A stretch of DNA of 63,088 bases, filler included. It is 6 parts of 6 records of this genome, joined end to end, with 100 filler letters (N's around TTAATTAATTAA, not from the genome) between each part and the next. Parts side by side here need not be neighbours in the genome. Positions count along the whole stretch, not along the records: positions 1 to 11,781 come from SRR31156797_19946; 5 more parts are not named here. One strand, given 5' to 3'. Positions within the stretch are counted from its first letter, which is position 1; each line of letters opens with the position of its first letter. A model generated the notes under the pieces. That model saw only the letters and a program-made list of their open reading frames with translations, was not told the origin of the DNA and ran no database searches. Of this stretch, positions 1-63,088 are shown piece by piece. Position numbers and translations under genes: made by a program.

Positions 1-165
1 GCCAAGGCCATGGCCGGCGGTATTTCCCAATCCCTGATCACCACCCAGACAGGGCTCATCGTGGCCATTCCAGGACTTTACATGAAGGGGTTTCTGGACC
101 GGCGGGCAGATACCTTGAGCCAGCGCATCCTGAGGGTGGGGCTTTATTTGAAACGACACGTATAA
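1..165 (+). CDS. exbB: MotA/TolQ/ExbB proton channel protein, C-terminal fragment (5'-truncated)
   Basis: Frame 1 reads AKAMAGGISQSLITTQTGLIVAIPG..., the ExbB/TolQ last TM pair motif; stop at 163-165; directly upstream of exbD. Confidence 0.85.
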   Translation, partial: AKAMAGGISQSLITTQTGLIVAIPGLYMKGFLDRRADTLSQRILRVGLYLKRHV

Positions 166-177
166 CAAGGAAACCCC

Positions 178-597
178 ATGTTGAACATATCGGCAAGCAG
201 ACAGCATAAAAAGGGAACCCTGGAGCTGAATATGGCTCCTCTCATTGATATGGTCTTTATCCTGCTGATCTTTTTTCTGGTTACCACCAGTTTTGTCAAG
301 GAAACCGGCATTGAGGTGACACGGCCCACAGCATCCACAGCCACTGTACGTCCCGCATCCACCATCCTCATCGCCGTGAACAACCAGAACCGGGTCTTTA
401 TGGACCACCGGGAAATAGACATCCGTGCGGTGAGGGCCAATATTGAGCGTGCCCTGGCCGAGAACCCGGAGGGTGCCGTGGTGGTGGTGGCAGACTTAGC
501 TTCGAGCACAGGCACGGCTATCCAGGTGATGGACGGTTGCCGCATGGCCGGTGCCGCCAATGTTTCCCTGGCCGCGGCACTGCCGGAGGGGCAATGA
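178..597 (+). CDS. exbD: Biopolymer transporter ExbD
   Basis: LNMAPLIDMVFILLIFFLVTTSF TM motif with conserved Asp; lies between exbB and tonB. Confidence 0.93.
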   Translation: MLNISASRQHKKGTLELNMAPLIDMVFILLIFFLVTTSFVKETGIEVTRPTASTATVRPASTILIAVNNQNRVFMDHREIDIRAVRANIERALAENPEGAVVVVADLASSTGTAIQVMDGCRMAGAANVSLAAALPEGQ

Positions 598-1280
598 ATC
601 CAAATAGCCCCGGCAGCTATTCAAGCCTTAACGGGAGTTGGCAGGCATGGGCCGGGGCCGTCACCTGTACCCTGGTTTTAAACCTGGCTTTGTTCGCATT
701 GATTCCGACCCTCATGAGGCCCCAGGCACCTCCCCAGTCCCTGGGGCCCATGATTCCCCGGATCCAGCTGACCCGGCTCAAGCCCAAAGAACCGTCTGCC
801 AAAAAAAAGCCGAAGCCCCCCAAGGAGGAAAACCAGGTTAAACCCCTGGCCAAACCCCGTACCAGTCGTCCTTCCCTCCGTGGGCTGTCCATGCCGTTTA
901 AGATTAATACCCGCCTGCCCGGCGGCCCCCAGACCCTGGCCCTGCCCGATGTCATGGGAAATTCGCTTGCCGACCTGGATCTTTCCGGCCTGTTTTTACC
1001 CGGGGATCTGGATCAGCCTTTGACAATTCTGTCCAGAATTCCGCCCATCTATCCGTTTAAGGCCAAAAACCGGGGTATCCAGGGCTGGGTGGATGTGGAG
1101 TTTGTGGTGACAGAGCAGGGTATGGTGGACAGTATTAAAATTTTATCAGCCCAGCCAAAGAAGATTTTTGACAAGAATGTTATCCAATGCCTGTCTGCCT
1201 GGCGTTTCAAGCCCGGCACCATCCGCGGTGAACCGGTGAAAACCAGGGTTCGGACACGCATCCGCTTTGAATTAAATTGA
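594..1280 (+). CDS. tonB: Energy transducer TonB
   Basis: N-terminal TM, Lys/Pro-rich linker, C-terminal PIYP...GIQGWVDVEFVV...WRFKPG TonB_C domain; ATG 594 overlaps exbD stop (ATGA). Confidence 0.9.
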   Translation: MNPNSPGSYSSLNGSWQAWAGAVTCTLVLNLALFALIPTLMRPQAPPQSLGPMIPRIQLTRLKPKEPSAKKKPKPPKEENQVKPLAKPRTSRPSLRGLSMPFKINTRLPGGPQTLALPDVMGNSLADLDLSGLFLPGDLDQPLTILSRIPPIYPFKAKNRGIQGWVDVEFVVTEQGMVDSIKILSAQPKKIFDKNVIQCLSAWRFKPGTIRGEPVKTRVRTRIRFELN

Positions 1281-1288
1281 GGTGAGAC

Positions 1289-2662
1289 ATGACAAGCCGA
1301 ATACTATTCATGATCCTGACCTGGGCAGGCCTTGTGAGCCTGGTCATTCCCCTGGCCCATGCCAAGGGAACAAAGGGGCAATCGGAAGGGGTGGCAAAGA
1401 ATTTGGCAAAAACCCTGTCCGTATCGGCCCAGCGGCAGCTCATCAAGGTCAGGGAGCTGATGGCGCAAAATGATTATAAAGGCGCCATTGCCCTGATCCG
1501 GGCCGGCAGGAAAAAATCTGGGTCTGAAACGGTCACCGGGACTTGTGTCTGCACCCACCCCCTGGTCTGCCTGGCCCTGGGAAATTCTTATCTGATGATT
1601 CCGGATTATCCCCATGCCGAATCTGCCTATCTGGCCGCCCTGGCCCTGGCACCGGATTTTATGGATGCCCGGATCAACCTGGCCAAGGTCTACTCGGACT
1701 CCGGCCAATATGACAAGGCAGCTAGGGCATTCCTTGCCGCCTATGAGCTGTCCCACGGCCAGGCAGACTATCTTTATTACAGCGGGGTCATGGCCCTGGC
1801 CCAGGGCCGGGTGAAAACCGCCATTGATCGTTTTGAACGATTGTTTGCTGCCCACCCGGACCAGGTGACCTGCCAGTGGAAGGAAAATTTTGCCAATGCC
1901 CTGATGACAGCCGGCCAATGGAAACGGGCCCTACCTTTGGTCCGGGAACTTGCAGCCCGGGGCACAGGCAAGGAAAAGATCCGATGGCAGGAAACCCTGC
2001 TCCAGATTTATCTGCAGACCGATGACCTTAAACAGGCACTTTCCTACGCCACAGGCCTTTCCAGACAAGACTGTACCGTGGCCAAGTGGTGGAAGGCTTT
2101 GGTTCATATCCAACTCAGTCTAGGTCATTACTCCCGGGCCCTGGATGACCTTATAGTATACGGATTTCTTTCTCCTTTGACCCAAGAGGAGAAAAAGCTG
2201 TTTGCAGACCTGAGCCTCCAATTGGAAATCCCGGCCCGGGCAGTTCATATGTATGAATCCATTTTGGCCGAAACCCGGGACAGTGAGGTGGATGCCAAAG
2301 GGAAAAAGCAGATGATCCAGCGGCTGGTGGCGGCCTACCGGCAGCTGGGAAAATCAGACCAGGCCCTGGCCCTGCTGGACCGGTTTGACCCCAATGCCAG
2401 TGATCCCGAACTTCTTTTGCTCAAGGGAGATCTGCTCTACGAGGCCAAAGCCTTTGAGTCGGCCAACAAGGCCTATTGCAGGGCGGCCAGAAGCGATTGT
2501 CCCCGCAAAGGCCAGGCCTGGCTCATGGCCGGATATGCGGCCTGGCAGCACAATGACATGAATGCCAGCCGCAGCGCCTTTGAAAAGGCGGCCCGGTTCA
2601 AACGGCACCGCAAGGATGCCATGGCCGCCATGGCCCAGCTGGAAAGGACAACACAGATGTAA
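1289..2662 (+). CDS. Secreted tetratricopeptide-repeat protein of the TonB locus
   Basis: Signal peptide (LAHA-K), multiple TPR-like helical repeats, usual position after tonB. Confidence 0.8.
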   Translation: MTSRILFMILTWAGLVSLVIPLAHAKGTKGQSEGVAKNLAKTLSVSAQRQLIKVRELMAQNDYKGAIALIRAGRKKSGSETVTGTCVCTHPLVCLALGNSYLMIPDYPHAESAYLAALALAPDFMDARINLAKVYSDSGQYDKAARAFLAAYELSHGQADYLYYSGVMALAQGRVKTAIDRFERLFAAHPDQVTCQWKENFANALMTAGQWKRALPLVRELAARGTGKEKIRWQETLLQIYLQTDDLKQALSYATGLSRQDCTVAKWWKALVHIQLSLGHYSRALDDLIVYGFLSPLTQEEKKLFADLSLQLEIPARAVHMYESILAETRDSEVDAKGKKQMIQRLVAAYRQLGKSDQALALLDRFDPNASDPELLLLKGDLLYEAKAFESANKAYCRAARSDCPRKGQAWLMAGYAAWQHNDMNASRSAFEKAARFKRHRKDAMAAMAQLERTTQM

Positions 2663-2701
2663 CAGGAAAATTGGACATTTGGACTGGCCTTTTTGGCAAA
2701 A

Positions 2702-2743
2702 AAAGGCAGCCGCTCTCCGGGCAAGGATTATGCGGCTGCCTTT
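2702..2743. terminator. Stem-loop, possible terminator after the exbB-exbD-tonB-TPR operon
   Basis: 12-bp inverted repeat AAAGGCAGCCGC (2702-2713) / GCGGCTGCCTTT (2732-2743), about 40 nt after the TPR stop. Confidence 0.45.
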
Positions 2744-2880
2744 GGGATATGCTCCGGGACGAATCCGGGAGACATGGTGTTTTGTTTATCACTGCGTCCT
2801 CCCCAAGTCAACAGAGCTGTCAGGGACGGCCAGCCCGAATAATATTATGATAACACCATTATTTAATCGGGAGCACGCAG

Positions 2881-4899
2881 ATGAAACACCTCACCCTTGT
2901 GTTGACAACACTTTTATTTTTATTGAATTTCAATCCTTTGTTTGCCCAGGAACCTCCGTCCGGACAGCCAACCGGTCCAGAAGAACAAGTAGACCTGGAG
3001 GATGTGGTTGTCCGGGACCAAAAGCCAAAAAAGAGAATCGCCGCACAAAGCATTTCAGCACCAACATTAGGAGAATTGGGCCATGATGTTGAAATCATCA
3101 CGGGCCAGGCGATGCAGGAGGCTGGTTTCGTTGATCTTACCAAAGCTCTGGAATCACTGGTTCCGGGATTGTATGCATCCACATCCCAGGGCCGCGGGGG
3201 ATACAACCAGGTTCGGATTCACGGAAGCAACGAGGTGCTCTGGCTCTTGGACGGTATCAGAGTAAACGCCATTCATGGCGCATTGAGCCACCCCTGGTCC
3301 TATTCCCTCAGCGTGCATATGGTTGACCGGGTGGAAATCCTCAAGGGCGGGGAAGGCTTGTTCTACGGCACCGGGGCCAGGGGCGGCGTCATCAATATCA
3401 TCACCAAGAGTATTACCAAGGAAACCAGCGGTGAGTTCGGAACCTCATTCGGGGAGGACGGATATCGGGAAGTCTACGGCAATGTCTCAGAGACCTTTGC
3501 CGGACATGGGTTTATGGCCTTTGGGAGCCACGAGGCATATGACGGATATAATGTTGCCGATGACCAGGCATATGCGGATTTTTTTAATACCTATGGCAAC
3601 AAAAGTATCGGGTCAGACCGAACCACAGGCGGGGTTAAATACCAAAAGGAATTTGACCTGGCCGGTACCAGCGTATTGAACGCCCAATACCGCAGACAGC
3701 AGGGGTATTTTGACTACCCCAATCCCAACTACAGGACAGCCAAATTTGACTGGAACGAGGATGTCAGTTCCCTGCAATGGGATCACGATGTAAACCATCA
3801 TTTTTCCTATCACATTACATCCTATCTGCACCGGTGGTGGGCTGAACTGACCCAACAGAATATAAACGGTTCCTTTCTGTATAATGCCGAACCTGTTGAC
3901 TGCGAGGCCTTTGGCGTCAATTTCATGACCAGCACCCGCTGGGGGCAGGGCCATGAGGTCGTTACCGGGATTGATTATCGCACCTATGTGGGAAGTTTTC
4001 AGTGGTTCTACGGCCACGATTTTGACCGGGTACAGGACTATGGCTTTTTTGCCAGTTACCGGCCCTACCTGGCCTTTTCCCCCAAGACCCGTCTTGCCAT
4101 GAGCGCCCGGCACACCATGACCAGCGAGGATGCTAACTCCACGATCTGGGATGTCAGTGTAAAGACCCCCATCACCGGCCCTACCTATGTCCGGGCCAGC
4201 GTTAGAACGGATTTTACCCTTCCCACCTTGGGCCAGCTCTCAGGAGATGTGCCTGCCTGGGGCATCATCAGCAACCCGGATCTGGAACCTGAGGAGAGCG
4301 TGAATGCCCAGGCAGGAATTGGGGGGGACTGGCAGTATTTTAATTGTTATGCCGGTTATTTTTTCAGTGAGGTGGACAATATGATCCAAAGTGTTGTCCT
4401 TTCCAGTGGAGATTCAACCTATAGGAATGTGGACGGAAGGACCCGCATCGACGGCGTGGAAGTGTCGGCCGGCATTGGCCCCTTCAACGGATTTTCATTT
4501 GATGTCAACGCCAACTGGACCAATGCTGAAGACGGGGATACCGGCCAGCAGCTGGAGCAGATTCCGGAATTCAACAGCAGTGCCAATCTCAGATACCGCT
4601 ACAAGGACGGCAGGTTTGGTGCCGACCTGGTGACAAGGTATACCGGAGATATCTACGAGAGGGAGTTGGGCAGCCATGCTGATATCAACTACGGCAACTA
4701 TTTTGTGGTGGATACATCTGCCTTTGTCACCTTTGGCAGGGATAAACGGCACAGGGTGACCCTGCGCCTGGAAAACCTCTTTGACAAGGACTATGCCAAT
4801 GGGTATGGCCGGGCCCGGAATACCGCAGGGGACTACCATGTGTATAAACAATACGGGCTGCCCAGAAACCTGGTCCTTGGATACAACTATACCTTTTAA
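2881..4899 (+). CDS. TonB-dependent outer-membrane receptor (BtuB/CirA-like)
   Basis: Signal peptide, TonB-box-like EDVVV, plug motif VDRVEILKGGEGLFYGTGARGGVINIITK, LRLENLFDKDY and terminal YNYTF. Confidence 0.93.
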   Translation: MKHLTLVLTTLLFLLNFNPLFAQEPPSGQPTGPEEQVDLEDVVVRDQKPKKRIAAQSISAPTLGELGHDVEIITGQAMQEAGFVDLTKALESLVPGLYASTSQGRGGYNQVRIHGSNEVLWLLDGIRVNAIHGALSHPWSYSLSVHMVDRVEILKGGEGLFYGTGARGGVINIITKSITKETSGEFGTSFGEDGYREVYGNVSETFAGHGFMAFGSHEAYDGYNVADDQAYADFFNTYGNKSIGSDRTTGGVKYQKEFDLAGTSVLNAQYRRQQGYFDYPNPNYRTAKFDWNEDVSSLQWDHDVNHHFSYHITSYLHRWWAELTQQNINGSFLYNAEPVDCEAFGVNFMTSTRWGQGHEVVTGIDYRTYVGSFQWFYGHDFDRVQDYGFFASYRPYLAFSPKTRLAMSARHTMTSEDANSTIWDVSVKTPITGPTYVRASVRTDFTLPTLGQLSGDVPAWGIISNPDLEPEESVNAQAGIGGDWQYFNCYAGYFFSEVDNMIQSVVLSSGDSTYRNVDGRTRIDGVEVSAGIGPFNGFSFDVNANWTNAEDGDTGQQLEQIPEFNSSANLRYRYKDGRFGADLVTRYTGDIYERELGSHADINYGNYFVVDTSAFVTFGRDKRHRVTLRLENLFDKDYANGYGRARNTAGDYHVYKQYGLPRNLVLGYNYTF

Positions 4900-4909
4900 C
4901 AGGAGTTGA

Positions 4910-5782
4910 ATGATGAATACCGACGCAGACATGATCCAAACAGCAGACTGGAACCACCTGTGGAAAGAAAAGTTACTTGGTGCCTCCTGGAGAAGGCGGC
5001 AAAAGGATCCGGTGGCTTATTTTGACTCAAAGGCCAAATGGTACAACCAAGTGGTCATGGGCCGGACCAATCATGTACAGGCGATTTTGGACAGGCTTGC
5101 TGTGGATCATGGCTGTTCGGTTCTTGATATTGGATCGGGCCCCGGACTTTTGTCCATCCCGCTGGCAAAAACAGCAGGAAAAATAACAGCCATTGATCCC
5201 TCGGAACAGATGCTCCATTACCTAAAGGAGAATGTCCAAAAACAAGGCATCAAAAACATAACCTGCCTGAATAAAAGGTGGGAGGATGTGAGGATCGGAA
5301 AAGATATAGAAACCCATGATATTGTGATCGCCTCCCATTCCCTTGCCATGCTGGACATTCAAGAGGCGTTTTTCAAAATGAACAGGGCTGCAAACCAACG
5401 GGTTTATCTTTTTGCCTTTGCAGGGAATCAGGCATCGGATTACCGGGAACTCTGGCCCAAATTGTACAATGAGGCATTTGTGCCGGGCCCGGATTACATC
5501 TTTATTGTGAACATCCTCTATCAAATGGGGATAACCGCCAATGTGAAAGTTTGGGAACACAATTCCAGGAATCGCATATCCAGCCTGGATGAGGCGGTAA
5601 AGGAGCGGCTTGCCTACTTTGACTCCCCTTTGCCCTCTGCCCAAAAAATTATCCGGGAATACCTTACCCAAAAAATGGTTAGAGAAAAAGATGCCCTTTG
5701 GACGGAACAGAGGACAAAGACCGCCATGATCTGGTGGGAGAAAAAAACAGGAGATCAAGGGGATGTTAAAAAAAATAATTAG
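4910..5782 (+). CDS. Class I SAM-dependent methyltransferase
   Basis: VLDIGSGPG motif I, TAIDPSEQML motif II, DIVIASHSL. Confidence 0.88.
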   Translation: MMNTDADMIQTADWNHLWKEKLLGASWRRRQKDPVAYFDSKAKWYNQVVMGRTNHVQAILDRLAVDHGCSVLDIGSGPGLLSIPLAKTAGKITAIDPSEQMLHYLKENVQKQGIKNITCLNKRWEDVRIGKDIETHDIVIASHSLAMLDIQEAFFKMNRAANQRVYLFAFAGNQASDYRELWPKLYNEAFVPGPDYIFIVNILYQMGITANVKVWEHNSRNRISSLDEAVKERLAYFDSPLPSAQKIIREYLTQKMVREKDALWTEQRTKTAMIWWEKKTGDQGDVKKNN

Positions 5783-6458
5783 CGCCAGGCTTTCCATGCC
5801 GGGCAGGAAGATTTCAGGATTGGGCAAGATTATTATCGTGGTGATCCTTTTTTCCATGGTTGCCGTTCCGGCATGGGCTAAGCAGGCAAAGGTCAGGGTG
5901 ACTGCCCCGGAAAGTGTGTCAGGGACCTTTGATATGACCATAGACATAGCCAATGCCCTTGATCTGGACTCGGGGCAATTTGACCTGGAATTTGATCCGG
6001 ATATGATCCGGGTGATGGATGTCACAGACGGGAACATTGCAGGCATAGACATTCCTGTGGCCCTGTGGACATCCCTGGGGCCGGGCAGAATAAGGGTTCT
6101 TTTCAATCTGCCCGAAGTTCAAGGCATCAGCGGCACCGGATACCTGGTAAGCATTCATGCCCGTGCCATCGGGAAAATGGGGGATGTCCCAGGTCTCACC
6201 ATCACTGGAGGCCTGCTTGTGAATAAGCAGGCGAACCAGATTCCGGCGGAATGGATCAATGGCAAGGTGAAAATTCAGACCTATGTGCCTGATTCTGATC
6301 CGGTTTTGGCCCCCGAAAACCAGCAGCCCCCCGGTCCTGAAACTGAACCCCATGGCATCTCCGTATCCACGCCCCTGGCCGTGGGGGGACTTGTGGCCCT
6401 GGCTGTTGTCCCAAGTCTTTTTCTGTTCTTGTTCAGACGGGGGCGCAATAAAAATTAA
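5763..6458 (+). CDS. Single-cohesin-domain protein with signal peptide and C-terminal membrane anchor
   Basis: Signal peptide (PAWA-K); beta-sandwich with cohesin-type LDSGQFDLEFDPDMIRVMDVTDG and GISGTGYLVSIH; Pro-rich linker; C-terminal hydrophobic helix plus RRGRNKN. Confidence 0.8.
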   Translation: MLKKIISARLSMPGRKISGLGKIIIVVILFSMVAVPAWAKQAKVRVTAPESVSGTFDMTIDIANALDLDSGQFDLEFDPDMIRVMDVTDGNIAGIDIPVALWTSLGPGRIRVLFNLPEVQGISGTGYLVSIHARAIGKMGDVPGLTITGGLLVNKQANQIPAEWINGKVKIQTYVPDSDPVLAPENQQPPGPETEPHGISVSTPLAVGGLVALAVVPSLFLFLFRRGRNKN

Positions 6459-6459
6459 A

Positions 6460-7734
6460 ATGCCAGTTCCCATCCGAATCATCATAATAGCTCTCGCTCT
6501 TACCCTGACGGGTGTGACAGGGCAACCGGCTCTAGCTACAGCTTCAGATCCCGGTGTCCTGGGCATATTCGGCAATGCCAATGGAGACCATGCCATAGAC
6601 ATGAGGGATGTGACCTGTATTGAACAGATCATCCAGGGGCTTCGTCCCCCGGGTTCCCTGGCAGATGCCAGGTATGACAACAGGGTGGATACCCTGGATG
6701 TGACCCTGACCCAGCAGATTATTTTGGGAAATGAACCAGCGATTACTCTGTTAGACGAAACAGGATCGCCCTTGACCGTGTCCATGCCGGTAAGGCGCGT
6801 CATTCCCGAGCATATTACATCCCTTGAGGCTGTGCGGGTGGTGGGTGCAACCCAAAAGCTGGTCAGTATCGGATCAACCGCCGTTAAAACGTCCATGGGG
6901 CCGGTTTACCTCCAGAACCTTGCCGGGCTGCCCACCATCGGAGCCTATGCCCAGCCCGACCATGAGGCCATACTTAGCCTGAACCCTGATCTGGTGATCG
7001 CATACCGCTGCCGCATCCTAAAGGAAAAGCTTCCGGGTGTTGCCCTGTTTTACGGGGGATATGGGGAACCGTATCCTCCGGAGTACCTTGAAACAGATAT
7101 GATTAAGCTTGGCTATCTTCTCGATAAAAGGGAGAAGGCCCGGGCCTATGTGGATTGGTATACCGGTTACCTGGACATGATCAAGGGCCGGGTCGCCCCA
7201 TTGTCGGAGGATGAAAAGCCAAAGGTATACGTTTTTTACCCGCTTACCGGACTGTACAAGTGCAGGGGGAATTATCCGCCCGTTCAAATTGCAGGGGGGA
7301 TTAACATTGGATCCAATCTGGGGCCCGGGTTTGCCGTTGATGTGGATCCTGAATGGGTGATTGCCCAAAATCCGGATGTGATGATTTCCACCGTCATTCC
7401 GGACAAGGGCGCCTATGAAACAGATGATCTGTCCAAAATGGCAGCGCAACGTGACTCAATTTTGAACCGCCCGGAACTGGCAGGGGTCAGTGCTGTAAAG
7501 AAAGGGAAGGTCTATTGCCTGAACACCTATGCCCTGGGGCTGTTTCCAAACTATATTCTATCCATTGCATACTATGCAAAATGGTTTCACCCCGATCTGT
7601 TTAAGGACCTGGATCCCCGGGCAGTTCACCAGGAATATCTGGACAGATTCCAGCAGATGGATTTTCAGGTCAATGCCCATGGTGTGTTTGTGTATCCTCC
7701 CCCAAAGCCGCTGCCCTTAAATCCAGGGCTTTAA
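6460..7734 (+). CDS. Fe-siderophore/cobalamin-type (Peripla_BP_2) ABC substrate-binding protein with N-terminal dockerin
   Basis: ATG 6460 follows the cohesin stop; signal peptide; duplicated Ca-loop/helix GNANGDHAIDMRDV...ADARYDNRVDTLDV; SBP motifs PDHEAILSLNPDLVI, VDPEWVIAQNPDV, AVKKGKVY. Confidence 0.87.
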   Translation: MPVPIRIIIIALALTLTGVTGQPALATASDPGVLGIFGNANGDHAIDMRDVTCIEQIIQGLRPPGSLADARYDNRVDTLDVTLTQQIILGNEPAITLLDETGSPLTVSMPVRRVIPEHITSLEAVRVVGATQKLVSIGSTAVKTSMGPVYLQNLAGLPTIGAYAQPDHEAILSLNPDLVIAYRCRILKEKLPGVALFYGGYGEPYPPEYLETDMIKLGYLLDKREKARAYVDWYTGYLDMIKGRVAPLSEDEKPKVYVFYPLTGLYKCRGNYPPVQIAGGINIGSNLGPGFAVDVDPEWVIAQNPDVMISTVIPDKGAYETDDLSKMAAQRDSILNRPELAGVSAVKKGKVYCLNTYALGLFPNYILSIAYYAKWFHPDLFKDLDPRAVHQEYLDRFQQMDFQVNAHGVFVYPPPKPLPLNPGL

Positions 7735-7777
7735 AATTCAGGGGTGGTTTGTCAATGATAACAAAGGAGAAAGAAAA

Positions 7778-9040
7778 ATGGGGAAGAAAAACCTGGCCTG
7801 CATGTTTTTCGGCATATTGCTGATGGCATGGATACCCATGGCAGAAACTGCAGCCAGGGGGGTACAACACCACCGACTTGATGTTTTTGGCAATGCCAAT
7901 GAAGATCCTGTCCTGGACATGCGGGATGTGACCTATACCGAGCGCATCATCCAGGGACTTGCACCCCCAAGCAGATTGGCCGATGCCCAAGATGACGGCA
8001 GGGTTGACATCCAGGACATCACCCAGACCCAACTGATCATTGCCGGAAAAGAAAAAAAACTCACGATTCTGGACAATGACGAAGATGCGGTTACCATTCC
8101 CAAGCCCGTGAAACGGGTGATCCCCGATCACATGACAGCTCTTTCCGCCATGCAGGTACTCCATGCAGAGGGTATGGTCGTGGGCATTGATACAGCAGTT
8201 AAAAAGCACATGGGACCCATCTTTTTACAGGATCTTGCCCATCTGCCCCTGATCGGAGATTTTTCCAATCCTGACTACGAAGCCGTGCTTAGCCTTAAGC
8301 CTGATGTTTATCTTGCCTATCGCTCCATTTACGGTCCTGGGGGAAAAAAGGCATTAAGGGAAAAGCTTCCGGGCGTAACCGTGATTGAGACCGGTTTTTA
8401 TACCCCCTACAACCCAGATAACCTTGAAACTGATATGCGAAAACTTGGATATATCCTTGATAAAAGGGAGGAGGCCGAAGCCTATATTGGCTGGTACAAA
8501 GGTTATCTGCACATGATCAGGGAACGGATTGCCACATTGTCAATAGAGGAAAAACCAAGGGTTTTCCCTGCGCCCGGCTGGGACCTTTACAATTGCATTG
8601 CCAGTTTTCGACTGGCTGACATTGCCGGAGGGATAAATATCTGTTCCGGCCTGGGACCGACCTATGCCACGGTGGATCCTGAGTGGATGATCAAACAGAA
8701 TCCTGAAGTTATCCTCAAACAGAGTTTTTCCTCAAAGGCCTATGATACGGATGATCCTTTTGCCATGATTGCCGAACGTGAAGACATCATGAACCGGCCT
8801 GAGCTTGCCGAAATTGAGGCGATCAAAAAGAACCGGGTTTATCTATGGCATATGTACACCAGCGGCATGTTTCCCAACGACATTATCACCATTGCGCATA
8901 TTGCAAAATGGCTTCATCCCCATTTGTTTGAAGATCTGGATCCCCAAAGGATTCACCAGGAGTATGTGGATAGATTCTCTTGCCTGGACTTTAATGTAAA
9001 AAAACACGGCGTGTTTGTATATCCGCCTTTGGAGAATTAA
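7778..9040 (+). CDS. Second dockerin-bearing ABC substrate-binding protein (paralog of 6460-7734)
   Basis: GNANEDPVLDMRDV...ADAQDDGRVDIQDI repeats; PDYEAVLSLKPDV, VDPEWMIKQNPEV; shared C-terminus HP.LF.DLDP...HQEY.DRF. Confidence 0.87.
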   Translation: MGKKNLACMFFGILLMAWIPMAETAARGVQHHRLDVFGNANEDPVLDMRDVTYTERIIQGLAPPSRLADAQDDGRVDIQDITQTQLIIAGKEKKLTILDNDEDAVTIPKPVKRVIPDHMTALSAMQVLHAEGMVVGIDTAVKKHMGPIFLQDLAHLPLIGDFSNPDYEAVLSLKPDVYLAYRSIYGPGGKKALREKLPGVTVIETGFYTPYNPDNLETDMRKLGYILDKREEAEAYIGWYKGYLHMIRERIATLSIEEKPRVFPAPGWDLYNCIASFRLADIAGGINICSGLGPTYATVDPEWMIKQNPEVILKQSFSSKAYDTDDPFAMIAEREDIMNRPELAEIEAIKKNRVYLWHMYTSGMFPNDIITIAHIAKWLHPHLFEDLDPQRIHQEYVDRFSCLDFNVKKHGVFVYPPLEN

Positions 9041-9042
9041 TT

Positions 9043-10128
9043 ATGGCAGACAGCAGCCCTGGAATCAACGGACCAGACACCAGCGCAATTGATGAAAAAT
9101 ACATGGCATTTACCGGAAAAAAGGTCTCATTTATCCTTGCCCTTTTCCCGCTGATATTGCTTATTGCAGGAATAGCAACATCCCTGGGGTCCGCAGACCT
9201 CACCCTGGGGGAAGCATATACGGCCTTGCTGCATCAATTTTTTCCAGATTATTTCCAGTCAAACTGGCTGGCCCAGACCTGTGTATGGGAGTTAAGGCTT
9301 CCTCGAATCCTCATGGGAATTCTGGCGGGAACAGGTCTTGGTTTTTCCGGGTGCATTATCCAGGGCGTCCTCAGGAATCCTTTGGCCTCCCCTTACACCC
9401 TGGGAATTTCCTCGGGCGCCGGATTCGGCGCATCCCTGGCCATACTGGCCGGCAGTGGTCTTGGCGGAGGCCAGTATCTGGTCATAGGGAGTGCCTTTGT
9501 CTTTGCCCTGATCAGTTCATTTATTATCATCGGCCTGGCAAGTCAGAGGGGAGCAAGGCCTGAAACCATGATACTCGCAGGTATTGCCATGACCTGCCTC
9601 TTTGGTTCAGCCACGACAATCCTCCAGTATTTTGGAGAAGCCGAGGCGGTGAAAGAGGCGGTATTCTGGATGGTGGGAGACCTTGGCAGGGCATCCTGGA
9701 ACAAATTATCCATTGTATTTGCGGTACTGGTTGTCTGCCTTCCCCTGCTTTTATGGAAGTCCTGGGACCTCAATGTCATCGGCGGAGGAGATGAGTCTGC
9801 CCAAAGTCTTGGTGTCAATGTGAAGCGTACCAGGATTTTTGTGATGATCATATCCACCCTTATGGTGGCAAGCATTGTCTGTTTTACCGGAACCATCGGA
9901 TTCATAGGCCTGGTTGCGCCGCACATGGTTCGAATGATTATTGGGGGGGATAACCGGTTTCTACTGCCTGCATCAGGACTTCTTGGTGCGGTATTGCTTG
10001 TGGTGTCAGATACCGTGGCCAGAAGAATCATGGCACCGGTTATTCTGCCTGTGGGTACCCTGACAGCCTTCCTGGGAGTTCCCATGTTTATTTACCTGAT
10101 TATGAGGAAAAGGAGAGACTACTTTTGA
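9043..10128 (+). CDS. FecCD/BtuC-family ABC permease
   Basis: WELRLPRILMG, RNPLASPYTLGISSGA, G.IGFIGLVAPH, LPVGTLTAFLGVP motifs. Confidence 0.93.
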   Translation: MADSSPGINGPDTSAIDEKYMAFTGKKVSFILALFPLILLIAGIATSLGSADLTLGEAYTALLHQFFPDYFQSNWLAQTCVWELRLPRILMGILAGTGLGFSGCIIQGVLRNPLASPYTLGISSGAGFGASLAILAGSGLGGGQYLVIGSAFVFALISSFIIIGLASQRGARPETMILAGIAMTCLFGSATTILQYFGEAEAVKEAVFWMVGDLGRASWNKLSIVFAVLVVCLPLLLWKSWDLNVIGGGDESAQSLGVNVKRTRIFVMIISTLMVASIVCFTGTIGFIGLVAPHMVRMIIGGDNRFLLPASGLLGAVLLVVSDTVARRIMAPVILPVGTLTAFLGVPMFIYLIMRKRRDYF

Positions 10129-10898
10129 AGCTTAGGATAAAGGATTTGGCGTTCAGCTATGGAGACTCCCCTGTTCTCAAGGAGATACTTCTGGAGCTTT
10201 CCAAAGCAGAGGTGCTGGGTGTTGTTGGGCCAAACGGTTCGGGCAAATCCACCCTGATCAGATGCATTGACCGGATCCTGAAACCCCAGAAGGGAAGCAT
10301 ACATCTGGACCAAAAGGAGATGAAGCACATGGACCGGATGGAGATTGCCAAGCGGCTGGGATATGTGCCCCAGAATGCGCCGAGAACCTTTCCGGTCACA
10401 GTGTTTGATACCGTTCTCATGGGCAGACGTCCTCACCTGGGCTGGTACTCCGGTGAAAAGGATAGAAAAAAGGTGGTTGAGGCCTTGAAGCGCCTGGGAA
10501 TTGACCATATGGCACTCAGGGATTTTAACGAGCTCAGCGGAGGGGAACAGCAACGGGTTCTGATTGCCAGGGCACTGGCCCAGGAAGCCGATGTCCTTCT
10601 CCTTGACGAACCCACAAGCAATCTGGATATCCGACATCAGTTAGAGGTGATGGATATTATGAGAACCCTGGTGGTGGAAAAAGGGCTGTCTGCCATTATT
10701 GCCATTCACGATCTGAATCTGGCATCAAGATATGCGGACAGGGTGATCATGATGAACAAAGGAAGGGTCTTTGCCTCCGGAGATCCGATTTCCGTATTCA
10801 CGCCCCGGAACATCGCCCATGTCTATGGGGTGGAGGCTGTGGTGAAACATGAGAACGGAGCGCTTTATATCCTGCCCCAAAGACCGGTTGTTAATTAA
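10125..10898 (+). CDS. Iron-siderophore/cobalamin ABC transporter ATP-binding protein
   Basis: Walker A GPNGSGKST, signature LSGGEQQRV, Walker B LLLDEPTSNLD, HDLNLA; TTG start overlaps the permease stop. Confidence 0.93.
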   Translation: MKLRIKDLAFSYGDSPVLKEILLELSKAEVLGVVGPNGSGKSTLIRCIDRILKPQKGSIHLDQKEMKHMDRMEIAKRLGYVPQNAPRTFPVTVFDTVLMGRRPHLGWYSGEKDRKKVVEALKRLGIDHMALRDFNELSGGEQQRVLIARALAQEADVLLLDEPTSNLDIRHQLEVMDIMRTLVVEKGLSAIIAIHDLNLASRYADRVIMMNKGRVFASGDPISVFTPRNIAHVYGVEAVVKHENGALYILPQRPVVN

Positions 10899-10930
10899 TC
10901 GGGATATTTCAATTAACAAAAGGAGAAACC

Positions 10931-11323
10931 ATGTCTGAAATCAAGAAAAACGGTACCATGAGCCTGATAGAGAATATTAAAAAACTCAAATATTATCCCA
11001 CGGGTGTGGAAGGTGATGTGGCTCCTTTGCTGTTTGGCGACCATCTCACCAGCCATGCCATGATCATTCCTCCTGGGTTCTATCCTCCCCATGCCCATCC
11101 CATGGAACTGCTCCTTATCTGTGTTAAGGGGGGCTGCGATATTTTTCAGGGGGATGGCAGGGTAAGGGACAAAATGGTTCCCATGAGCGTGGCACTGATC
11201 CCGGCTGATGAGGAAATCGGCCAAGAAATATGCGGACCCGAGCCCTGCGAACTTATCGTTGTTGTGGCCCCTAAAAAAATGACCCGTGAAGCGTTTATCG
11301 CAAGATTTGAGGGGCAGGAATAG
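10931..11323 (+). CDS. Cupin-domain protein
   Basis: PPG..PPHAHP.E..I.V.GG cupin motif 1; AGGAG RBS; motif 2 His appears absent (IPADEEIG). Confidence 0.75.
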   Translation: MSEIKKNGTMSLIENIKKLKYYPTGVEGDVAPLLFGDHLTSHAMIIPPGFYPPHAHPMELLLICVKGGCDIFQGDGRVRDKMVPMSVALIPADEEIGQEICGPEPCELIVVVAPKKMTREAFIARFEGQE

Positions 11324-11449
11324 GCGGGTATCCTATAAACAGGCAGCTGCGGCAGGATATGAACAGCAATGTATGAAGTCTGCCAGCGCAACGACATTAT
11401 TGTCTGTTGAACTTTAATGAATGATTTAAATGAGAAAGGGAGAACATAA

Positions 11450-11781
11450 ATGAAGTGGATGAAGTACCGCACACCTGTATTGACGGCAATTTTCTTTTTT
11501 ATCTGTCTGGGGCAGGTTTGGGCCCAGGAGATAAAAAAAGCAACAGATACCCCGGATCAGGTCCAGCAGATGGAGGAATTGGTGGTGGAGGAAAAGGCCG
11601 GCGCCCCGGGCTATGAAACCACCCCCGCAAAGACGGTCATTGAACTGGATAAAATCGATTTCATCGGCCCGCCCAATTCTGTGCTGGATGCGTTTAAAAC
11701 CCAGGCCATGATTGATTTCAGAGGGACCTCCGACCTGGATCCCGGGGTGGACAGCGTCTATTTTAACGGGTTCAGTTCAAA
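11450..11781 (+). CDS. TonB-dependent receptor, N-terminal fragment (truncated at contig end)
   Basis: Signal peptide (VWA-Q), TonB-box-like EELVVEE, start of a plug-like region. Confidence 0.6.
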
Positions 11782-11881
11782 NNNNNNNNNNNNNNNNNNN
11801 NNNNNNNNNNNNNNNNNNNNNNNNNTTAATTAATTAANNNNNNNNNNNNNNNNNNNNNNNNNNNNNNNNNNNNNNNNNNNN
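11782..11881. other. Artificial contig spacer
   Basis: N44-TTAATTAATTAA-N44; stops in all six frames. Confidence 0.98.
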
Positions 11882-12017
11882 GGTGATATATCAGGTCGGC
11901 CCATGGCCGTTTATTTGATGTGTGATCCCTTTGAAACGGCCCGGTTTCTACGGGATCATAAACTCTATTTTAGATGCCGACGAATTGATAGGTGCATTGG
12001 ATTAGGATAGGAATTTC

Positions 12018-13634
12018 ATGAAAAAAATCAGAGTGGTTTTAACCCTTCCGGCCCAGATCGATTATCTTCCTGTGACCCACACCACAGTCAAGGTGTTTGC
12101 AGAAAAATGCGGGTTTGAGGAATCCAAAGCAGATTCAATTTCTTTGGCATTGGAGGAGGCATTTACCCATACTTTGGAAATGGGATATAAGGGGGTCAAA
12201 GATGAATTAAAGATTACCCTTTCATCAACAAGTATGGGACTTAAAATAGTGATCCAATCCAAGGGATTGCCACTGAATCCGGACCATCTCCCCGAATACA
12301 ACCCCAAGAATGCTTTAAAAAGTCAAGATACAAGCGGCCTTAGCTTTCTTCTCGTTAAAAAACTTATGGACAAGGTTTCTTTTTCTGTTCTTCCAAACGG
12401 AAAACGGCAGCTGACAATGCTCAAACACCTTCCCCTGGCTGGCACCGACAAGGAGATATATGGGGAAAAAGCCTGTAAAAAAAAGGCAGATACAGATGCG
12501 GCAGTCAAGGCCATGCCCAAGGTTTGCCACCACATCCGCCTGGCTGTGCCTGAAGATGCAGAAGATATCGCCAGAATCGCCATGCTGTCCCATGGCTCGA
12601 TCCTCTTCCACGAAGATATCTATTATCCGAAAAGGGTAAGGGAGATGATCCAGTCAAAGCAAATGGTCTCTGCTGTAGCGGTTACAGACAACAACATTCT
12701 TTTCGGCCATGGGGCTCTGGTCTCCCCGGATCCGGAAAGTTTGGTGGAAGAGCAGACCTACGGATTTATAAACCCTGAATTTCGAAGCATGGGCGCTTTG
12801 TCTGATATTGCCCTGTTTCTAATGGATAATGCCCGCACCAGGGGGGTGTATGCGATTCAGGCCCTGTCTGTTACCAGCCACATCCATTCCCAGAAAGCCA
12901 TTCTTAAATACGGGTTCATTGAAACAGCACTCTTGTTGGCCACCAGTGCCGGCGCCAGCAAGTGGAGAGAAAACAATACCCAAGCGCCGGACCGTATAGG
13001 GAACCTGCTCCAGGTAAACTATTTGGGAAGCTTAAAAACACCCACCCTTTTTGCACCGGTCCGGCACCAGAACATCATCCAGGAGATCTACAATCAGATT
13101 GACCAAAAGATTCTCGTCTCAACCCGGGAGGAAGAACCGGTTATAACCGTCAATGAATCAAAAATATCCAGTAAATCAGATCTAATGGAAGGGTGGTCAT
13201 TGATCTGCGTTCTTGAATATGGAAAAGATGTGGAGGAGCGGATCGATAAACTGGTTTGCGAAGCTATAACCCTTGACCTGCCTTCCATTCAACTGCTTTT
13301 ACCCCTGGATAGTCCTGCCACCCCATTTTTTACACCCAAATTTGAAACCAGGGGATTCTTTTTTGCAGGTGTGGGGCCGGGGGATGATACAAAGGAATAT
13401 CTGGCCCTTCAATATATCAACTGGGAAGATCCGGGATATGATTCTCTCCATGTCGTGGAGGGGATGGGACAAAAAATAAAAACTTATGTTATCGACTGCG
13501 GGAAAAATGCGATAAAACCTTATACAGCATGCAGCCGACAATGTGATCAACTCTGCCGGAGGAATGGCAAGGAAAATGAAATGGAATTCGAAAAAACAAT
13601 AGAAGAACAGCATAAAAACAATGGGTATAATTAA
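12018..13634 (+). CDS. RsbW-like HATPase_c (anti-sigma kinase) domain fused to a GNAT-like domain
   Basis: N-terminal LALEEAFTH...SKGLP...GLSFLLVKKLMDKVSF; then IRLAVPEDAEDIA, GFINPEFRSMG, HIHSQKA...GF acetyltransferase-like motifs. Confidence 0.7.
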   Translation: MKKIRVVLTLPAQIDYLPVTHTTVKVFAEKCGFEESKADSISLALEEAFTHTLEMGYKGVKDELKITLSSTSMGLKIVIQSKGLPLNPDHLPEYNPKNALKSQDTSGLSFLLVKKLMDKVSFSVLPNGKRQLTMLKHLPLAGTDKEIYGEKACKKKADTDAAVKAMPKVCHHIRLAVPEDAEDIARIAMLSHGSILFHEDIYYPKRVREMIQSKQMVSAVAVTDNNILFGHGALVSPDPESLVEEQTYGFINPEFRSMGALSDIALFLMDNARTRGVYAIQALSVTSHIHSQKAILKYGFIETALLLATSAGASKWRENNTQAPDRIGNLLQVNYLGSLKTPTLFAPVRHQNIIQEIYNQIDQKILVSTREEEPVITVNESKISSKSDLMEGWSLICVLEYGKDVEERIDKLVCEAITLDLPSIQLLLPLDSPATPFFTPKFETRGFFFAGVGPGDDTKEYLALQYINWEDPGYDSLHVVEGMGQKIKTYVIDCGKNAIKPYTACSRQCDQLCRRNGKENEMEFEKTIEEQHKNNGYN

Positions 13635-13950
13635 AGTTCTTAACAATGCAATGATAAGGGATGACATCGGGCATGATAACAGGGTTTTCACCCAATAGTT
13701 TCACCGTCACCTCAGGAAAAACCAGAACCGGAATGGAGACAAAGTAACCAGTATGAACCATATCGAAATTGATATTAAACTGGAGGCAAGTTGCATGATA
13801 TTGCGCTGTCGGCACCATGGATAATGTTTTCATTCATAATGAATTGTGGTAATGACTATATGCTTTGGGGAACAAGCGTCGGGCGCAGGCAGGGCACAGG
13901 ATTCGGCAGAAGCGTTCGAAAAATTATCAGAAGCGTAAAGGATACTGTGA

Positions 13951-14205
13951 ATGGATCGAGAAGAAATACAGACCACCATTATTAATTTTATTGAAACCAG
14001 TTTTGAAATGTCCGATGTCGGGCTTGACGATGACCTTAATGCCGTCCACGGTTTTGACAGTATTGATGCCATAGAGTTGCTCCGGGAAATTGAGACATTG
14101 ATGAAAACCAAACTGACCCGGGATGAGGAAGAGGCCGCCATGACCATTCGCACCGTCAGTCAGATCGTTGATTTTATTGAAAAGGCCATGGCTGACAGGG
14201 CATAA
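13951..14205 (+). CDS. Acyl carrier protein
   Basis: 84 aa, acidic, GFDSIDAIEL phosphopantetheine motif, TIRTVSQIVDFI. Confidence 0.88.
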   Translation: MDREEIQTTIINFIETSFEMSDVGLDDDLNAVHGFDSIDAIELLREIETLMKTKLTRDEEEAAMTIRTVSQIVDFIEKAMADRA

Positions 14206-14270
14206 GGCTCCCTGGATGTCTGACGTTATATCCTGATGCATTAAATTTTTGAAACGGTGATTGAATACTT

Positions 14271-15518
14271 ATGGAAAGACGGGTTGTCATAACCGGATGC
14301 TCAGCCATAACGCCCATTGGCTGCAGCAAGGCGGATATCCTTAAAAACCTTGAGTGCGGCATATCGGGTGTGGGTTGCATCAGGGATGATGAACTTCTGG
14401 TTGAGCAGTTGAATACCAGTGTGTTTGGCACGGTGGACGAGGACCTGGCCTACGATTTCCCAAGAAAATATCGTAAAACCATGGGGCCGGTCTCCTTTGC
14501 TGCCTGCAGGGTTGTGGATGACGTCATCCAACAATCCGGGCTTGACAGGTCATTTCTCTCTTCGGGCAGAGCCGGGGTTGCCTTTGGATCCTCCCACGGC
14601 TCCACCGCTGTGCTTAAAAAAGTGTACCAGGCCTGCTTTAATGCACAATCCACCGATATGTTTTCCCTTTCAGCTGCAGATTATCTCAAATCAATGGTCC
14701 ATACCACCGCCGTCAACATTACCCGGATGTTTGGCATAACAGGGCGGGTCATCAGTTCACCATCCGCTTGCACCACCAGCAGTCAGTCCATCGGATTCGG
14801 TTATGAGATGATTAAATTCGGTGTTCAGGACGCTATGATATGCGGCGGTTCCGAAGAGTACGATACCACCACGGTGGCGGTTTTTGATAACCTTTTGGCC
14901 TGTTCCACCCATTATAATGATACCCCGCATAAGACGCCCCGGCCCTTTGATGCCGAACGTGACGGTCTGGTGGTGGGGGAGGGGGCCGGCGCGGTCATGC
15001 TCGAGGAACTTGAGGCCGCCAGAAAACGGGGTGCGACAATTCTTGGGGAGGTGGCCGGGTTTGCCACCAATAATAACGGGGGTAACCTCATTATGCCTGA
15101 TCTTGCCGGGGTCACCCAGGTGCTTAAAATGGGCCTTGAAAATGCGCAGATTCCTGCGGACCAGATCGATTTTATCAGTGCCCACGCCACGGCCACACGT
15201 ATCGGGGACGTGATCGAGGCCCGGGCCATTAATAATGTCTATGGGAAAAAACCATGGGTCAGCGGATTGAAAAGTTACATGGGGCACACCATTGCAGCCT
15301 GCGGTGTCATCGAAACCATTCTCACACTGTATATGATGGAAAAAGGCTTTATTGTCCCCACACTCAACTTGGATCAGGTGGATGACCGCTGCGCTATGAT
15401 CCATCATACCCCCCGGCTATTGGAGACAAAAATCCGATGTGCCGTTGTCCAGAATTTTGCCTTTGGCGGTATTAACACCAGCCTGATTCTTAAGAAATTC
15501 TCCTACAACGAGGTTTAA
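14271..15518 (+). CDS. Beta-ketoacyl-ACP synthase (FabF/KAS II-like, probably a specialised-lipid type)
   Basis: RRVVITG, SACTTS catalytic Cys, RPFDAERDGLVVGEGAG, HATAT, KSYMGH, NFAFGGIN. Confidence 0.9.
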   Translation: MERRVVITGCSAITPIGCSKADILKNLECGISGVGCIRDDELLVEQLNTSVFGTVDEDLAYDFPRKYRKTMGPVSFAACRVVDDVIQQSGLDRSFLSSGRAGVAFGSSHGSTAVLKKVYQACFNAQSTDMFSLSAADYLKSMVHTTAVNITRMFGITGRVISSPSACTTSSQSIGFGYEMIKFGVQDAMICGGSEEYDTTTVAVFDNLLACSTHYNDTPHKTPRPFDAERDGLVVGEGAGAVMLEELEAARKRGATILGEVAGFATNNNGGNLIMPDLAGVTQVLKMGLENAQIPADQIDFISAHATATRIGDVIEARAINNVYGKKPWVSGLKSYMGHTIAACGVIETILTLYMMEKGFIVPTLNLDQVDDRCAMIHHTPRLLETKIRCAVVQNFAFGGINTSLILKKFSYNEV

Positions 15519-15525
15519 GCTCTAT

Positions 15526-16560
15526 CTAATATTTCCGGCTGGATTGGCGTTTTTTCATGGCTTTAATCTCATACATGCGTTTGTCCGCGATTTTAACCAT
15601 GTCAGGGGGCTCTTTAATACCGGGGTCCAGGATATTTGAAATACCGTGGCTGAGCCGGATAAAATGATCTTTTTTTCCGTCGTTCAGCGGGGTTGTATCC
15701 AGGTAGTGCTTGACCCGGCGGACATAGGATTCTGCCTGGGAGGTATTGCTTGACGGCAGGATGACGATGAATTCATCTCCGGCGAACCGTGCCACGATAT
15801 CGGACTGCCGTTTTTTGGAGGTCAAGGCCCCGGCCAACGCACACAGGATCTGGTCGCCAATATCGTGGCCTGCCGTATCGTTGATAGCTTTAAAATCGTC
15901 CAGATCCAGAAAGATGACGGATAGATCTGTTCCGTAACGTTTTGCCCTTGAAAATTCCCGTTTCAGAACCCGTTTCATCACTCCCCGGTTCAGCAAACCG
16001 GTCAGGGGGTCGTGAAAGGCTAAAAATTTAAGTTGTTCATGGGCAGTGACATTGGACAGGCACAAGGATACCTTGAGGGCCAGCTGTTCCAAAAGGCAGG
16101 TGTCAATACCGGGTTCAAAACGCTTGGGATCCGGATCTGCCTGGTTGATACTGCCCACAATCTCGCCGTCCAGGGAGATGGGGGCAATGGAGATGGAGCC
16201 GATATCCTGGTCCAGGGTTGGTGGAATAATTTTTTTGTAAGCTGAAAGACCGGTGTTGGCCAGCAGGGGCTTTGGGGTTTTCACGATGGATGAAAATACC
16301 TGCTGGGACACATTGACCATGGACGAGGCAAGTTCCCGGGACTCTTGGTTGGCTTCCAACTGTCGGGCCAACCGTCCTTCTGAAATCATGGCCACCCAGA
16401 TATGGGGGATGGAAAACTTATCCGATATTTCAGTGAGGAGCCTGTCAAAGAAATTATGGAAATCAAGGATAGAGAGAATGCTGGCCTCAATATCGTTGAA
16501 CTTTCGCGCTATCTCTTCGTTTTTTTTTAACCGGTCTAAAAGTGCCTTGGGTATTTCCAT
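15526..16560 (-). CDS. GAF(DUF484-like)-GGDEF diguanylate cyclase
   Basis: HDPLTGLLNR, FLDLDDFKAINDTAGHDIGD, RQSD I-site, RFAGDEF. Confidence 0.88.
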   Translation of the reverse strand: MEIPKALLDRLKKNEEIARKFNDIEASILSILDFHNFFDRLLTEISDKFSIPHIWVAMISEGRLARQLEANQESRELASSMVNVSQQVFSSIVKTPKPLLANTGLSAYKKIIPPTLDQDIGSISIAPISLDGEIVGSINQADPDPKRFEPGIDTCLLEQLALKVSLCLSNVTAHEQLKFLAFHDPLTGLLNRGVMKRVLKREFSRAKRYGTDLSVIFLDLDDFKAINDTAGHDIGDQILCALAGALTSKKRQSDIVARFAGDEFIVILPSSNTSQAESYVRRVKHYLDTTPLNDGKKDHFIRLSHGISNILDPGIKEPPDMVKIADKRMYEIKAMKKRQSSRKY

Positions 16561-16750
16561 ATTTTTGTCCTGTGTCGGTCAGCTTCGCAGCTCTGCCTAA
16601 TTTTCACCACTATCTCCTTAAATGGCATGGACCATAAAGTCAATACATTAGTATTCTTCGTTTATCGGCAGGTGTGCCGGTTCAAGTGAAAAATAATACA
16701 ACCGAATGCCCGGGTAAGATATGAAGGCAATTCCCCAAGCTCCCTGGCCC

Positions 16751-17731
16751 TTAAAGGTCGTCGCCGCCGCTTACCCGGTCGCGCCCCTGGTCTTTGGAGA
16801 GGTAAAGTGCCTGGTCCGCAATTTTCATTACGCCATCAAAGGTGTCGCCGTGGGCCGGGAATGCTGCGACTCCGAAGGAGGCCGTTAAGGGACCCAATTT
16901 CTGCCCCTTCCATTCAATTTCAATGGTTTTGATTCCTTGTCTAAGCTGTTCTGCCCGCAGGAGGTGGTCTGAATATTCCCCCGCGGTGAGGAGGATAAAA
17001 AATTCCTCTCCGCCAAACCGGCAGACCACATCTCCGGCTCTAACCTCAGTCTTAAGCACACCGGCGACCCTGCGCAGCACCTCATCTCCGGCATCATGTC
17101 CAAACCGGTCATTCACCCGTTTAAAATAATCAATATCCACCATAATCATCCCAAGGCTCATTTTGGATCGGGAGGCTTTTTTAATTTCACGGGCCGCGAC
17201 ATCCACCATATAACGCCGGTTGTAAAGGTTGGTTAAAGGATCGTGTATGGTCATGTCCCGAAGTTTTCTTTTAAGGCGGATATTGGATATGGCCATGGAG
17301 AGGTATTCGGTGGTAATAAAGGCAAGCCCTTTGGATTCCGAAGAGAGGGGGAGGTCATTTCCCTTGAGGCAAAAAAGGCCGAAGGCGTCCTGATCTTGGC
17401 GGAAGGGGGTGCATAACCCCCTGCATCCGCAGCCGGCACAGGCTTTTTTTTGAGATTCAAAGCCGTCCACAGCGTTTCCGTGCAGGAATGCAGGACAGTC
17501 TTTTAGCGGGATTGTTTCTTGGGTGTTCTCTTCTTCGGGCCAGGCAAAGGCGGAGAGGACTTTTCCGGAGGTCTCATCGTTCAGAAAAACCCGCCCCATG
17601 GTATTGGGAAAAAGCCGGGGCAGATACCAGTAAATGACCTCAATTATTTCGTCTTCTCCGTCACAACTTTGAAGCAGCATGGCCAGCCCGGATAGGAGCA
17701 TCAATTTGTCGGAATCTTGATTTGAATTCAC
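16751..17731 (-). CDS. GAF-like sensor diguanylate cyclase
   Basis: HDPLTNLYNRR, DIDYFKRVNDRFGHDAGD, RAGD I-site, RFGGEEF. Confidence 0.92.
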   Translation of the reverse strand: MNSNQDSDKLMLLSGLAMLLQSCDGEDEIIEVIYWYLPRLFPNTMGRVFLNDETSGKVLSAFAWPEEENTQETIPLKDCPAFLHGNAVDGFESQKKACAGCGCRGLCTPFRQDQDAFGLFCLKGNDLPLSSESKGLAFITTEYLSMAISNIRLKRKLRDMTIHDPLTNLYNRRYMVDVAAREIKKASRSKMSLGMIMVDIDYFKRVNDRFGHDAGDEVLRRVAGVLKTEVRAGDVVCRFGGEEFFILLTAGEYSDHLLRAEQLRQGIKTIEIEWKGQKLGPLTASFGVAAFPAHGDTFDGVMKIADQALYLSKDQGRDRVSGGDDL

Positions 17732-17743
17732 TTTTTTTAAAGC

Positions 17744-18142
17744 CTATAAGACCAAATGTAACACATTATTTCCTGCCGTTCTAAAATAACGGACCTCCCT
17801 GGACAGCTGCCGGATGAAAAAGATCCCCAGGCCTCCTGGGTCCCTCTCGTCCAAAGGCGCATCCACATCAGGACCCGTGGCTTCAAGGGGATTGAATTGA
17901 CGACCATTGTCCCGAATTTCAACCTCAAGGTCTTTACCTTTAACATCAACATCCACTGTAATAAATCCGTTTTCAACATCCGGGAATGCGTAATTGACAA
18001 TATTGATAACAGCTTCTTCCAGAATCAATTCTATCTGACCGATCTTCTCCGGGGTTTTGTAATCTTCAGGCAGAAGGCCTGACACATAGTCCTGAATTTT
18101 TCGGACGGCCTCAAGCTCGGGTAAAAATGTTTTTGTATTCAT
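17744..18142 (-). CDS. Anti-sigma-factor-type Ser/Thr kinase (RsbW/SpoIIAB-like)
   Basis: LILEEAVINIVNYA, IRDNGRQFNPL, PGGLGIFFIRQL; start reassigned to ATG 18142. Confidence 0.9.
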   Translation of the reverse strand: MNTKTFLPELEAVRKIQDYVSGLLPEDYKTPEKIGQIELILEEAVINIVNYAFPDVENGFITVDVDVKGKDLEVEIRDNGRQFNPLEATGPDVDAPLDERDPGGLGIFFIRQLSREVRYFRTAGNNVLHLVL

Positions 18143-18149
18143 TGGATTT

Positions 18150-19190
18150 TCAGTCTTCATAAAAATTTGCGGTTGCCCGGCCAAAGGCTTCATATACAGC
18201 CGGTAATTCCATATGTCTGGCCTTAAGCAATGAGTTGCGTATGGCAACAATATACTGGCTGTTGCCCTGGATGGGAATGGCGCCTGCCCGTATATCTTCT
18301 TCCAGGATCTTCTGGGCCATTTTAGCCGCGGTTTCACCCTGCTCAAAGGGGGACACCCCAATGGAAATCATGGCCCCGTCCTCTACGTTGAATGCATTGA
18401 TTCCAATGACCGGGGGCAGGGAATTTTTTTCAGTCCAGGCCATGACCATTTTGGGATCTGCATAGGCTTTATTTTCATCGGAAAGGGGAAGCCTGCGGTA
18501 ATTGGCAACAATAAAATAATCCACACGATGGGCGTTTGCCTCAATGACTAACTTCCAGTTTTCAAAATTATCCGCAACAATAGACCCCTTAAAACGGATG
18601 GGGTCCCAGTCAAATTCATCAATCACATGACGCCCCTTTTGAAGTGATGAAGAGGTGTCCAGAATATACAGCATCCCGGGGTTGGCCCTGGGGGCCTTTT
18701 TTCTGCTTTCAAAGGCAAGAAGCGTTTCCCTTACGGCATTCAATTGTTTGCGCTCATAAATCCCGGTAACATTTGCTGCCCCTTCATACCCGTAAGGTTC
18801 AATGGATCCGTTCACGCCGGCAAAAACAATTTCCATATCTGGATCGTTGACAAAATACTTGCCGGCAAGGGACTGGGCAAAGTCATCCACCGCGATCAAC
18901 ACCTTGGGGCGGGTCCTGCGAATGGCTTTTCGGGCGATGATTCCGGCTCGTTCCAGCCATTCTTTTCCCACATGCTTTTTGGTGGACATATAGTGCCAGG
19001 TCACGGAATACCCGTTCCATTTATCGATGATCCTTCTTAGGCCTGCATCCACATCCCGGGTCCAGGCATAACCGGGTTCATAACTCTGGATGATCATCAC
19101 CCGGGGTTTAGAAACATTGTACACCACGGCCGTTACCAGGATTCCTGCCAAAAATACAAGGCATAAAAAAGGGCCGGTTTTTTTCATCAC
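18150..19190 (-). CDS. Membrane-anchored ABC_sub_bind-type periplasmic binding protein
   Basis: N-terminal TM; IIQSYEPGYAWT, PKVLIAVDD.A, IVFAGVN, EQGETAAKMA..IL. Confidence 0.75.
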   Translation of the reverse strand: MMKKTGPFLCLVFLAGILVTAVVYNVSKPRVMIIQSYEPGYAWTRDVDAGLRRIIDKWNGYSVTWHYMSTKKHVGKEWLERAGIIARKAIRRTRPKVLIAVDDFAQSLAGKYFVNDPDMEIVFAGVNGSIEPYGYEGAANVTGIYERKQLNAVRETLLAFESRKKAPRANPGMLYILDTSSSLQKGRHVIDEFDWDPIRFKGSIVADNFENWKLVIEANAHRVDYFIVANYRRLPLSDENKAYADPKMVMAWTEKNSLPPVIGINAFNVEDGAMISIGVSPFEQGETAAKMAQKILEEDIRAGAIPIQGNSQYIVAIRNSLLKARHMELPAVYEAFGRATANFYED

Positions 19191-20611
19191 AATACCCCTG
19201 TTTGACGCCAGAACGGTATGGATAAAAGAATGGCCCCAAGCTTCACCAGCACCAGAATTCCATGGAAAATAATCACCTTTTTTTCAGAATAGCTCAGATG
19301 ATCCCGGGTCAGGTTTCTAAAATAAATAATATAGGGAGACTGGTATCCGAAAAAAGCGGTTTCAGACAGCATTAAAATAATAAACCCCACCACCCAGGGA
19401 CTGATTCCGGCCCCGGATGCCAGGGGTAAAAAACCGGCTGAAAGAATTAAAATGGCCGGATTCAGAGGAACGATAAACCGAACCCCAAGGGTGATGCCCG
19501 ACAGGATCAGAACAAATTTACCAAAGTCCAGTCGCATGAATTCCTGAAATCCTTTAAACTGGGCCGTAAGCGCCTGATCCAGCCCCATATGGGTCACCCC
19601 GGCCATAAAACCGATCATCCCGGCCATGAAAAAGAGAAAGGCCCAGTCAATCTTTTCCACAAAGGCCTTTCGGGGCAATACCCCGGTCACCAATAAAAAA
19701 CAGATCACGGCAAAAGAGATAATGGGAATGGAAATCCTGTGGAAGGATACGGTGGCAACGCCTATGGTCAGCAGGGCAATGGCGAAAAATGCCGTCCATT
19801 CGTTCCAGCTCATTTTATTCAGGGCGTTCCACCTTTTTTCAATCTCTGCCTTCTCAATGGCCATCTTCCGGTGCCCTCCAAAATAAAAGGCAGAAAGACC
19901 AAAATAGGAAATTAAAAGAATCCCACCGGCAAATGCGGCTGAAGACATCCAGGACAAGAATTGGAACCCGGCCTGCTCCTGGACCGGCAGCAGGGCAAAG
20001 ACCATGAGATTGGCCGGAGCGGCCGTCAAAAAGACCGGAGACAGAAGATTGATCCCGTCCAGACCGCTTAAATAAAGCATATCAGATGATTTTTTTTTAT
20101 CTGCAGGCCCCAGTTCATCTGAAATATTGTTGAGGATGGGTCCCACCAGGGCCGCCCGGGCCGTTATGGTGGGAACCACCGGATTGAGCAAAAAACCGGT
20201 AAAAAAGACAGCCACCTGGTAGGCAAAGGTATGGGCCGGGATGGCTTTCAAAAGCCAGAGTGTATACCGGTTGGCCAGTCCGGAAGTGGTGATGGCGGCC
20301 CCCAGCCCCATAATACTGAAGGCAATGAGAAATCCGTTTGATGAAAACCCGGACAGGGCCACATGGGTGGGAACCAGGCCAAAGAGCATTAATAAAAGCA
20401 GGGCCAGAAGTGCCGGGATAAAATCCGCCATCAAGGAGAATATCCATGAGACCAGGGCCACACTGATAATGGCAATCATAATGGTCGTATCTGTTGCAAC
20501 GCCCTGGCCTTTTAACCCGAAAAACAGAGCTAGGGGGATCCCGATCACCATCAGCCAGACAAGGGGTTTGTCTGCCGGAAGGGTATCGGTGTTTGCCAAA
20601 GGCCCCGCCAT
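19187..20611 (-). CDS. SLC13/DASS-family anion permease
   Basis: Many TM helices; ALSGFSS, SGLANR, VPTITARAA, FLTAAPAN, KIDW motifs. Confidence 0.82.
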   Translation of the reverse strand: MAGPLANTDTLPADKPLVWLMVIGIPLALFFGLKGQGVATDTTIMIAIISVALVSWIFSLMADFIPALLALLLLMLFGLVPTHVALSGFSSNGFLIAFSIMGLGAAITTSGLANRYTLWLLKAIPAHTFAYQVAVFFTGFLLNPVVPTITARAALVGPILNNISDELGPADKKKSSDMLYLSGLDGINLLSPVFLTAAPANLMVFALLPVQEQAGFQFLSWMSSAAFAGGILLISYFGLSAFYFGGHRKMAIEKAEIEKRWNALNKMSWNEWTAFFAIALLTIGVATVSFHRISIPIISFAVICFLLVTGVLPRKAFVEKIDWAFLFFMAGMIGFMAGVTHMGLDQALTAQFKGFQEFMRLDFGKFVLILSGITLGVRFIVPLNPAILILSAGFLPLASGAGISPWVVGFIILMLSETAFFGYQSPYIIYFRNLTRDHLSYSEKKVIIFHGILVLVKLGAILLSIPFWRQTGVL

Positions 20612-21153
20612 TAAACCTCTCCTTTTTTAATATTCAAAATAGTCACTGCGTTATTGGGCAGATCCATCCGGTTCATATTTTGAATACTGCCGTACCGGAT
20701 TCGGGCAACAAGTCCCCTGATCCAGGCCCCGTGCCCGAATACCAACACCCCTGCACAGGAGGAATACTTTGTGCAAAACTTAGTCGCCCGTTCTTCAAGC
20801 TTGGACAGCGGTTCTCCAAGCTCAAGTAAATCCGGACGATCCGTCCACAGGGGCTGTTCTGCAAGAAGTTCCTTTTTAGGCCTGCCCTCATAGGCTCCGA
20901 AATCAAGTTCATCCGCAAGAGGCTCAATTTCATATGCATACCCGTATAAGTCCGCCGTCATCCAGGTCCGCTTCAAACGGCTGACCAGGACATGGTCATA
21001 GGAACTCACTGCTTCACGGATGATGGCTAAATTGGATTGAATCTGGTCCAGGTCTGAGGCGCCGGGTTCAAGGATAGGGATATCCCTTCTGCCCTGCAAA
21101 ATTTGCCGGGCATTGAAATCCGTTGCCATATGCCTCACCATTACAAGCTTCAC
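20611..21153 (-). CDS. Histidine phosphatase family protein
   Basis: VRHMAT.FN...LQG..D.P, SRLKRT..TA, ELDFGAYEG, VFGHGAWIR. Confidence 0.88.
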   Translation of the reverse strand: MKLVMVRHMATDFNARQILQGRRDIPILEPGASDLDQIQSNLAIIREAVSSYDHVLVSRLKRTWMTADLYGYAYEIEPLADELDFGAYEGRPKKELLAEQPLWTDRPDLLELGEPLSKLEERATKFCTKYSSCAGVLVFGHGAWIRGLVARIRYGSIQNMNRMDLPNNAVTILNIKKGEV

Positions 21154-21162
21154 GGTCTGCCT

Positions 21163-21918
21163 TCAGGAAACATAAAAGGTATCCTCCCTCAGTCCCAGGC
21201 GCTGGGTCTCTAAAAGGAGCAGGTCTCTGGAAAAAACATTTCCTAAATTTACATTGGGGCCAAAAATATTGATGCTCTGGCTCTGGCTTTTTGCCGTGGC
21301 CGCCTCGATGATCAATTTGTCCTGATCCACCTCTTTTTTCATCTGATTGATCAAGGAGGTGTTTAAAAGTCCGTCACTACTGTAGATACCGGCATCTGCC
21401 GTGTTCCGGCCTTCAAGGACCACATAGCTGCTTCCGGCATCCAGGGCATTTTGGATTCTCGGGACCCATTCCTCATCCGGAAAATTATCGACGGTCTCTT
21501 TTTTGCCGACTTCCACCAAAATTTTAAATTCCTGTTTCAGGGCTTTGATCAGGGAAATGATTTCGGGCTGGGCAATATCAATAATCCCCGAAGAAATCTC
21601 AAACCAGCCGATCTCATGGGCATGGAGAAAATCTATATAATCCGAAAGTTTGTCCTGGGAGTAAAATTTTTCAAACAGGGTACCCCCCAAATAAACCGGT
21701 ATCCCGTATTCCCTGAACATGGCTATTTTTTCGGGAAGCTTAGGTTCGATATATGCGGTCCCTATTCCAATTTTTGCCATATCCATAAACCGGGCATAAT
21801 GGTCCAGAATATTTTTCATCTCCCCATTGGAAACCCCGACATCGGTAATGGCAGTCAGGCCTGAACTACGGGGTTTTTCCCGGCGTTCAGGCAATTTGAG
21901 CGTTCTTCCGAGACTCAT
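21163..21918 (-). CDS. comA: Phosphosulfolactate synthase (ComA family)
   Basis: R.EKPR..GLT...D.G, D.AKIG.GT, YLGGTLFE, EIS.G, VEVGKK, LEGR, FGPNVNLGN, LETQRLGLREDTF; start at ATG 21918 or GTG 21945. Confidence 0.87.
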   Translation of the reverse strand: MSLGRTLKLPERREKPRSSGLTAITDVGVSNGEMKNILDHYARFMDMAKIGIGTAYIEPKLPEKIAMFREYGIPVYLGGTLFEKFYSQDKLSDYIDFLHAHEIGWFEISSGIIDIAQPEIISLIKALKQEFKILVEVGKKETVDNFPDEEWVPRIQNALDAGSSYVVLEGRNTADAGIYSSDGLLNTSLINQMKKEVDQDKLIIEAATAKSQSQSINIFGPNVNLGNVFSRDLLLLETQRLGLREDTFYVS

Positions 21919-21952
21919 TTTTGCCTTATTCCTTTTCACTATCAAGCAGCCC

Positions 21953-24235
21953 TTAAACCCTCACAAATAAAAGGGTGATATCATCGGACTGGGGCGCCTG
22001 GCCCACAAAGGCCTGGAGATCCGTGATCAGATTCTGGTTCAAGTCCCTGCCCGAAGCCCCGGCATTCTCTTCTAAAATTCTTTCCAGCCGGTCTTCCCCG
22101 TATTCTTCAAGCTCGATGTTCATGGCTTCGGTAACCCCGTCGGAATAGATGAAAAGGCCTTCGCCCGGTTCCAGACTGGTCTTTTCACATATATAGGGAA
22201 AATCTTCGAATCCACCGATGACAAGGCCGGGCTCAGGGGTGATTTTCCGAATGCCCGGGGGTGAAACAACATAGGGGGGATTATGGCCGGCACTGGTATA
22301 GACAAGCTCCCGGGTATTTTGATTGTAAATGGCCAGAAAAACCGTCACAAACATGCCCTGGTCATTGTCCCGGCTCAGCACATTGTTCACCTTTGTCATT
22401 ATTTGGTCCGGATGGGTAGTGGTTTCCCCGGCCGATCGGATCAGGCTTTTGGCCATGACCATGAAAAGGGCTGCCGGAACCCCCTTATCGGACACGTCCC
22501 CCACCAAAAAGCAGAGATGTTCGTCATCCATGGCAAAGAAATCATATAGGTCTCCGCCCACCTCTTTTGCCGGGGCCAGAAAGGCATGGAGATCTAGATC
22601 GTGTTCTGCACTGAACTTGTCAAAATTGCCGGGAAGCATGCTCATTTGAATCTGCTTGGCCGTTTCAAGTGATTCCTCAATCTTATGTTTTTCTATATTT
22701 TCTATGGACATGGTCACGTTGTTGGCAAAAATATCCAGAAGATCCCGGTCAAGACCGTCTAATGATTTTTCCCCCTCCAGATAAACCACATTCCCGGGAA
22801 ACTGACTGCTCTTAAAAAAGGCCACACCATTTTTCCGACTCACCATGCACTCCTGCTTCTCCGCAGCTTTACGGATCAGCCCGGCGGCGTTTTGGGGAAG
22901 ATTTTCCATGCCTTTTTTATCATCTTCCCATACGGGCATCAGGTCCGCATTCTCCCCTGAATCCTTTGGGTCCGCTGAATAATTTAAAAATAAAAACTTG
23001 CCTTTTACCTGGATCAGCCGGGTCAGATCCTGGGTAATCTGTTCCCGAAACTCCCGGGGCGACTGATAATTTAAAATGGAGGCCCCCGTACTGATAATGG
23101 TTTGAAGCCCTTTTTGCGCACGGATTCTCTTTTTAATATTGAATAAGAGGACAATAATAAAGCAGACCAGCCCCACAAGGATGCAGGCAATGGATATAAA
23201 CAGACGCCTATACTTATAAAATACGGATTCAGGCTCATTGATCAAAATACTGCCCTTGGGAAGGCTATTGAGACTGATGTCCCAGAATTTGAGTTCCCTG
23301 TAGTCAAACATATGGTGATTTGGACTTGCCATCACCACGGGAATAGTGTCCACCTTTCTACCGGCCAATACCCTAAGAACCATTCGAGCTGCGGTTTCTC
23401 CCTGAAAATAACTGGCTTTAAGCATTCCCCCGACAATACCCTGACCCAGCATATAGTCCACGGCTCCGTACAGGGGGACCGGGGATGCGGCTCTGATGGC
23501 CGGAAGGATTTCCTCCGGCGTAAAAGTCCTGCCTGTTTTATCCCTGAAAAAAGACAGGTAAAACAGAACGCTGTCCCCGGGGAGGGATGAAACCTTGTCT
23601 AAAAGCTCATCCATGGATAAATCTTCAAGAAAAATAAAGCGGACAAACTCATTGTGGGGTTCGGCCGCCTTTAGGAATTCTTTTTTTAAAAATGCAGCGG
23701 TGGTCAACCGGTCATTGATCACATAAATGGTTTTGGTGGCCGGATGAAATTTAAGAATCAGCCCCAGATTTGTTTTAAAATCGGCGGTTTCGTTAACCCC
23801 GGTAAAGCCGGAGAACCCTTCCAGTTTGGCAGGGGACACATTGTTGACTCCGCAAAATACAACCGGGACATCCCCAAAAAGGTCATCCCGGTAAAGCTTT
23901 AAAAACCTCAAGGCGTCATCATCTGTGGCGATAACCACATCCGGCCGGATAATACTGTATTTTTTTTCATATACCTTGCGTAAGAGCGCGTAATACTCAG
24001 GAGTATTCAGAACCTTGGCATCCATATATTCCGTCTTGATAACAAGATTTTTATCCCTGGACAATACATCTTCAATCCCCTGAACCTCACTGTCGGTCCA
24101 GGCATACCCCTTGGCGTAGGAATTGATCAGCAGGACATGTTTCTTAGAATTGGCCGCGTGGCAAATCCCCGGCAGCATCCAGCCAAGGCAGAGGATGACA
24201 ATAAAGGCCGCGCCCCATTTGTTTTGATTTCTCAT
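21953..24235 (-). CDS. Periplasmic-sensor (ABC_sub_bind-like) / SpoIIE PP2C phosphatase
   Basis: Signal peptide, LINSYAKGYAWT sensor, TM, AKQIQMSMLP, EVGGDLYD, GDVSDKGVPAALFM, SDGVTEA, QSDDITLL. Confidence 0.92.
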   Translation of the reverse strand: MRNQNKWGAAFIVILCLGWMLPGICHAANSKKHVLLINSYAKGYAWTDSEVQGIEDVLSRDKNLVIKTEYMDAKVLNTPEYYALLRKVYEKKYSIIRPDVVIATDDDALRFLKLYRDDLFGDVPVVFCGVNNVSPAKLEGFSGFTGVNETADFKTNLGLILKFHPATKTIYVINDRLTTAAFLKKEFLKAAEPHNEFVRFIFLEDLSMDELLDKVSSLPGDSVLFYLSFFRDKTGRTFTPEEILPAIRAASPVPLYGAVDYMLGQGIVGGMLKASYFQGETAARMVLRVLAGRKVDTIPVVMASPNHHMFDYRELKFWDISLNSLPKGSILINEPESVFYKYRRLFISIACILVGLVCFIIVLLFNIKKRIRAQKGLQTIISTGASILNYQSPREFREQITQDLTRLIQVKGKFLFLNYSADPKDSGENADLMPVWEDDKKGMENLPQNAAGLIRKAAEKQECMVSRKNGVAFFKSSQFPGNVVYLEGEKSLDGLDRDLLDIFANNVTMSIENIEKHKIEESLETAKQIQMSMLPGNFDKFSAEHDLDLHAFLAPAKEVGGDLYDFFAMDDEHLCFLVGDVSDKGVPAALFMVMAKSLIRSAGETTTHPDQIMTKVNNVLSRDNDQGMFVTVFLAIYNQNTRELVYTSAGHNPPYVVSPPGIRKITPEPGLVIGGFEDFPYICEKTSLEPGEGLFIYSDGVTEAMNIELEEYGEDRLERILEENAGASGRDLNQNLITDLQAFVGQAPQSDDITLLFVRV

Positions 24236-24257
24236 TGTACACAGCTCCGGAACGATA

Positions 24258-24593
24258 TCAACAGGCATCAACAGCGTCGGCATCCGTTTCAAAGGTTTCC
24301 AAAATAGCGTAGAACCCGGATAATTTTAATACATCCTTTACCGGGCCTGCCAATTGGGATAAAAACAGATCTCTCTTTTTTGATTTCAGTGCTTTAACCG
24401 TGGTGAGAATCACCCGAAGCCCTGCGCTGCTGATGTATTGAAGTTCGCTTAAATTCAACACCAGATTGGAATCGCTCTCCTCCACAACAGCAGCCAGATA
24501 ATCGGCCAGTTCATGGGCATTCACACCGTCAACCCGCCCTTGAGCGCTTACAATGGCCACACCCTTTTCTTCTCTTTTTTTCAATTCCATCAT
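24258..24593 (-). CDS. STAS-domain anti-anti-sigma factor (RsbV/SpoIIAA-like)
   Basis: GRVD..NA, LQYISSAGLRVIL with phospho-acceptor Ser; AGGAG RBS before ATG 24593. Confidence 0.92.
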   Translation of the reverse strand: MMELKKREEKGVAIVSAQGRVDGVNAHELADYLAAVVEESDSNLVLNLSELQYISSAGLRVILTTVKALKSKKRDLFLSQLAGPVKDVLKLSGFYAILETFETDADAVDAC

Positions 24594-24768
24594 TTTCTCC
24601 TGATATATTTTTGTATTCATGCCCGGGGCGAACTATCACCTGGCATATTGTAAAAATTCTGACCCAAAGGGCCAGGCTTTGGGTTACCCCTATAAGGGGC
24701 TTAGTTTGCCTTGCCCCCTGAGGAGGCAAGGATGGTTGCCCCAATAGATATTATGGTTGCCAAGTAAA

Positions 24769-24959
24769 AAGACCTGTCTTTTTTGCAAACGTGGATTAAA
24801 TTGTGATAGTCGCAACACAATTCAGAGCTATAAACAAAAGGGAGGCAGGTCTTGAACAAAACAGTAAAATATATTGGATTGGATGTCCATAAAAATTCTA
24901 TCGCTATTGTAGTTGCAAAAGAGGGACAAAAAAAGCAGAATCCATGCAAAAAATATTGA
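24769..24959 (+). mobile_element. IS110-family remnant: upstream non-coding end plus truncated transposase N-terminus (ORF 24852-24959)
   Basis: GGGAGG RBS, TTG start, MNKTVKYIGLDVHKNSIAIVVAKEG (IS110 DEDD N-terminal motif), stop after 35 aa; upstream AAGACCTGTC pairs with GGCAGGTCTT. Confidence 0.65.
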
Positions 24960-25048
24960 CAATTTTAATATTATAGAGAATAGTCCAGGCTGTTTTCAGG
25001 TGCCAGTAGAGCTTAAAAGGGAACCCTGTGAGAATCAGGGACGGGCCC

Positions 25049-25148
25049 NNNNNNNNNNNNNNNNNNNNNNNNNNNNNNNNNNNNNNNNNNNNTTAATTAA
25101 TTAANNNNNNNNNNNNNNNNNNNNNNNNNNNNNNNNNNNNNNNNNNNN
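25049..25148. other. Artificial contig spacer
   Basis: N44-TTAATTAATTAA-N44. Confidence 0.98.
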
Positions 25149-25149
25149 C

Positions 25150-26343
25150 ACCGAGTTTTTTGAAGAGGAAAAGAAAAAAATAAGTCTGGAAATAGATATT
25201 CTTGAAAAGAAAATCAGCGATTTTAAGAAAGAACATATTGGCGAGCTTCCTGAGTATAATATCATAAATCAACAGGCGCTCGACCGATTCCAGCGTGATA
25301 TCGACCAGATTTCGTTGCAGGTAAGGACGCTTAAGGAAAGAAAGGTCTACCTTGAAGCTCAACTGGCGGCCATGGGTTCTCATTACACCGTCTCAACCGG
25401 ATACGGACCGGAAGCTCAACAATTGCTGAAGCTGAAAAACAAATTGAATGCTCTTAAAGCAAACCGATCCGACAAGCATCCGGATGTAGTTGAATTAAAA
25501 AAACAAATAAGCCAGTTGGAGTCTACGGGAACTCGGGCGGGCAGTTCGGTTTCCGCCAAGTTAAAAAAACTTCAACAACTTGAATCCGAGTTGGCTACGC
25601 TTCAAACTAAATATGGACCGAAACACCCCGACGTTAAGAAAAAGAAACGGGAAGTAGAAGCGGCCCGCAAGGATGCCGGACGTTCTTCCAGAAGGTCTTC
25701 AGGCAGTCGTAAGGTTGTCAATCCCGCCTTTATAAATCTCAAGACCCAGTTGGACGCCACTGTTCTGGAAATCCATGCTCTGGAAAGAGAAAAGGAAGCG
25801 ATAAAAGAAAAAATAGAAGCCTATCAGAAAAGGATAGAGAAGGCGCCTTTAATAGAAAGAGAATATACCGGATTATTGAGGAACTATGAGACGGCCCGAG
25901 CCAAATACGCCCGAACAACGGCTAAACTCATAGAAGCGCAGGAAGCCCTTAGCATGGAAGAAGAGCAGAAGGGTGAACGATTCACCATAATTGAACCAGC
26001 GATATTGCCGACCAAACCGCATAAGCCGAATCGGCCGGTTATAGTAATAATCGGCCTGGTGTTGGCATTGGGGGCCGGAGCCAGTTATGCCGGTGCAAGA
26101 GAGGCGCTCGACAGTTCAATCAAATCCGAGACGGAACTCGCCCATATGACCGGTCTGCCGTTATTATCTGTTGTGCCCATAATGGAAAATGAAGGCGCCA
26201 AACGCAGAAACACTCTTAAATGGGTCGTTTTAGGCGGTTTAATAGTCATTGCACTTGCATCAGCATTGATCTTAACTCACTTTTTCGTAATGCCCTTGGA
26301 TATTCTTTGGATAAAGATTCAAAAGAAGATTATGTTTTTCTAA
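25150..26343 (+). CDS. Polysaccharide chain-length determinant (GumC/Wzc-like), 5'-truncated
   Basis: Open frame from the contig edge (TEFFEEE...GELPEY); coiled coils with two HPDV motifs; GERFTIIEPAILPTKPHKPNR followed by TM. Confidence 0.87.
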   Translation, partial: TEFFEEEKKKISLEIDILEKKISDFKKEHIGELPEYNIINQQALDRFQRDIDQISLQVRTLKERKVYLEAQLAAMGSHYTVSTGYGPEAQQLLKLKNKLNALKANRSDKHPDVVELKKQISQLESTGTRAGSSVSAKLKKLQQLESELATLQTKYGPKHPDVKKKKREVEAARKDAGRSSRRSSGSRKVVNPAFINLKTQLDATVLEIHALEREKEAIKEKIEAYQKRIEKAPLIEREYTGLLRNYETARAKYARTTAKLIEAQEALSMEEEQKGERFTIIEPAILPTKPHKPNRPVIVIIGLVLALGAGASYAGAREALDSSIKSETELAHMTGLPLLSVVPIMENEGAKRRNTLKWVVLGGLIVIALASALILTHFFVMPLDILWIKIQKKIMFF

Positions 26344-26413
26344 ACTGGCGAGACTAATAAATAAACGAATTAAATACAACGATATTAATCGGTCAATTTT
26401 TTTGAGGACTTGA

Positions 26414-27265
26414 ATGAGTAAATTAAAAAAGGCCCTGGAAAGAGCGAAAAAAGATAGGGATTTAATAGGGGACGCGAATGGAGAGAGCATTCATACCATT
26501 CCCGGTAAAACGGCCGCAGTCGGGGCGGATGATGCTTTACGCGTTGATGGTAAAACGGAGGAGCCGCCGCAGGAATCTGTCAGCCCTAAATACCTTAAGA
26601 CGCGGGTAGTCAATCTTGACCAGGAGCTGATAAGAAAGAATAAAATAATATCCTTATACGGTCATGACCAAACATCGGATCAAATCAAGATCTTACGAAC
26701 CCAGGTTCTGGAAAAAATGAAAGAAAGGGGCGGCAACAGCCTTTTGATAACCAGCTGCAATCCCGGCGAAGGCAAGACGCTTACCGCAATCAATCTCGCC
26801 GTCAGTATTGCCCAGGAAGTCAACAGGACCACGCTTTTAGTGGACGCCGACCTGCGTAAACCGTCTATTCAGCATATGTTGGGTTTTGACGGCGAATTGG
26901 GATTATCCGACTATCTATTAGGAAATGCCGAACTTGAAAGCCTATTTGTAAATCCGGGTATTGAAAAATTGACTATTTTGCCCGCGGGCAGACCAATACC
27001 GGATTCCACTGAATTGCTCGGCGCTCCGAAAATGGAATCGCTTGTCAAGGAGCTAAAGAGCAGGTACAAGGACAGATTTGTAATTTTTGACACAACATCA
27101 CTTCTTACCAGGGCCGATCCCATCGTATTTTCCCACCACATTGACGGCATCATCCTGATAGTAGAAGCAGAACGCACAACAGCTCCTCAGTTAAAAAGAA
27201 CAATGGAGTTGCTGAAGGATAAACCTATTATCGGGACTTTATTCAATAAAGCCAGGAAGCTTTAA
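26414..27265 (+). CDS. Polysaccharide biosynthesis tyrosine-kinase-family protein (CpsD/CapB-like)
   Basis: ITSCNPGEGKT, LLVDADLRKP, GLSDYL, RFVIFDT; no C-terminal Tyr cluster visible. Confidence 0.87.
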   Translation: MSKLKKALERAKKDRDLIGDANGESIHTIPGKTAAVGADDALRVDGKTEEPPQESVSPKYLKTRVVNLDQELIRKNKIISLYGHDQTSDQIKILRTQVLEKMKERGGNSLLITSCNPGEGKTLTAINLAVSIAQEVNRTTLLVDADLRKPSIQHMLGFDGELGLSDYLLGNAELESLFVNPGIEKLTILPAGRPIPDSTELLGAPKMESLVKELKSRYKDRFVIFDTTSLLTRADPIVFSHHIDGIILIVEAERTTAPQLKRTMELLKDKPIIGTLFNKARKL

Positions 27266-27274
27266 TTAAAAGCC

Positions 27275-28423
27275 ATGTATGAATCATTCTACGGCCTGGA
27301 AGAAAAGCCGTTTAACCTATTGCCGGACCCTCATTATCTTTACATGAGCGACGGGCACGAGAATGCCTTTTCTCATCTCGAATACGCTATAACCGAGAAC
27401 AAGGGATTTGTTGTAATTACCGGGGAAATAGGTTCCGGCAAAACAACCCTGATAAATTTCCTTCTGCAAAAAGTTCCGCAGGATGTACACATCGGCATAA
27501 TAAACAATACCGATATAACACCTCTGCAACTTTTAAAAATGTGTTGTCAGGAATTCGAACTCGAAACGGCGGGCAAGGATAAGGCCGAATTACTAGAGGA
27601 TTTCAACCAGTTCCTGTTGGAACAATATGCCAACAACAACAGGGTTGTGCTGATAATTGACGAAGCCCAAAATCTGCCGAGAAAAACCATTGAAGAAATC
27701 AGGATGCTTTCCAACCTCGAGGGCGAAAAGGAGCATCTGCTGCAGATAATTCTTGTAGGTCAACCGGAGCTCAGAGCCAAATTGCAGGCCAAGGGGCTGG
27801 AACAGCTCGTCCAGCGCGTGACCGTGCACAGTCACCTTGATGGGCTGAATTCCGATGACGTGGTCAAATATATAAGGCATCGGCTTAAAATCGCCGGTGC
27901 GAACAACTATAACATATTTGACAAGGACGCCATGGAAGCCATCCATTATTTCTCCAAGGGCATTCCGCGTTTGATCAACATTCTTTGCGACACTTCCCTG
28001 GTTTTCGGTTATGCAGATGATAAAAGGATTGTAGATAGGGCTGTGATTCAGAGCGTTGTCGACACCAGACAGATAGGCGGATTGATATCGGAAAAGGAAG
28101 AGGAGGAGGAGGAGCCGCCGTCTGAGCAGCCTGCCGCTGTTATAAATAATGAAGTCTACCAGCAGGTTCAAAAGAGATTGGATTCATTTGAGAGACGAAT
28201 GAATTTGATTGAAAAAATCATCGCCAACCTGGAAAGAAAATTAAATCTGAGGCTTAATAAGCAAGAAAAACGTGACTATTTGGTTTTGGAACTTGTAAAG
28301 ATGCTTAAAGACAGTATGAAAGGCCGGCAAAGAGCCATAACAAAGTATTGGGAGTTACGAAAGGCACTGGAGCCGGAAGCCAAAACAACCGGAATCTTTT
28401 CAAGGTTGAAAGGAAAGGAGTAA
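27275..28423 (+). CDS. ExeA-like AAA ATPase (XrtA/PEP-CTERM-associated type)
   Basis: MYESFYGLEEKPFNLLPDP, GEIGSGKTT, IIDEAQNL, LVGQPEL, GIPRLINILCD. Confidence 0.88.
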   Translation: MYESFYGLEEKPFNLLPDPHYLYMSDGHENAFSHLEYAITENKGFVVITGEIGSGKTTLINFLLQKVPQDVHIGIINNTDITPLQLLKMCCQEFELETAGKDKAELLEDFNQFLLEQYANNNRVVLIIDEAQNLPRKTIEEIRMLSNLEGEKEHLLQIILVGQPELRAKLQAKGLEQLVQRVTVHSHLDGLNSDDVVKYIRHRLKIAGANNYNIFDKDAMEAIHYFSKGIPRLINILCDTSLVFGYADDKRIVDRAVIQSVVDTRQIGGLISEKEEEEEEPPSEQPAAVINNEVYQQVQKRLDSFERRMNLIEKIIANLERKLNLRLNKQEKRDYLVLELVKMLKDSMKGRQRAITKYWELRKALEPEAKTTGIFSRLKGKE

Positions 28424-28859
28424 TTGCCGTTAGAAACGGGGTTTTAAAGTCCTAATACGGACGGGAGATACGCCCGGTAAAGTATCATAGTAATAGTTTA
28501 AGTGTAACAGGCTGTCGGATGATTTTAGATTCGGGTTATAAAGTCAAAACTTTATAATGGTTTCAAGCGTATTTACAAGATGTAGGAAAGTCGCCTGATT
28601 GAGGCCAACCAGAGCGGCAGCTAAAAAGCCGCACTTTTTATCATGTTGTAGCGACGTCTTGCAACCTGCTATCCAAATCAGTTGTTGCACTCTTATTTGT
28701 GACATGATAAAATTTTGTAAATTTTCCTCAATACCAACGCGGTCAGAACTGGTCGGGGAAATCGACGGCTGTTAATCAGATGGGGTTGATTGATAATACG
28801 GCCGTGTAAGGTTTTTCGCCGGAAAAGAACGCTCGTATTGCTTTTTTGAGGGACTAAAA

Positions 28860-29516
28860 TTGAGTAATTTGACAAATAAACCTGTTTTCATTGTCGGCCC
28901 AAAAAGAACCGAGCACGAACTGATGTGCGCCTTTTTAGAACGGGAAACGGGTTTTTCATGCAAAACATCAGGAAATGGGCAGCAAGTCGGACTGCCGACC
29001 AAGGAAGTGGCCGCGGGCCCCAGGCTGATTTTATGGGATTGCCTTGGTCGGGACATGGAAGAATGCTTAAAGCAGTTCGAGGACGACTCGGAGCACTGGA
29101 GTGCGAAGGACATTGTTGCTTTGTTCAATGTTCGGGCCAACATGGGCATAGAAGAGGAAGCCCTGGGTCTTGGCGTCAGGGGTTTTTTCTACGAAACCGA
29201 TGCGTTGGACTGCCTGGCCAAAGGCGTTAAATCCCTGTTTAACGGGGAACTCTGGATTTCCCGAGACGTATCGGCCAAAATCATAATGCGCAAAGGCATT
29301 ATTCGTAAGGAAAGGCCTCAAAAGTCCATAAACGGGCTAACCCAGAGAGAAGTGGAAATTCTGAAACTTGTGGCCGTGGGCGAAACAAATGAAGAAATAG
29401 CCCAGGAATTGAACATTAGTCCTCACACTGTCAGGACTCACCTGCACAACATTTTCAAGAAAATTCAGGTGCCGAACAGACTTCAGGCCGCTCTATGGGT
29501 TGCTGACCGCTTATGA
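28860..29516 (+). CDS. LuxR/CsgD-family transcriptional regulator (REC-like + HTH)
   Basis: GVRGFFY...GELWISR; LTQREVEILKLVAVG.TNEEIA..L.ISPHTVRTHLHNIFKKI. Confidence 0.87.
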   Translation: MSNLTNKPVFIVGPKRTEHELMCAFLERETGFSCKTSGNGQQVGLPTKEVAAGPRLILWDCLGRDMEECLKQFEDDSEHWSAKDIVALFNVRANMGIEEEALGLGVRGFFYETDALDCLAKGVKSLFNGELWISRDVSAKIIMRKGIIRKERPQKSINGLTQREVEILKLVAVGETNEEIAQELNISPHTVRTHLHNIFKKIQVPNRLQAALWVADRL

Positions 29517-29964
29517 TTTTCTAATCAGGCAGCCTCCCCCTTAATATTTTAAATTTCAGTACATCAACCGTGGATAATGGACTTTCCATTATCCTTTGAA
29601 TTTAATCAGGCGGATGATTTTCGTGCATCACCGGATTTTAAGCATCACAAAACATTGCCGACTATTTTTCATCTTTTGAATTCCTCCTCAATAGTGATGT
29701 AATTATTGTTTTACTCCCTGATTTTGCAGAAATATATCAGTGTTAATCCGACTTGCCTGCTGCAAGGATTATTTCCCATTAGTTCTTCATGTTGCAACAC
29801 GTGATAGCGCTTTGATTTACCTAAACGGCCCAACTAGGCGTTTCGTTGAGCATTTTGGCATCTCGCCGTAAACCCGGTCGAAATATCACGCCTGATAATA
29901 AATCCCAATCAGCTCAATATTCACAAGCTCATTATTACAATATAATCTATGGGTTCTAAAACAT

Positions 29965-29993
29965 TTGACAATCGGGCATTGAGGGGATAAATT
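29965..29993 (+). promoter_or_regulatory. Putative sigma70 promoter for the thiolase pair
   Basis: TTGACA (29965-70), 17-nt spacer, TAAATT (29988-93); GGGAGG RBS before ATG 30038. Confidence 0.5.
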
Positions 29994-30037
29994 TCTTCAA
30001 TCGCTCCGCTACTACTATATCGCGGGAGGTATCTATT

Positions 30038-31219
30038 ATGCGAGATGTTGTCATCGTCAGCGCGGTCCGTACTTCGATCGGCGCTTTTGCTGGTGTGCTT
30101 TCAAATCTTTCCGCTGTTGAAATGGGCGCCAGAGTAATTTTGGAGGCTGTTTCCCGCGCTGGACTGGAACCGAATCAAGTCGACGAAGTAATAATGGGCA
30201 ATGTCCTTCCCGCGGGCCTGGGACAAAACCCGGCGCGCCAGGCCATGCTTAAAGCCGGGCTGCCTTATAACGTCGGCGCCATAACTGTCAACAAGGTATG
30301 CGGATCGGGTCTTAAATCCGTGATGCTGGCCGCCCAGGCCATTGCCTGCGGCGACGCCGAAGTTGTGATTGCCGGCGGAATGGAAAACATGAACCTGGCG
30401 CCGTATTACCTGAGCAAGGCCAGAACCGGATACCGGATGGGAACGACCAAAGCGGTTGACGGCATGCTGCACGACGGTCTTTGGGATCATGTAAATGATT
30501 TCCACATGGGGATGTCCGCGGAACTGTGCGCTGAAAAATACAGCGTTTCCCGGGAAGAACAGGACGATTACGCGGCCATGTCCTATAGTCGAGCCATACA
30601 GGCCAGGAATGCCGGGTTGTTTGAGGATGAAATAATGCCCCTGGAGTTGCCGCAACGAAAGGGTGAAAAAATATTATTCAAAACCGATGAAGTCATCCGC
30701 GAAACAAGCTTGGAAACCCTGAGTAAAATGGGCCCGGCCTTTAAAAAGGACGGAACCGTAACGGCCGGCAATTCTTCTAAAATTAGCGACGGCGCCGCAG
30801 CCGTGGTTGTAACTTCCGCTGAATATACGAAAAAGAACAACCTGAGGGTTCTGGCCAAGGTTGGGGCCCAGGCTTCGGACGGCCTTGATCCCAAGTATGT
30901 TCTGGTCGCTCCGATCAAGGCTATTCCCAAGGCGCTTGGAAAAGCCGGATTAGAAACAACGGATGTGGATATTTGGGAAATAAACGAGGCTTTTTCATCA
31001 TCTACAATAGCGGTCATTAAGGAACTCGGGCTGAATCCGGATATAGTCAACGTAAACGGGGGTTCCGTGGCCATGGGTCATCCCATAGGCGCTTCAGGGA
31101 CCAGGTTGCTGGTTACTCTGCTTTATGAAATGGAGCGTCGCGACGCCAAAAGAGGCTTGGCTTCCCTGTGTTTGGGCGGAGGCGAAGCCGTGGCATTGGT
31201 TGTTGAACGGAATAATTAA
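30038..31219 (+). CDS. Acetyl-CoA C-acetyltransferase (thiolase)
   Basis: NKVCGSG, TAGNSS.ISDGAAA, EINEAF, GHPIGASG, SLCLGGG. Confidence 0.95.
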   Translation: MRDVVIVSAVRTSIGAFAGVLSNLSAVEMGARVILEAVSRAGLEPNQVDEVIMGNVLPAGLGQNPARQAMLKAGLPYNVGAITVNKVCGSGLKSVMLAAQAIACGDAEVVIAGGMENMNLAPYYLSKARTGYRMGTTKAVDGMLHDGLWDHVNDFHMGMSAELCAEKYSVSREEQDDYAAMSYSRAIQARNAGLFEDEIMPLELPQRKGEKILFKTDEVIRETSLETLSKMGPAFKKDGTVTAGNSSKISDGAAAVVVTSAEYTKKNNLRVLAKVGAQASDGLDPKYVLVAPIKAIPKALGKAGLETTDVDIWEINEAFSSSTIAVIKELGLNPDIVNVNGGSVAMGHPIGASGTRLLVTLLYEMERRDAKRGLASLCLGGGEAVALVVERNN

Positions 31220-31268
31220 TATGGTTTTAGACCATTTGTGCATGTAATTATCGAATGAGGAGGGACTA

Positions 31269-31859
31269 ATGAAGGACATAGTTATCGCCGGCGCCGCAAG
31301 GACTCCGATAGGCAGATTCGGCGGCAGTTTAAAAGATATTCCCGCGGTGGAATTAGGCGTTACGGCCATGAAGGAAGCTTTGAGCAGGGCCGGAGTAAAA
31401 CCGGAAGAAGTTGACGAGGTTATACTCGGCAACGTTCTGCAGGCCGCCCAGGGGCAGAATCCGGCTCGTCAGGTAACCCTGAACGGCGGATGCCCGCACA
31501 CCACCACTGCGACCACCATAAACAAGGTCTGCGCATCAGGATTAAAATCCGTGGCCATGGCTGCCCAGGCTATCAATGCCGATGATGCGGACATAATTGT
31601 GGCCGGCGGAATGGAAAACATGAGCGCCTGTCCCTTTTACGTAACCAAGGCCCGCTGGGGGGCCAGGATGGGCGACACTGAAATGGTTGACGGCATGGTT
31701 TTTGACGGCCTGACCGACATATTCAATCGTTACCATATGGGAATCACGGCGGAAAACGTGGCGGAAAAATACAACATCAGCCGCCAGGAACAGGACGAAT
31801 TCGCCGTAGCCAGCCAAAACAAGGCGGAAGCGGCTATCAAGGCCGGCAAATTTCAGGAT
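31269..31859 (+). CDS. Second thiolase, 3'-truncated
   Basis: [37 protein letters not shown]. Confidence 0.92.
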
Positions 31860-31959
31860 NNNNNNNNNNNNNNNNNNNNNNNNNNNNNNNNNNNNNNNNN
31901 NNNTTAATTAATTAANNNNNNNNNNNNNNNNNNNNNNNNNNNNNNNNNNNNNNNNNNNN
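31860..31959. other. Artificial contig spacer
   Basis: N44-TTAATTAATTAA-N44. Confidence 0.98.
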
Positions 31960-32160
31960 AAGATTTTCGACCCCTATTTTACCACCAAGCACAAAAGCAG
32001 TCTTCACAAAGGGACGGGTTTGGGTCTGTTTATCACCCACAAGAATATGCAGGATCACGGCGGGACCGTTGAGGTAAAGAGTTCCATAAACGTGGGAACA
32101 TCGTTTTTTTTGACCCTGCCCCTTCAACCCTGTGCCCCTTTTCAGACCAAGGAGATTTAG
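31960..32160 (+). CDS. Sensor histidine kinase, C-terminal HATPase fragment (5'-truncated; not in ORF track)
   Basis: Translates KIFDPYFTTKHKSSLHKGTGLGLFITHKNMQDHGGTVEVKS...GTSFFLTLP (F and G2 boxes); stop at 32158-32160. Confidence 0.88.
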   Translation, partial: KIFDPYFTTKHKSSLHKGTGLGLFITHKNMQDHGGTVEVKSSINVGTSFFLTLPLQPCAPFQTKEI

Positions 32161-32166
32161 CGTCTT

Positions 32167-33315
32167 ATGCGGATCAAAAAGGTTAGAATCTACCAACTGG
32201 CCCTCCCTTTCAAAGGAGAATTTTCAATTTCCCGAAAAAGAAAAACCCACTCCGAAATTATCGTTTTAGAGATGATAGCGGAAACTTCGGCCGCCAGGGG
32301 GTACGGGGAAGGCGTGCCCATACGGGTTGTCACCGGAGAGACGCCTGAAAGCGTCATCGATGACGTTTTCCGTTTTTTGGATGAGCCGTTCTTTCCCTGG
32401 GAACTTCATGATGTTTCCCAGATTTGGAATTTTGTGGATGGATTTCCGGATGGAAAGACCCATAATGCTGCCATCTGCGCCATGGAGATGGCACTTCTGG
32501 ATAGTTTTGGGAAACATCAGGACAGGCCTGTTATGGATTTTTTTCCCCATACCCACCTGGCCGACGTTGTCCATTACGGGGCCCCTGTTACTCTGGGAAA
32601 CGAAAACCGGGTCGCCATGCTCTGCAAATGGATAAAAGCCCTTGGTATCAGCCGGATACGGATCAAAATGGGGAAATCTCTTGAACAGAACAGATACGCG
32701 CTTGAGACAGCGGTTTCGGTGTTGGGCCATGATTGTGAGTTGAGAATAGACCCCAACGGCGCATGGGATCGAGATCTGGCCTTAAGGCACCTTCCGCTTT
32801 TGGTGAAGCACAAGGTGAACATTGTGGAAGAACCCATGGAAAAAGACGCACACGGATTTCCCGAATTTGCCGCCGCCCTTGATTCGGAAGGGATCATTTT
32901 GATGGCCTGTGAATCCGCACCCACATTGGATGATATTAAAAGAATAATTGACGAAGGATTCTACCGGATGATCAACGTCAAACTGTGTCGGAGCGGCGGA
33001 TTTCGAAAAGCCATTCGGATGATCGATCACATTCGGAAAAGCCCCCTTTCCTTTCAAATCGGATGTACCCTGGGGGAGTCCGGGATCCTTTCGGCGGCGG
33101 GGAGAGCGTTGTGCCTTCTTTCGAAAGATGCCGTAAATTATGACGGCTCTTATGACCGGTTTCTGCTGAAAGAGAATACGACCATGGAACCCGTCTCCTT
33201 CGGAGCAAAGGGCGAGGCCGGTCCACTTAAAGATCCCGGTTTGGGAATAGAGGTGAACCGACGCTCCTTGCAGCGTTTGTCCTTATGGCCCGCCATCACC
33301 ATAAAACGGCCCTGA
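32167..33315 (+). CDS. Enolase-superfamily enzyme (MLE / dipeptide-epimerase subgroup)
   Basis: GYGEG, RIKMG, LRIDPNGAW, VEEP, ACES, NVKL..SGG, PGLGIEV; variant RxK and CES motifs. Confidence 0.82.
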   Translation: MRIKKVRIYQLALPFKGEFSISRKRKTHSEIIVLEMIAETSAARGYGEGVPIRVVTGETPESVIDDVFRFLDEPFFPWELHDVSQIWNFVDGFPDGKTHNAAICAMEMALLDSFGKHQDRPVMDFFPHTHLADVVHYGAPVTLGNENRVAMLCKWIKALGISRIRIKMGKSLEQNRYALETAVSVLGHDCELRIDPNGAWDRDLALRHLPLLVKHKVNIVEEPMEKDAHGFPEFAAALDSEGIILMACESAPTLDDIKRIIDEGFYRMINVKLCRSGGFRKAIRMIDHIRKSPLSFQIGCTLGESGILSAAGRALCLLSKDAVNYDGSYDRFLLKENTTMEPVSFGAKGEAGPLKDPGLGIEVNRRSLQRLSLWPAITIKRP

Positions 33316-33352
33316 GGGAAAATATCAGGGCATAAGCAAAGGGAATACTCAA

Positions 33353-34168
33353 ATGAACCATGGATTAAATTATTCACAATGGAAAGCGGAGCATCGATCC
33401 ATCCTAGAAAATTTTCCTAAAAAAGAGATATTCTTTCTGTTCTCCGCGGGAAAAGATTCCTCCCTGGCCATGGATTTTCTATTAAGGGCGGGGAAGGAAT
33501 TCGGATTCGGTTTTGAGGCCCATGCCGGTGCTTTTCCGGTTCACCGATACGACCGGGCGGAGCAAAAGAGAATCTCCTCTTACTGGCAAGATCGCGGCAT
33601 CAATCCCGTATGGCATGAACCTGCAGAGACGGACGCAACGCTCGAAACAACGGAAACACCCTGTTTGAAATGCCAGGCCGTCCGAAAGAAAATGTTAAGG
33701 CCTTTTTTATGGAAACGGGTCAAAAACTGGAACAACCTGGTTATCGTCACCAGTTACAGCCTGTGGGATCTCGTAAGTTATGGCGTGGAACAGATGCTGA
33801 CATCCCTGTTACGTGACGTTAAAGAAGAAGCAGGAGAGAGAAATAAACGGCGGATGATGGAAACGGCACAGAGATTCCATCCCTTCCTGAAAATGAAGGA
33901 AGGGTACGCCGTTTTCAGGCCACTGATAAGGTACAACGGGCGTGACATACAGGATCAGGTTGAAAAAGACAACATTCCAACCCTCAAAACGCCATGCAGA
34001 TTCAAGGATCAGCGGCCAAAACGGTTGCTCGAAAAATATTACGAGAAGCTGGAAATGGGGTTTGACTACGATAAACTCCTCCAATATGCCGAAAAGGCCC
34101 TGTATTTTCCGGATGTCTCAACATGGACCGCCATGGACCGGGATGAATATCTGGATAAATATTTTTAA
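33353..34168 (+). CDS. PP-loop (TtcA-like) adenylating protein
   Basis: FSAGKDSSL PP-loop variant, PCLKC...RKK, FRPL, PCRF. Confidence 0.65.
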   Translation: MNHGLNYSQWKAEHRSILENFPKKEIFFLFSAGKDSSLAMDFLLRAGKEFGFGFEAHAGAFPVHRYDRAEQKRISSYWQDRGINPVWHEPAETDATLETTETPCLKCQAVRKKMLRPFLWKRVKNWNNLVIVTSYSLWDLVSYGVEQMLTSLLRDVKEEAGERNKRRMMETAQRFHPFLKMKEGYAVFRPLIRYNGRDIQDQVEKDNIPTLKTPCRFKDQRPKRLLEKYYEKLEMGFDYDKLLQYAEKALYFPDVSTWTAMDRDEYLDKYF

Positions 34169-34180
34169 ATATGGCCCTTT

Positions 34181-35089
34181 TTAAATCATATTGAATCGGG
34201 AAATATCTTTTTCCAGCCCCTCAATTTCATCTTCAAGGGCTTCCATGGCCAATATCTGATGGGGTCGCACCGAATGGGCCGGCAGCGCCTTTTCCCGGTT
34301 CAGAAGTTCTTCTTTCAAAGACGTCAATCGTTCGGTCTTTTCCTTCTTTTCCTCTTGCAACAAGGCTTCCACATCCCGTACCGCTTTGACAAAATCGCCG
34401 ACTTTCAGGAAGTCCTTCTCAAATCGGATGGGTGCTCCCCGTTGGTCCACCCGGTTGGTCAGGGTGCAGCTGTCGGCCCCCGCAGCCCGTACGGAAATTA
34501 ACGCATCACGAACATTATCAGGGGACAATCCACCGGCCAGAATAACCGGAATGGCGCTTTGACGAATCAGCCCTTGCGCCACTTCTTGGTCCACCGTTTC
34601 TCCCGTTATGCCGATAAAACCCTCCACCGGCGCGTCTTCCTTCCATGTGTCCGTCAAGAAAAGGTCGCTTATATGTTCAAAGGCCCCGGCCATCTGAAGG
34701 GATGGAAAATCGGGACCATCCCCTTTTCCAGGGATGGGAATGGTCCTGATGATGCCGATTTCGGGAAATTTTTGCTTCACGGTCTCTTGAAATTGGACAA
34801 TTTTTTTCAATCCGGTGATTTCCCCATTTACGTTCGTCAGGGCATCACAAAAATGGATGTAATGGGGCCTGTAATAGTCAAGAACCCGGCAAACCGTATC
34901 CAGATCCCGGAAAAGGGGGATCATGCTGCTTTTGTGTTGGGTCCCGTCCGTTAAACGGATGGTCTCCCGCAGAAGCGGCAGGCGCCACTCATCCCGGCTC
35001 AGAATGACGCTTCCCAAATGATCCACCCCCGCTTCAATGCATTTTTCCCCTTCCCGCGGGGTCTGGATTTCATATATTTGAACAATCAT
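34181..35089 (-). CDS. TrpF-like (phosphoribosylanthranilate isomerase fold) protein with C-terminal coiled-coil extension
   Basis: IVQIYEI, AGVDHLG, FLTDT, IGITG, PVILAGGLSPDNV, GADSCT. Confidence 0.7.
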   Translation of the reverse strand: MIVQIYEIQTPREGEKCIEAGVDHLGSVILSRDEWRLPLLRETIRLTDGTQHKSSMIPLFRDLDTVCRVLDYYRPHYIHFCDALTNVNGEITGLKKIVQFQETVKQKFPEIGIIRTIPIPGKGDGPDFPSLQMAGAFEHISDLFLTDTWKEDAPVEGFIGITGETVDQEVAQGLIRQSAIPVILAGGLSPDNVRDALISVRAAGADSCTLTNRVDQRGAPIRFEKDFLKVGDFVKAVRDVEALLQEEKKEKTERLTSLKEELLNREKALPAHSVRPHQILAMEALEDEIEGLEKDISRFNMI

Positions 35090-35097
35090 GGTACCCT

Positions 35098-36042
35098 CTA
35101 TTGCACGTTCAGGGGTTCTTCGCCCCGTTCAATCCGCCTGATGTTTTCAGCGACACCCGCCACAATGCCCCGCATGGAATCATCGGTTGATCCGGCGATG
35201 TGGGGGGTGGCAATGAGATTTTGCCTGAATATGGGATCTTCAGGATCGGGCGGTTCCTCCCAGAACACATCCAGCCCGGCACCGGCAATGAGACCTTCCG
35301 AAAGCGCTTGCATCAGGGCTTCCCGGTCAACCAGCCCCCCCCTTGACACGTTAATCAGAAAGGCCCCCGGTTTCATGGATCCAAAGGCCCCATGATCCAT
35401 GAGGTTCAGGCTTTCAGAGGTCACAGGGAGGCAGAGCACCACATAATCCGATTTCCCTAGAAGTTCAGATAGGTTTTCCGGCCCACCAACCCATTCCAAG
35501 CCCAAAGCCTTTTTGGCTTCGGCCCGGCGGCTGCGCTTGATGCCCGCCAACGTCACATCGAAGGGTTTCAATCTTTTAATCAAGGCCCTGCCAATACCGC
35601 CAAGACCCACAATCCCGACGGTTTTTCCCCGCAAAGCCATGCCCTGGGGCTCTCCCATTCGGCCCTCATGGAGACTGTTTGCCGTCTTAGGGATATTCCT
35701 GGACAAACCGATCATCAAGTAAATGGCCAGTTCAGCCACCGAATCGGCATTTCCGGAAATATCGGTGGGTACATTGGCCACCTTTATGCCCAATTTCTTT
35801 GCTGCTGCCACATCGACGCTTTCGAGACCCGAGCCGCATTGCTGAATCAATCGAAGCCGGTCGTGGGTCATTAATATTTCCTTCGTGATAAGACCCATGG
35901 TGGGAATCAATACATCCGCCCCGGCGAGGCTGTCTACTCCGAATCGTCCGGTGGCCTCAAAGTCATGATGAGGAATTTTGGATCGTAACAGTCCCAGAAA
36001 CCCGCCCCAGGCGTTTTCAGGCGCTGCAAAAAGTATTTTCAT
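35098..36042 (-). CDS. D-isomer-specific 2-hydroxyacid dehydrogenase
   Basis: NADSVAE, GIVGLGGIG, LINVSRGG, GLDVFWEEP, TPHIAG. Confidence 0.92.
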   Translation of the reverse strand: MKILFAAPENAWGGFLGLLRSKIPHHDFEATGRFGVDSLAGADVLIPTMGLITKEILMTHDRLRLIQQCGSGLESVDVAAAKKLGIKVANVPTDISGNADSVAELAIYLMIGLSRNIPKTANSLHEGRMGEPQGMALRGKTVGIVGLGGIGRALIKRLKPFDVTLAGIKRSRRAEAKKALGLEWVGGPENLSELLGKSDYVVLCLPVTSESLNLMDHGAFGSMKPGAFLINVSRGGLVDREALMQALSEGLIAGAGLDVFWEEPPDPEDPIFRQNLIATPHIAGSTDDSMRGIVAGVAENIRRIERGEEPLNVQ

Positions 36043-36185
36043 GGTTTATCGCCTCCCGTAAATGACCCTAAAGAGCGGCCAGCATATTTTATTTTTGTCC
36101 AATCTGAAAGCATAAAATTGCGGGTTGCCATGACTGATGGAAGGGGCTATGATCGTTGACAATGATACAGGGAGGGAAACACCTA

Positions 36186-37202
36186 ATGAAAAAGAGACTG
36201 CTGGATCTTGGAAAACTGGCCCATGAACTCAAAAGGAAAGGGAAACTTAAGCAAGCGGAAGAAACCTATCGAGAGCTACTGAATCTGGATCAATACAATA
36301 CCTATGCCCTTGTGGGGCTCGGCGACCTGAAACGAAGGGCCAGGGCCTTTGAAGCGTCCATCGGCTTTTACAGAGAGTGCCTTTCCGTTGAACGCGACAA
36401 CTGGCATGCCCTTGTGGGGCTGGGGGACGCTTATCGCGGTTTAAGAAATCTGGATGAGGCGCTAACCGCCTGGTATCGTTGCCTGAAGCTTCGTCCCCAT
36501 GATCACAAAACCATGACAAGGGTGGCTGATTGCCTGAAAAAAAAGGGAGATTTTGAGACTTCAAAAAAATACTATTTAATGGCGCTCAAAATGAGCCCTT
36601 ATGATCCCTATGCGCTGATGGGCATGGGCCAAATTGCGGTTATGGAAAAAGACGATGATAAGGCCCTAGATTTTTTTGAGCGGGTGCTTGAGGCATCTCC
36701 CAATTCCGTCATTGCGCTTACGGCAGCTGCGAATATTCATCGAAAAAGGCGGGATTTTAAAGACGCGATCCTTCTTTACGATCAAGCGCTCAAAATCAAT
36801 CCCAGGAATTCACATGCATGGCATGGAAAGGCAGACTGCCTGCGTGGCAAAAAAGAATATACATCCGCCATCGGCGCCTGGAACAGGGCACTTGAAAACG
36901 GTATGGACCGGAGGGTCGGTCTCAGCCGAATTGGGGATTCCTACATTCGGTTACACGATCTCAATATGGCTGAAACCAATTATAAAAAGGCCATGGCAAT
37001 CGGGTATGACAAATATGCTTTCCTGGGGATTTCAAAGATCCACGAAATGCGGGGACAACCGGAAAAAGCCCTGGAAATTTTATCCATACTGGTCCGCAGG
37101 GAGCCGAAAGATCAGCGTATTTACATGGAGTCCAGAAAATTCGTCAATAAGTATCCCGACATGGTAAAAACCTTTTCCATGCCCGGCGGCCCTGATACAT
37201 AG
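36186..37202 (+). CDS. Tetratricopeptide-repeat protein
   Basis: Repeated ALVGLGD..R / A...Y..AL...P TPR units; GGAGGG RBS before ATG 36186. Confidence 0.85.
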   Translation: MKKRLLDLGKLAHELKRKGKLKQAEETYRELLNLDQYNTYALVGLGDLKRRARAFEASIGFYRECLSVERDNWHALVGLGDAYRGLRNLDEALTAWYRCLKLRPHDHKTMTRVADCLKKKGDFETSKKYYLMALKMSPYDPYALMGMGQIAVMEKDDDKALDFFERVLEASPNSVIALTAAANIHRKRRDFKDAILLYDQALKINPRNSHAWHGKADCLRGKKEYTSAIGAWNRALENGMDRRVGLSRIGDSYIRLHDLNMAETNYKKAMAIGYDKYAFLGISKIHEMRGQPEKALEILSILVRREPKDQRIYMESRKFVNKYPDMVKTFSMPGGPDT

Positions 37203-37357
37203 CAGGATTTTTTCAAGATGCATTGTCGTTGACTTTGCTTCATCATTTCCCTAACATACCGCTGTTTACGGTTGCCCGTTGTCGGTTTGCGGGTGTTTCA
37301 GGCGTGAACCGATAATGGAATACCGCCATATTTCTGTTTTGGAGGTGGATACCCCCT

Positions 37358-39043
37358 TTGATCCGTCCAAAAATTATTTTTATAGCTCAGAATCAGCCCC
37401 TGAACAATCATATCCAGTTGAGTCAGAGGATAGCGGGCGCATCCGATAGGGCCGGCCGTCAGTCTCACCGGTTTCCGGACCTGAATCTTTCCGAAATGCA
37501 AGGGCAGGTGCATGAAAACACACTTGCTTCTCTACTGTTTATGGAGGAGCGGTATATGGATCTGCTGGATCTCATGAATTATGTGAAATCCGGTCGCCGC
37601 CCGGTGGAGATTACCCCCGAAAATGTATCCCGGCACTATTCACTGGCCAATACGGTAACTTTAAACGGCATTTACATGCATCAATACCTGACGGCCCATG
37701 GATACGACCCCTTTATCATTCAAAACTATGCCACCGGCGACCTGGAGGGGCTGCTTCAGGAATCACCCCTGGCGGTCTGCATCTCCTCAAATTTTATCTT
37801 GATGAACGATATCAAGATAATGGCCGAAAAAATCAAACATCTGGCGCCCCATGTTGCGGTCATTGCCGGCGGCATGCTGGTCAAAAAAGCCATGCACGCG
37901 GGGGAGAATCTCACAAAAGGGACCCTTAAATTCCTGTCCACCTTCCATAAAAAAGTGGATGCATTCGTTGTGGAAGCAAAGGGAGAGCAGACCCTTGTGA
38001 AACTGCTGAATGCCCTTGAAAACGGTGATGATTTAAGCGATGTACCCAACCTGGCCCATTTTGATGGAAAAGGGCGCGTGTTGTTTACCGCGCGGCTTGA
38101 AGAAGAGATTCACATGGACCGGACGGCCATTGACTGGCAAAAAATCCCCAAAACCTATCTGCGCCATACCCTTCCCGTCAACAGCAGCCGGGGATGCTAT
38201 TACCGGTGTCGTTTCTGTACTTACCACTGGTTGTTCCCAAAGGTGCATTACAGGTCCCTGGATGTCCTTCGGCGGGAACTGAAAGCCATCAACAGCTTGG
38301 GCTTCGTAAGGCACGTGCGGTTTACGGATGACAATTTCACCGCCAGAAGTGACCGGATTAAGGCGGTTCTTCATATGATGATCCATGAAAAATTCTCCTT
38401 TACCTGGTCGAGTTTTGCCCGCGCAAGCGCTTTGACACCCGAACTGGTGAAGCTGATGAAACAGTCGGGGTGTGAGTTTGTGGATCTGGGACTGGAGTCG
38501 GGAAGTCAGACCATCCTGGACAATATGGACAAACGCTTAAGCTGTCGGCAGTCTTTTGAAGCCATCCGCCTGCTCAATGATCATGGCATTATCAGCCGCG
38601 GCAGTTTCATTATCGGGTACCCCGGGGAAACGCGCGATACATTCTTAGAAACCATTGATTTTATTAATGATAGCGGCCTTCCCTATTATCAGCCATATCT
38701 TTTCTATTACACGGCAAACACCCTGGTGCACGAAGAACGGAAGGCACTGAATCTGAGGGGCCTCGGTCTTGCGTGGGCCCATGAAACCATGGATTCCGTG
38801 GAAGCATCCCGCCTCTTGATGAAAATGATTGAGCTGATCCCCGGAAGCTTTACCGATGGCCAATCCTATGTGGAAGAAATCTATAAAATGCTCAGGGGCG
38901 AAGGGTACAAAAGAAGGGAAATAGAGGTACTTTTCAGGTTGAAACGACAGTTGCAGCTGATCCTGAGGGAAGATCCTTCCGCCGGCCCTTCCACTCCGGA
39001 AATAGCGCTTACGCTTCGGAAAATGGGGGGGCTCATCAGATAA
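37358..39043 (+). CDS. B12-binding-domain-type radical SAM protein
   Basis: SRGCYYRCRFC (CxxxCxxC), FTDDNF, GLESGSQTILDNMDK, FIIGYPGET; N-terminal IAGG...GE.TL domain; GGAGG RBS with TTG start. Confidence 0.87.
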   Translation: MIRPKIIFIAQNQPLNNHIQLSQRIAGASDRAGRQSHRFPDLNLSEMQGQVHENTLASLLFMEERYMDLLDLMNYVKSGRRPVEITPENVSRHYSLANTVTLNGIYMHQYLTAHGYDPFIIQNYATGDLEGLLQESPLAVCISSNFILMNDIKIMAEKIKHLAPHVAVIAGGMLVKKAMHAGENLTKGTLKFLSTFHKKVDAFVVEAKGEQTLVKLLNALENGDDLSDVPNLAHFDGKGRVLFTARLEEEIHMDRTAIDWQKIPKTYLRHTLPVNSSRGCYYRCRFCTYHWLFPKVHYRSLDVLRRELKAINSLGFVRHVRFTDDNFTARSDRIKAVLHMMIHEKFSFTWSSFARASALTPELVKLMKQSGCEFVDLGLESGSQTILDNMDKRLSCRQSFEAIRLLNDHGIISRGSFIIGYPGETRDTFLETIDFINDSGLPYYQPYLFYYTANTLVHEERKALNLRGLGLAWAHETMDSVEASRLLMKMIELIPGSFTDGQSYVEEIYKMLRGEGYKRREIEVLFRLKRQLQLILREDPSAGPSTPEIALTLRKMGGLIR

Positions 39044-39915
39044 TGCACATCGGCATTCTCAGCGTGAGAGATGAAGCATACCACCCCAATCAAAGACTCA
39101 TGGCGGCGGCGGTTCAAATGGGACACAGGATTTCCCTTATCCATACGAGGGACTGCCTTTCCTGCATTCAAGACGACCAACCGAGCGTCAGATTGCCCCT
39201 GGCTGATTTGCCGGAGGTGCTTCTGCCGAGGGTGGGGGCGACCATCAATGATTACGCCCTGTCGGTGGTGAAGCATTTTGCCTTATCCGGATGCAGGGTG
39301 GTCAACGGCTTTGAATCGATCCTGTTGGCGCGCAACAAATTTTTGGGCCTTCAGCGCCTGGCAAAACAAGGGATCGGGGTTCCCGACACTTACCTGGTGG
39401 TAACACGAGACGGATTTGAAAGATCCGTGGAACAGTTGGGCGGATACCCGGTTGTGGCTAAAATGCCCAGCAGCCGGCAGGGCAACGGCGTCATGCTGGT
39501 TGAATCCCGGGCCACATCCTCTTTTGTCATGAACAATCTACAGGATAACACAAAGGGGATCCTGGTTCAGGAATATATGCCGCCCGAAGGGCGCACGGAT
39601 ATCCGCGTTTTTGTGCTGGGAGACCGGGTTTTAGGTGCCATGGCCTTGAAACCCGATCCAGGGGATTTCAGGACCAATATCCATATCACGGGGCAGGGGC
39701 GGATGCTGACCCTGAGCCCGGGGCTTTCGAAACTGGCTGTGCAGTCATCCCTTGCATTTGGCCTTGAAATCTCGGGTTGTGATATCATCCTTCAGGAAAA
39801 TGGGTCGCCTAAAGTGATTGAAGTCAATTATTCGCCGGGATTCAGGGGCCTCGAACACGCCACCGGCATGGATATTGCGCAGCAGATCATCCATTACGCA
39901 ACCGCAAAAGACTAA
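39043..39915 (+). CDS. RimK-family ATP-grasp ligase
   Basis: LPRVGA, ARNKF, GGYPVVAK, DIRVFVLG, DFRTN, EVNYSPGFRGLE. Confidence 0.88.
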   Translation: MHIGILSVRDEAYHPNQRLMAAAVQMGHRISLIHTRDCLSCIQDDQPSVRLPLADLPEVLLPRVGATINDYALSVVKHFALSGCRVVNGFESILLARNKFLGLQRLAKQGIGVPDTYLVVTRDGFERSVEQLGGYPVVAKMPSSRQGNGVMLVESRATSSFVMNNLQDNTKGILVQEYMPPEGRTDIRVFVLGDRVLGAMALKPDPGDFRTNIHITGQGRMLTLSPGLSKLAVQSSLAFGLEISGCDIILQENGSPKVIEVNYSPGFRGLEHATGMDIAQQIIHYATAKD

Positions 39916-39924
39916 GGAGCTTTC

Positions 39925-40908
39925 ATGCACATCGCTTTTTTGATGGATCCGCTTATTTCAATAGCCCCCGAAAATGAGAGTACCAGTCATCTCATGTATG
40001 AATGCAACCAGAGGGGACATACGGTCTATTTTCTGGAACCCCACGATATTTATATTCGGGAAAATGAAGTGGTGGCCAGGATGCGCAACATCTCGGTTGC
40101 GCCGGACCTGACCATGAAAAAGTACTGGAGAAGCCTGATTCAGTGTCTCAAGAAAGATGAACTCATATTTGAGACCATAGCGGATCTGGACGCCCTTTTT
40201 TTAAGGAAAAATCCGCCCCTGGTTTATCAAACCATGGAGTTCTTGTCGTCGGTCAGTGACAAAGTGTTTATGATCAACAACACGACGGGTCAAATCAAAG
40301 CCAACAGCAAGCTCTATATCCTTAATTTTCCGGAAATCATTCCCGAAACCCACGTGTCCCGCGACCCGGCACGCCTGAGGAAAATCATCAACAATTTCGG
40401 CGGCGCCATGGTGGTGAAGCCCCTTCAGCGGTATGGGGGGGAAGGGGTGATCAAAGTGAGCCTGAAAGACCAGGAAAATTTGAATTCCCTGATCAATTAC
40501 TATGTGAGGGCCTATCGGGCATACCCGGAGCGGGAACCGATCATGGTCCAGGAATACCTGGATGAAGTTCAGACAAAAGGAGACGTGCGGATTCTTCTGC
40601 TCAATGGGGAGATTGTCGGCGCCATGCGGCGAAAACCGAGCAAAGGAGATTTCAGGACCAATATCCATGCGGGCGCCCGGGCCTACAAACATGACATTAC
40701 CGATGACGATCGCGCCATCTGCCACGCCATCAGGGACAGCCTGAGAAAAGAGGGCCTCTTCTTTGTAGGGGTTGACGTCATCGGCAATAAGATGGTAGAA
40801 ATTAACTGCCTGAGCCCCGGAGGGATTCCGCGGATCAACCGTTTGGAGGGGGTAAAGATCGAAGCCATGGTGGTCGATTTCATCGAGCAGAAGGTTTCGG
40901 AACTGTAG
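39925..40908 (+). CDS. gshB: Glutathione synthase-like ATP-grasp protein
   Basis: IAFLMDP, FLRKNPP, VVKPL..YGGEG, GDVRILLLNG, DFRTNIHAG, FVGVDVIG, EINCLSPGG. Confidence 0.8.
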   Translation: MHIAFLMDPLISIAPENESTSHLMYECNQRGHTVYFLEPHDIYIRENEVVARMRNISVAPDLTMKKYWRSLIQCLKKDELIFETIADLDALFLRKNPPLVYQTMEFLSSVSDKVFMINNTTGQIKANSKLYILNFPEIIPETHVSRDPARLRKIINNFGGAMVVKPLQRYGGEGVIKVSLKDQENLNSLINYYVRAYRAYPEREPIMVQEYLDEVQTKGDVRILLLNGEIVGAMRRKPSKGDFRTNIHAGARAYKHDITDDDRAICHAIRDSLRKEGLFFVGVDVIGNKMVEINCLSPGGIPRINRLEGVKIEAMVVDFIEQKVSEL

Positions 40909-40970
40909 GGGCGGACCCCGTGTCGGCCCCGCCTTTGCTGGACATGCATTACGGGCGAATGGCCATTCGC
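40905..40970. repeat. Degenerate REP-like element (GTAG-type)
   Basis: GTAGGGGCGGACCCCGTGTCGGCCCC followed by GGGCGAATGGCCATTCGC; begins at the gshB stop. Confidence 0.45.
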
Positions 40971-41007
40971 TTTTAACCCAAAGATTCGACAGGAGAAAGG
41001 ATGACAA

Positions 41008-42744
41008 ATGCACCGTATGAATAGAGGTACAAACAGGTTGTCTGGTTCGTGGGTCATATCGATTTTGTGTGTTCTCATGCTAATGGTGAGCGTCCATGTT
41101 TCAGTTTCGAACGCTTCCGCCGCGGATATGCTCAAAATGGGCGTTTTGCAGGAACCCAAAACCCTGAATATCTGGAGAGCCGGGGATCGTTGGTCACTGA
41201 AAATCCTGGGGCTCATCTATCAACCCCTTTATGTGAGGGACCCCAAGACACTGGAGCTGGTTCCCTGGCTGGCGGCGGCGCCCCCCGAGTTGGATTCAAC
41301 AAATCTCTGCTACACCGTCAAACTGAGGCCCGCCAAGTGGTCGGACGGCACGGAATTGACATCCGAAGATGTGGCCTTCACCGGGCGTTTTATTCAGGAA
41401 TTCAAAGTGCCCAGATATATTTCCAAATGGAAGTTTATCAAAAAAATTGAAACCCCGGACAAACAAACCGTAAAGTTTTATCTGAAAAGTCCCCATGCCA
41501 TCTTTGTCTCCCGGACCCTCACCACGCCCATTGTGCAGAAAAAGCAATGGCAGGAAGTGATTACAAAAGCCAAGGGGACGGAAAAGCCCCTTCGAACGCT
41601 GTTGCGGCACAAGGTCAAGATGCCCATCGGCAGCGGCCCTTTCACGTTGAAGGACTGGCGGTCGGGCGCCTATATTTACCTGATGAAAAACAAGCTCTTT
41701 TTCGGCTCCGGTAAAACCCTCAGCGGCCACCTTTTAGGGCCTCACATAGACGGGATCATCTTCAAGGTCTACGGTACATCGGATGCCGCTATCCTGGCAC
41801 TGAAGAAGGGGAGCATCGATATGTTCTGGTGGGGAATCCAACCGGGATATATGGAAGACCTGAAAGCCAATCCCCAGATGGAGATCTTCACCAACGAAAA
41901 AAGCGCCCTCTATTACCTGGGGTTTAATGTGAGGAAACCACCCTTTAATGATGCCAACCTGCGGCGGGCCGCCGCAACCCTGGTGGGGGAAGACTTTATC
42001 ATCAAACGGATTCTCCAGGGGTATGGTTTGAAGATGTATTCCATTGTTCCCCCCGGTAACACCTTCTGGTACTGCCCGGATGTACCCAAGTACGGTGTGG
42101 GGCTCAGCCGGGAAGGCCGCATCAAAAAGGCTTACCAGATTCTCTCGGATGCCGGCTACACCTGGCAGATCCCCCCCATTGACAACTCGGGGAATGTGGT
42201 TAACGGTGAAGGGATCATGCTTCCCGATGGAAAACTCATGGGAAAATTCACTATCCTGACGCCACCGGCCGATTACGACCCCCACCGCGCCATGTGCGGC
42301 ATGATGATGCAGGAATGGCTCAGGATGCTCGGGATTCCCGCCTATTCCAAGCCCATGGCATTCGGGGCCCTCATTGAACAGGTAAAAGTGCGCAGGGATT
42401 TTGACGCATTCATCCTGGGATACGGCAGCCTCTCCCTGGATCCCGATTATCTCCGGAACTTTTTTATCTCAACAAACGACAAGACCAGAGGCTGGAACAT
42501 GAGCGGGTACAACAATCCGCAATTTGATAAAGTCGCGAACCGGTCCGCGCGGACCATGAACCGGGATGAACGGCGAAAGCTCATCTGGGAAATGCAAAAA
42601 ATCATCATGAATGATGTGCCCTACATGCCCCTGTACAATCCTAAGCTCATCGAGGCCGCCCGGAAAGGCAAATTTACGGGTTGGGTTCAAATGCTCGGCG
42701 GTATCGGCAACCTGTGGTCTTTCTGCCAGTTGAAACCACTCTAA
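41008..42744 (+). CDS. Peptide/nickel (family 5) ABC substrate-binding protein
   Basis: Signal peptide; LVPWLA, KWSDG.ELTSEDVAFT, PIGSGPF, YLGFNVRKPPFND.NLRRA, YNNPQFD. Confidence 0.9.
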   Translation: MHRMNRGTNRLSGSWVISILCVLMLMVSVHVSVSNASAADMLKMGVLQEPKTLNIWRAGDRWSLKILGLIYQPLYVRDPKTLELVPWLAAAPPELDSTNLCYTVKLRPAKWSDGTELTSEDVAFTGRFIQEFKVPRYISKWKFIKKIETPDKQTVKFYLKSPHAIFVSRTLTTPIVQKKQWQEVITKAKGTEKPLRTLLRHKVKMPIGSGPFTLKDWRSGAYIYLMKNKLFFGSGKTLSGHLLGPHIDGIIFKVYGTSDAAILALKKGSIDMFWWGIQPGYMEDLKANPQMEIFTNEKSALYYLGFNVRKPPFNDANLRRAAATLVGEDFIIKRILQGYGLKMYSIVPPGNTFWYCPDVPKYGVGLSREGRIKKAYQILSDAGYTWQIPPIDNSGNVVNGEGIMLPDGKLMGKFTILTPPADYDPHRAMCGMMMQEWLRMLGIPAYSKPMAFGALIEQVKVRRDFDAFILGYGSLSLDPDYLRNFFISTNDKTRGWNMSGYNNPQFDKVANRSARTMNRDERRKLIWEMQKIIMNDVPYMPLYNPKLIEAARKGKFTGWVQMLGGIGNLWSFCQLKPL

Positions 42745-42771
42745 AATTTGGTATTGGCCGTAAAGTGTTTT

Positions 42772-42800
42772 CTCGTTCCCGCGCGCCATCGCGGGAATGC
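42772..42800. repeat. REP-like palindrome between SBP and permease
   Basis: CTCGTTCCCGCG-CGCCAT-CGCGGGAATGC with an 8-bp stem. Confidence 0.5.
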
Positions 42801-42835
42801 CTTACACCCAACACCTTTTCGTCCGGTGAATTGCC

Positions 42836-42893
42836 ATGGAATTAAGAAAATATATTTCCCGCAGGCTGGTCCAGATCATCATCATTTTTTTTG
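42836..42893 (+). CDS. Peptide ABC permease (DppB-like), N-terminal fragment
   Basis: MELRKYISRRLVQIIIIFF resembles the DppB/OppB N-terminus; follows the SBP; truncated by contig end. Confidence 0.6.
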
Positions 42894-42993
42894 NNNNNNN
42901 NNNNNNNNNNNNNNNNNNNNNNNNNNNNNNNNNNNNNTTAATTAATTAANNNNNNNNNNNNNNNNNNNNNNNNNNNNNNNNNNNNNNNNNNNN
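42894..42993. other. Artificial contig spacer
   Basis: N44-TTAATTAATTAA-N44. Confidence 0.98.
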
Positions 42994-43047
42994 AACGAAT
43001 GCAAAAATGAATTAAGAAAAGATAGAATACTAATCAGGCTGGCCAGC

Positions 43048-43242
43048 CTATCCGCCAAAGACAACCTGCATTATCCGCACATTGTCATCAGTATTAAGAA
43101 CGGCATCTAATGGAATTATCTGGCCTTCACGGGATACGAGTACTTCACCCTGGCTTATATCAAGCTTATTCAGCAATTCTTCAACAGTGAGTGGTCCCAG
43201 GTCTATATCTTCGGTCTTGCCTGAAGGGAGTCTTATTTTCAT
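43048..43242 (-). CDS. MoaD/ThiS-family ubiquitin-like sulfur carrier (SAMP-like)
   Basis: 64 aa, TVEELL..L, C-terminal VVFGG; start at ATG 43242 rather than 43467. Confidence 0.87.
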   Translation of the reverse strand: MKIRLPSGKTEDIDLGPLTVEELLNKLDISQGEVLVSREGQIIPLDAVLNTDDNVRIMQVVFGG

Positions 43243-43291
43243 ACTGTAGCCTGTTGTTGTAATAATAAATAAAACAAGGGGTTTGAACTTT

Positions 43292-43460
43292 GGAAAATGT
43301 ACGTTTTTGGCGGGGTAAAGAATAACCCAACAGTTCTGAAGGAACCTGTTGGAAAAGACCACTGAAGCAGACAGGTCCGTCATTGGAATAAGAGTAGCTA
43401 CAAAGATGACATTGTAGCTACCCTGAATGGTGGTGTACGTTTTTCCATCACAATTGTGAA
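43292..43460 (-). ncRNA. Candidate structured sRNA or 5' leader upstream of the SAMP gene
   Basis: Three hairpins, flanking 11-nt direct repeats TGTACGTTTTT, minus-strand TATA-like TTTTAAATA at 43483-43491; strand not certain. Confidence 0.4.
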
Positions 43461-43654
43461 TGTGCATAGTATGTATTTGCGGTATTTAAAACTTGTCGTT
43501 CGTAGCGAGACTAACTGAATGTATTGTTATGCTAAATGCATTGATAGAACAAATATCACTAAAACAAATTCAGGTCAACATTGCAGTACTTCATTAAGAG
43601 CAAGACTATATTTATCTTCAATGAAATAATCCAGAATGGATCATATTGATACAT

Positions 43655-43726
43655 GGACCTGTAGTGTAGTGGATACCACTTAAGCCTCCGGAGCTTAGAA
43701 CCCGGGTTCGATTCCCGGCAGGTTCG
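43655..43726 (+). tRNA. tRNA-Arg(CCG)
   Basis: Acceptor GGACCTG/CAGGTTC plus G, D-arm, anticodon arm TAAGC-CTCCGGA-GCTTA, T-arm CCGGG-TTCGATT-CCCGG; no encoded CCA. Confidence 0.95.
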
Positions 43727-44214
43727 TAAAAATAAACAGTATATCCTGATATAGATTACATTTTTAAGAGATTTAGGAAGTGTAGTTAGAAAAGAGCGCC
43801 CATGTCCCTTTAGGCGCCCAGGTCTACACCAATGCATTTTTTAAGAGTAGTTTTGAGGTTCTCTAATGGGTTGTGGTACCCGGTGCATACTAGTGTTCTC
43901 TCATATTTAGCAGTGAGCAATGGAATCTATATAGATATCCGGAATGTTCTCCGTTTTTTCTGGCAAAATAGGGAATGTAAAGCAAAAAGAACAGACGTTT
44001 TTTATGTGCCAGCCAAAGATTGACGTTTTTCGGATAGGGTGCTGGCACATTTGTTGTTGGGATGGATACACCAACAATATTAAATTTGATGTATTAATAT
44101 AAAAATAGAATGTCGATGATTTTTAGTTTGATGAACATGGCTGCAAAAAGAAAACACTACGGTTTTTAATTACCAGTATGCAGCAAAAGAGTCGAAGATA
44201 ATATATTATTTTTA

Positions 44215-44374
44215 TCGTCTTTTTGGATCGTGCCGGTTTCACCAGAACCCTCCAGGACGTTTTGAGTATTCATGACTTTCGCTTAGTCATACTTATGTTT
44301 CCTGCAACCCTGTGTTTCTAATATCTCTACAAAAAGTCATCGATAAACAAAGAACAATGCAAGCATCCGTCGCA
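44215..44374 (+). repeat. Structured non-coding repeat, copy 1
   Basis: Aligns end-to-end with 44482-44642 (about 70% identity by hand alignment). Confidence 0.75.
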
Positions 44375-44481
44375 GGCGGCGCGTTCCTTTGCTACTGTCC
44401 TGATGGATATTGAAATTATGCAGTTAGTAAAATTACTGAGTTAAAAGTCGTGTTTAGAAGGATTTCTACAAAATAGTTTAT

Positions 44482-44642
44482 TCATCTTTTTCGGATCGCA
44501 CCGGCTTCGCTGGGTTCCTTCGGGATTATTAAAGTTATTCATGGCTTTCGATTAGTCGAGCTTAATGTTCCGTAGTCTTGCGTTTCTAATAGATATTCTA
44601 AAAAATGTTGACAAACAAAGATCAATGCTGCCATCTGTCACA
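44482..44642 (+). repeat. Structured non-coding repeat, copy 2
   Basis: Shares TCTTTTT.GGATCG, TATTCATG.CTTTCG.TTAGTC, GTTTCTAATA and AAACAAAGA.CAATGC blocks with copy 1. Confidence 0.75.
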
Positions 44643-44718
44643 TCATAAAAAAGCGCCAGCTTTATACATTCTCAATTTATACCCTCGACAAATTCATTAA
44701 AATATTTCTGGCGATCTC

Positions 44719-45681
44719 ATGAGTAAGAAGCACATAAACAAAGGAAAAAGAAAGACTCCTGAAAAGCAAAAAATGAATGTCAGATTACTGCCTCTGGCAC
44801 TTGGTGCTCTGCTTATGATCGCTGGAGTAATCGGAGTGATGAGTGGTTCAGATGAACAGGCAGAATGGTCTGTTTCAGAGGATGGGATACTTTCCTATTC
44901 ACAAATAGGAGAAGCACAATATTCCATAAGTGATGTTAGAACAAGTGAAGGGGAAGTTGCTGTCAGGACAGTTTCATTTGAAAGCAGGGATTCAGATATT
45001 GAAGGAATGATGAGAATACCCTCTTCCGATACAAGCGTACCCGGCGTTGTGGTGCTTCCCGGTGCAGGCATCTCTAAGGAAAAACAGACTGCTATTCCTG
45101 AATTACTTTTGGAGATGGGGTACGCATCCATAACAATTGACCAGAGGAACCTGGGGGGTATTGACATGCAGTCGGACATGGAACTTTTTATGATAGGAAA
45201 AGAGCCGGTGGAACACATGATGGTCCATGACGCACTGATGGCGGCTAGAGTACTTGGGGACCAGTCAGAAGTGGATGGGGAAAATATTGCAATGCTGGGA
45301 CTTAGCAACGGAGGCAGGTTTGCTATTATTGCAACGGCACTTGATCCGGACATTAAAGGTGTCGTAGCTATCAGCACAAGTGGCTATGACACTGACTCCA
45401 TAATTGTTAATGAATCAATAAACATGGAAGTTGAAGCATATAGGTTCTACAGGTCAATTGATCCGGATACCTATCTTGAAAAGATCGCGCCCCGCAGATT
45501 CATAATGCTGCATTCATTAAACGACAGCATCGTGCCATATGACCTTGCACTGCGCACATTCAGTAAAGCAGGTGAGCCAAAGGAGCTATACGCTATCAAT
45601 GGCAGTACCCACGGATATTCGCAGGCAATGGCAGATGATCTGCAACAGGAATTGGGAACTATCCTGAAATTATCCGAATAG
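44719..45681 (+). CDS. Membrane-anchored alpha/beta hydrolase
   Basis: N-terminal TM; VVLPGAG, GLSNGG nucleophile elbow, HSLNDSIVP, THG. Confidence 0.85.
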   Translation: MSKKHINKGKRKTPEKQKMNVRLLPLALGALLMIAGVIGVMSGSDEQAEWSVSEDGILSYSQIGEAQYSISDVRTSEGEVAVRTVSFESRDSDIEGMMRIPSSDTSVPGVVVLPGAGISKEKQTAIPELLLEMGYASITIDQRNLGGIDMQSDMELFMIGKEPVEHMMVHDALMAARVLGDQSEVDGENIAMLGLSNGGRFAIIATALDPDIKGVVAISTSGYDTDSIIVNESINMEVEAYRFYRSIDPDTYLEKIAPRRFIMLHSLNDSIVPYDLALRTFSKAGEPKELYAINGSTHGYSQAMADDLQQELGTILKLSE

Positions 45682-45695
45682 CGGATTTCAGGATA
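45660..45695. terminator. Inverted repeat spanning the convergent gene ends
   Basis: TATCCTGAAAT (45660-70) / ATTTCAGGATA (45685-95). Confidence 0.35.
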
Positions 45696-45837
45696 TTCTT
45701 ATGAATGCCTGGCCGCAGGAAGAGTAAAAACCATCTTTCTCTGATCTGGATACAATGTTTTCCTGTGATATTGAGGATGTTTCCTCATTTATTCTTAGAT
45801 TATTCCTGTCAGATGGGTTTTTTACTGAGATTGCCAA
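45688..45837 (-). CDS. Small 49-aa hypothetical protein (not in ORF track)
   Basis: GGAGGT RBS 7 nt before TTG; MAISVKNPSDRNNLRINEETSSISQENIVSRSEKDGFYSSCGQAFIRIS; AT-rich TATA-like region upstream. Confidence 0.55.
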   Translation of the reverse strand: MAISVKNPSDRNNLRINEETSSISQENIVSRSEKDGFYSSCGQAFIRIS

Positions 45838-46006
45838 GTTTTGTACCTCCGATTTGGATATAAATTACCAACTCGTCTTAATACATTGCAATATATATTT
45901 AAATTATATATAATTATGGATATTGTCTCCTCACTGAGTATATATTAGAGAAATTTGATACTAGGGACTAGAAATTAAACTCAATTAAATAGCGAATTTG
46001 ATACAT

Positions 46007-46672
46007 ATGAACATAAAGGGCATTATCTTTGACATGGACAACACTCTCTTTGATTTTGTCGAGGCAAAGATGCTAGCATGCAGCGAAATAATTACATTTT
46101 TAGGATCCGGTGATCCGGATGAACTATTCCGGTATTTCCGCCGAGGTATACGTGGCTTTGAGAATCCTGAAAATATCAGGGACTACATGCTGGACACAGG
46201 GATATCTGAGCTTGACAAATATGATAACTGCGTGAGTATATATGAAACTGAGAAAATAAAGCATATCAGACTTTACCCATATGTTGAAGAAACCCTCATT
46301 GAGCTAAACGAAATGGGACTGGTAATGGGGATACTAACCGACGCCAACAGTCATAATGCAAGGATAAGGCTTGAAAAGACAGGTATCAATAGATTTATGC
46401 ATTCACTTACTGCTTTTGACATGACAGGAATGAAGAAACCCTCGCATGAACCTTTTATACATGCCCTTAATACAATGAGCCTTGTAGCCGCTGAAACCCT
46501 TTTTGTTGGTGACAGCCTGAGAAGGGACATCCAGCCATCAAAACAACTTGGTATGCTGACCGCTTACGCAGCTTATGGTGACCGCAACAGTGTCGTGGAC
46601 AGTACGACAACAGAAAGACCGGATCACACGATAAACAGCTTCAGGGAAATACTTGAAATCATACTGGAATAA
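46007..46672 (+). CDS. HAD-superfamily hydrolase
   Basis: IIFDMDNTLFD, GILTD, KKP, FVGDSLRRDI. Confidence 0.9.
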   Translation: MNIKGIIFDMDNTLFDFVEAKMLACSEIITFLGSGDPDELFRYFRRGIRGFENPENIRDYMLDTGISELDKYDNCVSIYETEKIKHIRLYPYVEETLIELNEMGLVMGILTDANSHNARIRLEKTGINRFMHSLTAFDMTGMKKPSHEPFIHALNTMSLVAAETLFVGDSLRRDIQPSKQLGMLTAYAAYGDRNSVVDSTTTERPDHTINSFREILEIILE

Positions 46673-46679
46673 AGTGAAA

Positions 46680-47882
46680 ATGAAAGAATGTGATGTTATT
46701 GTTGTTGGAGCAGGACCAATCGGTTCAACAGCTGCAAGATATGCTGCCATGCACGGTGCAAAAACACTGATGATTGAAGATCATCCATTCATAGGGAGTC
46801 CCGTGGGATGTACAGGACTGCTAAGCACACGTGCAGTCAAAGAATGCGATATAGAGCCATCGGATGATTTTGTCTACAATTCCGTAAGAGGAGCTTTTGT
46901 CCATTCCATGAAAGGAGATGCACTGCCAATAGACGGTAAAGAAACAAAAGCCTACGTCGTTTCCAGAAAGATGTTTGACCGCAGGCTTGCGGAAATGGCA
47001 GTCGATGAAGGTGTTGAACTTAGTTTAAATACAAGGGCTACAGCCATTGAAAACACTGGCAGAAATCAGAAAGTTTCGGTAATGATAAATGGTAAACACG
47101 AAACAATTGAAGCCAGAGTAATTATTGCTGCAGATGGAGTACGCAGCAAAATAGCAAAAATGGCTGGTCTTGGAAATGTAACAAAGGTTCTGCCGGGAAT
47201 CCAGGCAGAACTGCCTTACAAGTCAGATGACACTGATTTTGTAGAATTATTTATGGGATCACAGGTACCGGGTTTTTTTGGCTGGACAGTTCCTGTGAAT
47301 GAAAATATTTCCCGCGTGGGAATGGCAATTGATCCAAGTTGCGGAATGAATGCCCATCAGGTACTTGAAAATTTGCTCACAAAGAATTCACATGTTGCTG
47401 ACAGATATGGAGGAGGAAAACTTGATCTTGTTATGGGCGGGATACCTCTTGGACCGCTTGAAAAAACATATTCAGACGGACTAATGGTTGTCGGAGATGC
47501 TGCAGGTCAGGTTAAGCCCACTTCCGGGGGTGGAATTTATACCGGGGCTGTGTGTGCAAAGATCGCCGGGGAGATGGCTGCCAGGGCGGCGGCTGAAGAA
47601 GACAGCTCCGCAGACTACCTTGCCGAATATGACAGGAAGTGGCGGGGAAAAATAGGAAAAGAGCTTTCCATGGGAATGAGGATACACAAGTTCATCACAA
47701 GACTTGAGGATAGCGAGCTTGATGAGCTTATAGGTTCAATGAACAATCCGAAAATACTTGATACGATCACAAACTACGGGGATATGGATCATCCTTCAAT
47801 ACTGATTAAGAAGATGCTACACCCCTCAAAATCACTGCACATGTTTAAGGTATTCCGTGCTTTTGCAAAGGCTGTACTTTGA
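46680..47882 (+). CDS. Geranylgeranyl reductase family (digeranylgeranylglycerophospholipid reductase-like)
   Basis: DVIVVGAGPIG, PVGCTG, R..FDRRLA, AADG, FFGW..P, VGDAAGQVKPTSGGGI. Confidence 0.88.
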   Translation: MKECDVIVVGAGPIGSTAARYAAMHGAKTLMIEDHPFIGSPVGCTGLLSTRAVKECDIEPSDDFVYNSVRGAFVHSMKGDALPIDGKETKAYVVSRKMFDRRLAEMAVDEGVELSLNTRATAIENTGRNQKVSVMINGKHETIEARVIIAADGVRSKIAKMAGLGNVTKVLPGIQAELPYKSDDTDFVELFMGSQVPGFFGWTVPVNENISRVGMAIDPSCGMNAHQVLENLLTKNSHVADRYGGGKLDLVMGGIPLGPLEKTYSDGLMVVGDAAGQVKPTSGGGIYTGAVCAKIAGEMAARAAAEEDSSADYLAEYDRKWRGKIGKELSMGMRIHKFITRLEDSELDELIGSMNNPKILDTITNYGDMDHPSILIKKMLHPSKSLHMFKVFRAFAKAVL

Positions 47883-47902
47883 AGTAGTCCGGTGGATTAA
47901 TT

Positions 47903-48415
47903 TCAGGATATACTGACACCTTTTACGGATTCCAGTCTGAGCAGATCTTCCACAACACTTCCGGGAACCTTGGTGTCTGTAATTATTGTCAGCCGTGGCT
48001 CACTTACAAAGAAAGGATCATCAGATACTGCCTGCCTGATACTGACATCGTGCTTTGCTATGACCGTGGATACATCAGAGATGATACCCTTATGGGAAGC
48101 ATCATCCGGTGTAATAATAACTACACCCTGGCCCATGAGAGGTGCCACATCACGAAGGAATGGGATGGATTTTATGTTCTGGAAGACTTTCTTTAGCTGA
48201 TCATCCGAAAGGATCACTTCTGTTGTGGAATCCACTACGCGCCGGTCAACTCCGGCTTCCCTGGCAAGCTGTGTATGGGCGATCTCTATTGAACCTGAGC
48301 TTACCTTGCCTTCATCATTTACCTGGAAACCTCGTTCAAAAATGACTTTCAGGACCTTTTGCTGTGCAGGGTATTTTTCGAACTTCCTGAGTAATGTGCT
48401 CCACATATCAATCAT
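47903..48415 (-). CDS. Archaeal ACT-domain regulator of amino acid metabolism
   Basis: N-terminal HTH-like LAREAGVDRRVV; C-terminal ACT (GIISDV...VSIRQAVSDDP). Confidence 0.8.
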   Translation of the reverse strand: MIDMWSTLLRKFEKYPAQQKVLKVIFERGFQVNDEGKVSSGSIEIAHTQLAREAGVDRRVVDSTTEVILSDDQLKKVFQNIKSIPFLRDVAPLMGQGVVIITPDDASHKGIISDVSTVIAKHDVSIRQAVSDDPFFVSEPRLTIITDTKVPGSVVEDLLRLESVKGVSIS

Positions 48416-48663
48416 GTAATCATTTAAATTATAAAGATTTAAAGGTTTATTACTCAGAGCACATTCTAAGAAAATAATCTAAGCACGATATTGAAAGGAT
48501 GATTTAAGTAGAAGTTTACCTATAGTAAATGCAATCATCTTTCAATAAAGATAATAACCCGAAATATGGTCGCTTTCCAGTTAGACAACAATACTTGATA
48601 TTGGCTCATTTTTGCGATCAATGTGTATTTCGGGATCACATGATTATACTATGGAGGTATGGA

Positions 48664-50004
48664 ATGAAAATATACAAGGATTATGACGATCTTCCAAAAA
48701 TTAAATTACCACTTGGGCAGGAAGTATCCATAAGTGACAGCACGATCAGGGATGGGGCACAGATGCCTGGTGTTGTGATGAAAAGCCAGCAGAAGTTTCA
48801 GATATACAACTACCTGCATCGTATAGGAATAGAGAAACTCGAGACCTTCGTCTATAATGACAGAGACAGAAAGGCCATCAAGCTCATGATGGACCAGGGA
48901 TATGAATTCCCGGAGATCACAGGATGGGCACGTGCAAACCCTGCTGATATAGATATGGTCCTGAACATCGATGGCATTGAGGAGACAGGTGTCCTTATGT
49001 CAGTCTCAGACCCTCATATCGTTGACAAGATGGGATTGACCCGTGAAGCAGCAGAGGAGAAGTACCTTACAGCACTCCAATATGCAGTTGATCACGGTCT
49101 TCGCACCAGGGCTCACATCGAGGATATGACCCGTGCTGATAATTACAATTTTACCTTCCCTCTTGTAAAGAAGATAATGGATATCGACCCAGACTGTACA
49201 ATACGCATATGCGACACCATTGGATTTGGCATACCATTTGTCGGTGTCGATGAGCCATTCGGTATTCCGATGATCACAAAGTATCTGAAGGACGAGCTCA
49301 ATGTCAAGAATATCGAGACACACTGTCACGATGACTTCGGTCTTGCAGTTGCCAATTCCGTTGCAGGATACTGGCACGGTGCTAACTGGTCAAATGTAAC
49401 ATTCCTGGGTATCGGGGAAAGAGCAGGCAATGCAGAGATGGAGAAACTCCTGCTGTTCCTTGCAAGGCGTATCGAAGGCTTTGACAAGTACAACCTTGAT
49501 GCAATTGTGGAATTCTCAAAGTTCATGCAAAAAGAGATTGGTATCCGTATCCCGAGGAACAAGTCTGTTGTAGGTAACAATGTCTTTGCCCACGAGTCTG
49601 GTATTCACTCTGCAGGTGTCATCAAGAACCCGTTCACATACGAGCCATATCCACCTGAGATCGTTGGTGGAAAGAGGATATTCCTCATTGGCGACTCATC
49701 CGGTATCGAGGTACTCAGGTACAAGGTTCAGGAAACCCTCAATGAACTGATGGAAGTGAGTATAGAAATCGATAAGAATGACAAACGTCTCAGAGCAATA
49801 CAGACTGAGATCCAGAAGCTCTATAATTCGGAAAAGAGAGTATCCTGTATTTCCGATGAGGAAATACTGGGTTATGTCAAGAAATACTTCATGTTTGATA
49901 AGATCGTGGAGAGCGAGATCCACCATCAGGATGAGGAAGACAATAGCGACGAATCCGATGGAAAGGACTATGCAAAGGTCCGCATGCACGATACTGTAGA
50001 GTGA
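48664..50004 (+). CDS. DRE-TIM (LeuA/homocitrate synthase superfamily) enzyme, Re-citrate-synthase-like
   Basis: DSTIRDGAQ, GYEFPEITGWARA, ETGVLMSVSD.HI, RAHIEDMTRAD, HCHDDFG, GIGERAGN, AHESGIH; GGAGG RBS before ATG 48664. Confidence 0.8.
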   Translation: MKIYKDYDDLPKIKLPLGQEVSISDSTIRDGAQMPGVVMKSQQKFQIYNYLHRIGIEKLETFVYNDRDRKAIKLMMDQGYEFPEITGWARANPADIDMVLNIDGIEETGVLMSVSDPHIVDKMGLTREAAEEKYLTALQYAVDHGLRTRAHIEDMTRADNYNFTFPLVKKIMDIDPDCTIRICDTIGFGIPFVGVDEPFGIPMITKYLKDELNVKNIETHCHDDFGLAVANSVAGYWHGANWSNVTFLGIGERAGNAEMEKLLLFLARRIEGFDKYNLDAIVEFSKFMQKEIGIRIPRNKSVVGNNVFAHESGIHSAGVIKNPFTYEPYPPEIVGGKRIFLIGDSSGIEVLRYKVQETLNELMEVSIEIDKNDKRLRAIQTEIQKLYNSEKRVSCISDEEILGYVKKYFMFDKIVESEIHHQDEEDNSDESDGKDYAKVRMHDTVE

Positions 50005-50075
50005 GTGCGAAATCAAATATGATATTATGGTGGAGAATTCCACCATAAAGACATTTTTTAAAAGATATTAAGAGA

Positions 50076-50255
50076 CTATTCTTCAACTTCAACAATTTCT
50101 GCTGTAGCAGCATTCTTCTTTACAGACTCAATTCCATGCATACAGGCGGCTTTGCTTGAATAGCCCTGTCCATTTGCAATGATCTCACCGTTTCCAGCCT
50201 TGAGTCTGAACCTGTACTTTCCGCCTTTATCCTGATATACTTCAAATTTTGACAT
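50076..50255 (-). CDS. YegP/DUF1508 (HVO_2922-like) small protein
   Basis: FEVYQDKGGKYRFRLKAGNGEIIA.GQGY.SKAAC..GIESVKKNA. Confidence 0.88.
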   Translation of the reverse strand: MSKFEVYQDKGGKYRFRLKAGNGEIIANGQGYSSKAACMHGIESVKKNAATAEIVEVEE

Positions 50256-50427
50256 CAAATCACTTACTCCTAGCTAATAAAGCGGGGAAATATGAATTAC
50301 GACGATTTACGACACAACTCCCCACAAAAAATAGAGAGTTGAACTATAAATGATTTCTGGAATGTAGTGTTGAGGAAAAAATCCAAAATCAATTGTTGTG
50401 AAAAGAAAAAAGGGATATTGAGATGAA

Positions 50428-50684
50428 TTATTTCATCTCAGTTTCGACGTACTTTGCAATAGCATCGGTCATTTCGGTCATCTTTGCGTGCCTCCAAGGT
50501 CGTGTGCTATATACTTGCCTTCAGCGATTACTTTCCCTGTTGCTGCAAAGATTGCCTTTGATTGCTCGCTCTAGCCAAGATAGTCAAGCATCCATGCCCA
50601 TGCAAAGATGGTTGCAACAGGTTCACCTTGTCCTGTCCTGCGTACTTTGGTGCTGAACCGTATGCTGGCTCAAACATTGCGTAA
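50428..50684 (-). pseudogene. Decayed 3' end of a dimeric isocitrate/isopropylmalate dehydrogenase gene
   Basis: YAMFEPAYGSAPKYAGQDKVN / frameshift / PVATIFAWAWMLDYLG * SEQSKAIFAATGKVIAEGKYIAHDLGG / frameshift / AKMTEMTDAIAKYVETEMK*. Confidence 0.85.
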
Positions 50685-52931
<2,247 letters not shown>

Positions 52932-53098
52932 TTAATATTGCTCAAAATCAATACGTTTTTTAACAAATTGTAATTTGACAGAAAACAAATAATTTATTAG
53001 AATAAAATGCAAATTAAGAGCAAATTGCTCTATTAACGACTCCATCATATATATGTCATACCCAGTAGGGAAACATAAGACATAATGTTTAAAAAAGG

Positions 53099-53332
53099 TT
53101 ATGTATTCCCATAAATACCTGTAACCCTTGCAAGGTTCAAAAGCCTCATGATAGTTACAGCGATAACAAATGTAAAGACAAGCAGCACAATCACCAGCAC
53201 AGCAGCCCTTTCAAGTGAAACATCAGTATAGAATAGCATAAAAGAAGCTATGGATATAATGATCAACTGGCCGAGTAATGACAACATACTAAGCCATACT
53301 TCCTTCCTTGTCAAAAAGGGCTTCATATTCAT
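53099..53332 (-). CDS. Small two-TM hypothetical membrane protein
   Basis: 77 aa with two hydrophobic segments. Confidence 0.5.
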   Translation of the reverse strand: MNMKPFLTRKEVWLSMLSLLGQLIIISIASFMLFYTDVSLERAAVLVIVLLVFTFVIAVTIMRLLNLARVTGIYGNT

Positions 53333-53582
53333 AGGTTTGTATTGATGTTATGATCATTTATAGATAATTGCCTGCTAACTCCCAGAGATATCAAATTAGC
53401 CCTAAAAAGTCTATTTTTAATTAGGCAGGATTTTCCTAAAGATTAAAGATATTACATCAACGGTTTTTGTGTAATGGATTATTTATATGCCATTGCATTT
53501 ATATTAAATAGTGTATTGTTATATTATATTGTATTGGCAGTCAACAATTTAAACCCAATACATCTTCTGCCGGAGCAGTTCT

Positions 53583-53817
53583 ATGGACAAAAACATCAAT
53601 TCGCATATAGGCCTCTTTGAAGAAGTAATAACGCATAGCCATTCAGTTCTATTCTTATGGAAAGCTGAAGAAGGATGGCCTGTTGAACTTGTTTCAGAAA
53701 ACGTTTCTATGTTTGGGTATTCTGCAGATGATTTTCTCACAGGGAAAGTGATATTTGCAGACATTATACATCCTGATGACCTGGAGCGTGTTTCACAGGA
53801 GGTTGAACTTAGTTCCG
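53583..53817 (+). CDS. PAS-domain protein, N-terminal fragment
   Basis: FLWKAEEGWPVELVSENV..FGYS.DDF..G...FADIIHPDDLERV; truncated at contig end. Confidence 0.85.
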
Positions 53818-53917
53818 NNNNNNNNNNNNNNNNNNNNNNNNNNNNNNNNNNNNNNNNNNNNTTAATTAATTAANNNNNNNNNNNNNNNNNNNNNNNNNNN
53901 NNNNNNNNNNNNNNNNN
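53818..53917. other. Artificial contig spacer
   Basis: N44-TTAATTAATTAA-N44. Confidence 0.98.
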
Positions 53918-53987
53918 AAAAGTTTTAGCAAACTATTATATTTACCAAAACTATCTTAATCCTAAAAATAAGATATTTTTTAGTGAA

Positions 53988-54500
53988 CTAATCAAAAGTA
54001 TCAAAAACTACTGATTGTTCTTTTGGAAAGCTTAGCTCTTGGGAGTATTGATCATCTAAGAAAATCTTCAATTTTAATTGATCAACCCCTTTGATGTTTT
54101 TAAATTTTACTTGCTTATATGATGCCCAATTATTCTTAAAAGGGATATTTTTATATAGTGTCGTTTGCGTATTCATCTCTTTTGATTCAAAAGTAGAGAT
54201 AATATTATTACCCACCACTCTTTTTATATCAAGTTTAGAAAAGCTCTTATCAGAGATATAGCTTCCAATTATAAAGTGCTGATATCCATCATCCCACTGT
54301 TTAAGTTCTGCTCCATTAAGATAAGTGATATTAACGATTGCTTTTACCTCATCATTTACAACTATTTTAGCTATTTTTGTATATTTTGCTAATTGCGCAT
54401 ATCTTGGGTCTTTGTTTGAGTATTTTGTAGCACTTTTTTCACTGCACCCAAGCAGTGTAAAACTAATGATAAATAAACTTATTATTATACTTTTTCTCAT
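53988..54500 (-). CDS. Hypothetical lipoprotein
   Basis: MRKSIII...LLGC lipobox. Confidence 0.7.
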   Translation of the reverse strand: MRKSIIISLFIISFTLLGCSEKSATKYSNKDPRYAQLAKYTKIAKIVVNDEVKAIVNITYLNGAELKQWDDGYQHFIIGSYISDKSFSKLDIKRVVGNNIISTFESKEMNTQTTLYKNIPFKNNWASYKQVKFKNIKGVDQLKLKIFLDDQYSQELSFPKEQSVVFDTFD

Positions 54501-54661
54501 AAATGAATTGTACATAAATAGTTTTTAAACTTCACTATTATTTCACTAGTTCCTTATCTGTTTTTGTATACTCCTTGTATAAAAAACATGAAAAAGCTTT
54601 TTTAATCTAATACGAAAATATATTAATAAAAATTCTACATAAGTTTTGCTAACATTTCATT

Positions 54662-55045
54662 ATGTTAGCAATCAATGATATCAAGCCTTTACACACAATA
54701 CCTGATTATTCTATATATTTTTATTATGGTGGTATTATACTTGTTGTTTTAGCAATTATTTTTTTACTCTATATGATCTATACATTTATCCAAAAAAAGA
54801 AAAATTCTATTGAAAAAACATATTTTAAAATACTTCAGGATATAGATTTATCTCAGCCAAAACATGCTGCATATACTATTTCAAAATATGGAACACTATT
54901 AGCAAAAGAAGAGAGACAAAAAACTCTTATGTATGAACTTAATACTCATCTAGAATCTTATAAATATAAAAAAGTGGTACCTGAGAATATTGATACTAAA
55001 ACAAAAACTCTTTATGAAACATTTTTGGAGAGCTTAGATGTTTGA
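54662..55045 (+). CDS. Single-TM protein usually encoded next to BatA-like vWA genes (DUF4381-like)
   Basis: INDIKPL..IPDYS followed by TM; overlaps the vWA start. Confidence 0.6.
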   Translation: MLAINDIKPLHTIPDYSIYFYYGGIILVVLAIIFLLYMIYTFIQKKKNSIEKTYFKILQDIDLSQPKHAAYTISKYGTLLAKEERQKTLMYELNTHLESYKYKKVVPENIDTKTKTLYETFLESLDV

Positions 55046-55961
55046 GACTCTTCTTTTAATAAAATTTGAATATCCATATTTACTGTTATTGATATTTCTT
55101 TTTATGCTGTGTAGTAAATTTTGCAAACCAAGATCAAATGCTTTATATCTTCCACATTTACATATCTATACCAATAGCTCATCAAAAAATCAATCTTTTT
55201 TATCCCTTTTAAAATGGATCACTATTATTTTTTCTATTATTGCACTAGCATCTCCAATTAAAGAGTTTGATGTGATCAATAAAAAAACGCAAGGGGTAGA
55301 TATGATCCTCTCCCTTGATACTAGTGCTTCGATGCAACAAATAGGCTTTAATCTACAAAATCTTCATCAAAATAGATGGGAAGTGGTAAGTGAGATCGTT
55401 AGTGATTTTATAAAAACAAGACAAGCTGATAATATAGGAATCGTAGTATTTGGAACAAGTGTGATGACTGCATCACCTCTTAGTTATGATAAAAAAGCCC
55501 AAGAGAGGATCATAAAATCTTTAGATATTGGAATAGCTGGGGATAAAACTGCTCTTTTAGATAGTATTGCAACTTCTATAAATATTTTAAAAAATAGAGA
55601 AGCTAAGTCAAAAATAATTATTGCTCTTACAGATGGTGAAGATACAGCAAGTACTATACCACTTCAAGTGATCACCAAATTAGCAAAAAAATACCAAATC
55701 AAAATATATACCATCGCAATTGGAGCAACTAATAGATTTATGATGGAAGAACTGGCTTCAAAAAGTGGAGGAAAAAGTTTTATTGCTTTGAGTAAAGATG
55801 ATCTCAATGATGTATATCAAATCATAAATAACTTAGAAAAGAGTGAGCTAGATCAAAATAAGATCGTACTCAAAGAGTATCTTTTCTTTTATCCTTTAAT
55901 GATCGCTTTTTTAAGTTTACTACTTTTTATCTTTTTAAAAAATAGACGCTATACAACTTAA
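55038..55961 (+). CDS. BatA-like vWA-domain protein
   Basis: FEYPYLLLL, LDTSASM MIDAS motif, TAL.D, LTDGED, IYTIAIG, C-terminal TM. Confidence 0.88.
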   Translation: MFETLLLIKFEYPYLLLLIFLFMLCSKFCKPRSNALYLPHLHIYTNSSSKNQSFLSLLKWITIIFSIIALASPIKEFDVINKKTQGVDMILSLDTSASMQQIGFNLQNLHQNRWEVVSEIVSDFIKTRQADNIGIVVFGTSVMTASPLSYDKKAQERIIKSLDIGIAGDKTALLDSIATSINILKNREAKSKIIIALTDGEDTASTIPLQVITKLAKKYQIKIYTIAIGATNRFMMEELASKSGGKSFIALSKDDLNDVYQIINNLEKSELDQNKIVLKEYLFFYPLMIAFLSLLLFIFLKNRRYTT

Positions 55962-57241
55962 ATCTGAGCACTTAAAGAAAAGATATCTTTTGTAGTTTCT
56001 AGGATCTCATCTCCATGAGACTCTTTTGAAAGCTCTTTTAGTCTTACAGTTGGGGTATGTAAAAACTCATTCATCACTGTTTGGCATAGCTTTTTAATAT
56101 TCTCTTCATCTTCTTGTTTGATAAAGTGTTTTTTAATAGCATTGGCAACTTTTTTCTCAATAATTGCATCACTTCTAAATCTGATATCTTTAATGATTGG
56201 TTCTACACTTAAAGTATTGAGCCATGAGAAAAACTCTGTAGTCATATGCCCTACAATAGAAAAAGCCTCTTTTGCTTGCTCTGCTCGAAGCTCCATATTT
56301 TCATCTACGATACATTGAAGATCATCTACACTATAGATATTCACATCTTCTATTTCCATCTTTTCAATATCTCTTGGAAGAGCTATATCAAACCAGTTTC
56401 TTGTATAGGTAAACTCTTTTACCATCTCACGTTTGATAATTGGATATGGAGCAGCAGTTGCTGTAAACATCAATCTCATAGAGTTTAATAGCTCTTCAAG
56501 CTGCTCATATGGTTTTACCTCTATTTGATCATGGGAATATTCTGCACCATTTCCATCACTGATAATAGAGTGGGCTAAGATTCGTGCTTTTTTGATATTA
56601 CGTGAACAGATCACTACATTAAATCCATATCGTAAAAGATGTCTACAGGCTAGTTCACTCATCTCCCCTGCTCCAATTACTAAAGCTCTTACACCTTCGC
56701 TATTTTCATAGATCTTTTTAGCTTGAGATACTGCTGTTGAAGCCACTGAAACTGATCCACTTCCAAGCTGAGTAGCATTTCTTACTCGTGCAGCACATTT
56801 AAAAGCATAGTGTAAAACTCGTGATAAGTCTTGTCCACAAAACTCTTTTTCAATGGAAAATTTAAAAGCATCTTTGAGTTGTCCTGCAATTTGAGTCTCT
56901 CCAACAACTAAACTATCTAGTGAAGATGCTACTGTGAAAATATGGTGTATCGCACTTTCATCTTCATAGATATCTACAAGCTCTTCAAGCTCATCTTTTT
57001 GCATCCCCGAATGATCACAAAAACACTTTAGTGAGAATTCAGTAGCTAGTTTAGATTCATTGACACTTAAGATCAGTTCGATTCTATTACAAGTAGAAAG
57101 AAGTATCGCTTCATTGATCTCATCACTTTTAGAGATCGCTTTTAAAAAGCTCTCTTTTTCCACTTCATTATTAAAAGCTAACTTCTCACGTGTGGCGATA
57201 TCTGTATTTTTATGGGTAAAACTAAATACTAAATATTCCAA
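55958..57241 (-). CDS. hemA: Glutamyl-tRNA reductase
   Basis: REKLAF, LSTCNRIE, SLDSLVVGETQIAGQ, IGAGEM, DIALPRDI. Confidence 0.95.
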   Translation of the reverse strand: MEYLVFSFTHKNTDIATREKLAFNNEVEKESFLKAISKSDEINEAILLSTCNRIELILSVNESKLATEFSLKCFCDHSGMQKDELEELVDIYEDESAIHHIFTVASSLDSLVVGETQIAGQLKDAFKFSIEKEFCGQDLSRVLHYAFKCAARVRNATQLGSGSVSVASTAVSQAKKIYENSEGVRALVIGAGEMSELACRHLLRYGFNVVICSRNIKKARILAHSIISDGNGAEYSHDQIEVKPYEQLEELLNSMRLMFTATAAPYPIIKREMVKEFTYTRNWFDIALPRDIEKMEIEDVNIYSVDDLQCIVDENMELRAEQAKEAFSIVGHMTTEFFSWLNTLSVEPIIKDIRFRSDAIIEKKVANAIKKHFIKQEDEENIKKLCQTVMNEFLHTPTVRLKELSKESHGDEILETTKDIFSLSAQI

Positions 57242-57242
57242 A

Positions 57243-58139
57243 TTAAAACTCTCTATGGATCATGGCAGCCATGATATTTTCTAGGTCTGTATTATTGTAC
57301 TCTTTGATCGCATTGATCGCTTCATTTCCAAGCTTTTGAGCAAGCTCAATACTTTGTTTTAAAGCCCCGCTTGTTTGCATCTGCTCTTTTATCCAAGCTG
57401 TTTCCTCAACACTGAGCTCTTTTTTATAAAGAGCTTCAAGCTTTTGTTTCTCTTCTATCTTTTCATGAAGTAAGAGGTATGGAATAGTTACTTTTCCCTC
57501 TACAAAATCAAGCATCGCTGGTTTTCCAAGAGTTTGAGAATCTTGTGTGATATCTAAAAGATCATCTACCATTTGAAAAGCAAGTCCAAGGTTTTTTCCA
57601 TACAAAGCAAAGGCTTCTTTATCTTTTGCACTGATAATTGCAGCAGCTTTTGCACTCGCTTCAATGAGGCTTGCTGTTTTTTTATAGATCATATCAAGAT
57701 ATTTATCATAGGAAGTATTAAAGCTCTCTGTTAGATCCACATCTAGCATCTCACCTATACTTAAAAGTGTTACTGCATTTGATACTGTATAAGCAACTTC
57801 ACTCTCCATAGAAGTAAGTTCTGTAAAAGCACGTGAATATAAAATATCTCCAAACATGATTGAAGTTTTATTATCATAAAGTGCATTGATTGATGGCTTT
57901 CCACGTCTTGTATCTGCTTCATCTATCACATCATCATGTAAAAGTGATGCTGCATGGATCATCTCAACGATTGCACAAAGTTTAATTGAGTCTTCATTTA
58001 CTCCTGCGATCTTTAAAATGAGTTTTGATCGTAGCATCTTCCCCTCAGGAAGTTGTGCAAGGAGTTTTAAACTTTTTTCATCCTTGATATCTTCTATAAA
58101 TGAAGATATCTTTTGTTTAACCTGTACTAACTCTTCCAT
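57243..58139 (-). CDS. ispB: Long-chain polyprenyl diphosphate synthase
   Basis: GKMLR, ASLLHDDVID.ADTRRG, KTASL, AFQMVDDLLD, GKVTIP. Confidence 0.88.
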   Translation of the reverse strand: MEELVQVKQKISSFIEDIKDEKSLKLLAQLPEGKMLRSKLILKIAGVNEDSIKLCAIVEMIHAASLLHDDVIDEADTRRGKPSINALYDNKTSIMFGDILYSRAFTELTSMESEVAYTVSNAVTLLSIGEMLDVDLTESFNTSYDKYLDMIYKKTASLIEASAKAAAIISAKDKEAFALYGKNLGLAFQMVDDLLDITQDSQTLGKPAMLDFVEGKVTIPYLLLHEKIEEKQKLEALYKKELSVEETAWIKEQMQTSGALKQSIELAQKLGNEAINAIKEYNNTDLENIMAAMIHREF

Positions 58140-58140
58140 A

Positions 58141-58437
58141 CTAGCTATCTAATCTACAAACAATCTCACCAGTCAATGCAACATAGGTACTTTTTTTATC
58201 TGTTTCAAGCTGCATAGAGTTTTCCCTTGCATATTGCTCAATCATTCGCTCTAAAGCTTCTTCTCCGTGAAGTTCACACAGCATATTTTCCATAACCGTA
58301 TACTTTTCAATAAAACTATCAAATTGATCTTTTACTAGATCATCGCTCGCTTGGTTTGCTATATCCCAAAATTTTGATCTTGGAGTTCCTCCAAAAATAT
58401 TCTCTTCATCTTCAAAAAGTGCATCATATTTACTCAT
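58141..58437 (-). CDS. DUF2018-like protein
   Basis: DEENIFGGTPRSKFWD motif; position upstream of ispB-hemA as in Campylobacterota. Confidence 0.7.
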   Translation of the reverse strand: MSKYDALFEDEENIFGGTPRSKFWDIANQASDDLVKDQFDSFIEKYTVMENMLCELHGEEALERMIEQYARENSMQLETDKKSTYVALTGEIVCRLDS

Positions 58438-58526
58438 AATTTTCCCTTATTTTTAAAGTTAAAATTATAGTGACCCTTTCCTTTAAATACAATTTTAGAA
58501 TAATACAAACCTATAGTTATAATCTT

Positions 58527-59666
58527 TTATGCTCTATGTTGCTGATGATATTCTCTTGTTTGTCGCTCCCTATGAAAATGATCATTGTCTTGTCTTTGTG
58601 TATGCGCTACATGATCTTTTGATCTATGATCATGATCTCTATGCCAATGTTTATGTTCTGCTCTATCACTTTGATCTATATGATCTCTTCGATGCCCATC
58701 TCTATTAGAATGCTGCTCTTTTTTATCAAAAAAATCTAAGTGGTACCCTTGCCAATAATCAGCTCTATTAAAATATGCATCTCTTTTTGCAATATGCTCC
58801 GCAAGACTTTTTCTATCATCTCTATGGTAATGACTCTCTTGATTTGGAGAATATTCTCCATAAGTAGTACTTGTAGTTCCTGTATAGTAATATAATAAAC
58901 TATTATTTTCTTCTACTCTTTTATTATACTCATTTTTAATATCATCATGATATGCAGTAATAGTTTGAGCCTTCTTAGAAAAAGTAGTGTTTTCATCATG
59001 ATGCCAATTTGATTCGATCATTTTAAACTGCTCAGTCATACTATCATATGCACCAAATAAAGTTGCTCGATCGATTCCCGTCTCTGGTGTGTATGTAATA
59101 GCTGTATGATATGATACTGATCGTGTTTCTCCCCCTATAGTCATCTCCATAGTTTTTGAAAAAGTAAAAGCATACGCCTCCATAGTATAATCTTTGGCAA
59201 ACTCTTTTGTCATAGCAAAGGTTGCTAAGTGTTCCATAGTTGCTTGTGCTACCATCTGTGTATAAGCAAAAGAACTCCACATATCAAACATTTTATTATC
59301 CATCTCTATAGCTGTTTGAACTGCCTCTTTCTCTTCCCCTTCTAAGTTATTCATCGCTTCTAACTCTTTATCAAACATCACTCTGTTTAAAACCTCATCA
59401 TCACTAAAGTGAGCTTTTATATATAATGATTGTGCAATACTATTTTGCTCCATATTTGTCTCTTTAGGATAAAGAGCCTCTACCTGATCTTGTGTCAGCT
59501 CTTTATACTCAGAATATTTTATCTCTTTTGGATCTTTTAGTTCACCTTGAAGAAGTTCAAAAACTGATGTTTGGGAATTGTCTTTTCCTCCTGTTTTCGT
59601 ATGGGTTGCATGGGTATGATCTGTTTTTGTAGTGTTATGTGTAGAATGTGTTGAGTGTATTTCCAT
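58527..59666 (-). CDS. Hypothetical protein with His/Thr-rich N-terminus and His/Arg/Asp-rich C-terminal tail
   Basis: Long ORF in AT-rich DNA; AAGGA RBS before ATG 59666. Confidence 0.75.
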   Translation of the reverse strand: MEIHSTHSTHNTTKTDHTHATHTKTGGKDNSQTSVFELLQGELKDPKEIKYSEYKELTQDQVEALYPKETNMEQNSIAQSLYIKAHFSDDEVLNRVMFDKELEAMNNLEGEEKEAVQTAIEMDNKMFDMWSSFAYTQMVAQATMEHLATFAMTKEFAKDYTMEAYAFTFSKTMEMTIGGETRSVSYHTAITYTPETGIDRATLFGAYDSMTEQFKMIESNWHHDENTTFSKKAQTITAYHDDIKNEYNKRVEENNSLLYYYTGTTSTTYGEYSPNQESHYHRDDRKSLAEHIAKRDAYFNRADYWQGYHLDFFDKKEQHSNRDGHRRDHIDQSDRAEHKHWHRDHDHRSKDHVAHTQRQDNDHFHRERQTREYHQQHRA

Positions 59667-59799
59667 GATAATTCCTTTGATAAAATTTTCTTCTATCAAA
59701 AGTATATCAAGAACTTGTCACAATGGCGTCACGAATAATAAAAAGTTTTATTTGGAAAGGATAAAATACAAACAATAAAATTATTGTTTGTATAAAAGG

Positions 59800-61092
59800 T
59801 TATTTATCGAGTCTTACTCTTACAGATTCAGCGTGAGCTGTTAAAGACTCAGTATCAGCAAGTAGTGCACACTCTTTCCCTATCTCATTGATAGCTTGTT
59901 TTGAAAAGCTGATAATTGAGCTTTTTTTCATAAAATTTTCCACATTAAGTGGACTATAGAATTTTGCTGTTCCACCAGTTGGAAGGGTATGGTTTGGTCC
60001 TGCTACATAATCTCCAATTGGCTCAGGAGTATTTTCCCCTAAGAAAATAGCCCCTGCGTGCTTGATGCTTGGAAGTAATTCAAATGGATTATTTGTTATC
60101 ACTTCTAAGTGCTCTGGTGCAATCTCATTCATAAGTTCAAGTGCTTCATCCATATCACTAGCCACGATTATTGCACCTCTCTCATAGATAGATTTACTAG
60201 CAATCTCAGTTCTACTTAGAACCTTTAAATATTCATCAATCTCATAGCTTGTTTTTTCTGCCACTTCACTTGAAGTTGTAATTAAAATAGAACTTGCCAT
60301 CTCATCATGTTCTGCTTGGCTTAACATATCAATTGCTAAGTATTTTGGCTTTGCACTCTCATCAGCTAATATTCCAATTTCGCTTGGCCCTGCGATCATA
60401 TCGATATTTACTTCACCAAATACAAGCTTTTTAGCAGTAGCTACAAAGATATTTCCAGGTCCCGTGATCACATCTACTTTTTTCAATGACTCAGTTCCAT
60501 ATGCCATAGCAGCAATCGCACTAGCTCCTCCAACTTTCATCACAGTTTTAATTCCACAAAGATGACATGCAGCAAGAGTTAATTCGTTTATCTCATTATC
60601 AGGAGTAGGAGTACATACAATGATCTCTTCTACACCTGCTACAATTGCAGGGATTGCATTCATAAGAAGTGAGCTTGGATATGCTGCTTTTCCACCAGGG
60701 ATATACAATCCTGCACGATCTACAGCAGTTACTTTTTGTCCTAGAATAGTACCATTATCTTCAAAATCAAGCCAAGACTTTGGAAGCTGTTTTTCATGGT
60801 ATTTTTTAATTCTCTCATAAGCTAAGTGAAGCGAACGTCGCAGTTCTTCATCAAGTGCATCATACGCTTTTTTCATCGAATCTGTATTGATAAAAAGTTC
60901 ACGCTCACTCTTTGGAGTCCATCGATCAAACTTTGCAATATGCTCAATGACTGCTTTATTTCCATTCTCAACAATATCATCAATAATACCATTTACAATA
61001 GAAGATACTTTTTTGATATCAACTTTTGCACGTCCCAATATCTCGTCAAATTCAGCTTGAAAGTTACTCTCATTTGTTTGTAATATTTTCAC
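59800..61092 (-). CDS. hisD: Histidinol dehydrogenase
   Basis: GLYIPGGKAAYPSS, GPGNIFV, IDMIAGPSE, LSQAEHD, APEHLE, GDYVAGPNHTLPT. Confidence 0.96.
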   Translation of the reverse strand: MKILQTNESNFQAEFDEILGRAKVDIKKVSSIVNGIIDDIVENGNKAVIEHIAKFDRWTPKSERELFINTDSMKKAYDALDEELRRSLHLAYERIKKYHEKQLPKSWLDFEDNGTILGQKVTAVDRAGLYIPGGKAAYPSSLLMNAIPAIVAGVEEIIVCTPTPDNEINELTLAACHLCGIKTVMKVGGASAIAAMAYGTESLKKVDVITGPGNIFVATAKKLVFGEVNIDMIAGPSEIGILADESAKPKYLAIDMLSQAEHDEMASSILITTSSEVAEKTSYEIDEYLKVLSRTEIASKSIYERGAIIVASDMDEALELMNEIAPEHLEVITNNPFELLPSIKHAGAIFLGENTPEPIGDYVAGPNHTLPTGGTAKFYSPLNVENFMKKSSIISFSKQAINEIGKECALLADTESLTAHAESVRVRLDK

Positions 61093-61094
61093 TT

Positions 61095-61613
61095 CTATTT
61101 TCCTTCTAACTCTTTTAGAATATTATTTACAGCATTGGTTACACTACCATCTTCTACATTGACTATAATATCTGCAACTGATTCATATTCACTTATTCTT
61201 TGTTTATAGATCTCTTTTGCTTTTTCTATATCTTTTAAAAGAGGTCGTTTTTTAAATTTAGCCTTCGCATTTGGTGCATTATTTAATCTTTTCATAATCC
61301 CATCAAAAGATGCCTGAAGATAGATCACTGTACCTATATTTTTAATATTTTTTTGTTTATGAAATCCACCACCAGTGGAGATAAGTGTTCCACTTAGATT
61401 ATGTTCACACCATAGGGCACATTTTTGCTCCAATGCTCTAAAATAAGGCTCCCCTTTTTTTTCAAAGATCCTTTTTATCTTCATATTTTCGATGCTTTCA
61501 ATGATATCATCTGTATCAATAGCAAAATACTCACTATTTCGAACTAATGCTCTTGCAATTGTCCCTTTACCAACACCCATAAAACCAATTAGTATAATAT
61601 TCTGTTTTTTCAT
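61095..61613 (-). CDS. aroK: Shikimate kinase
   Basis: LIGFMGVGKGT, DTD, GEPYFRALE, ISTGGG, RPLL. Confidence 0.93.
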   Translation of the reverse strand: MKKQNIILIGFMGVGKGTIARALVRNSEYFAIDTDDIIESIENMKIKRIFEKKGEPYFRALEQKCALWCEHNLSGTLISTGGGFHKQKNIKNIGTVIYLQASFDGIMKRLNNAPNAKAKFKKRPLLKDIEKAKEIYKQRISEYESVADIIVNVEDGSVTNAVNNILKELEGK

Positions 61614-61663
61614 AGCTTGGCATTATACCTTTTCAAGGCTTATTTTCTAAATGAGCTTTTTAC

Positions 61664-62863
61664 TTAGTTTGAGACTTTAAAACACTTTTTTAGATCATCA
61701 CATATCACATTTGGATCTTCAAGTCCAATTGATACTCTTATAAGCCCTTCACTTATTCCTAAAAACTCTTTTTGGTGTTCATTAAAATCTCTATAAATTG
61801 TACTTGCCATATGAAGTCCTAAAGTTCTACTATCTCCAATATTTGCTGTAAGTGTAAGAAGCTTTGAGTTATCTAAAAACTCAAATGCTTTTTCTTTGCT
61901 ATCCATATCAATAGTGATCATTGAACCACATCCATTTTTATAACACTCAATATAGAGTTGATGATCAGGATGTTCTTCTAAACTTGGATGATTTACCTTG
62001 ATTCCATACTCTTTTAAAGTTTTAGCAACTATTTCACAAGAGCTATTGATCCTTTCATTTCTTAAAGGTAAAGTCTCCAGTCCTAAAAGTGTTTGATATG
62101 AGCTATGAGCATTAGCACTCATTCCAAAGTCTCTTAAAGCTCTTTTTTTACAACACCCTACCATCGCTTTACTCCCAAGCTTTTGTATAAAAGGCTCTAA
62201 AAACTTGTATCGTTCATTATGAAACTTATCACCCTCTTCTATAGCTTTAAAAACTGCAACTCCCCCAAGAGCAGAAGAGTTTCCACTGAGTAACTTTGTA
62301 GTAGAATAGACTACAATATCTGCTCCTAGTTCTAATGGTTTTATTACAACAGGTGTAATTGTATTATCTACAATAAAGATTATCCCGTATTTTGTAGCGA
62401 TTTGCCCTATCTTTTTAAGATCAGGTAACCGCAAACTTGGGTTTCCAACTGATTCACAAAAAATGATCTTTGTATTTTCATTGATATTTTTTTCTATATG
62501 TTCAAGTTCATCTACACTAAAAAAATTTGTTTTAATTCCAAAACGTGGCAAGGTCTGATCCATCAAAGCATAACTTCCACCAAAAAGTCCACCAATAGAG
62601 ATGATCTCATCACCACTTTTACAAAGTGCCATAATAACCATTGAGATAGCTCCCATTCCAGAACTAGTTGCTACAGCCGCAGCTGCATCTTCCATATTGG
62701 CTATTTGTTGTTCTAAAATAGCTGTAGTTGGATTTCCCATACGAGAATATAAAGGTTTACTACTTTTTCCACTAAATATATCCTCTGCTTCTTGTGAGTT
62801 TTTATACGCAAAGGTAGCAGAAGATACTATTGGCGTGGAGATGGCACTATCAAATTGTTTCAC
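61664..62863 (-). CDS. PLP-dependent Cys/Met metabolism enzyme (O-acetyl/O-succinylhomoserine sulfhydrylase-like)
   Basis: YSRMGNPT, SSGMGAI, IVDNT, YSTTK (PLP Lys), NIGDSRTL..H, LIRVSIGLE. Confidence 0.88.
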   Translation of the reverse strand: MKQFDSAISTPIVSSATFAYKNSQEAEDIFSGKSSKPLYSRMGNPTTAILEQQIANMEDAAAAVATSSGMGAISMVIMALCKSGDEIISIGGLFGGSYALMDQTLPRFGIKTNFFSVDELEHIEKNINENTKIIFCESVGNPSLRLPDLKKIGQIATKYGIIFIVDNTITPVVIKPLELGADIVVYSTTKLLSGNSSALGGVAVFKAIEEGDKFHNERYKFLEPFIQKLGSKAMVGCCKKRALRDFGMSANAHSSYQTLLGLETLPLRNERINSSCEIVAKTLKEYGIKVNHPSLEEHPDHQLYIECYKNGCGSMITIDMDSKEKAFEFLDNSKLLTLTANIGDSRTLGLHMASTIYRDFNEHQKEFLGISEGLIRVSIGLEDPNVICDDLKKCFKVSN

Positions 62864-63088
62864 ATCTTTTCCTCTTTTGTAATTTTGGATTGGAAGTATA
62901 GCAAAACAAAACTATATATTATAATTAAAAATTATTATTAGATTTTCCCTTAGATTTCAAAAGAGCTCTATTAAGTGAAATTTGGATAAAATAGCAAAAT
63001 CTATAAGCACGGTCTTTTATTAAAAACCGTAAAAATATTACAAAAAAAGAGAATTTATATGGGTCAAACAATTACAGAAAAAATATTT

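What the first reader, a model, noticed from the sequence alone, without database searches (positions are those of the whole stretch)
5763..10898. Cohesin-dockerin-tethered ABC importer: a membrane-anchored cohesin next to two dockerin-bearing substrate-binding proteins in a TonB uptake locus
Seen: one tightly packed operon encodes (i) a secreted single-cohesin protein with a Pro-rich stalk and C-terminal TM plus basic tail, (ii) two Peripla_BP_2-type binding proteins whose mature N-termini carry the duplicated dockerin Ca-loop/helix (GNANGDHAIDMRDV...ADARYDNRVDTLDV at about 6571-6729; GNANEDPVLDMRDV...ADAQDDGRVDIQDI at about 7889-8047), and (iii) a FecCD/BtuC permease and ATPase. Neither SBP has a properly placed lipobox or C-terminal anchor. 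Established: cohesin-dockerin pairs assemble cellulosomes, and non-cellulosomal ones are mostly of unknown function. Inference: the cohesin is a membrane docking post that holds interchangeable SBPs beside the permease, replacing lipid anchoring. This would be a modular 'transportosome' fed by the upstream TonB-dependent receptor. I know of no characterised example of this in a diderm.
Basis: partly seen in the sequence, partly recalled or inferred. Interest (0 to 1): 0.9.

Follow-up and report, generated by a model that had tools for sequence, protein, structure and literature searches.

The report
Cohesin-dockerin tether for transporter binding proteins
A sulfate-reducer-type bacterium carries an uptake operon, apparently acquired from methane-cycling archaea, in which a membrane-anchored cohesin probably holds two dockerin-tagged binding proteins next to their ABC importer.

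Summary
Window 2881-11323 (+) is one tight gene string: TonB-dependent receptor, SAM methyltransferase, a signal-peptide/cohesin/Pro-rich stalk/C-terminal TM protein, two Peripla_BP_2 binding proteins that each start with a dockerin-type module, a FecCD permease, an ATPase and a small cupin-like protein.

Pfam, a PDB profile search and an Atlas model of the Desulfospira orthologue support the cohesin call. The dockerin call rests on a 31-member family profile that hits solved dockerins.

The same string occurs in Desulfospira joergensenii and on a 226-kb metagenome contig. The Desulfospira genome holds exactly one cohesin and two dockerins, all in this operon.

The cohesin, dockerin-SBPs, permease, ATPase and methyltransferase have their closest relatives in ANME/Methanosarcinales archaea. 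There, PGF-CTERM-anchored cohesins and multi-cohesin scaffoldins sit beside tandem dockerin-SBPs. The bacterial form looks like an archaeal cassette joined to a TonB outer-membrane module.

Binding was not tested, because the complex and structure tools never ran. Methanothrix-type genomes carry related dockerin-SBPs with no detectable cohesin. Dockerin-bearing SBPs in ANME were noted in print in 2022.

Verdict: real, and a new variant of a known kind. The tethering mechanism is likely (about 0.6). Interest is moderate to high.

The parts
178..597 (+). ExbD (TonB system energiser subunit)
   Evidence: Pfam ExbD 99.8 bits
537..1280 (+). TonB. The listed ORF starts at TTG 537. By comparison with the Desulfospira orthologue, the start is more likely the ATG at 591.
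   Evidence: Pfam TonB_C 70.6 bits; the orthologue begins MNP...
1289..2662 (+). Secreted TPR protein, conserved with the TonB genes in Desulfospira
   Evidence: TPR_16 and other TPR families; syntenic ORF in L001
2881..4899 (+). TonB-dependent outer-membrane receptor; first gene of the tight string
   Evidence: Plug 64.5 bits and barrel 97.6 bits; 66% identical to L001 and 64% to L093; no relative in the archaeal loci (TBDR found in 1 of 73 loci)
4910..5782 (+). Cytoplasmic class I SAM methyltransferase, part of the shared cassette
   Evidence: Methyltransf_25 50 bits; no hydrophobic segment; 42-54% identical copies in archaeal loci L063, L026, L021 and L067
5763..6458 (+). Anchor protein: signal peptide (about residues 1-39), cohesin domain (about 45-171), Pro-rich stalk (about 172-200), C-terminal TM (about 203-224), basic tail RRGRNKN
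   Evidence: Pfam Cohesin 26.4 bits, above cut-off 24.1; family profile hits the solved cohesin 4ums_A at E 1.2e-4; hydropathy; the Atlas model of orthologue P0032 aligns to a cohesin cluster at TM 0.61/0.69
6460..7734 (+). SBP1: signal peptide, dockerin-type module, Peripla_BP_2 binding protein
   Evidence: Peripla_BP_2 61.2 bits; 64% identical core in L001
6559..6759 (+). Dockerin-type module of SBP1 (two Ca-loop/helix repeats)
   Evidence: A2 family profile E 2e-31; Pfam Dockerin_1 20.8 bits, below cut-off 22.9; the A2 profile hits solved dockerins, best 2ccl_B at E 3e-4
7778..9040 (+). SBP2: signal peptide, dockerin-type module, Peripla_BP_2 binding protein; 54% identical to SBP1
   Evidence: Peripla_BP_2 71.3 bits; BLASTP against SBP1; 72% identical core in L001
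7877..8074 (+). Dockerin-type module of SBP2
   Evidence: A2 family profile E 8e-35; alignment A2
9043..10128 (+). FecCD/BtuC-type permease
   Evidence: FecCD 309 bits; 85% identical to L001 and L093, 61-73% to Methanosarcinales loci; at most 51% to 300 other sampled genomes of the phylum
10125..10898 (+). ABC ATPase
   Evidence: ABC_tran 122.3 bits; 62-66% identical to archaeal loci
10931..11323 (+). Small cytoplasmic cupin-like protein, last conserved gene of the string
   Evidence: Cupin_2 only 14.4 bits, below cut-off; 79-80% identical in L001 and L093, 38% in archaeal L021

Best explanation
This is a two-membrane uptake system for a metal chelate. The ligand was not identified; a siderophore or a tetrapyrrole is my guess.

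Proposed mechanism:
1. A TonB-dependent receptor brings the ligand into the periplasm.
2. Two paralogous Peripla_BP_2 binding proteins capture it and deliver it to a BtuCD-type (FecCD + ATPase) importer.
3. The binding proteins are not free. Each begins with a Ca-loop dockerin module. That module docks non-covalently onto the single cohesin domain of the protein encoded just upstream.
4. The cohesin protein is a type I inner-membrane protein: signal peptide, cohesin, a Pro-rich stalk of about 30 residues, a TM helix and a cytoplasmic basic tail.
5. The cohesin therefore holds either SBP within a few nanometres of the inner membrane, close to the permease.

Proposed origin: the module methyltransferase-cohesin-dockerin SBP(s)-permease-ATPase-cupin is of the ANME/Methanosarcinales type. 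In those archaea, which have no outer membrane, such tethering is needed to keep SBPs on the cell. The module was most likely transferred into a few Desulfobacterota, where it was joined to a bacterial TonB/receptor module.

What is shown: the domains, the topology signals, the conserved gene order, the closed 1-cohesin/2-dockerin set, and the archaeal affinity.

What is inferred: physical binding, location in the inner membrane, any benefit of tethering in a periplasm, the direction of transfer, and the ligand.
For: Domain calls:
- Domains identified by Pfam.
- The cohesin family profile hits solved cohesins, with 4ums_A at E 1.2e-4.
- The dockerin family profile's 12 best PDB hits are all dockerins or dockerin-bearing cellulases, best E 3e-4.
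- 26 of 31 family members match Pfam Dockerin_1 at E<=1, best 2.7e-6.
- The Atlas model of the Desulfospira orthologue aligns to cohesin clusters at TM 0.61/0.69 over 160 residues.

Topology: two hydrophobic segments in the cohesin protein and a basic C-terminal tail. The SBPs have only signal peptides.

Conserved gene order: receptor-MT-cohesin-dockerin SBP(s)-permease-ATPase-cupin occurs in Desulfospira joergensenii DSM 10085 and on metagenome contig L093. In Ca. Electrothrix sp. EH2 the cohesin and SBP carry adjacent locus tags.

Closed set:
- The 6.1-Mb Desulfospira genome has 1 cohesin match and 2 dockerin matches, all in this operon.
- The 63-kb window likewise has 1 and 2.

Seven bacterial cohesins (42-78% identical) keep 49 invariant columns, including some in the C-terminal TM.

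Archaeal relatives:
- Single cohesins with PGF-CTERM sit directly upstream of dockerin-Peripla_BP_2 genes. Examples are L030 and L053, plus L166 from the metagenome scan, which I call archaeal only because of its PGF-CTERM.
- Of 70 dockerin ORFs in 73 genome loci, 37 are Peripla_BP_2 SBPs, 14 are about 590-aa SBP_bac_5-type proteins (8 of 8 tested confirmed), 13 are cohesin scaffoldins and 6 are other.
- In a 251-genome sample, 9 of 10 genomes with a strong cohesin match (E<1e-30) also carry the dockerin.

Transfer:
- The permease is 61-73% identical to Methanosarcinales copies, but at most 51% identical to the best match in 300 other sampled genomes of Desulfospira's phylum.
- In a 14-row permease tree, window + Desulfospira (100/99) lie inside a 98/99 clade whose other members are all Methanosarcinales.
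- The dockerin was found in 3 of 401 sampled genomes of the bacterial phylum, against 20 of 251 in the archaeal one.
Against: - No test of binding or of the fold of the window's own proteins was obtained.
- The window's dockerins are below Pfam's cut-off.
- The second Ca loop has R or Q where canonical loops have D/N at the third position (my reading; the canonical pattern is recalled).
- Related dockerin-SBPs in Methanothrix/Methanocrinis have no cohesin within 10 kb (0 of 7 loci). Their genomes also have none: 0 of 5 with Pfam Cohesin and 0 of 5 with the A1 profile.
- In the archaeal phylum sample, 10 of 20 dockerin-positive genomes gave no cohesin match. A dockerin on an SBP therefore does not always imply a cohesin post.
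- A diderm keeps SBPs in the periplasm anyway, so the selective value of a tether is unclear.
- One cohesin serves two SBPs.
- Desulfospira has an exosortase, so processing of the C-terminus cannot be excluded.
- The cohesin trees do not resolve where the bacterial clade attaches. The transfer direction rests on a small, midpoint-rooted permease tree and on distribution.
Confidence: 0.6

Rival explanations
1. Inherited relic. The cohesin and dockerins do bind, but in a diderm the tether brings no benefit. It persists only because the cassette arrived as a unit from archaea, where it is needed.
For: The cassette is of archaeal type. A periplasm already confines SBPs (established knowledge). The cassette is rare in the bacterial phylum: 3 of 401 sampled genomes.
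Against: All three partners are intact in at least four bacterial lineages whose cohesins have diverged to 42-78% identity. The alignment keeps 49 invariant columns, and the Ca-loop residues are kept in the four bacterial dockerins aligned, those of the window and Desulfospira. L093 lost one SBP but kept the cohesin and the dockerin.
Confidence: 0.15
2. The C-terminal hydrophobic segment is a sorting signal rather than a permanent TM helix. An exosortase-type enzyme cleaves it, and the cohesin ends up lipid-linked or at the outer membrane or cell surface. The SBPs would then be held near the receptor, or displayed, rather than at the permease.
For: The archaeal counterparts carry PGF-CTERM sorting signals. 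Desulfospira has one exosortase gene. Atlas clusters of small cohesin-like proteins carry PEP-CTERM, LPXTG or SLH anchors. The segment before and inside the TM is conserved among the bacterial copies.
Against: The window protein matches no PEP-CTERM, PGF-CTERM or other sorting-domain model at E<=0.1. The exosortase lies on another contig. The basic tail fits a plain positive-inside anchor.
Confidence: 0.1
3. The N-terminal module works without the cohesin, for example as a Ca2+-dependent stabilising or envelope-binding module. The cohesin protein would then have another partner or role.
For: Methanothrix-type genomes have many such SBPs and no detectable cohesin. 10 of 20 dockerin-positive genomes in the sample lack a cohesin match.
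Against: In this subfamily the cohesin gene directly abuts the SBP genes in every bacterial locus seen. Desulfospira has no other dockerin for its only cohesin. The cohesin-less genomes are those with the weaker, more divergent dockerin matches: of the 10 genomes with best dockerin E between 1e-15 and 1e-26, only 1 has a cohesin.
Confidence: 0.1
4. Cell-cell or matrix adhesin, as cohesin/dockerin proteins of syntrophic sulfate reducers have been interpreted.
For: PMC10553843 (passages read) lists cohesin/dockerin proteins of ANME-partner SRB among putative adhesins and notes inter-clade transfers.
Against: The only dockerin carriers here are transporter binding proteins inside an importer operon. 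Nothing predicts passage through the outer membrane. That paper's main text contains none of the words BtuF, BtuC, TonB or siderophore, so it did not examine this context.
Confidence: 0.03

Closest known systems
Dockerin-bearing ABC substrate-binding proteins of ANME archaea (Chadwick et al. 2022, PMC9012536, section 32)
   Same: The same cohesin, dockerin, SBP, permease and methyltransferase families. Identities run 33-50% for the cohesin and 61-73% for the permease.
   Different: The paper names NikA/OppA and TroA types and does not connect them to membrane-anchored cohesins. PGF-CTERM occurs once in its main text, about cytochromes. The window's version is bacterial, uses a plain TM anchor instead of PGF-CTERM, has one cohesin and no scaffoldin, and is fused to a TonB/receptor module. 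I could not see the paper's S4 Data.
Cellulosome anchoring scaffoldins (SLH- or sortase-anchored cohesins binding dockerin-bearing enzymes)
   Same: A cell-bound cohesin recruits secreted proteins through a duplicated Ca-loop dockerin. The profiles hit solved cellulosomal cohesins and dockerins.
   Different: The cargo is binding proteins, not enzymes. There is no carbohydrate-binding module and there are no multiple cohesins. The system is periplasmic in a diderm. The dockerin is N-terminal.
Anchored SBPs of monoderm bacteria and archaea (lipoprotein, TM-anchored, PGF-CTERM-anchored, or fused to the permease)
   Same: The same functional outcome: the SBP is kept at the membrane next to its permease. 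NCBIfam even has a 'PGF-CTERM-anchored ABC transporter substrate-binding protein' family, which both SBPs weakly resemble (33.6 and 37.3 bits, far below its cut-off of 325).
   Different: The attachment here would be non-covalent, exchangeable and through a separate post protein.
BtuB-TonB / BtuF-BtuCD and Fhu/Fec/Chu-type chelate uptake
   Same: TonB-dependent receptor + Peripla_BP_2 + FecCD + ATPase. The nearest solved SBPs are siderophore-type (6b2x, E 1e-16).
   Different: Classical systems have free periplasmic SBPs and a single SBP. They have no cohesin, methyltransferase or cupin genes.

Membership tests
Cohesin (PF00963) | Match to the family model above the curated cut-off | tested here: met
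   26.4 bits against cut-off 24.1, residues 45-171. Orthologues: L001 25.5 bits, L093 23.6 bits (just below cut-off).
Cohesin (PF00963) | Cohesin beta-sandwich fold | tested here: inconclusive
By proxy, the Atlas model of the 42-45% identical Desulfospira orthologue aligns to a 100%-Cohesin cluster at TM 0.61/0.69 over 160 residues. The family profile hits solved cohesin 4ums_A at E 1.2e-4.
Cohesin (PF00963) | Binds a dockerin | not tested
   Complex prediction never accepted the job. There is only genomic evidence: 1 cohesin and 2 dockerins in the Desulfospira genome.
Dockerin type I (PF00404) | Match to the family model above the curated cut-off | tested here: not met
   SBP1 module alone 20.8 bits, full protein 14.3 bits, against cut-off 22.9. 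SBP2 gave no match at E<=0.1 in the full protein. Homologues do pass the cut-off, for example L018 at 36.4 bits and L014 at 28.7 bits.
Dockerin type I (PF00404) | Homology to solved dockerins at profile level | tested here: met
   The A2 profile (31 modules) has 2ccl_B at E 3e-4 as best hit, and its 12 best PDB hits are all dockerins or dockerin-bearing cellulases. 26 of 31 members match Dockerin_1 at E<=1.
Dockerin type I (PF00404) | Duplicated 12-residue Ca-binding loop followed by a helix | tested here: met
   Read from alignment A2. Loop 1 is N-x-N-x-D-x-x-x-D/N-x-x-D, with invariant N, N, D and D. Loop 2 is D-A-x-x-D-x-x-x-x-x-x-D, with the D's invariant or nearly so. The third position of loop 2 is non-canonical (K/R/Q). 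The canonical pattern is recalled, not taken from a call.
Type II ABC importer (BtuCD/Fhu/Fec type) | FecCD permease + ABC ATPase + Peripla_BP_2 binding protein in one operon | tested here: met
   309, 122.3, 61.2 and 71.3 bits.
TonB-dependent uptake system | Receptor with plug and barrel, plus TonB and ExbD | tested here: met
   Plug 64.5, barrel 97.6 and TonB_C 70.6 bits; ExbD 99.8 bits.
PGF-CTERM (archaeosortase) anchored cohesins of the archaeal relatives | PGF-CTERM motif at the C-terminus | tested here: not met
   The window cohesin matches no PGF-CTERM or other sorting-domain model. Archaeal counterparts do: L166 28.8 bits and L030 19.0 bits, against cut-off 18.8.
Cellulosome | Multi-cohesin scaffoldin, dockerin-bearing carbohydrate-active enzymes, carbohydrate-binding module | tested here: not met
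   The window has one cohesin, and its two dockerins are both on SBPs. The operon proteins have no CAZyme or CBM families.

The most novel reading that the evidence does not exclude
The main job of the abundant and so far unexplained ANME-type cohesin-dockerin system may be to build 'transportosomes'. These would be membrane-anchored posts or scaffoldins of 1 to 9 cohesins that carry exchangeable sets of ABC binding proteins (20 dockerin matches in one ANME-1 genome, about 17 of them on SBP-length reading frames) for scarce metal chelates.

The minimal one-cohesin version crossed from archaea into a few sulfate-reducer-type diderms. It is kept there because holding SBPs at the inner membrane speeds hand-over to the permease. 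It may also let the bacteria take up the same chelate that their archaeal neighbours use; a corrinoid, a nickel tetrapyrrole or a heme-like compound is a guess.
Probability: 0.3. Interest if true: 0.8.

Novelty: new variant of a known kind. Interest (0 to 1): 0.62.

Why it matters
Cohesin-dockerin pairs outside cellulosomes have lacked a demonstrated function. A 2017 review still says their function 'is not known' (PMC5244752, passage read).

This operon gives a concrete, minimal and testable case. There is one cohesin and two dockerins, both on transporter binding proteins, and the full set exists in a cultured, non-pathogenic isolate, Desulfospira joergensenii DSM 10085.

If binding is shown, several things follow:
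- It would establish a third way of keeping SBPs at the membrane: non-covalent and modular, beside lipid or TM anchors and fusion to the permease.
- It would explain much of the cohesin/dockerin expansion in methane-oxidising archaea.
- It would document transfer of a nutrient-uptake module between archaea and bacteria of similar habitats.
- It would raise the question of what tethering buys inside a periplasm.

Tried and rejected
Tools that did not run or were closed:
- Complex prediction (cohesin residues 40-175 with the dockerin alignment) was never run. There was no usable answer.
No fold search was therefore possible.
- No whole genome is held for the window.
- The Atlas does not hold the window's cohesin, so the stored orthologue was used instead.
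- PMC3035643 (Peer et al. 2009) is not held.

Regulation and expression:
- Rfam found no riboswitch in the window, only a tRNA.
- A Fur-box consensus scan gave 11 of 19 matches upstream of the receptor gene; 386 other positions in the window reach the same score, so this is no evidence.
- The promoter and terminator scans were not above shuffles: 13 against 10.0, and 8 against 10.8.
- No RNA holder is listed for the locus among sequencing runs.

Organism of the window:
- The isocitrate dehydrogenase gene gave best matches in Bacteroidota (73%), which is uninformative.
- Cluster look-ups added no names beyond Ca. Electrothrix.

Cohesin type: I tested whether the bacterial cohesin is of the scaffoldin type or the anchor type. 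The bacterial clade is solid (100/99 and 99), but its attachment is unresolved. In one search, 45 of 125 scaffoldin domains and 18 of 22 PGF anchors were kept by random thinning.

Literature:
- Two searches for PDB codes were largely wasted. They showed only that 6b2x is Yersinia YiuA, from a search listing.
- No held paper joins dockerin with Peripla_BP_2, PF01497, FecCD, BtuF or 'iron complex transport'.
- No held paper joins 'cohesin domain' with Desulfobulb*, apart from the ANME paper.
- Searches joining dockerin and cohesin with binding-protein terms found only cellulosome papers and the two ANME/SRB papers.
- One search was badly framed (any 2 of 4 terms), so it says nothing about cable bacteria.

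Full report
**Observation.** Window 1-11323 carries, on the + strand:
- ExbD (178-597)
- TonB (537/591-1280)
- a secreted TPR protein (1289-2662)
- after a 218-base gap, a tight string (gaps -20 to +43 bases):
  - TonB-dependent receptor (2881-4899)
  - class I SAM methyltransferase (4910-5782)
  - a 231-aa cohesin protein (5763-6458)
  - two Peripla_BP_2 binding proteins (6460-7734 and 7778-9040)
  - FecCD permease (9043-10128)
  - ABC ATPase (10125-10898)
  - a 130-aa cupin-like protein (10931-11323)

The ORF list gives SBP1 a start at 6283 inside the cohesin gene. The ATG at 6460, one base after the cohesin stop, is the start that yields a signal peptide.

**Domain identities.**
- The cohesin call passes Pfam's curated cut-off (26.4 against 24.1 bits).
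- A profile of the protein and 11 homologues hits solved cohesins, with 4ums_A at E 1.2e-4.
- I obtained no model of the window's own protein. The ESM Atlas model of the Desulfospira orthologue (pTM 0.58) aligns to a cohesin cluster at TM 0.61/0.69 over 160 residues.
- The dockerin call is weaker on the window's own sequences. Pfam Dockerin_1 gives 20.8 bits for the SBP1 module alone, below the cut-off of 22.9, and gives nothing for full-length SBP2.
- The two modules nevertheless belong to a tightly conserved family of about 65 residues (alignment A2, 31 members, 67% mean column identity).
- That family's profile has dockerins or dockerin-bearing cellulases as its 12 best PDB hits, best E 3e-4. 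26 of its 31 members match Dockerin_1 at E<=1, best 2.7e-6.
- Homologues on archaeal SBPs pass the Pfam cut-off (up to 36.4 bits).
- The alignment shows the duplicated loop-helix. The acidic and amide positions of the first loop are invariant. The second loop is partly non-canonical.

**Topology.**
- The cohesin protein has an N-terminal signal-type segment (residues 15-42) and a C-terminal hydrophobic segment (198-227) followed by RRGRNKN.
- About 30 Pro-rich residues lie between the cohesin domain and that segment.
- Both SBPs have only an N-terminal signal segment, no C-terminal anchor and no lipobox-placed Cys.
- By the positive-inside rule (established knowledge), the cohesin domain would face the periplasm on an inner-membrane stalk. 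This is inference.
- No sorting-signal model matches the protein.

**Other bacteria.**
- The whole string, from the ExbB/ExbD/TonB/TPR genes through receptor, methyltransferase, cohesin, two dockerin-SBPs, permease and ATPase to the cupin-like gene, is present in Desulfospira joergensenii DSM 10085 (L001).
- A 226-kb metagenome contig (L093) has receptor-methyltransferase-cohesin-one dockerin-SBP-permease-ATPase-cupin.
- The best database hits for the cohesin (78%) and SBP1 (79%, partial) are adjacent genes of a Ca. Electrothrix sp. EH2 contig. The window's organism is therefore probably a relative, but I could not confirm this.
- In the 6.1-Mb Desulfospira genome, Pfam Cohesin finds one place and the dockerin profile finds two, all in this operon. 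Pfam Dockerin_1 finds only one of those two, weakly.
- The window itself has one cohesin and two dockerins.
- A lone cohesin whose only possible partners in the genome are the two proteins encoded next to it is the strongest argument here for a specific pair.

**Archaeal relatives.**
- Of 73 genome loci that encode a relative of the cohesin, 71 are archaeal by record title. They are ANME-1/-2/-3, other Methanosarcinales, Syntrophoarchaeum, Ethanoperedens, Argoarchaeum and one Aenigmatarchaeota MAG. Two are bacterial by title.
- I made my own ORF calls, scored them with HMMs built from A1 and A2, and ran BLASTP with the window's proteins. A recurring layout emerged: a short single-cohesin protein with a C-terminal anchor, often then a multi-cohesin scaffoldin (some with a dockerin), then one to six dockerin-Peripla_BP_2 genes.
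- A second layout places a dockerin-bearing protein of about 590 aa beside Opp-type ATPases and anchored cohesins. Eight of eight such proteins tested are SBP_bac_5 plus Dockerin_1.
- One of those eight is on a MAG labelled Desulfuromonadales, where the order is dockerin-SBP, OppB, OppC, cohesin.
- The archaeal anchors end in PGF-CTERM: L166 28.8 bits and L030 19.0 bits, against a cut-off of 18.8.

Counts:

| Measure | 73 genome loci | 77 metagenome loci (scan) |
|---|---|---|
| Loci with a dockerin-Peripla_BP_2 gene | 21 | 12 |
| Loci with a long dockerin-SBP | 14 | 10 |
| Loci with either | 34 | 22 |
| Loci of at least 8 kb with either | 24 of 37 | 13 of 17 |

- Of the 70 dockerin ORFs in the genome loci, 37 + 14 are SBPs, 13 are scaffoldins and 6 are other or fragments.
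- An exhaustive profile search found 2215 representative proteins with this dockerin type at E<=1e-3, and 495 at E<=1e-10.
- Of the best 150, 99 are at least 380 aa long, and 93 of those carry the same SBP core. The profile was built from SBP-borne modules, so this count is biased towards them.

**Against generality.**
- Searching from the SBP side gave seven loci in Methanothrix, Methanotrichaceae and Methanocrinis. These hold up to six tandem dockerin-SBPs but no cohesin within 10 kb.
- Five of those genomes have no match to Pfam Cohesin or to the A1 profile.
- In 251 sampled genomes of the archaeal phylum, 20 have the dockerin (E<=1e-8) and 45 have a cohesin match (E<=1e-5). Ten have both, 10 have the dockerin only, 35 have the cohesin only and 196 have neither.
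- The split follows match strength. Of 10 genomes with a strong cohesin match (E<1e-30), 9 have the dockerin. Of 10 with the strongest dockerin matches, 9 have a strong cohesin.
- The ten weaker, more divergent dockerin carriers have a cohesin in only one case.
- These genomes are related, so the counts are not independent events, and many are incomplete MAGs.
- My reading is that there are two populations. One is an ANME-type in which dockerin-SBPs go with cohesins; the window belongs there. The other is a Methanothrix-type in which the module has no known partner.

**Transfer.**
- The window's permease is 85% identical to the Desulfospira and L093 copies and 61-73% identical to Methanosarcinales copies. 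The ATPase is 62-66% identical and the methyltransferase 42-54% identical to archaeal copies.
- In 301 sampled genomes of Desulfospira's phylum, 263 have a FecCD match. Apart from Desulfospira itself, the best is 51% identical.
- A 14-row permease tree puts window + Desulfospira (100/99) inside a 98/99 clade of eight whose other members are all Methanosarcinales. Methanothrix and five other bacterial copies lie outside. The root is at the midpoint only.
- The dockerin profile matched 3 of 401 sampled genomes of the bacterial phylum, and only Desulfospira strongly.
- The receptor has no relative in the archaeal loci.
- The simplest reading is that an archaeal cassette was captured by a few diderms and joined to a TonB/receptor module. 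The seven bacterial cohesins form one clade, which suggests one origin on the bacterial side, but its attachment point is unresolved.

**Ligand.**
- Both SBPs are nearest to siderophore-type solved SBPs: 9ht5/9hrj at E 4e-19, and 6b2x (YiuA) at E 1e-16.
- The NCBIfam matches of the permease and ATPase lean towards corrinoid, heme and iron-chelate systems, and all are below their cut-offs.
- The gene context hints at tetrapyrrole or Ni/Co chemistry:
  - a HemN-like radical SAM gene follows the string in Desulfospira
  - a CobN-type chelatase and nitrogenase-like genes flank the Methanothrix SBP array
  - a DUF4198 protein sits in L166
- This is a lead, not a finding. The two SBPs are 54% identical to each other. 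Each is closer to its Desulfospira counterpart (64% and 72%) than to its neighbour, so they are old paralogues, presumably with different ligands.

**Mechanism and rivals.**
- I hold the tether model at about 0.6.
- It explains the adjacency, the closed 1:2 set, the anchor on the cohesin and the absence of anchors on the SBPs. It also explains the parallel archaeal layouts, in which an anchor is functionally required.
- What it does not explain is why a diderm should keep a tether. Faster hand-over by confinement to the membrane surface is a guess.
- The rivals are a neutral relic, a processed sorting signal with another location, a cohesin-independent module, and an adhesin. They are set out in their own section.

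**Literature.**
- Chadwick et al. [quoted passage not shown] They do not link these to anchored cohesins or to operons.
- Murali et al. 2023 (PMC10553843; passages read) class the cohesin/dockerin proteins of syntrophic SRB as putative adhesins and note inter-clade transfers.
- Timmers et al. 2017 (PMC5244752; passage read) suggest a role in adhesion.
- My searches found no paper describing a cohesin-anchored SBP or a dockerin on a Peripla_BP_2 protein.
- The supplements of the two PLoS Biology papers, which I could not open, may list these proteins.
- The finding is therefore a new variant of a known kind, not a wholly new one.

Noticed in passing
L071 (ANME-1 genome G408, contig C10, about 12-46.6 kb): One ANME-1 genome has 20 matches to the dockerin profile. 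About 17 are on reading frames of roughly 350-510 aa, the length of these SBPs. 14 lie in one array on a single contig, which ends beside multi-cohesin proteins.
   Followed up: partly
L110 174-5570; L133 1553-6475; L136; L147: Metagenome loci encode scaffoldins with 8-9 cohesin domains directly upstream of two to five dockerin-Peripla_BP_2 genes. In L133 the scaffoldin is preceded by an anchored single cohesin. This suggests arrays of many SBPs on one scaffold.
   Followed up: partly
L074-L080 (Methanothrix, Methanotrichaceae, Methanocrinis): There are tandem dockerin-SBPs (up to six) with no detectable cohesin in the locus or the genome. L074 also holds SBPs without the module, a 1245-aa CobN/Mg-chelatase, a radical SAM protein and two nitrogenase-like proteins. 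What the module binds there is unexplained.
   Followed up: partly
L027 270-4808 (MAG labelled Desulfuromonadales): This may be a second bacterial case, in another transporter class: dockerin-SBP_bac_5, OppB, OppC, then a cohesin gene overlapping the OppC stop and running off the contig. That genome has a single dockerin match.
   Followed up: partly
window 50685-63088: G+C falls from about 0.45-0.52 to 0.28-0.36 beyond about 52 kb. The monomeric isocitrate dehydrogenase at 50685-52910 has its best genome matches in Bacteroidota (73%). This could be a foreign island, a transferred gene or a mis-joined contig.
   Followed up: no
window 11450-11781: A signal-peptide ORF right after the operon reads by eye like the start of a second TonB-dependent receptor. 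It is cut by masked N runs (11782-11881) and gave no Pfam match.
   Followed up: partly
L001 15594-16934 (Desulfospira): A HemN-like radical SAM gene (Radical_SAM + HemN_C) follows the cupin-like gene in Desulfospira but not in the window. It may hint at a heme- or tetrapyrrole-type ligand.
   Followed up: no
window 2663-2880: The 218-base gap before the receptor gene holds a G+C-rich hairpin followed by T's just after the TPR gene. It also holds an A+T-rich perfect 10-base palindrome about 40 bases before the receptor's ATG. Neither was picked up by the consensus scans.
   Followed up: partly
window 41008-42744 and 37358-39043: The window also encodes an Opp/Nik-type binding protein without a dockerin and a B12-binding radical SAM methyltransferase of the PhpK family.
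   Followed up: no
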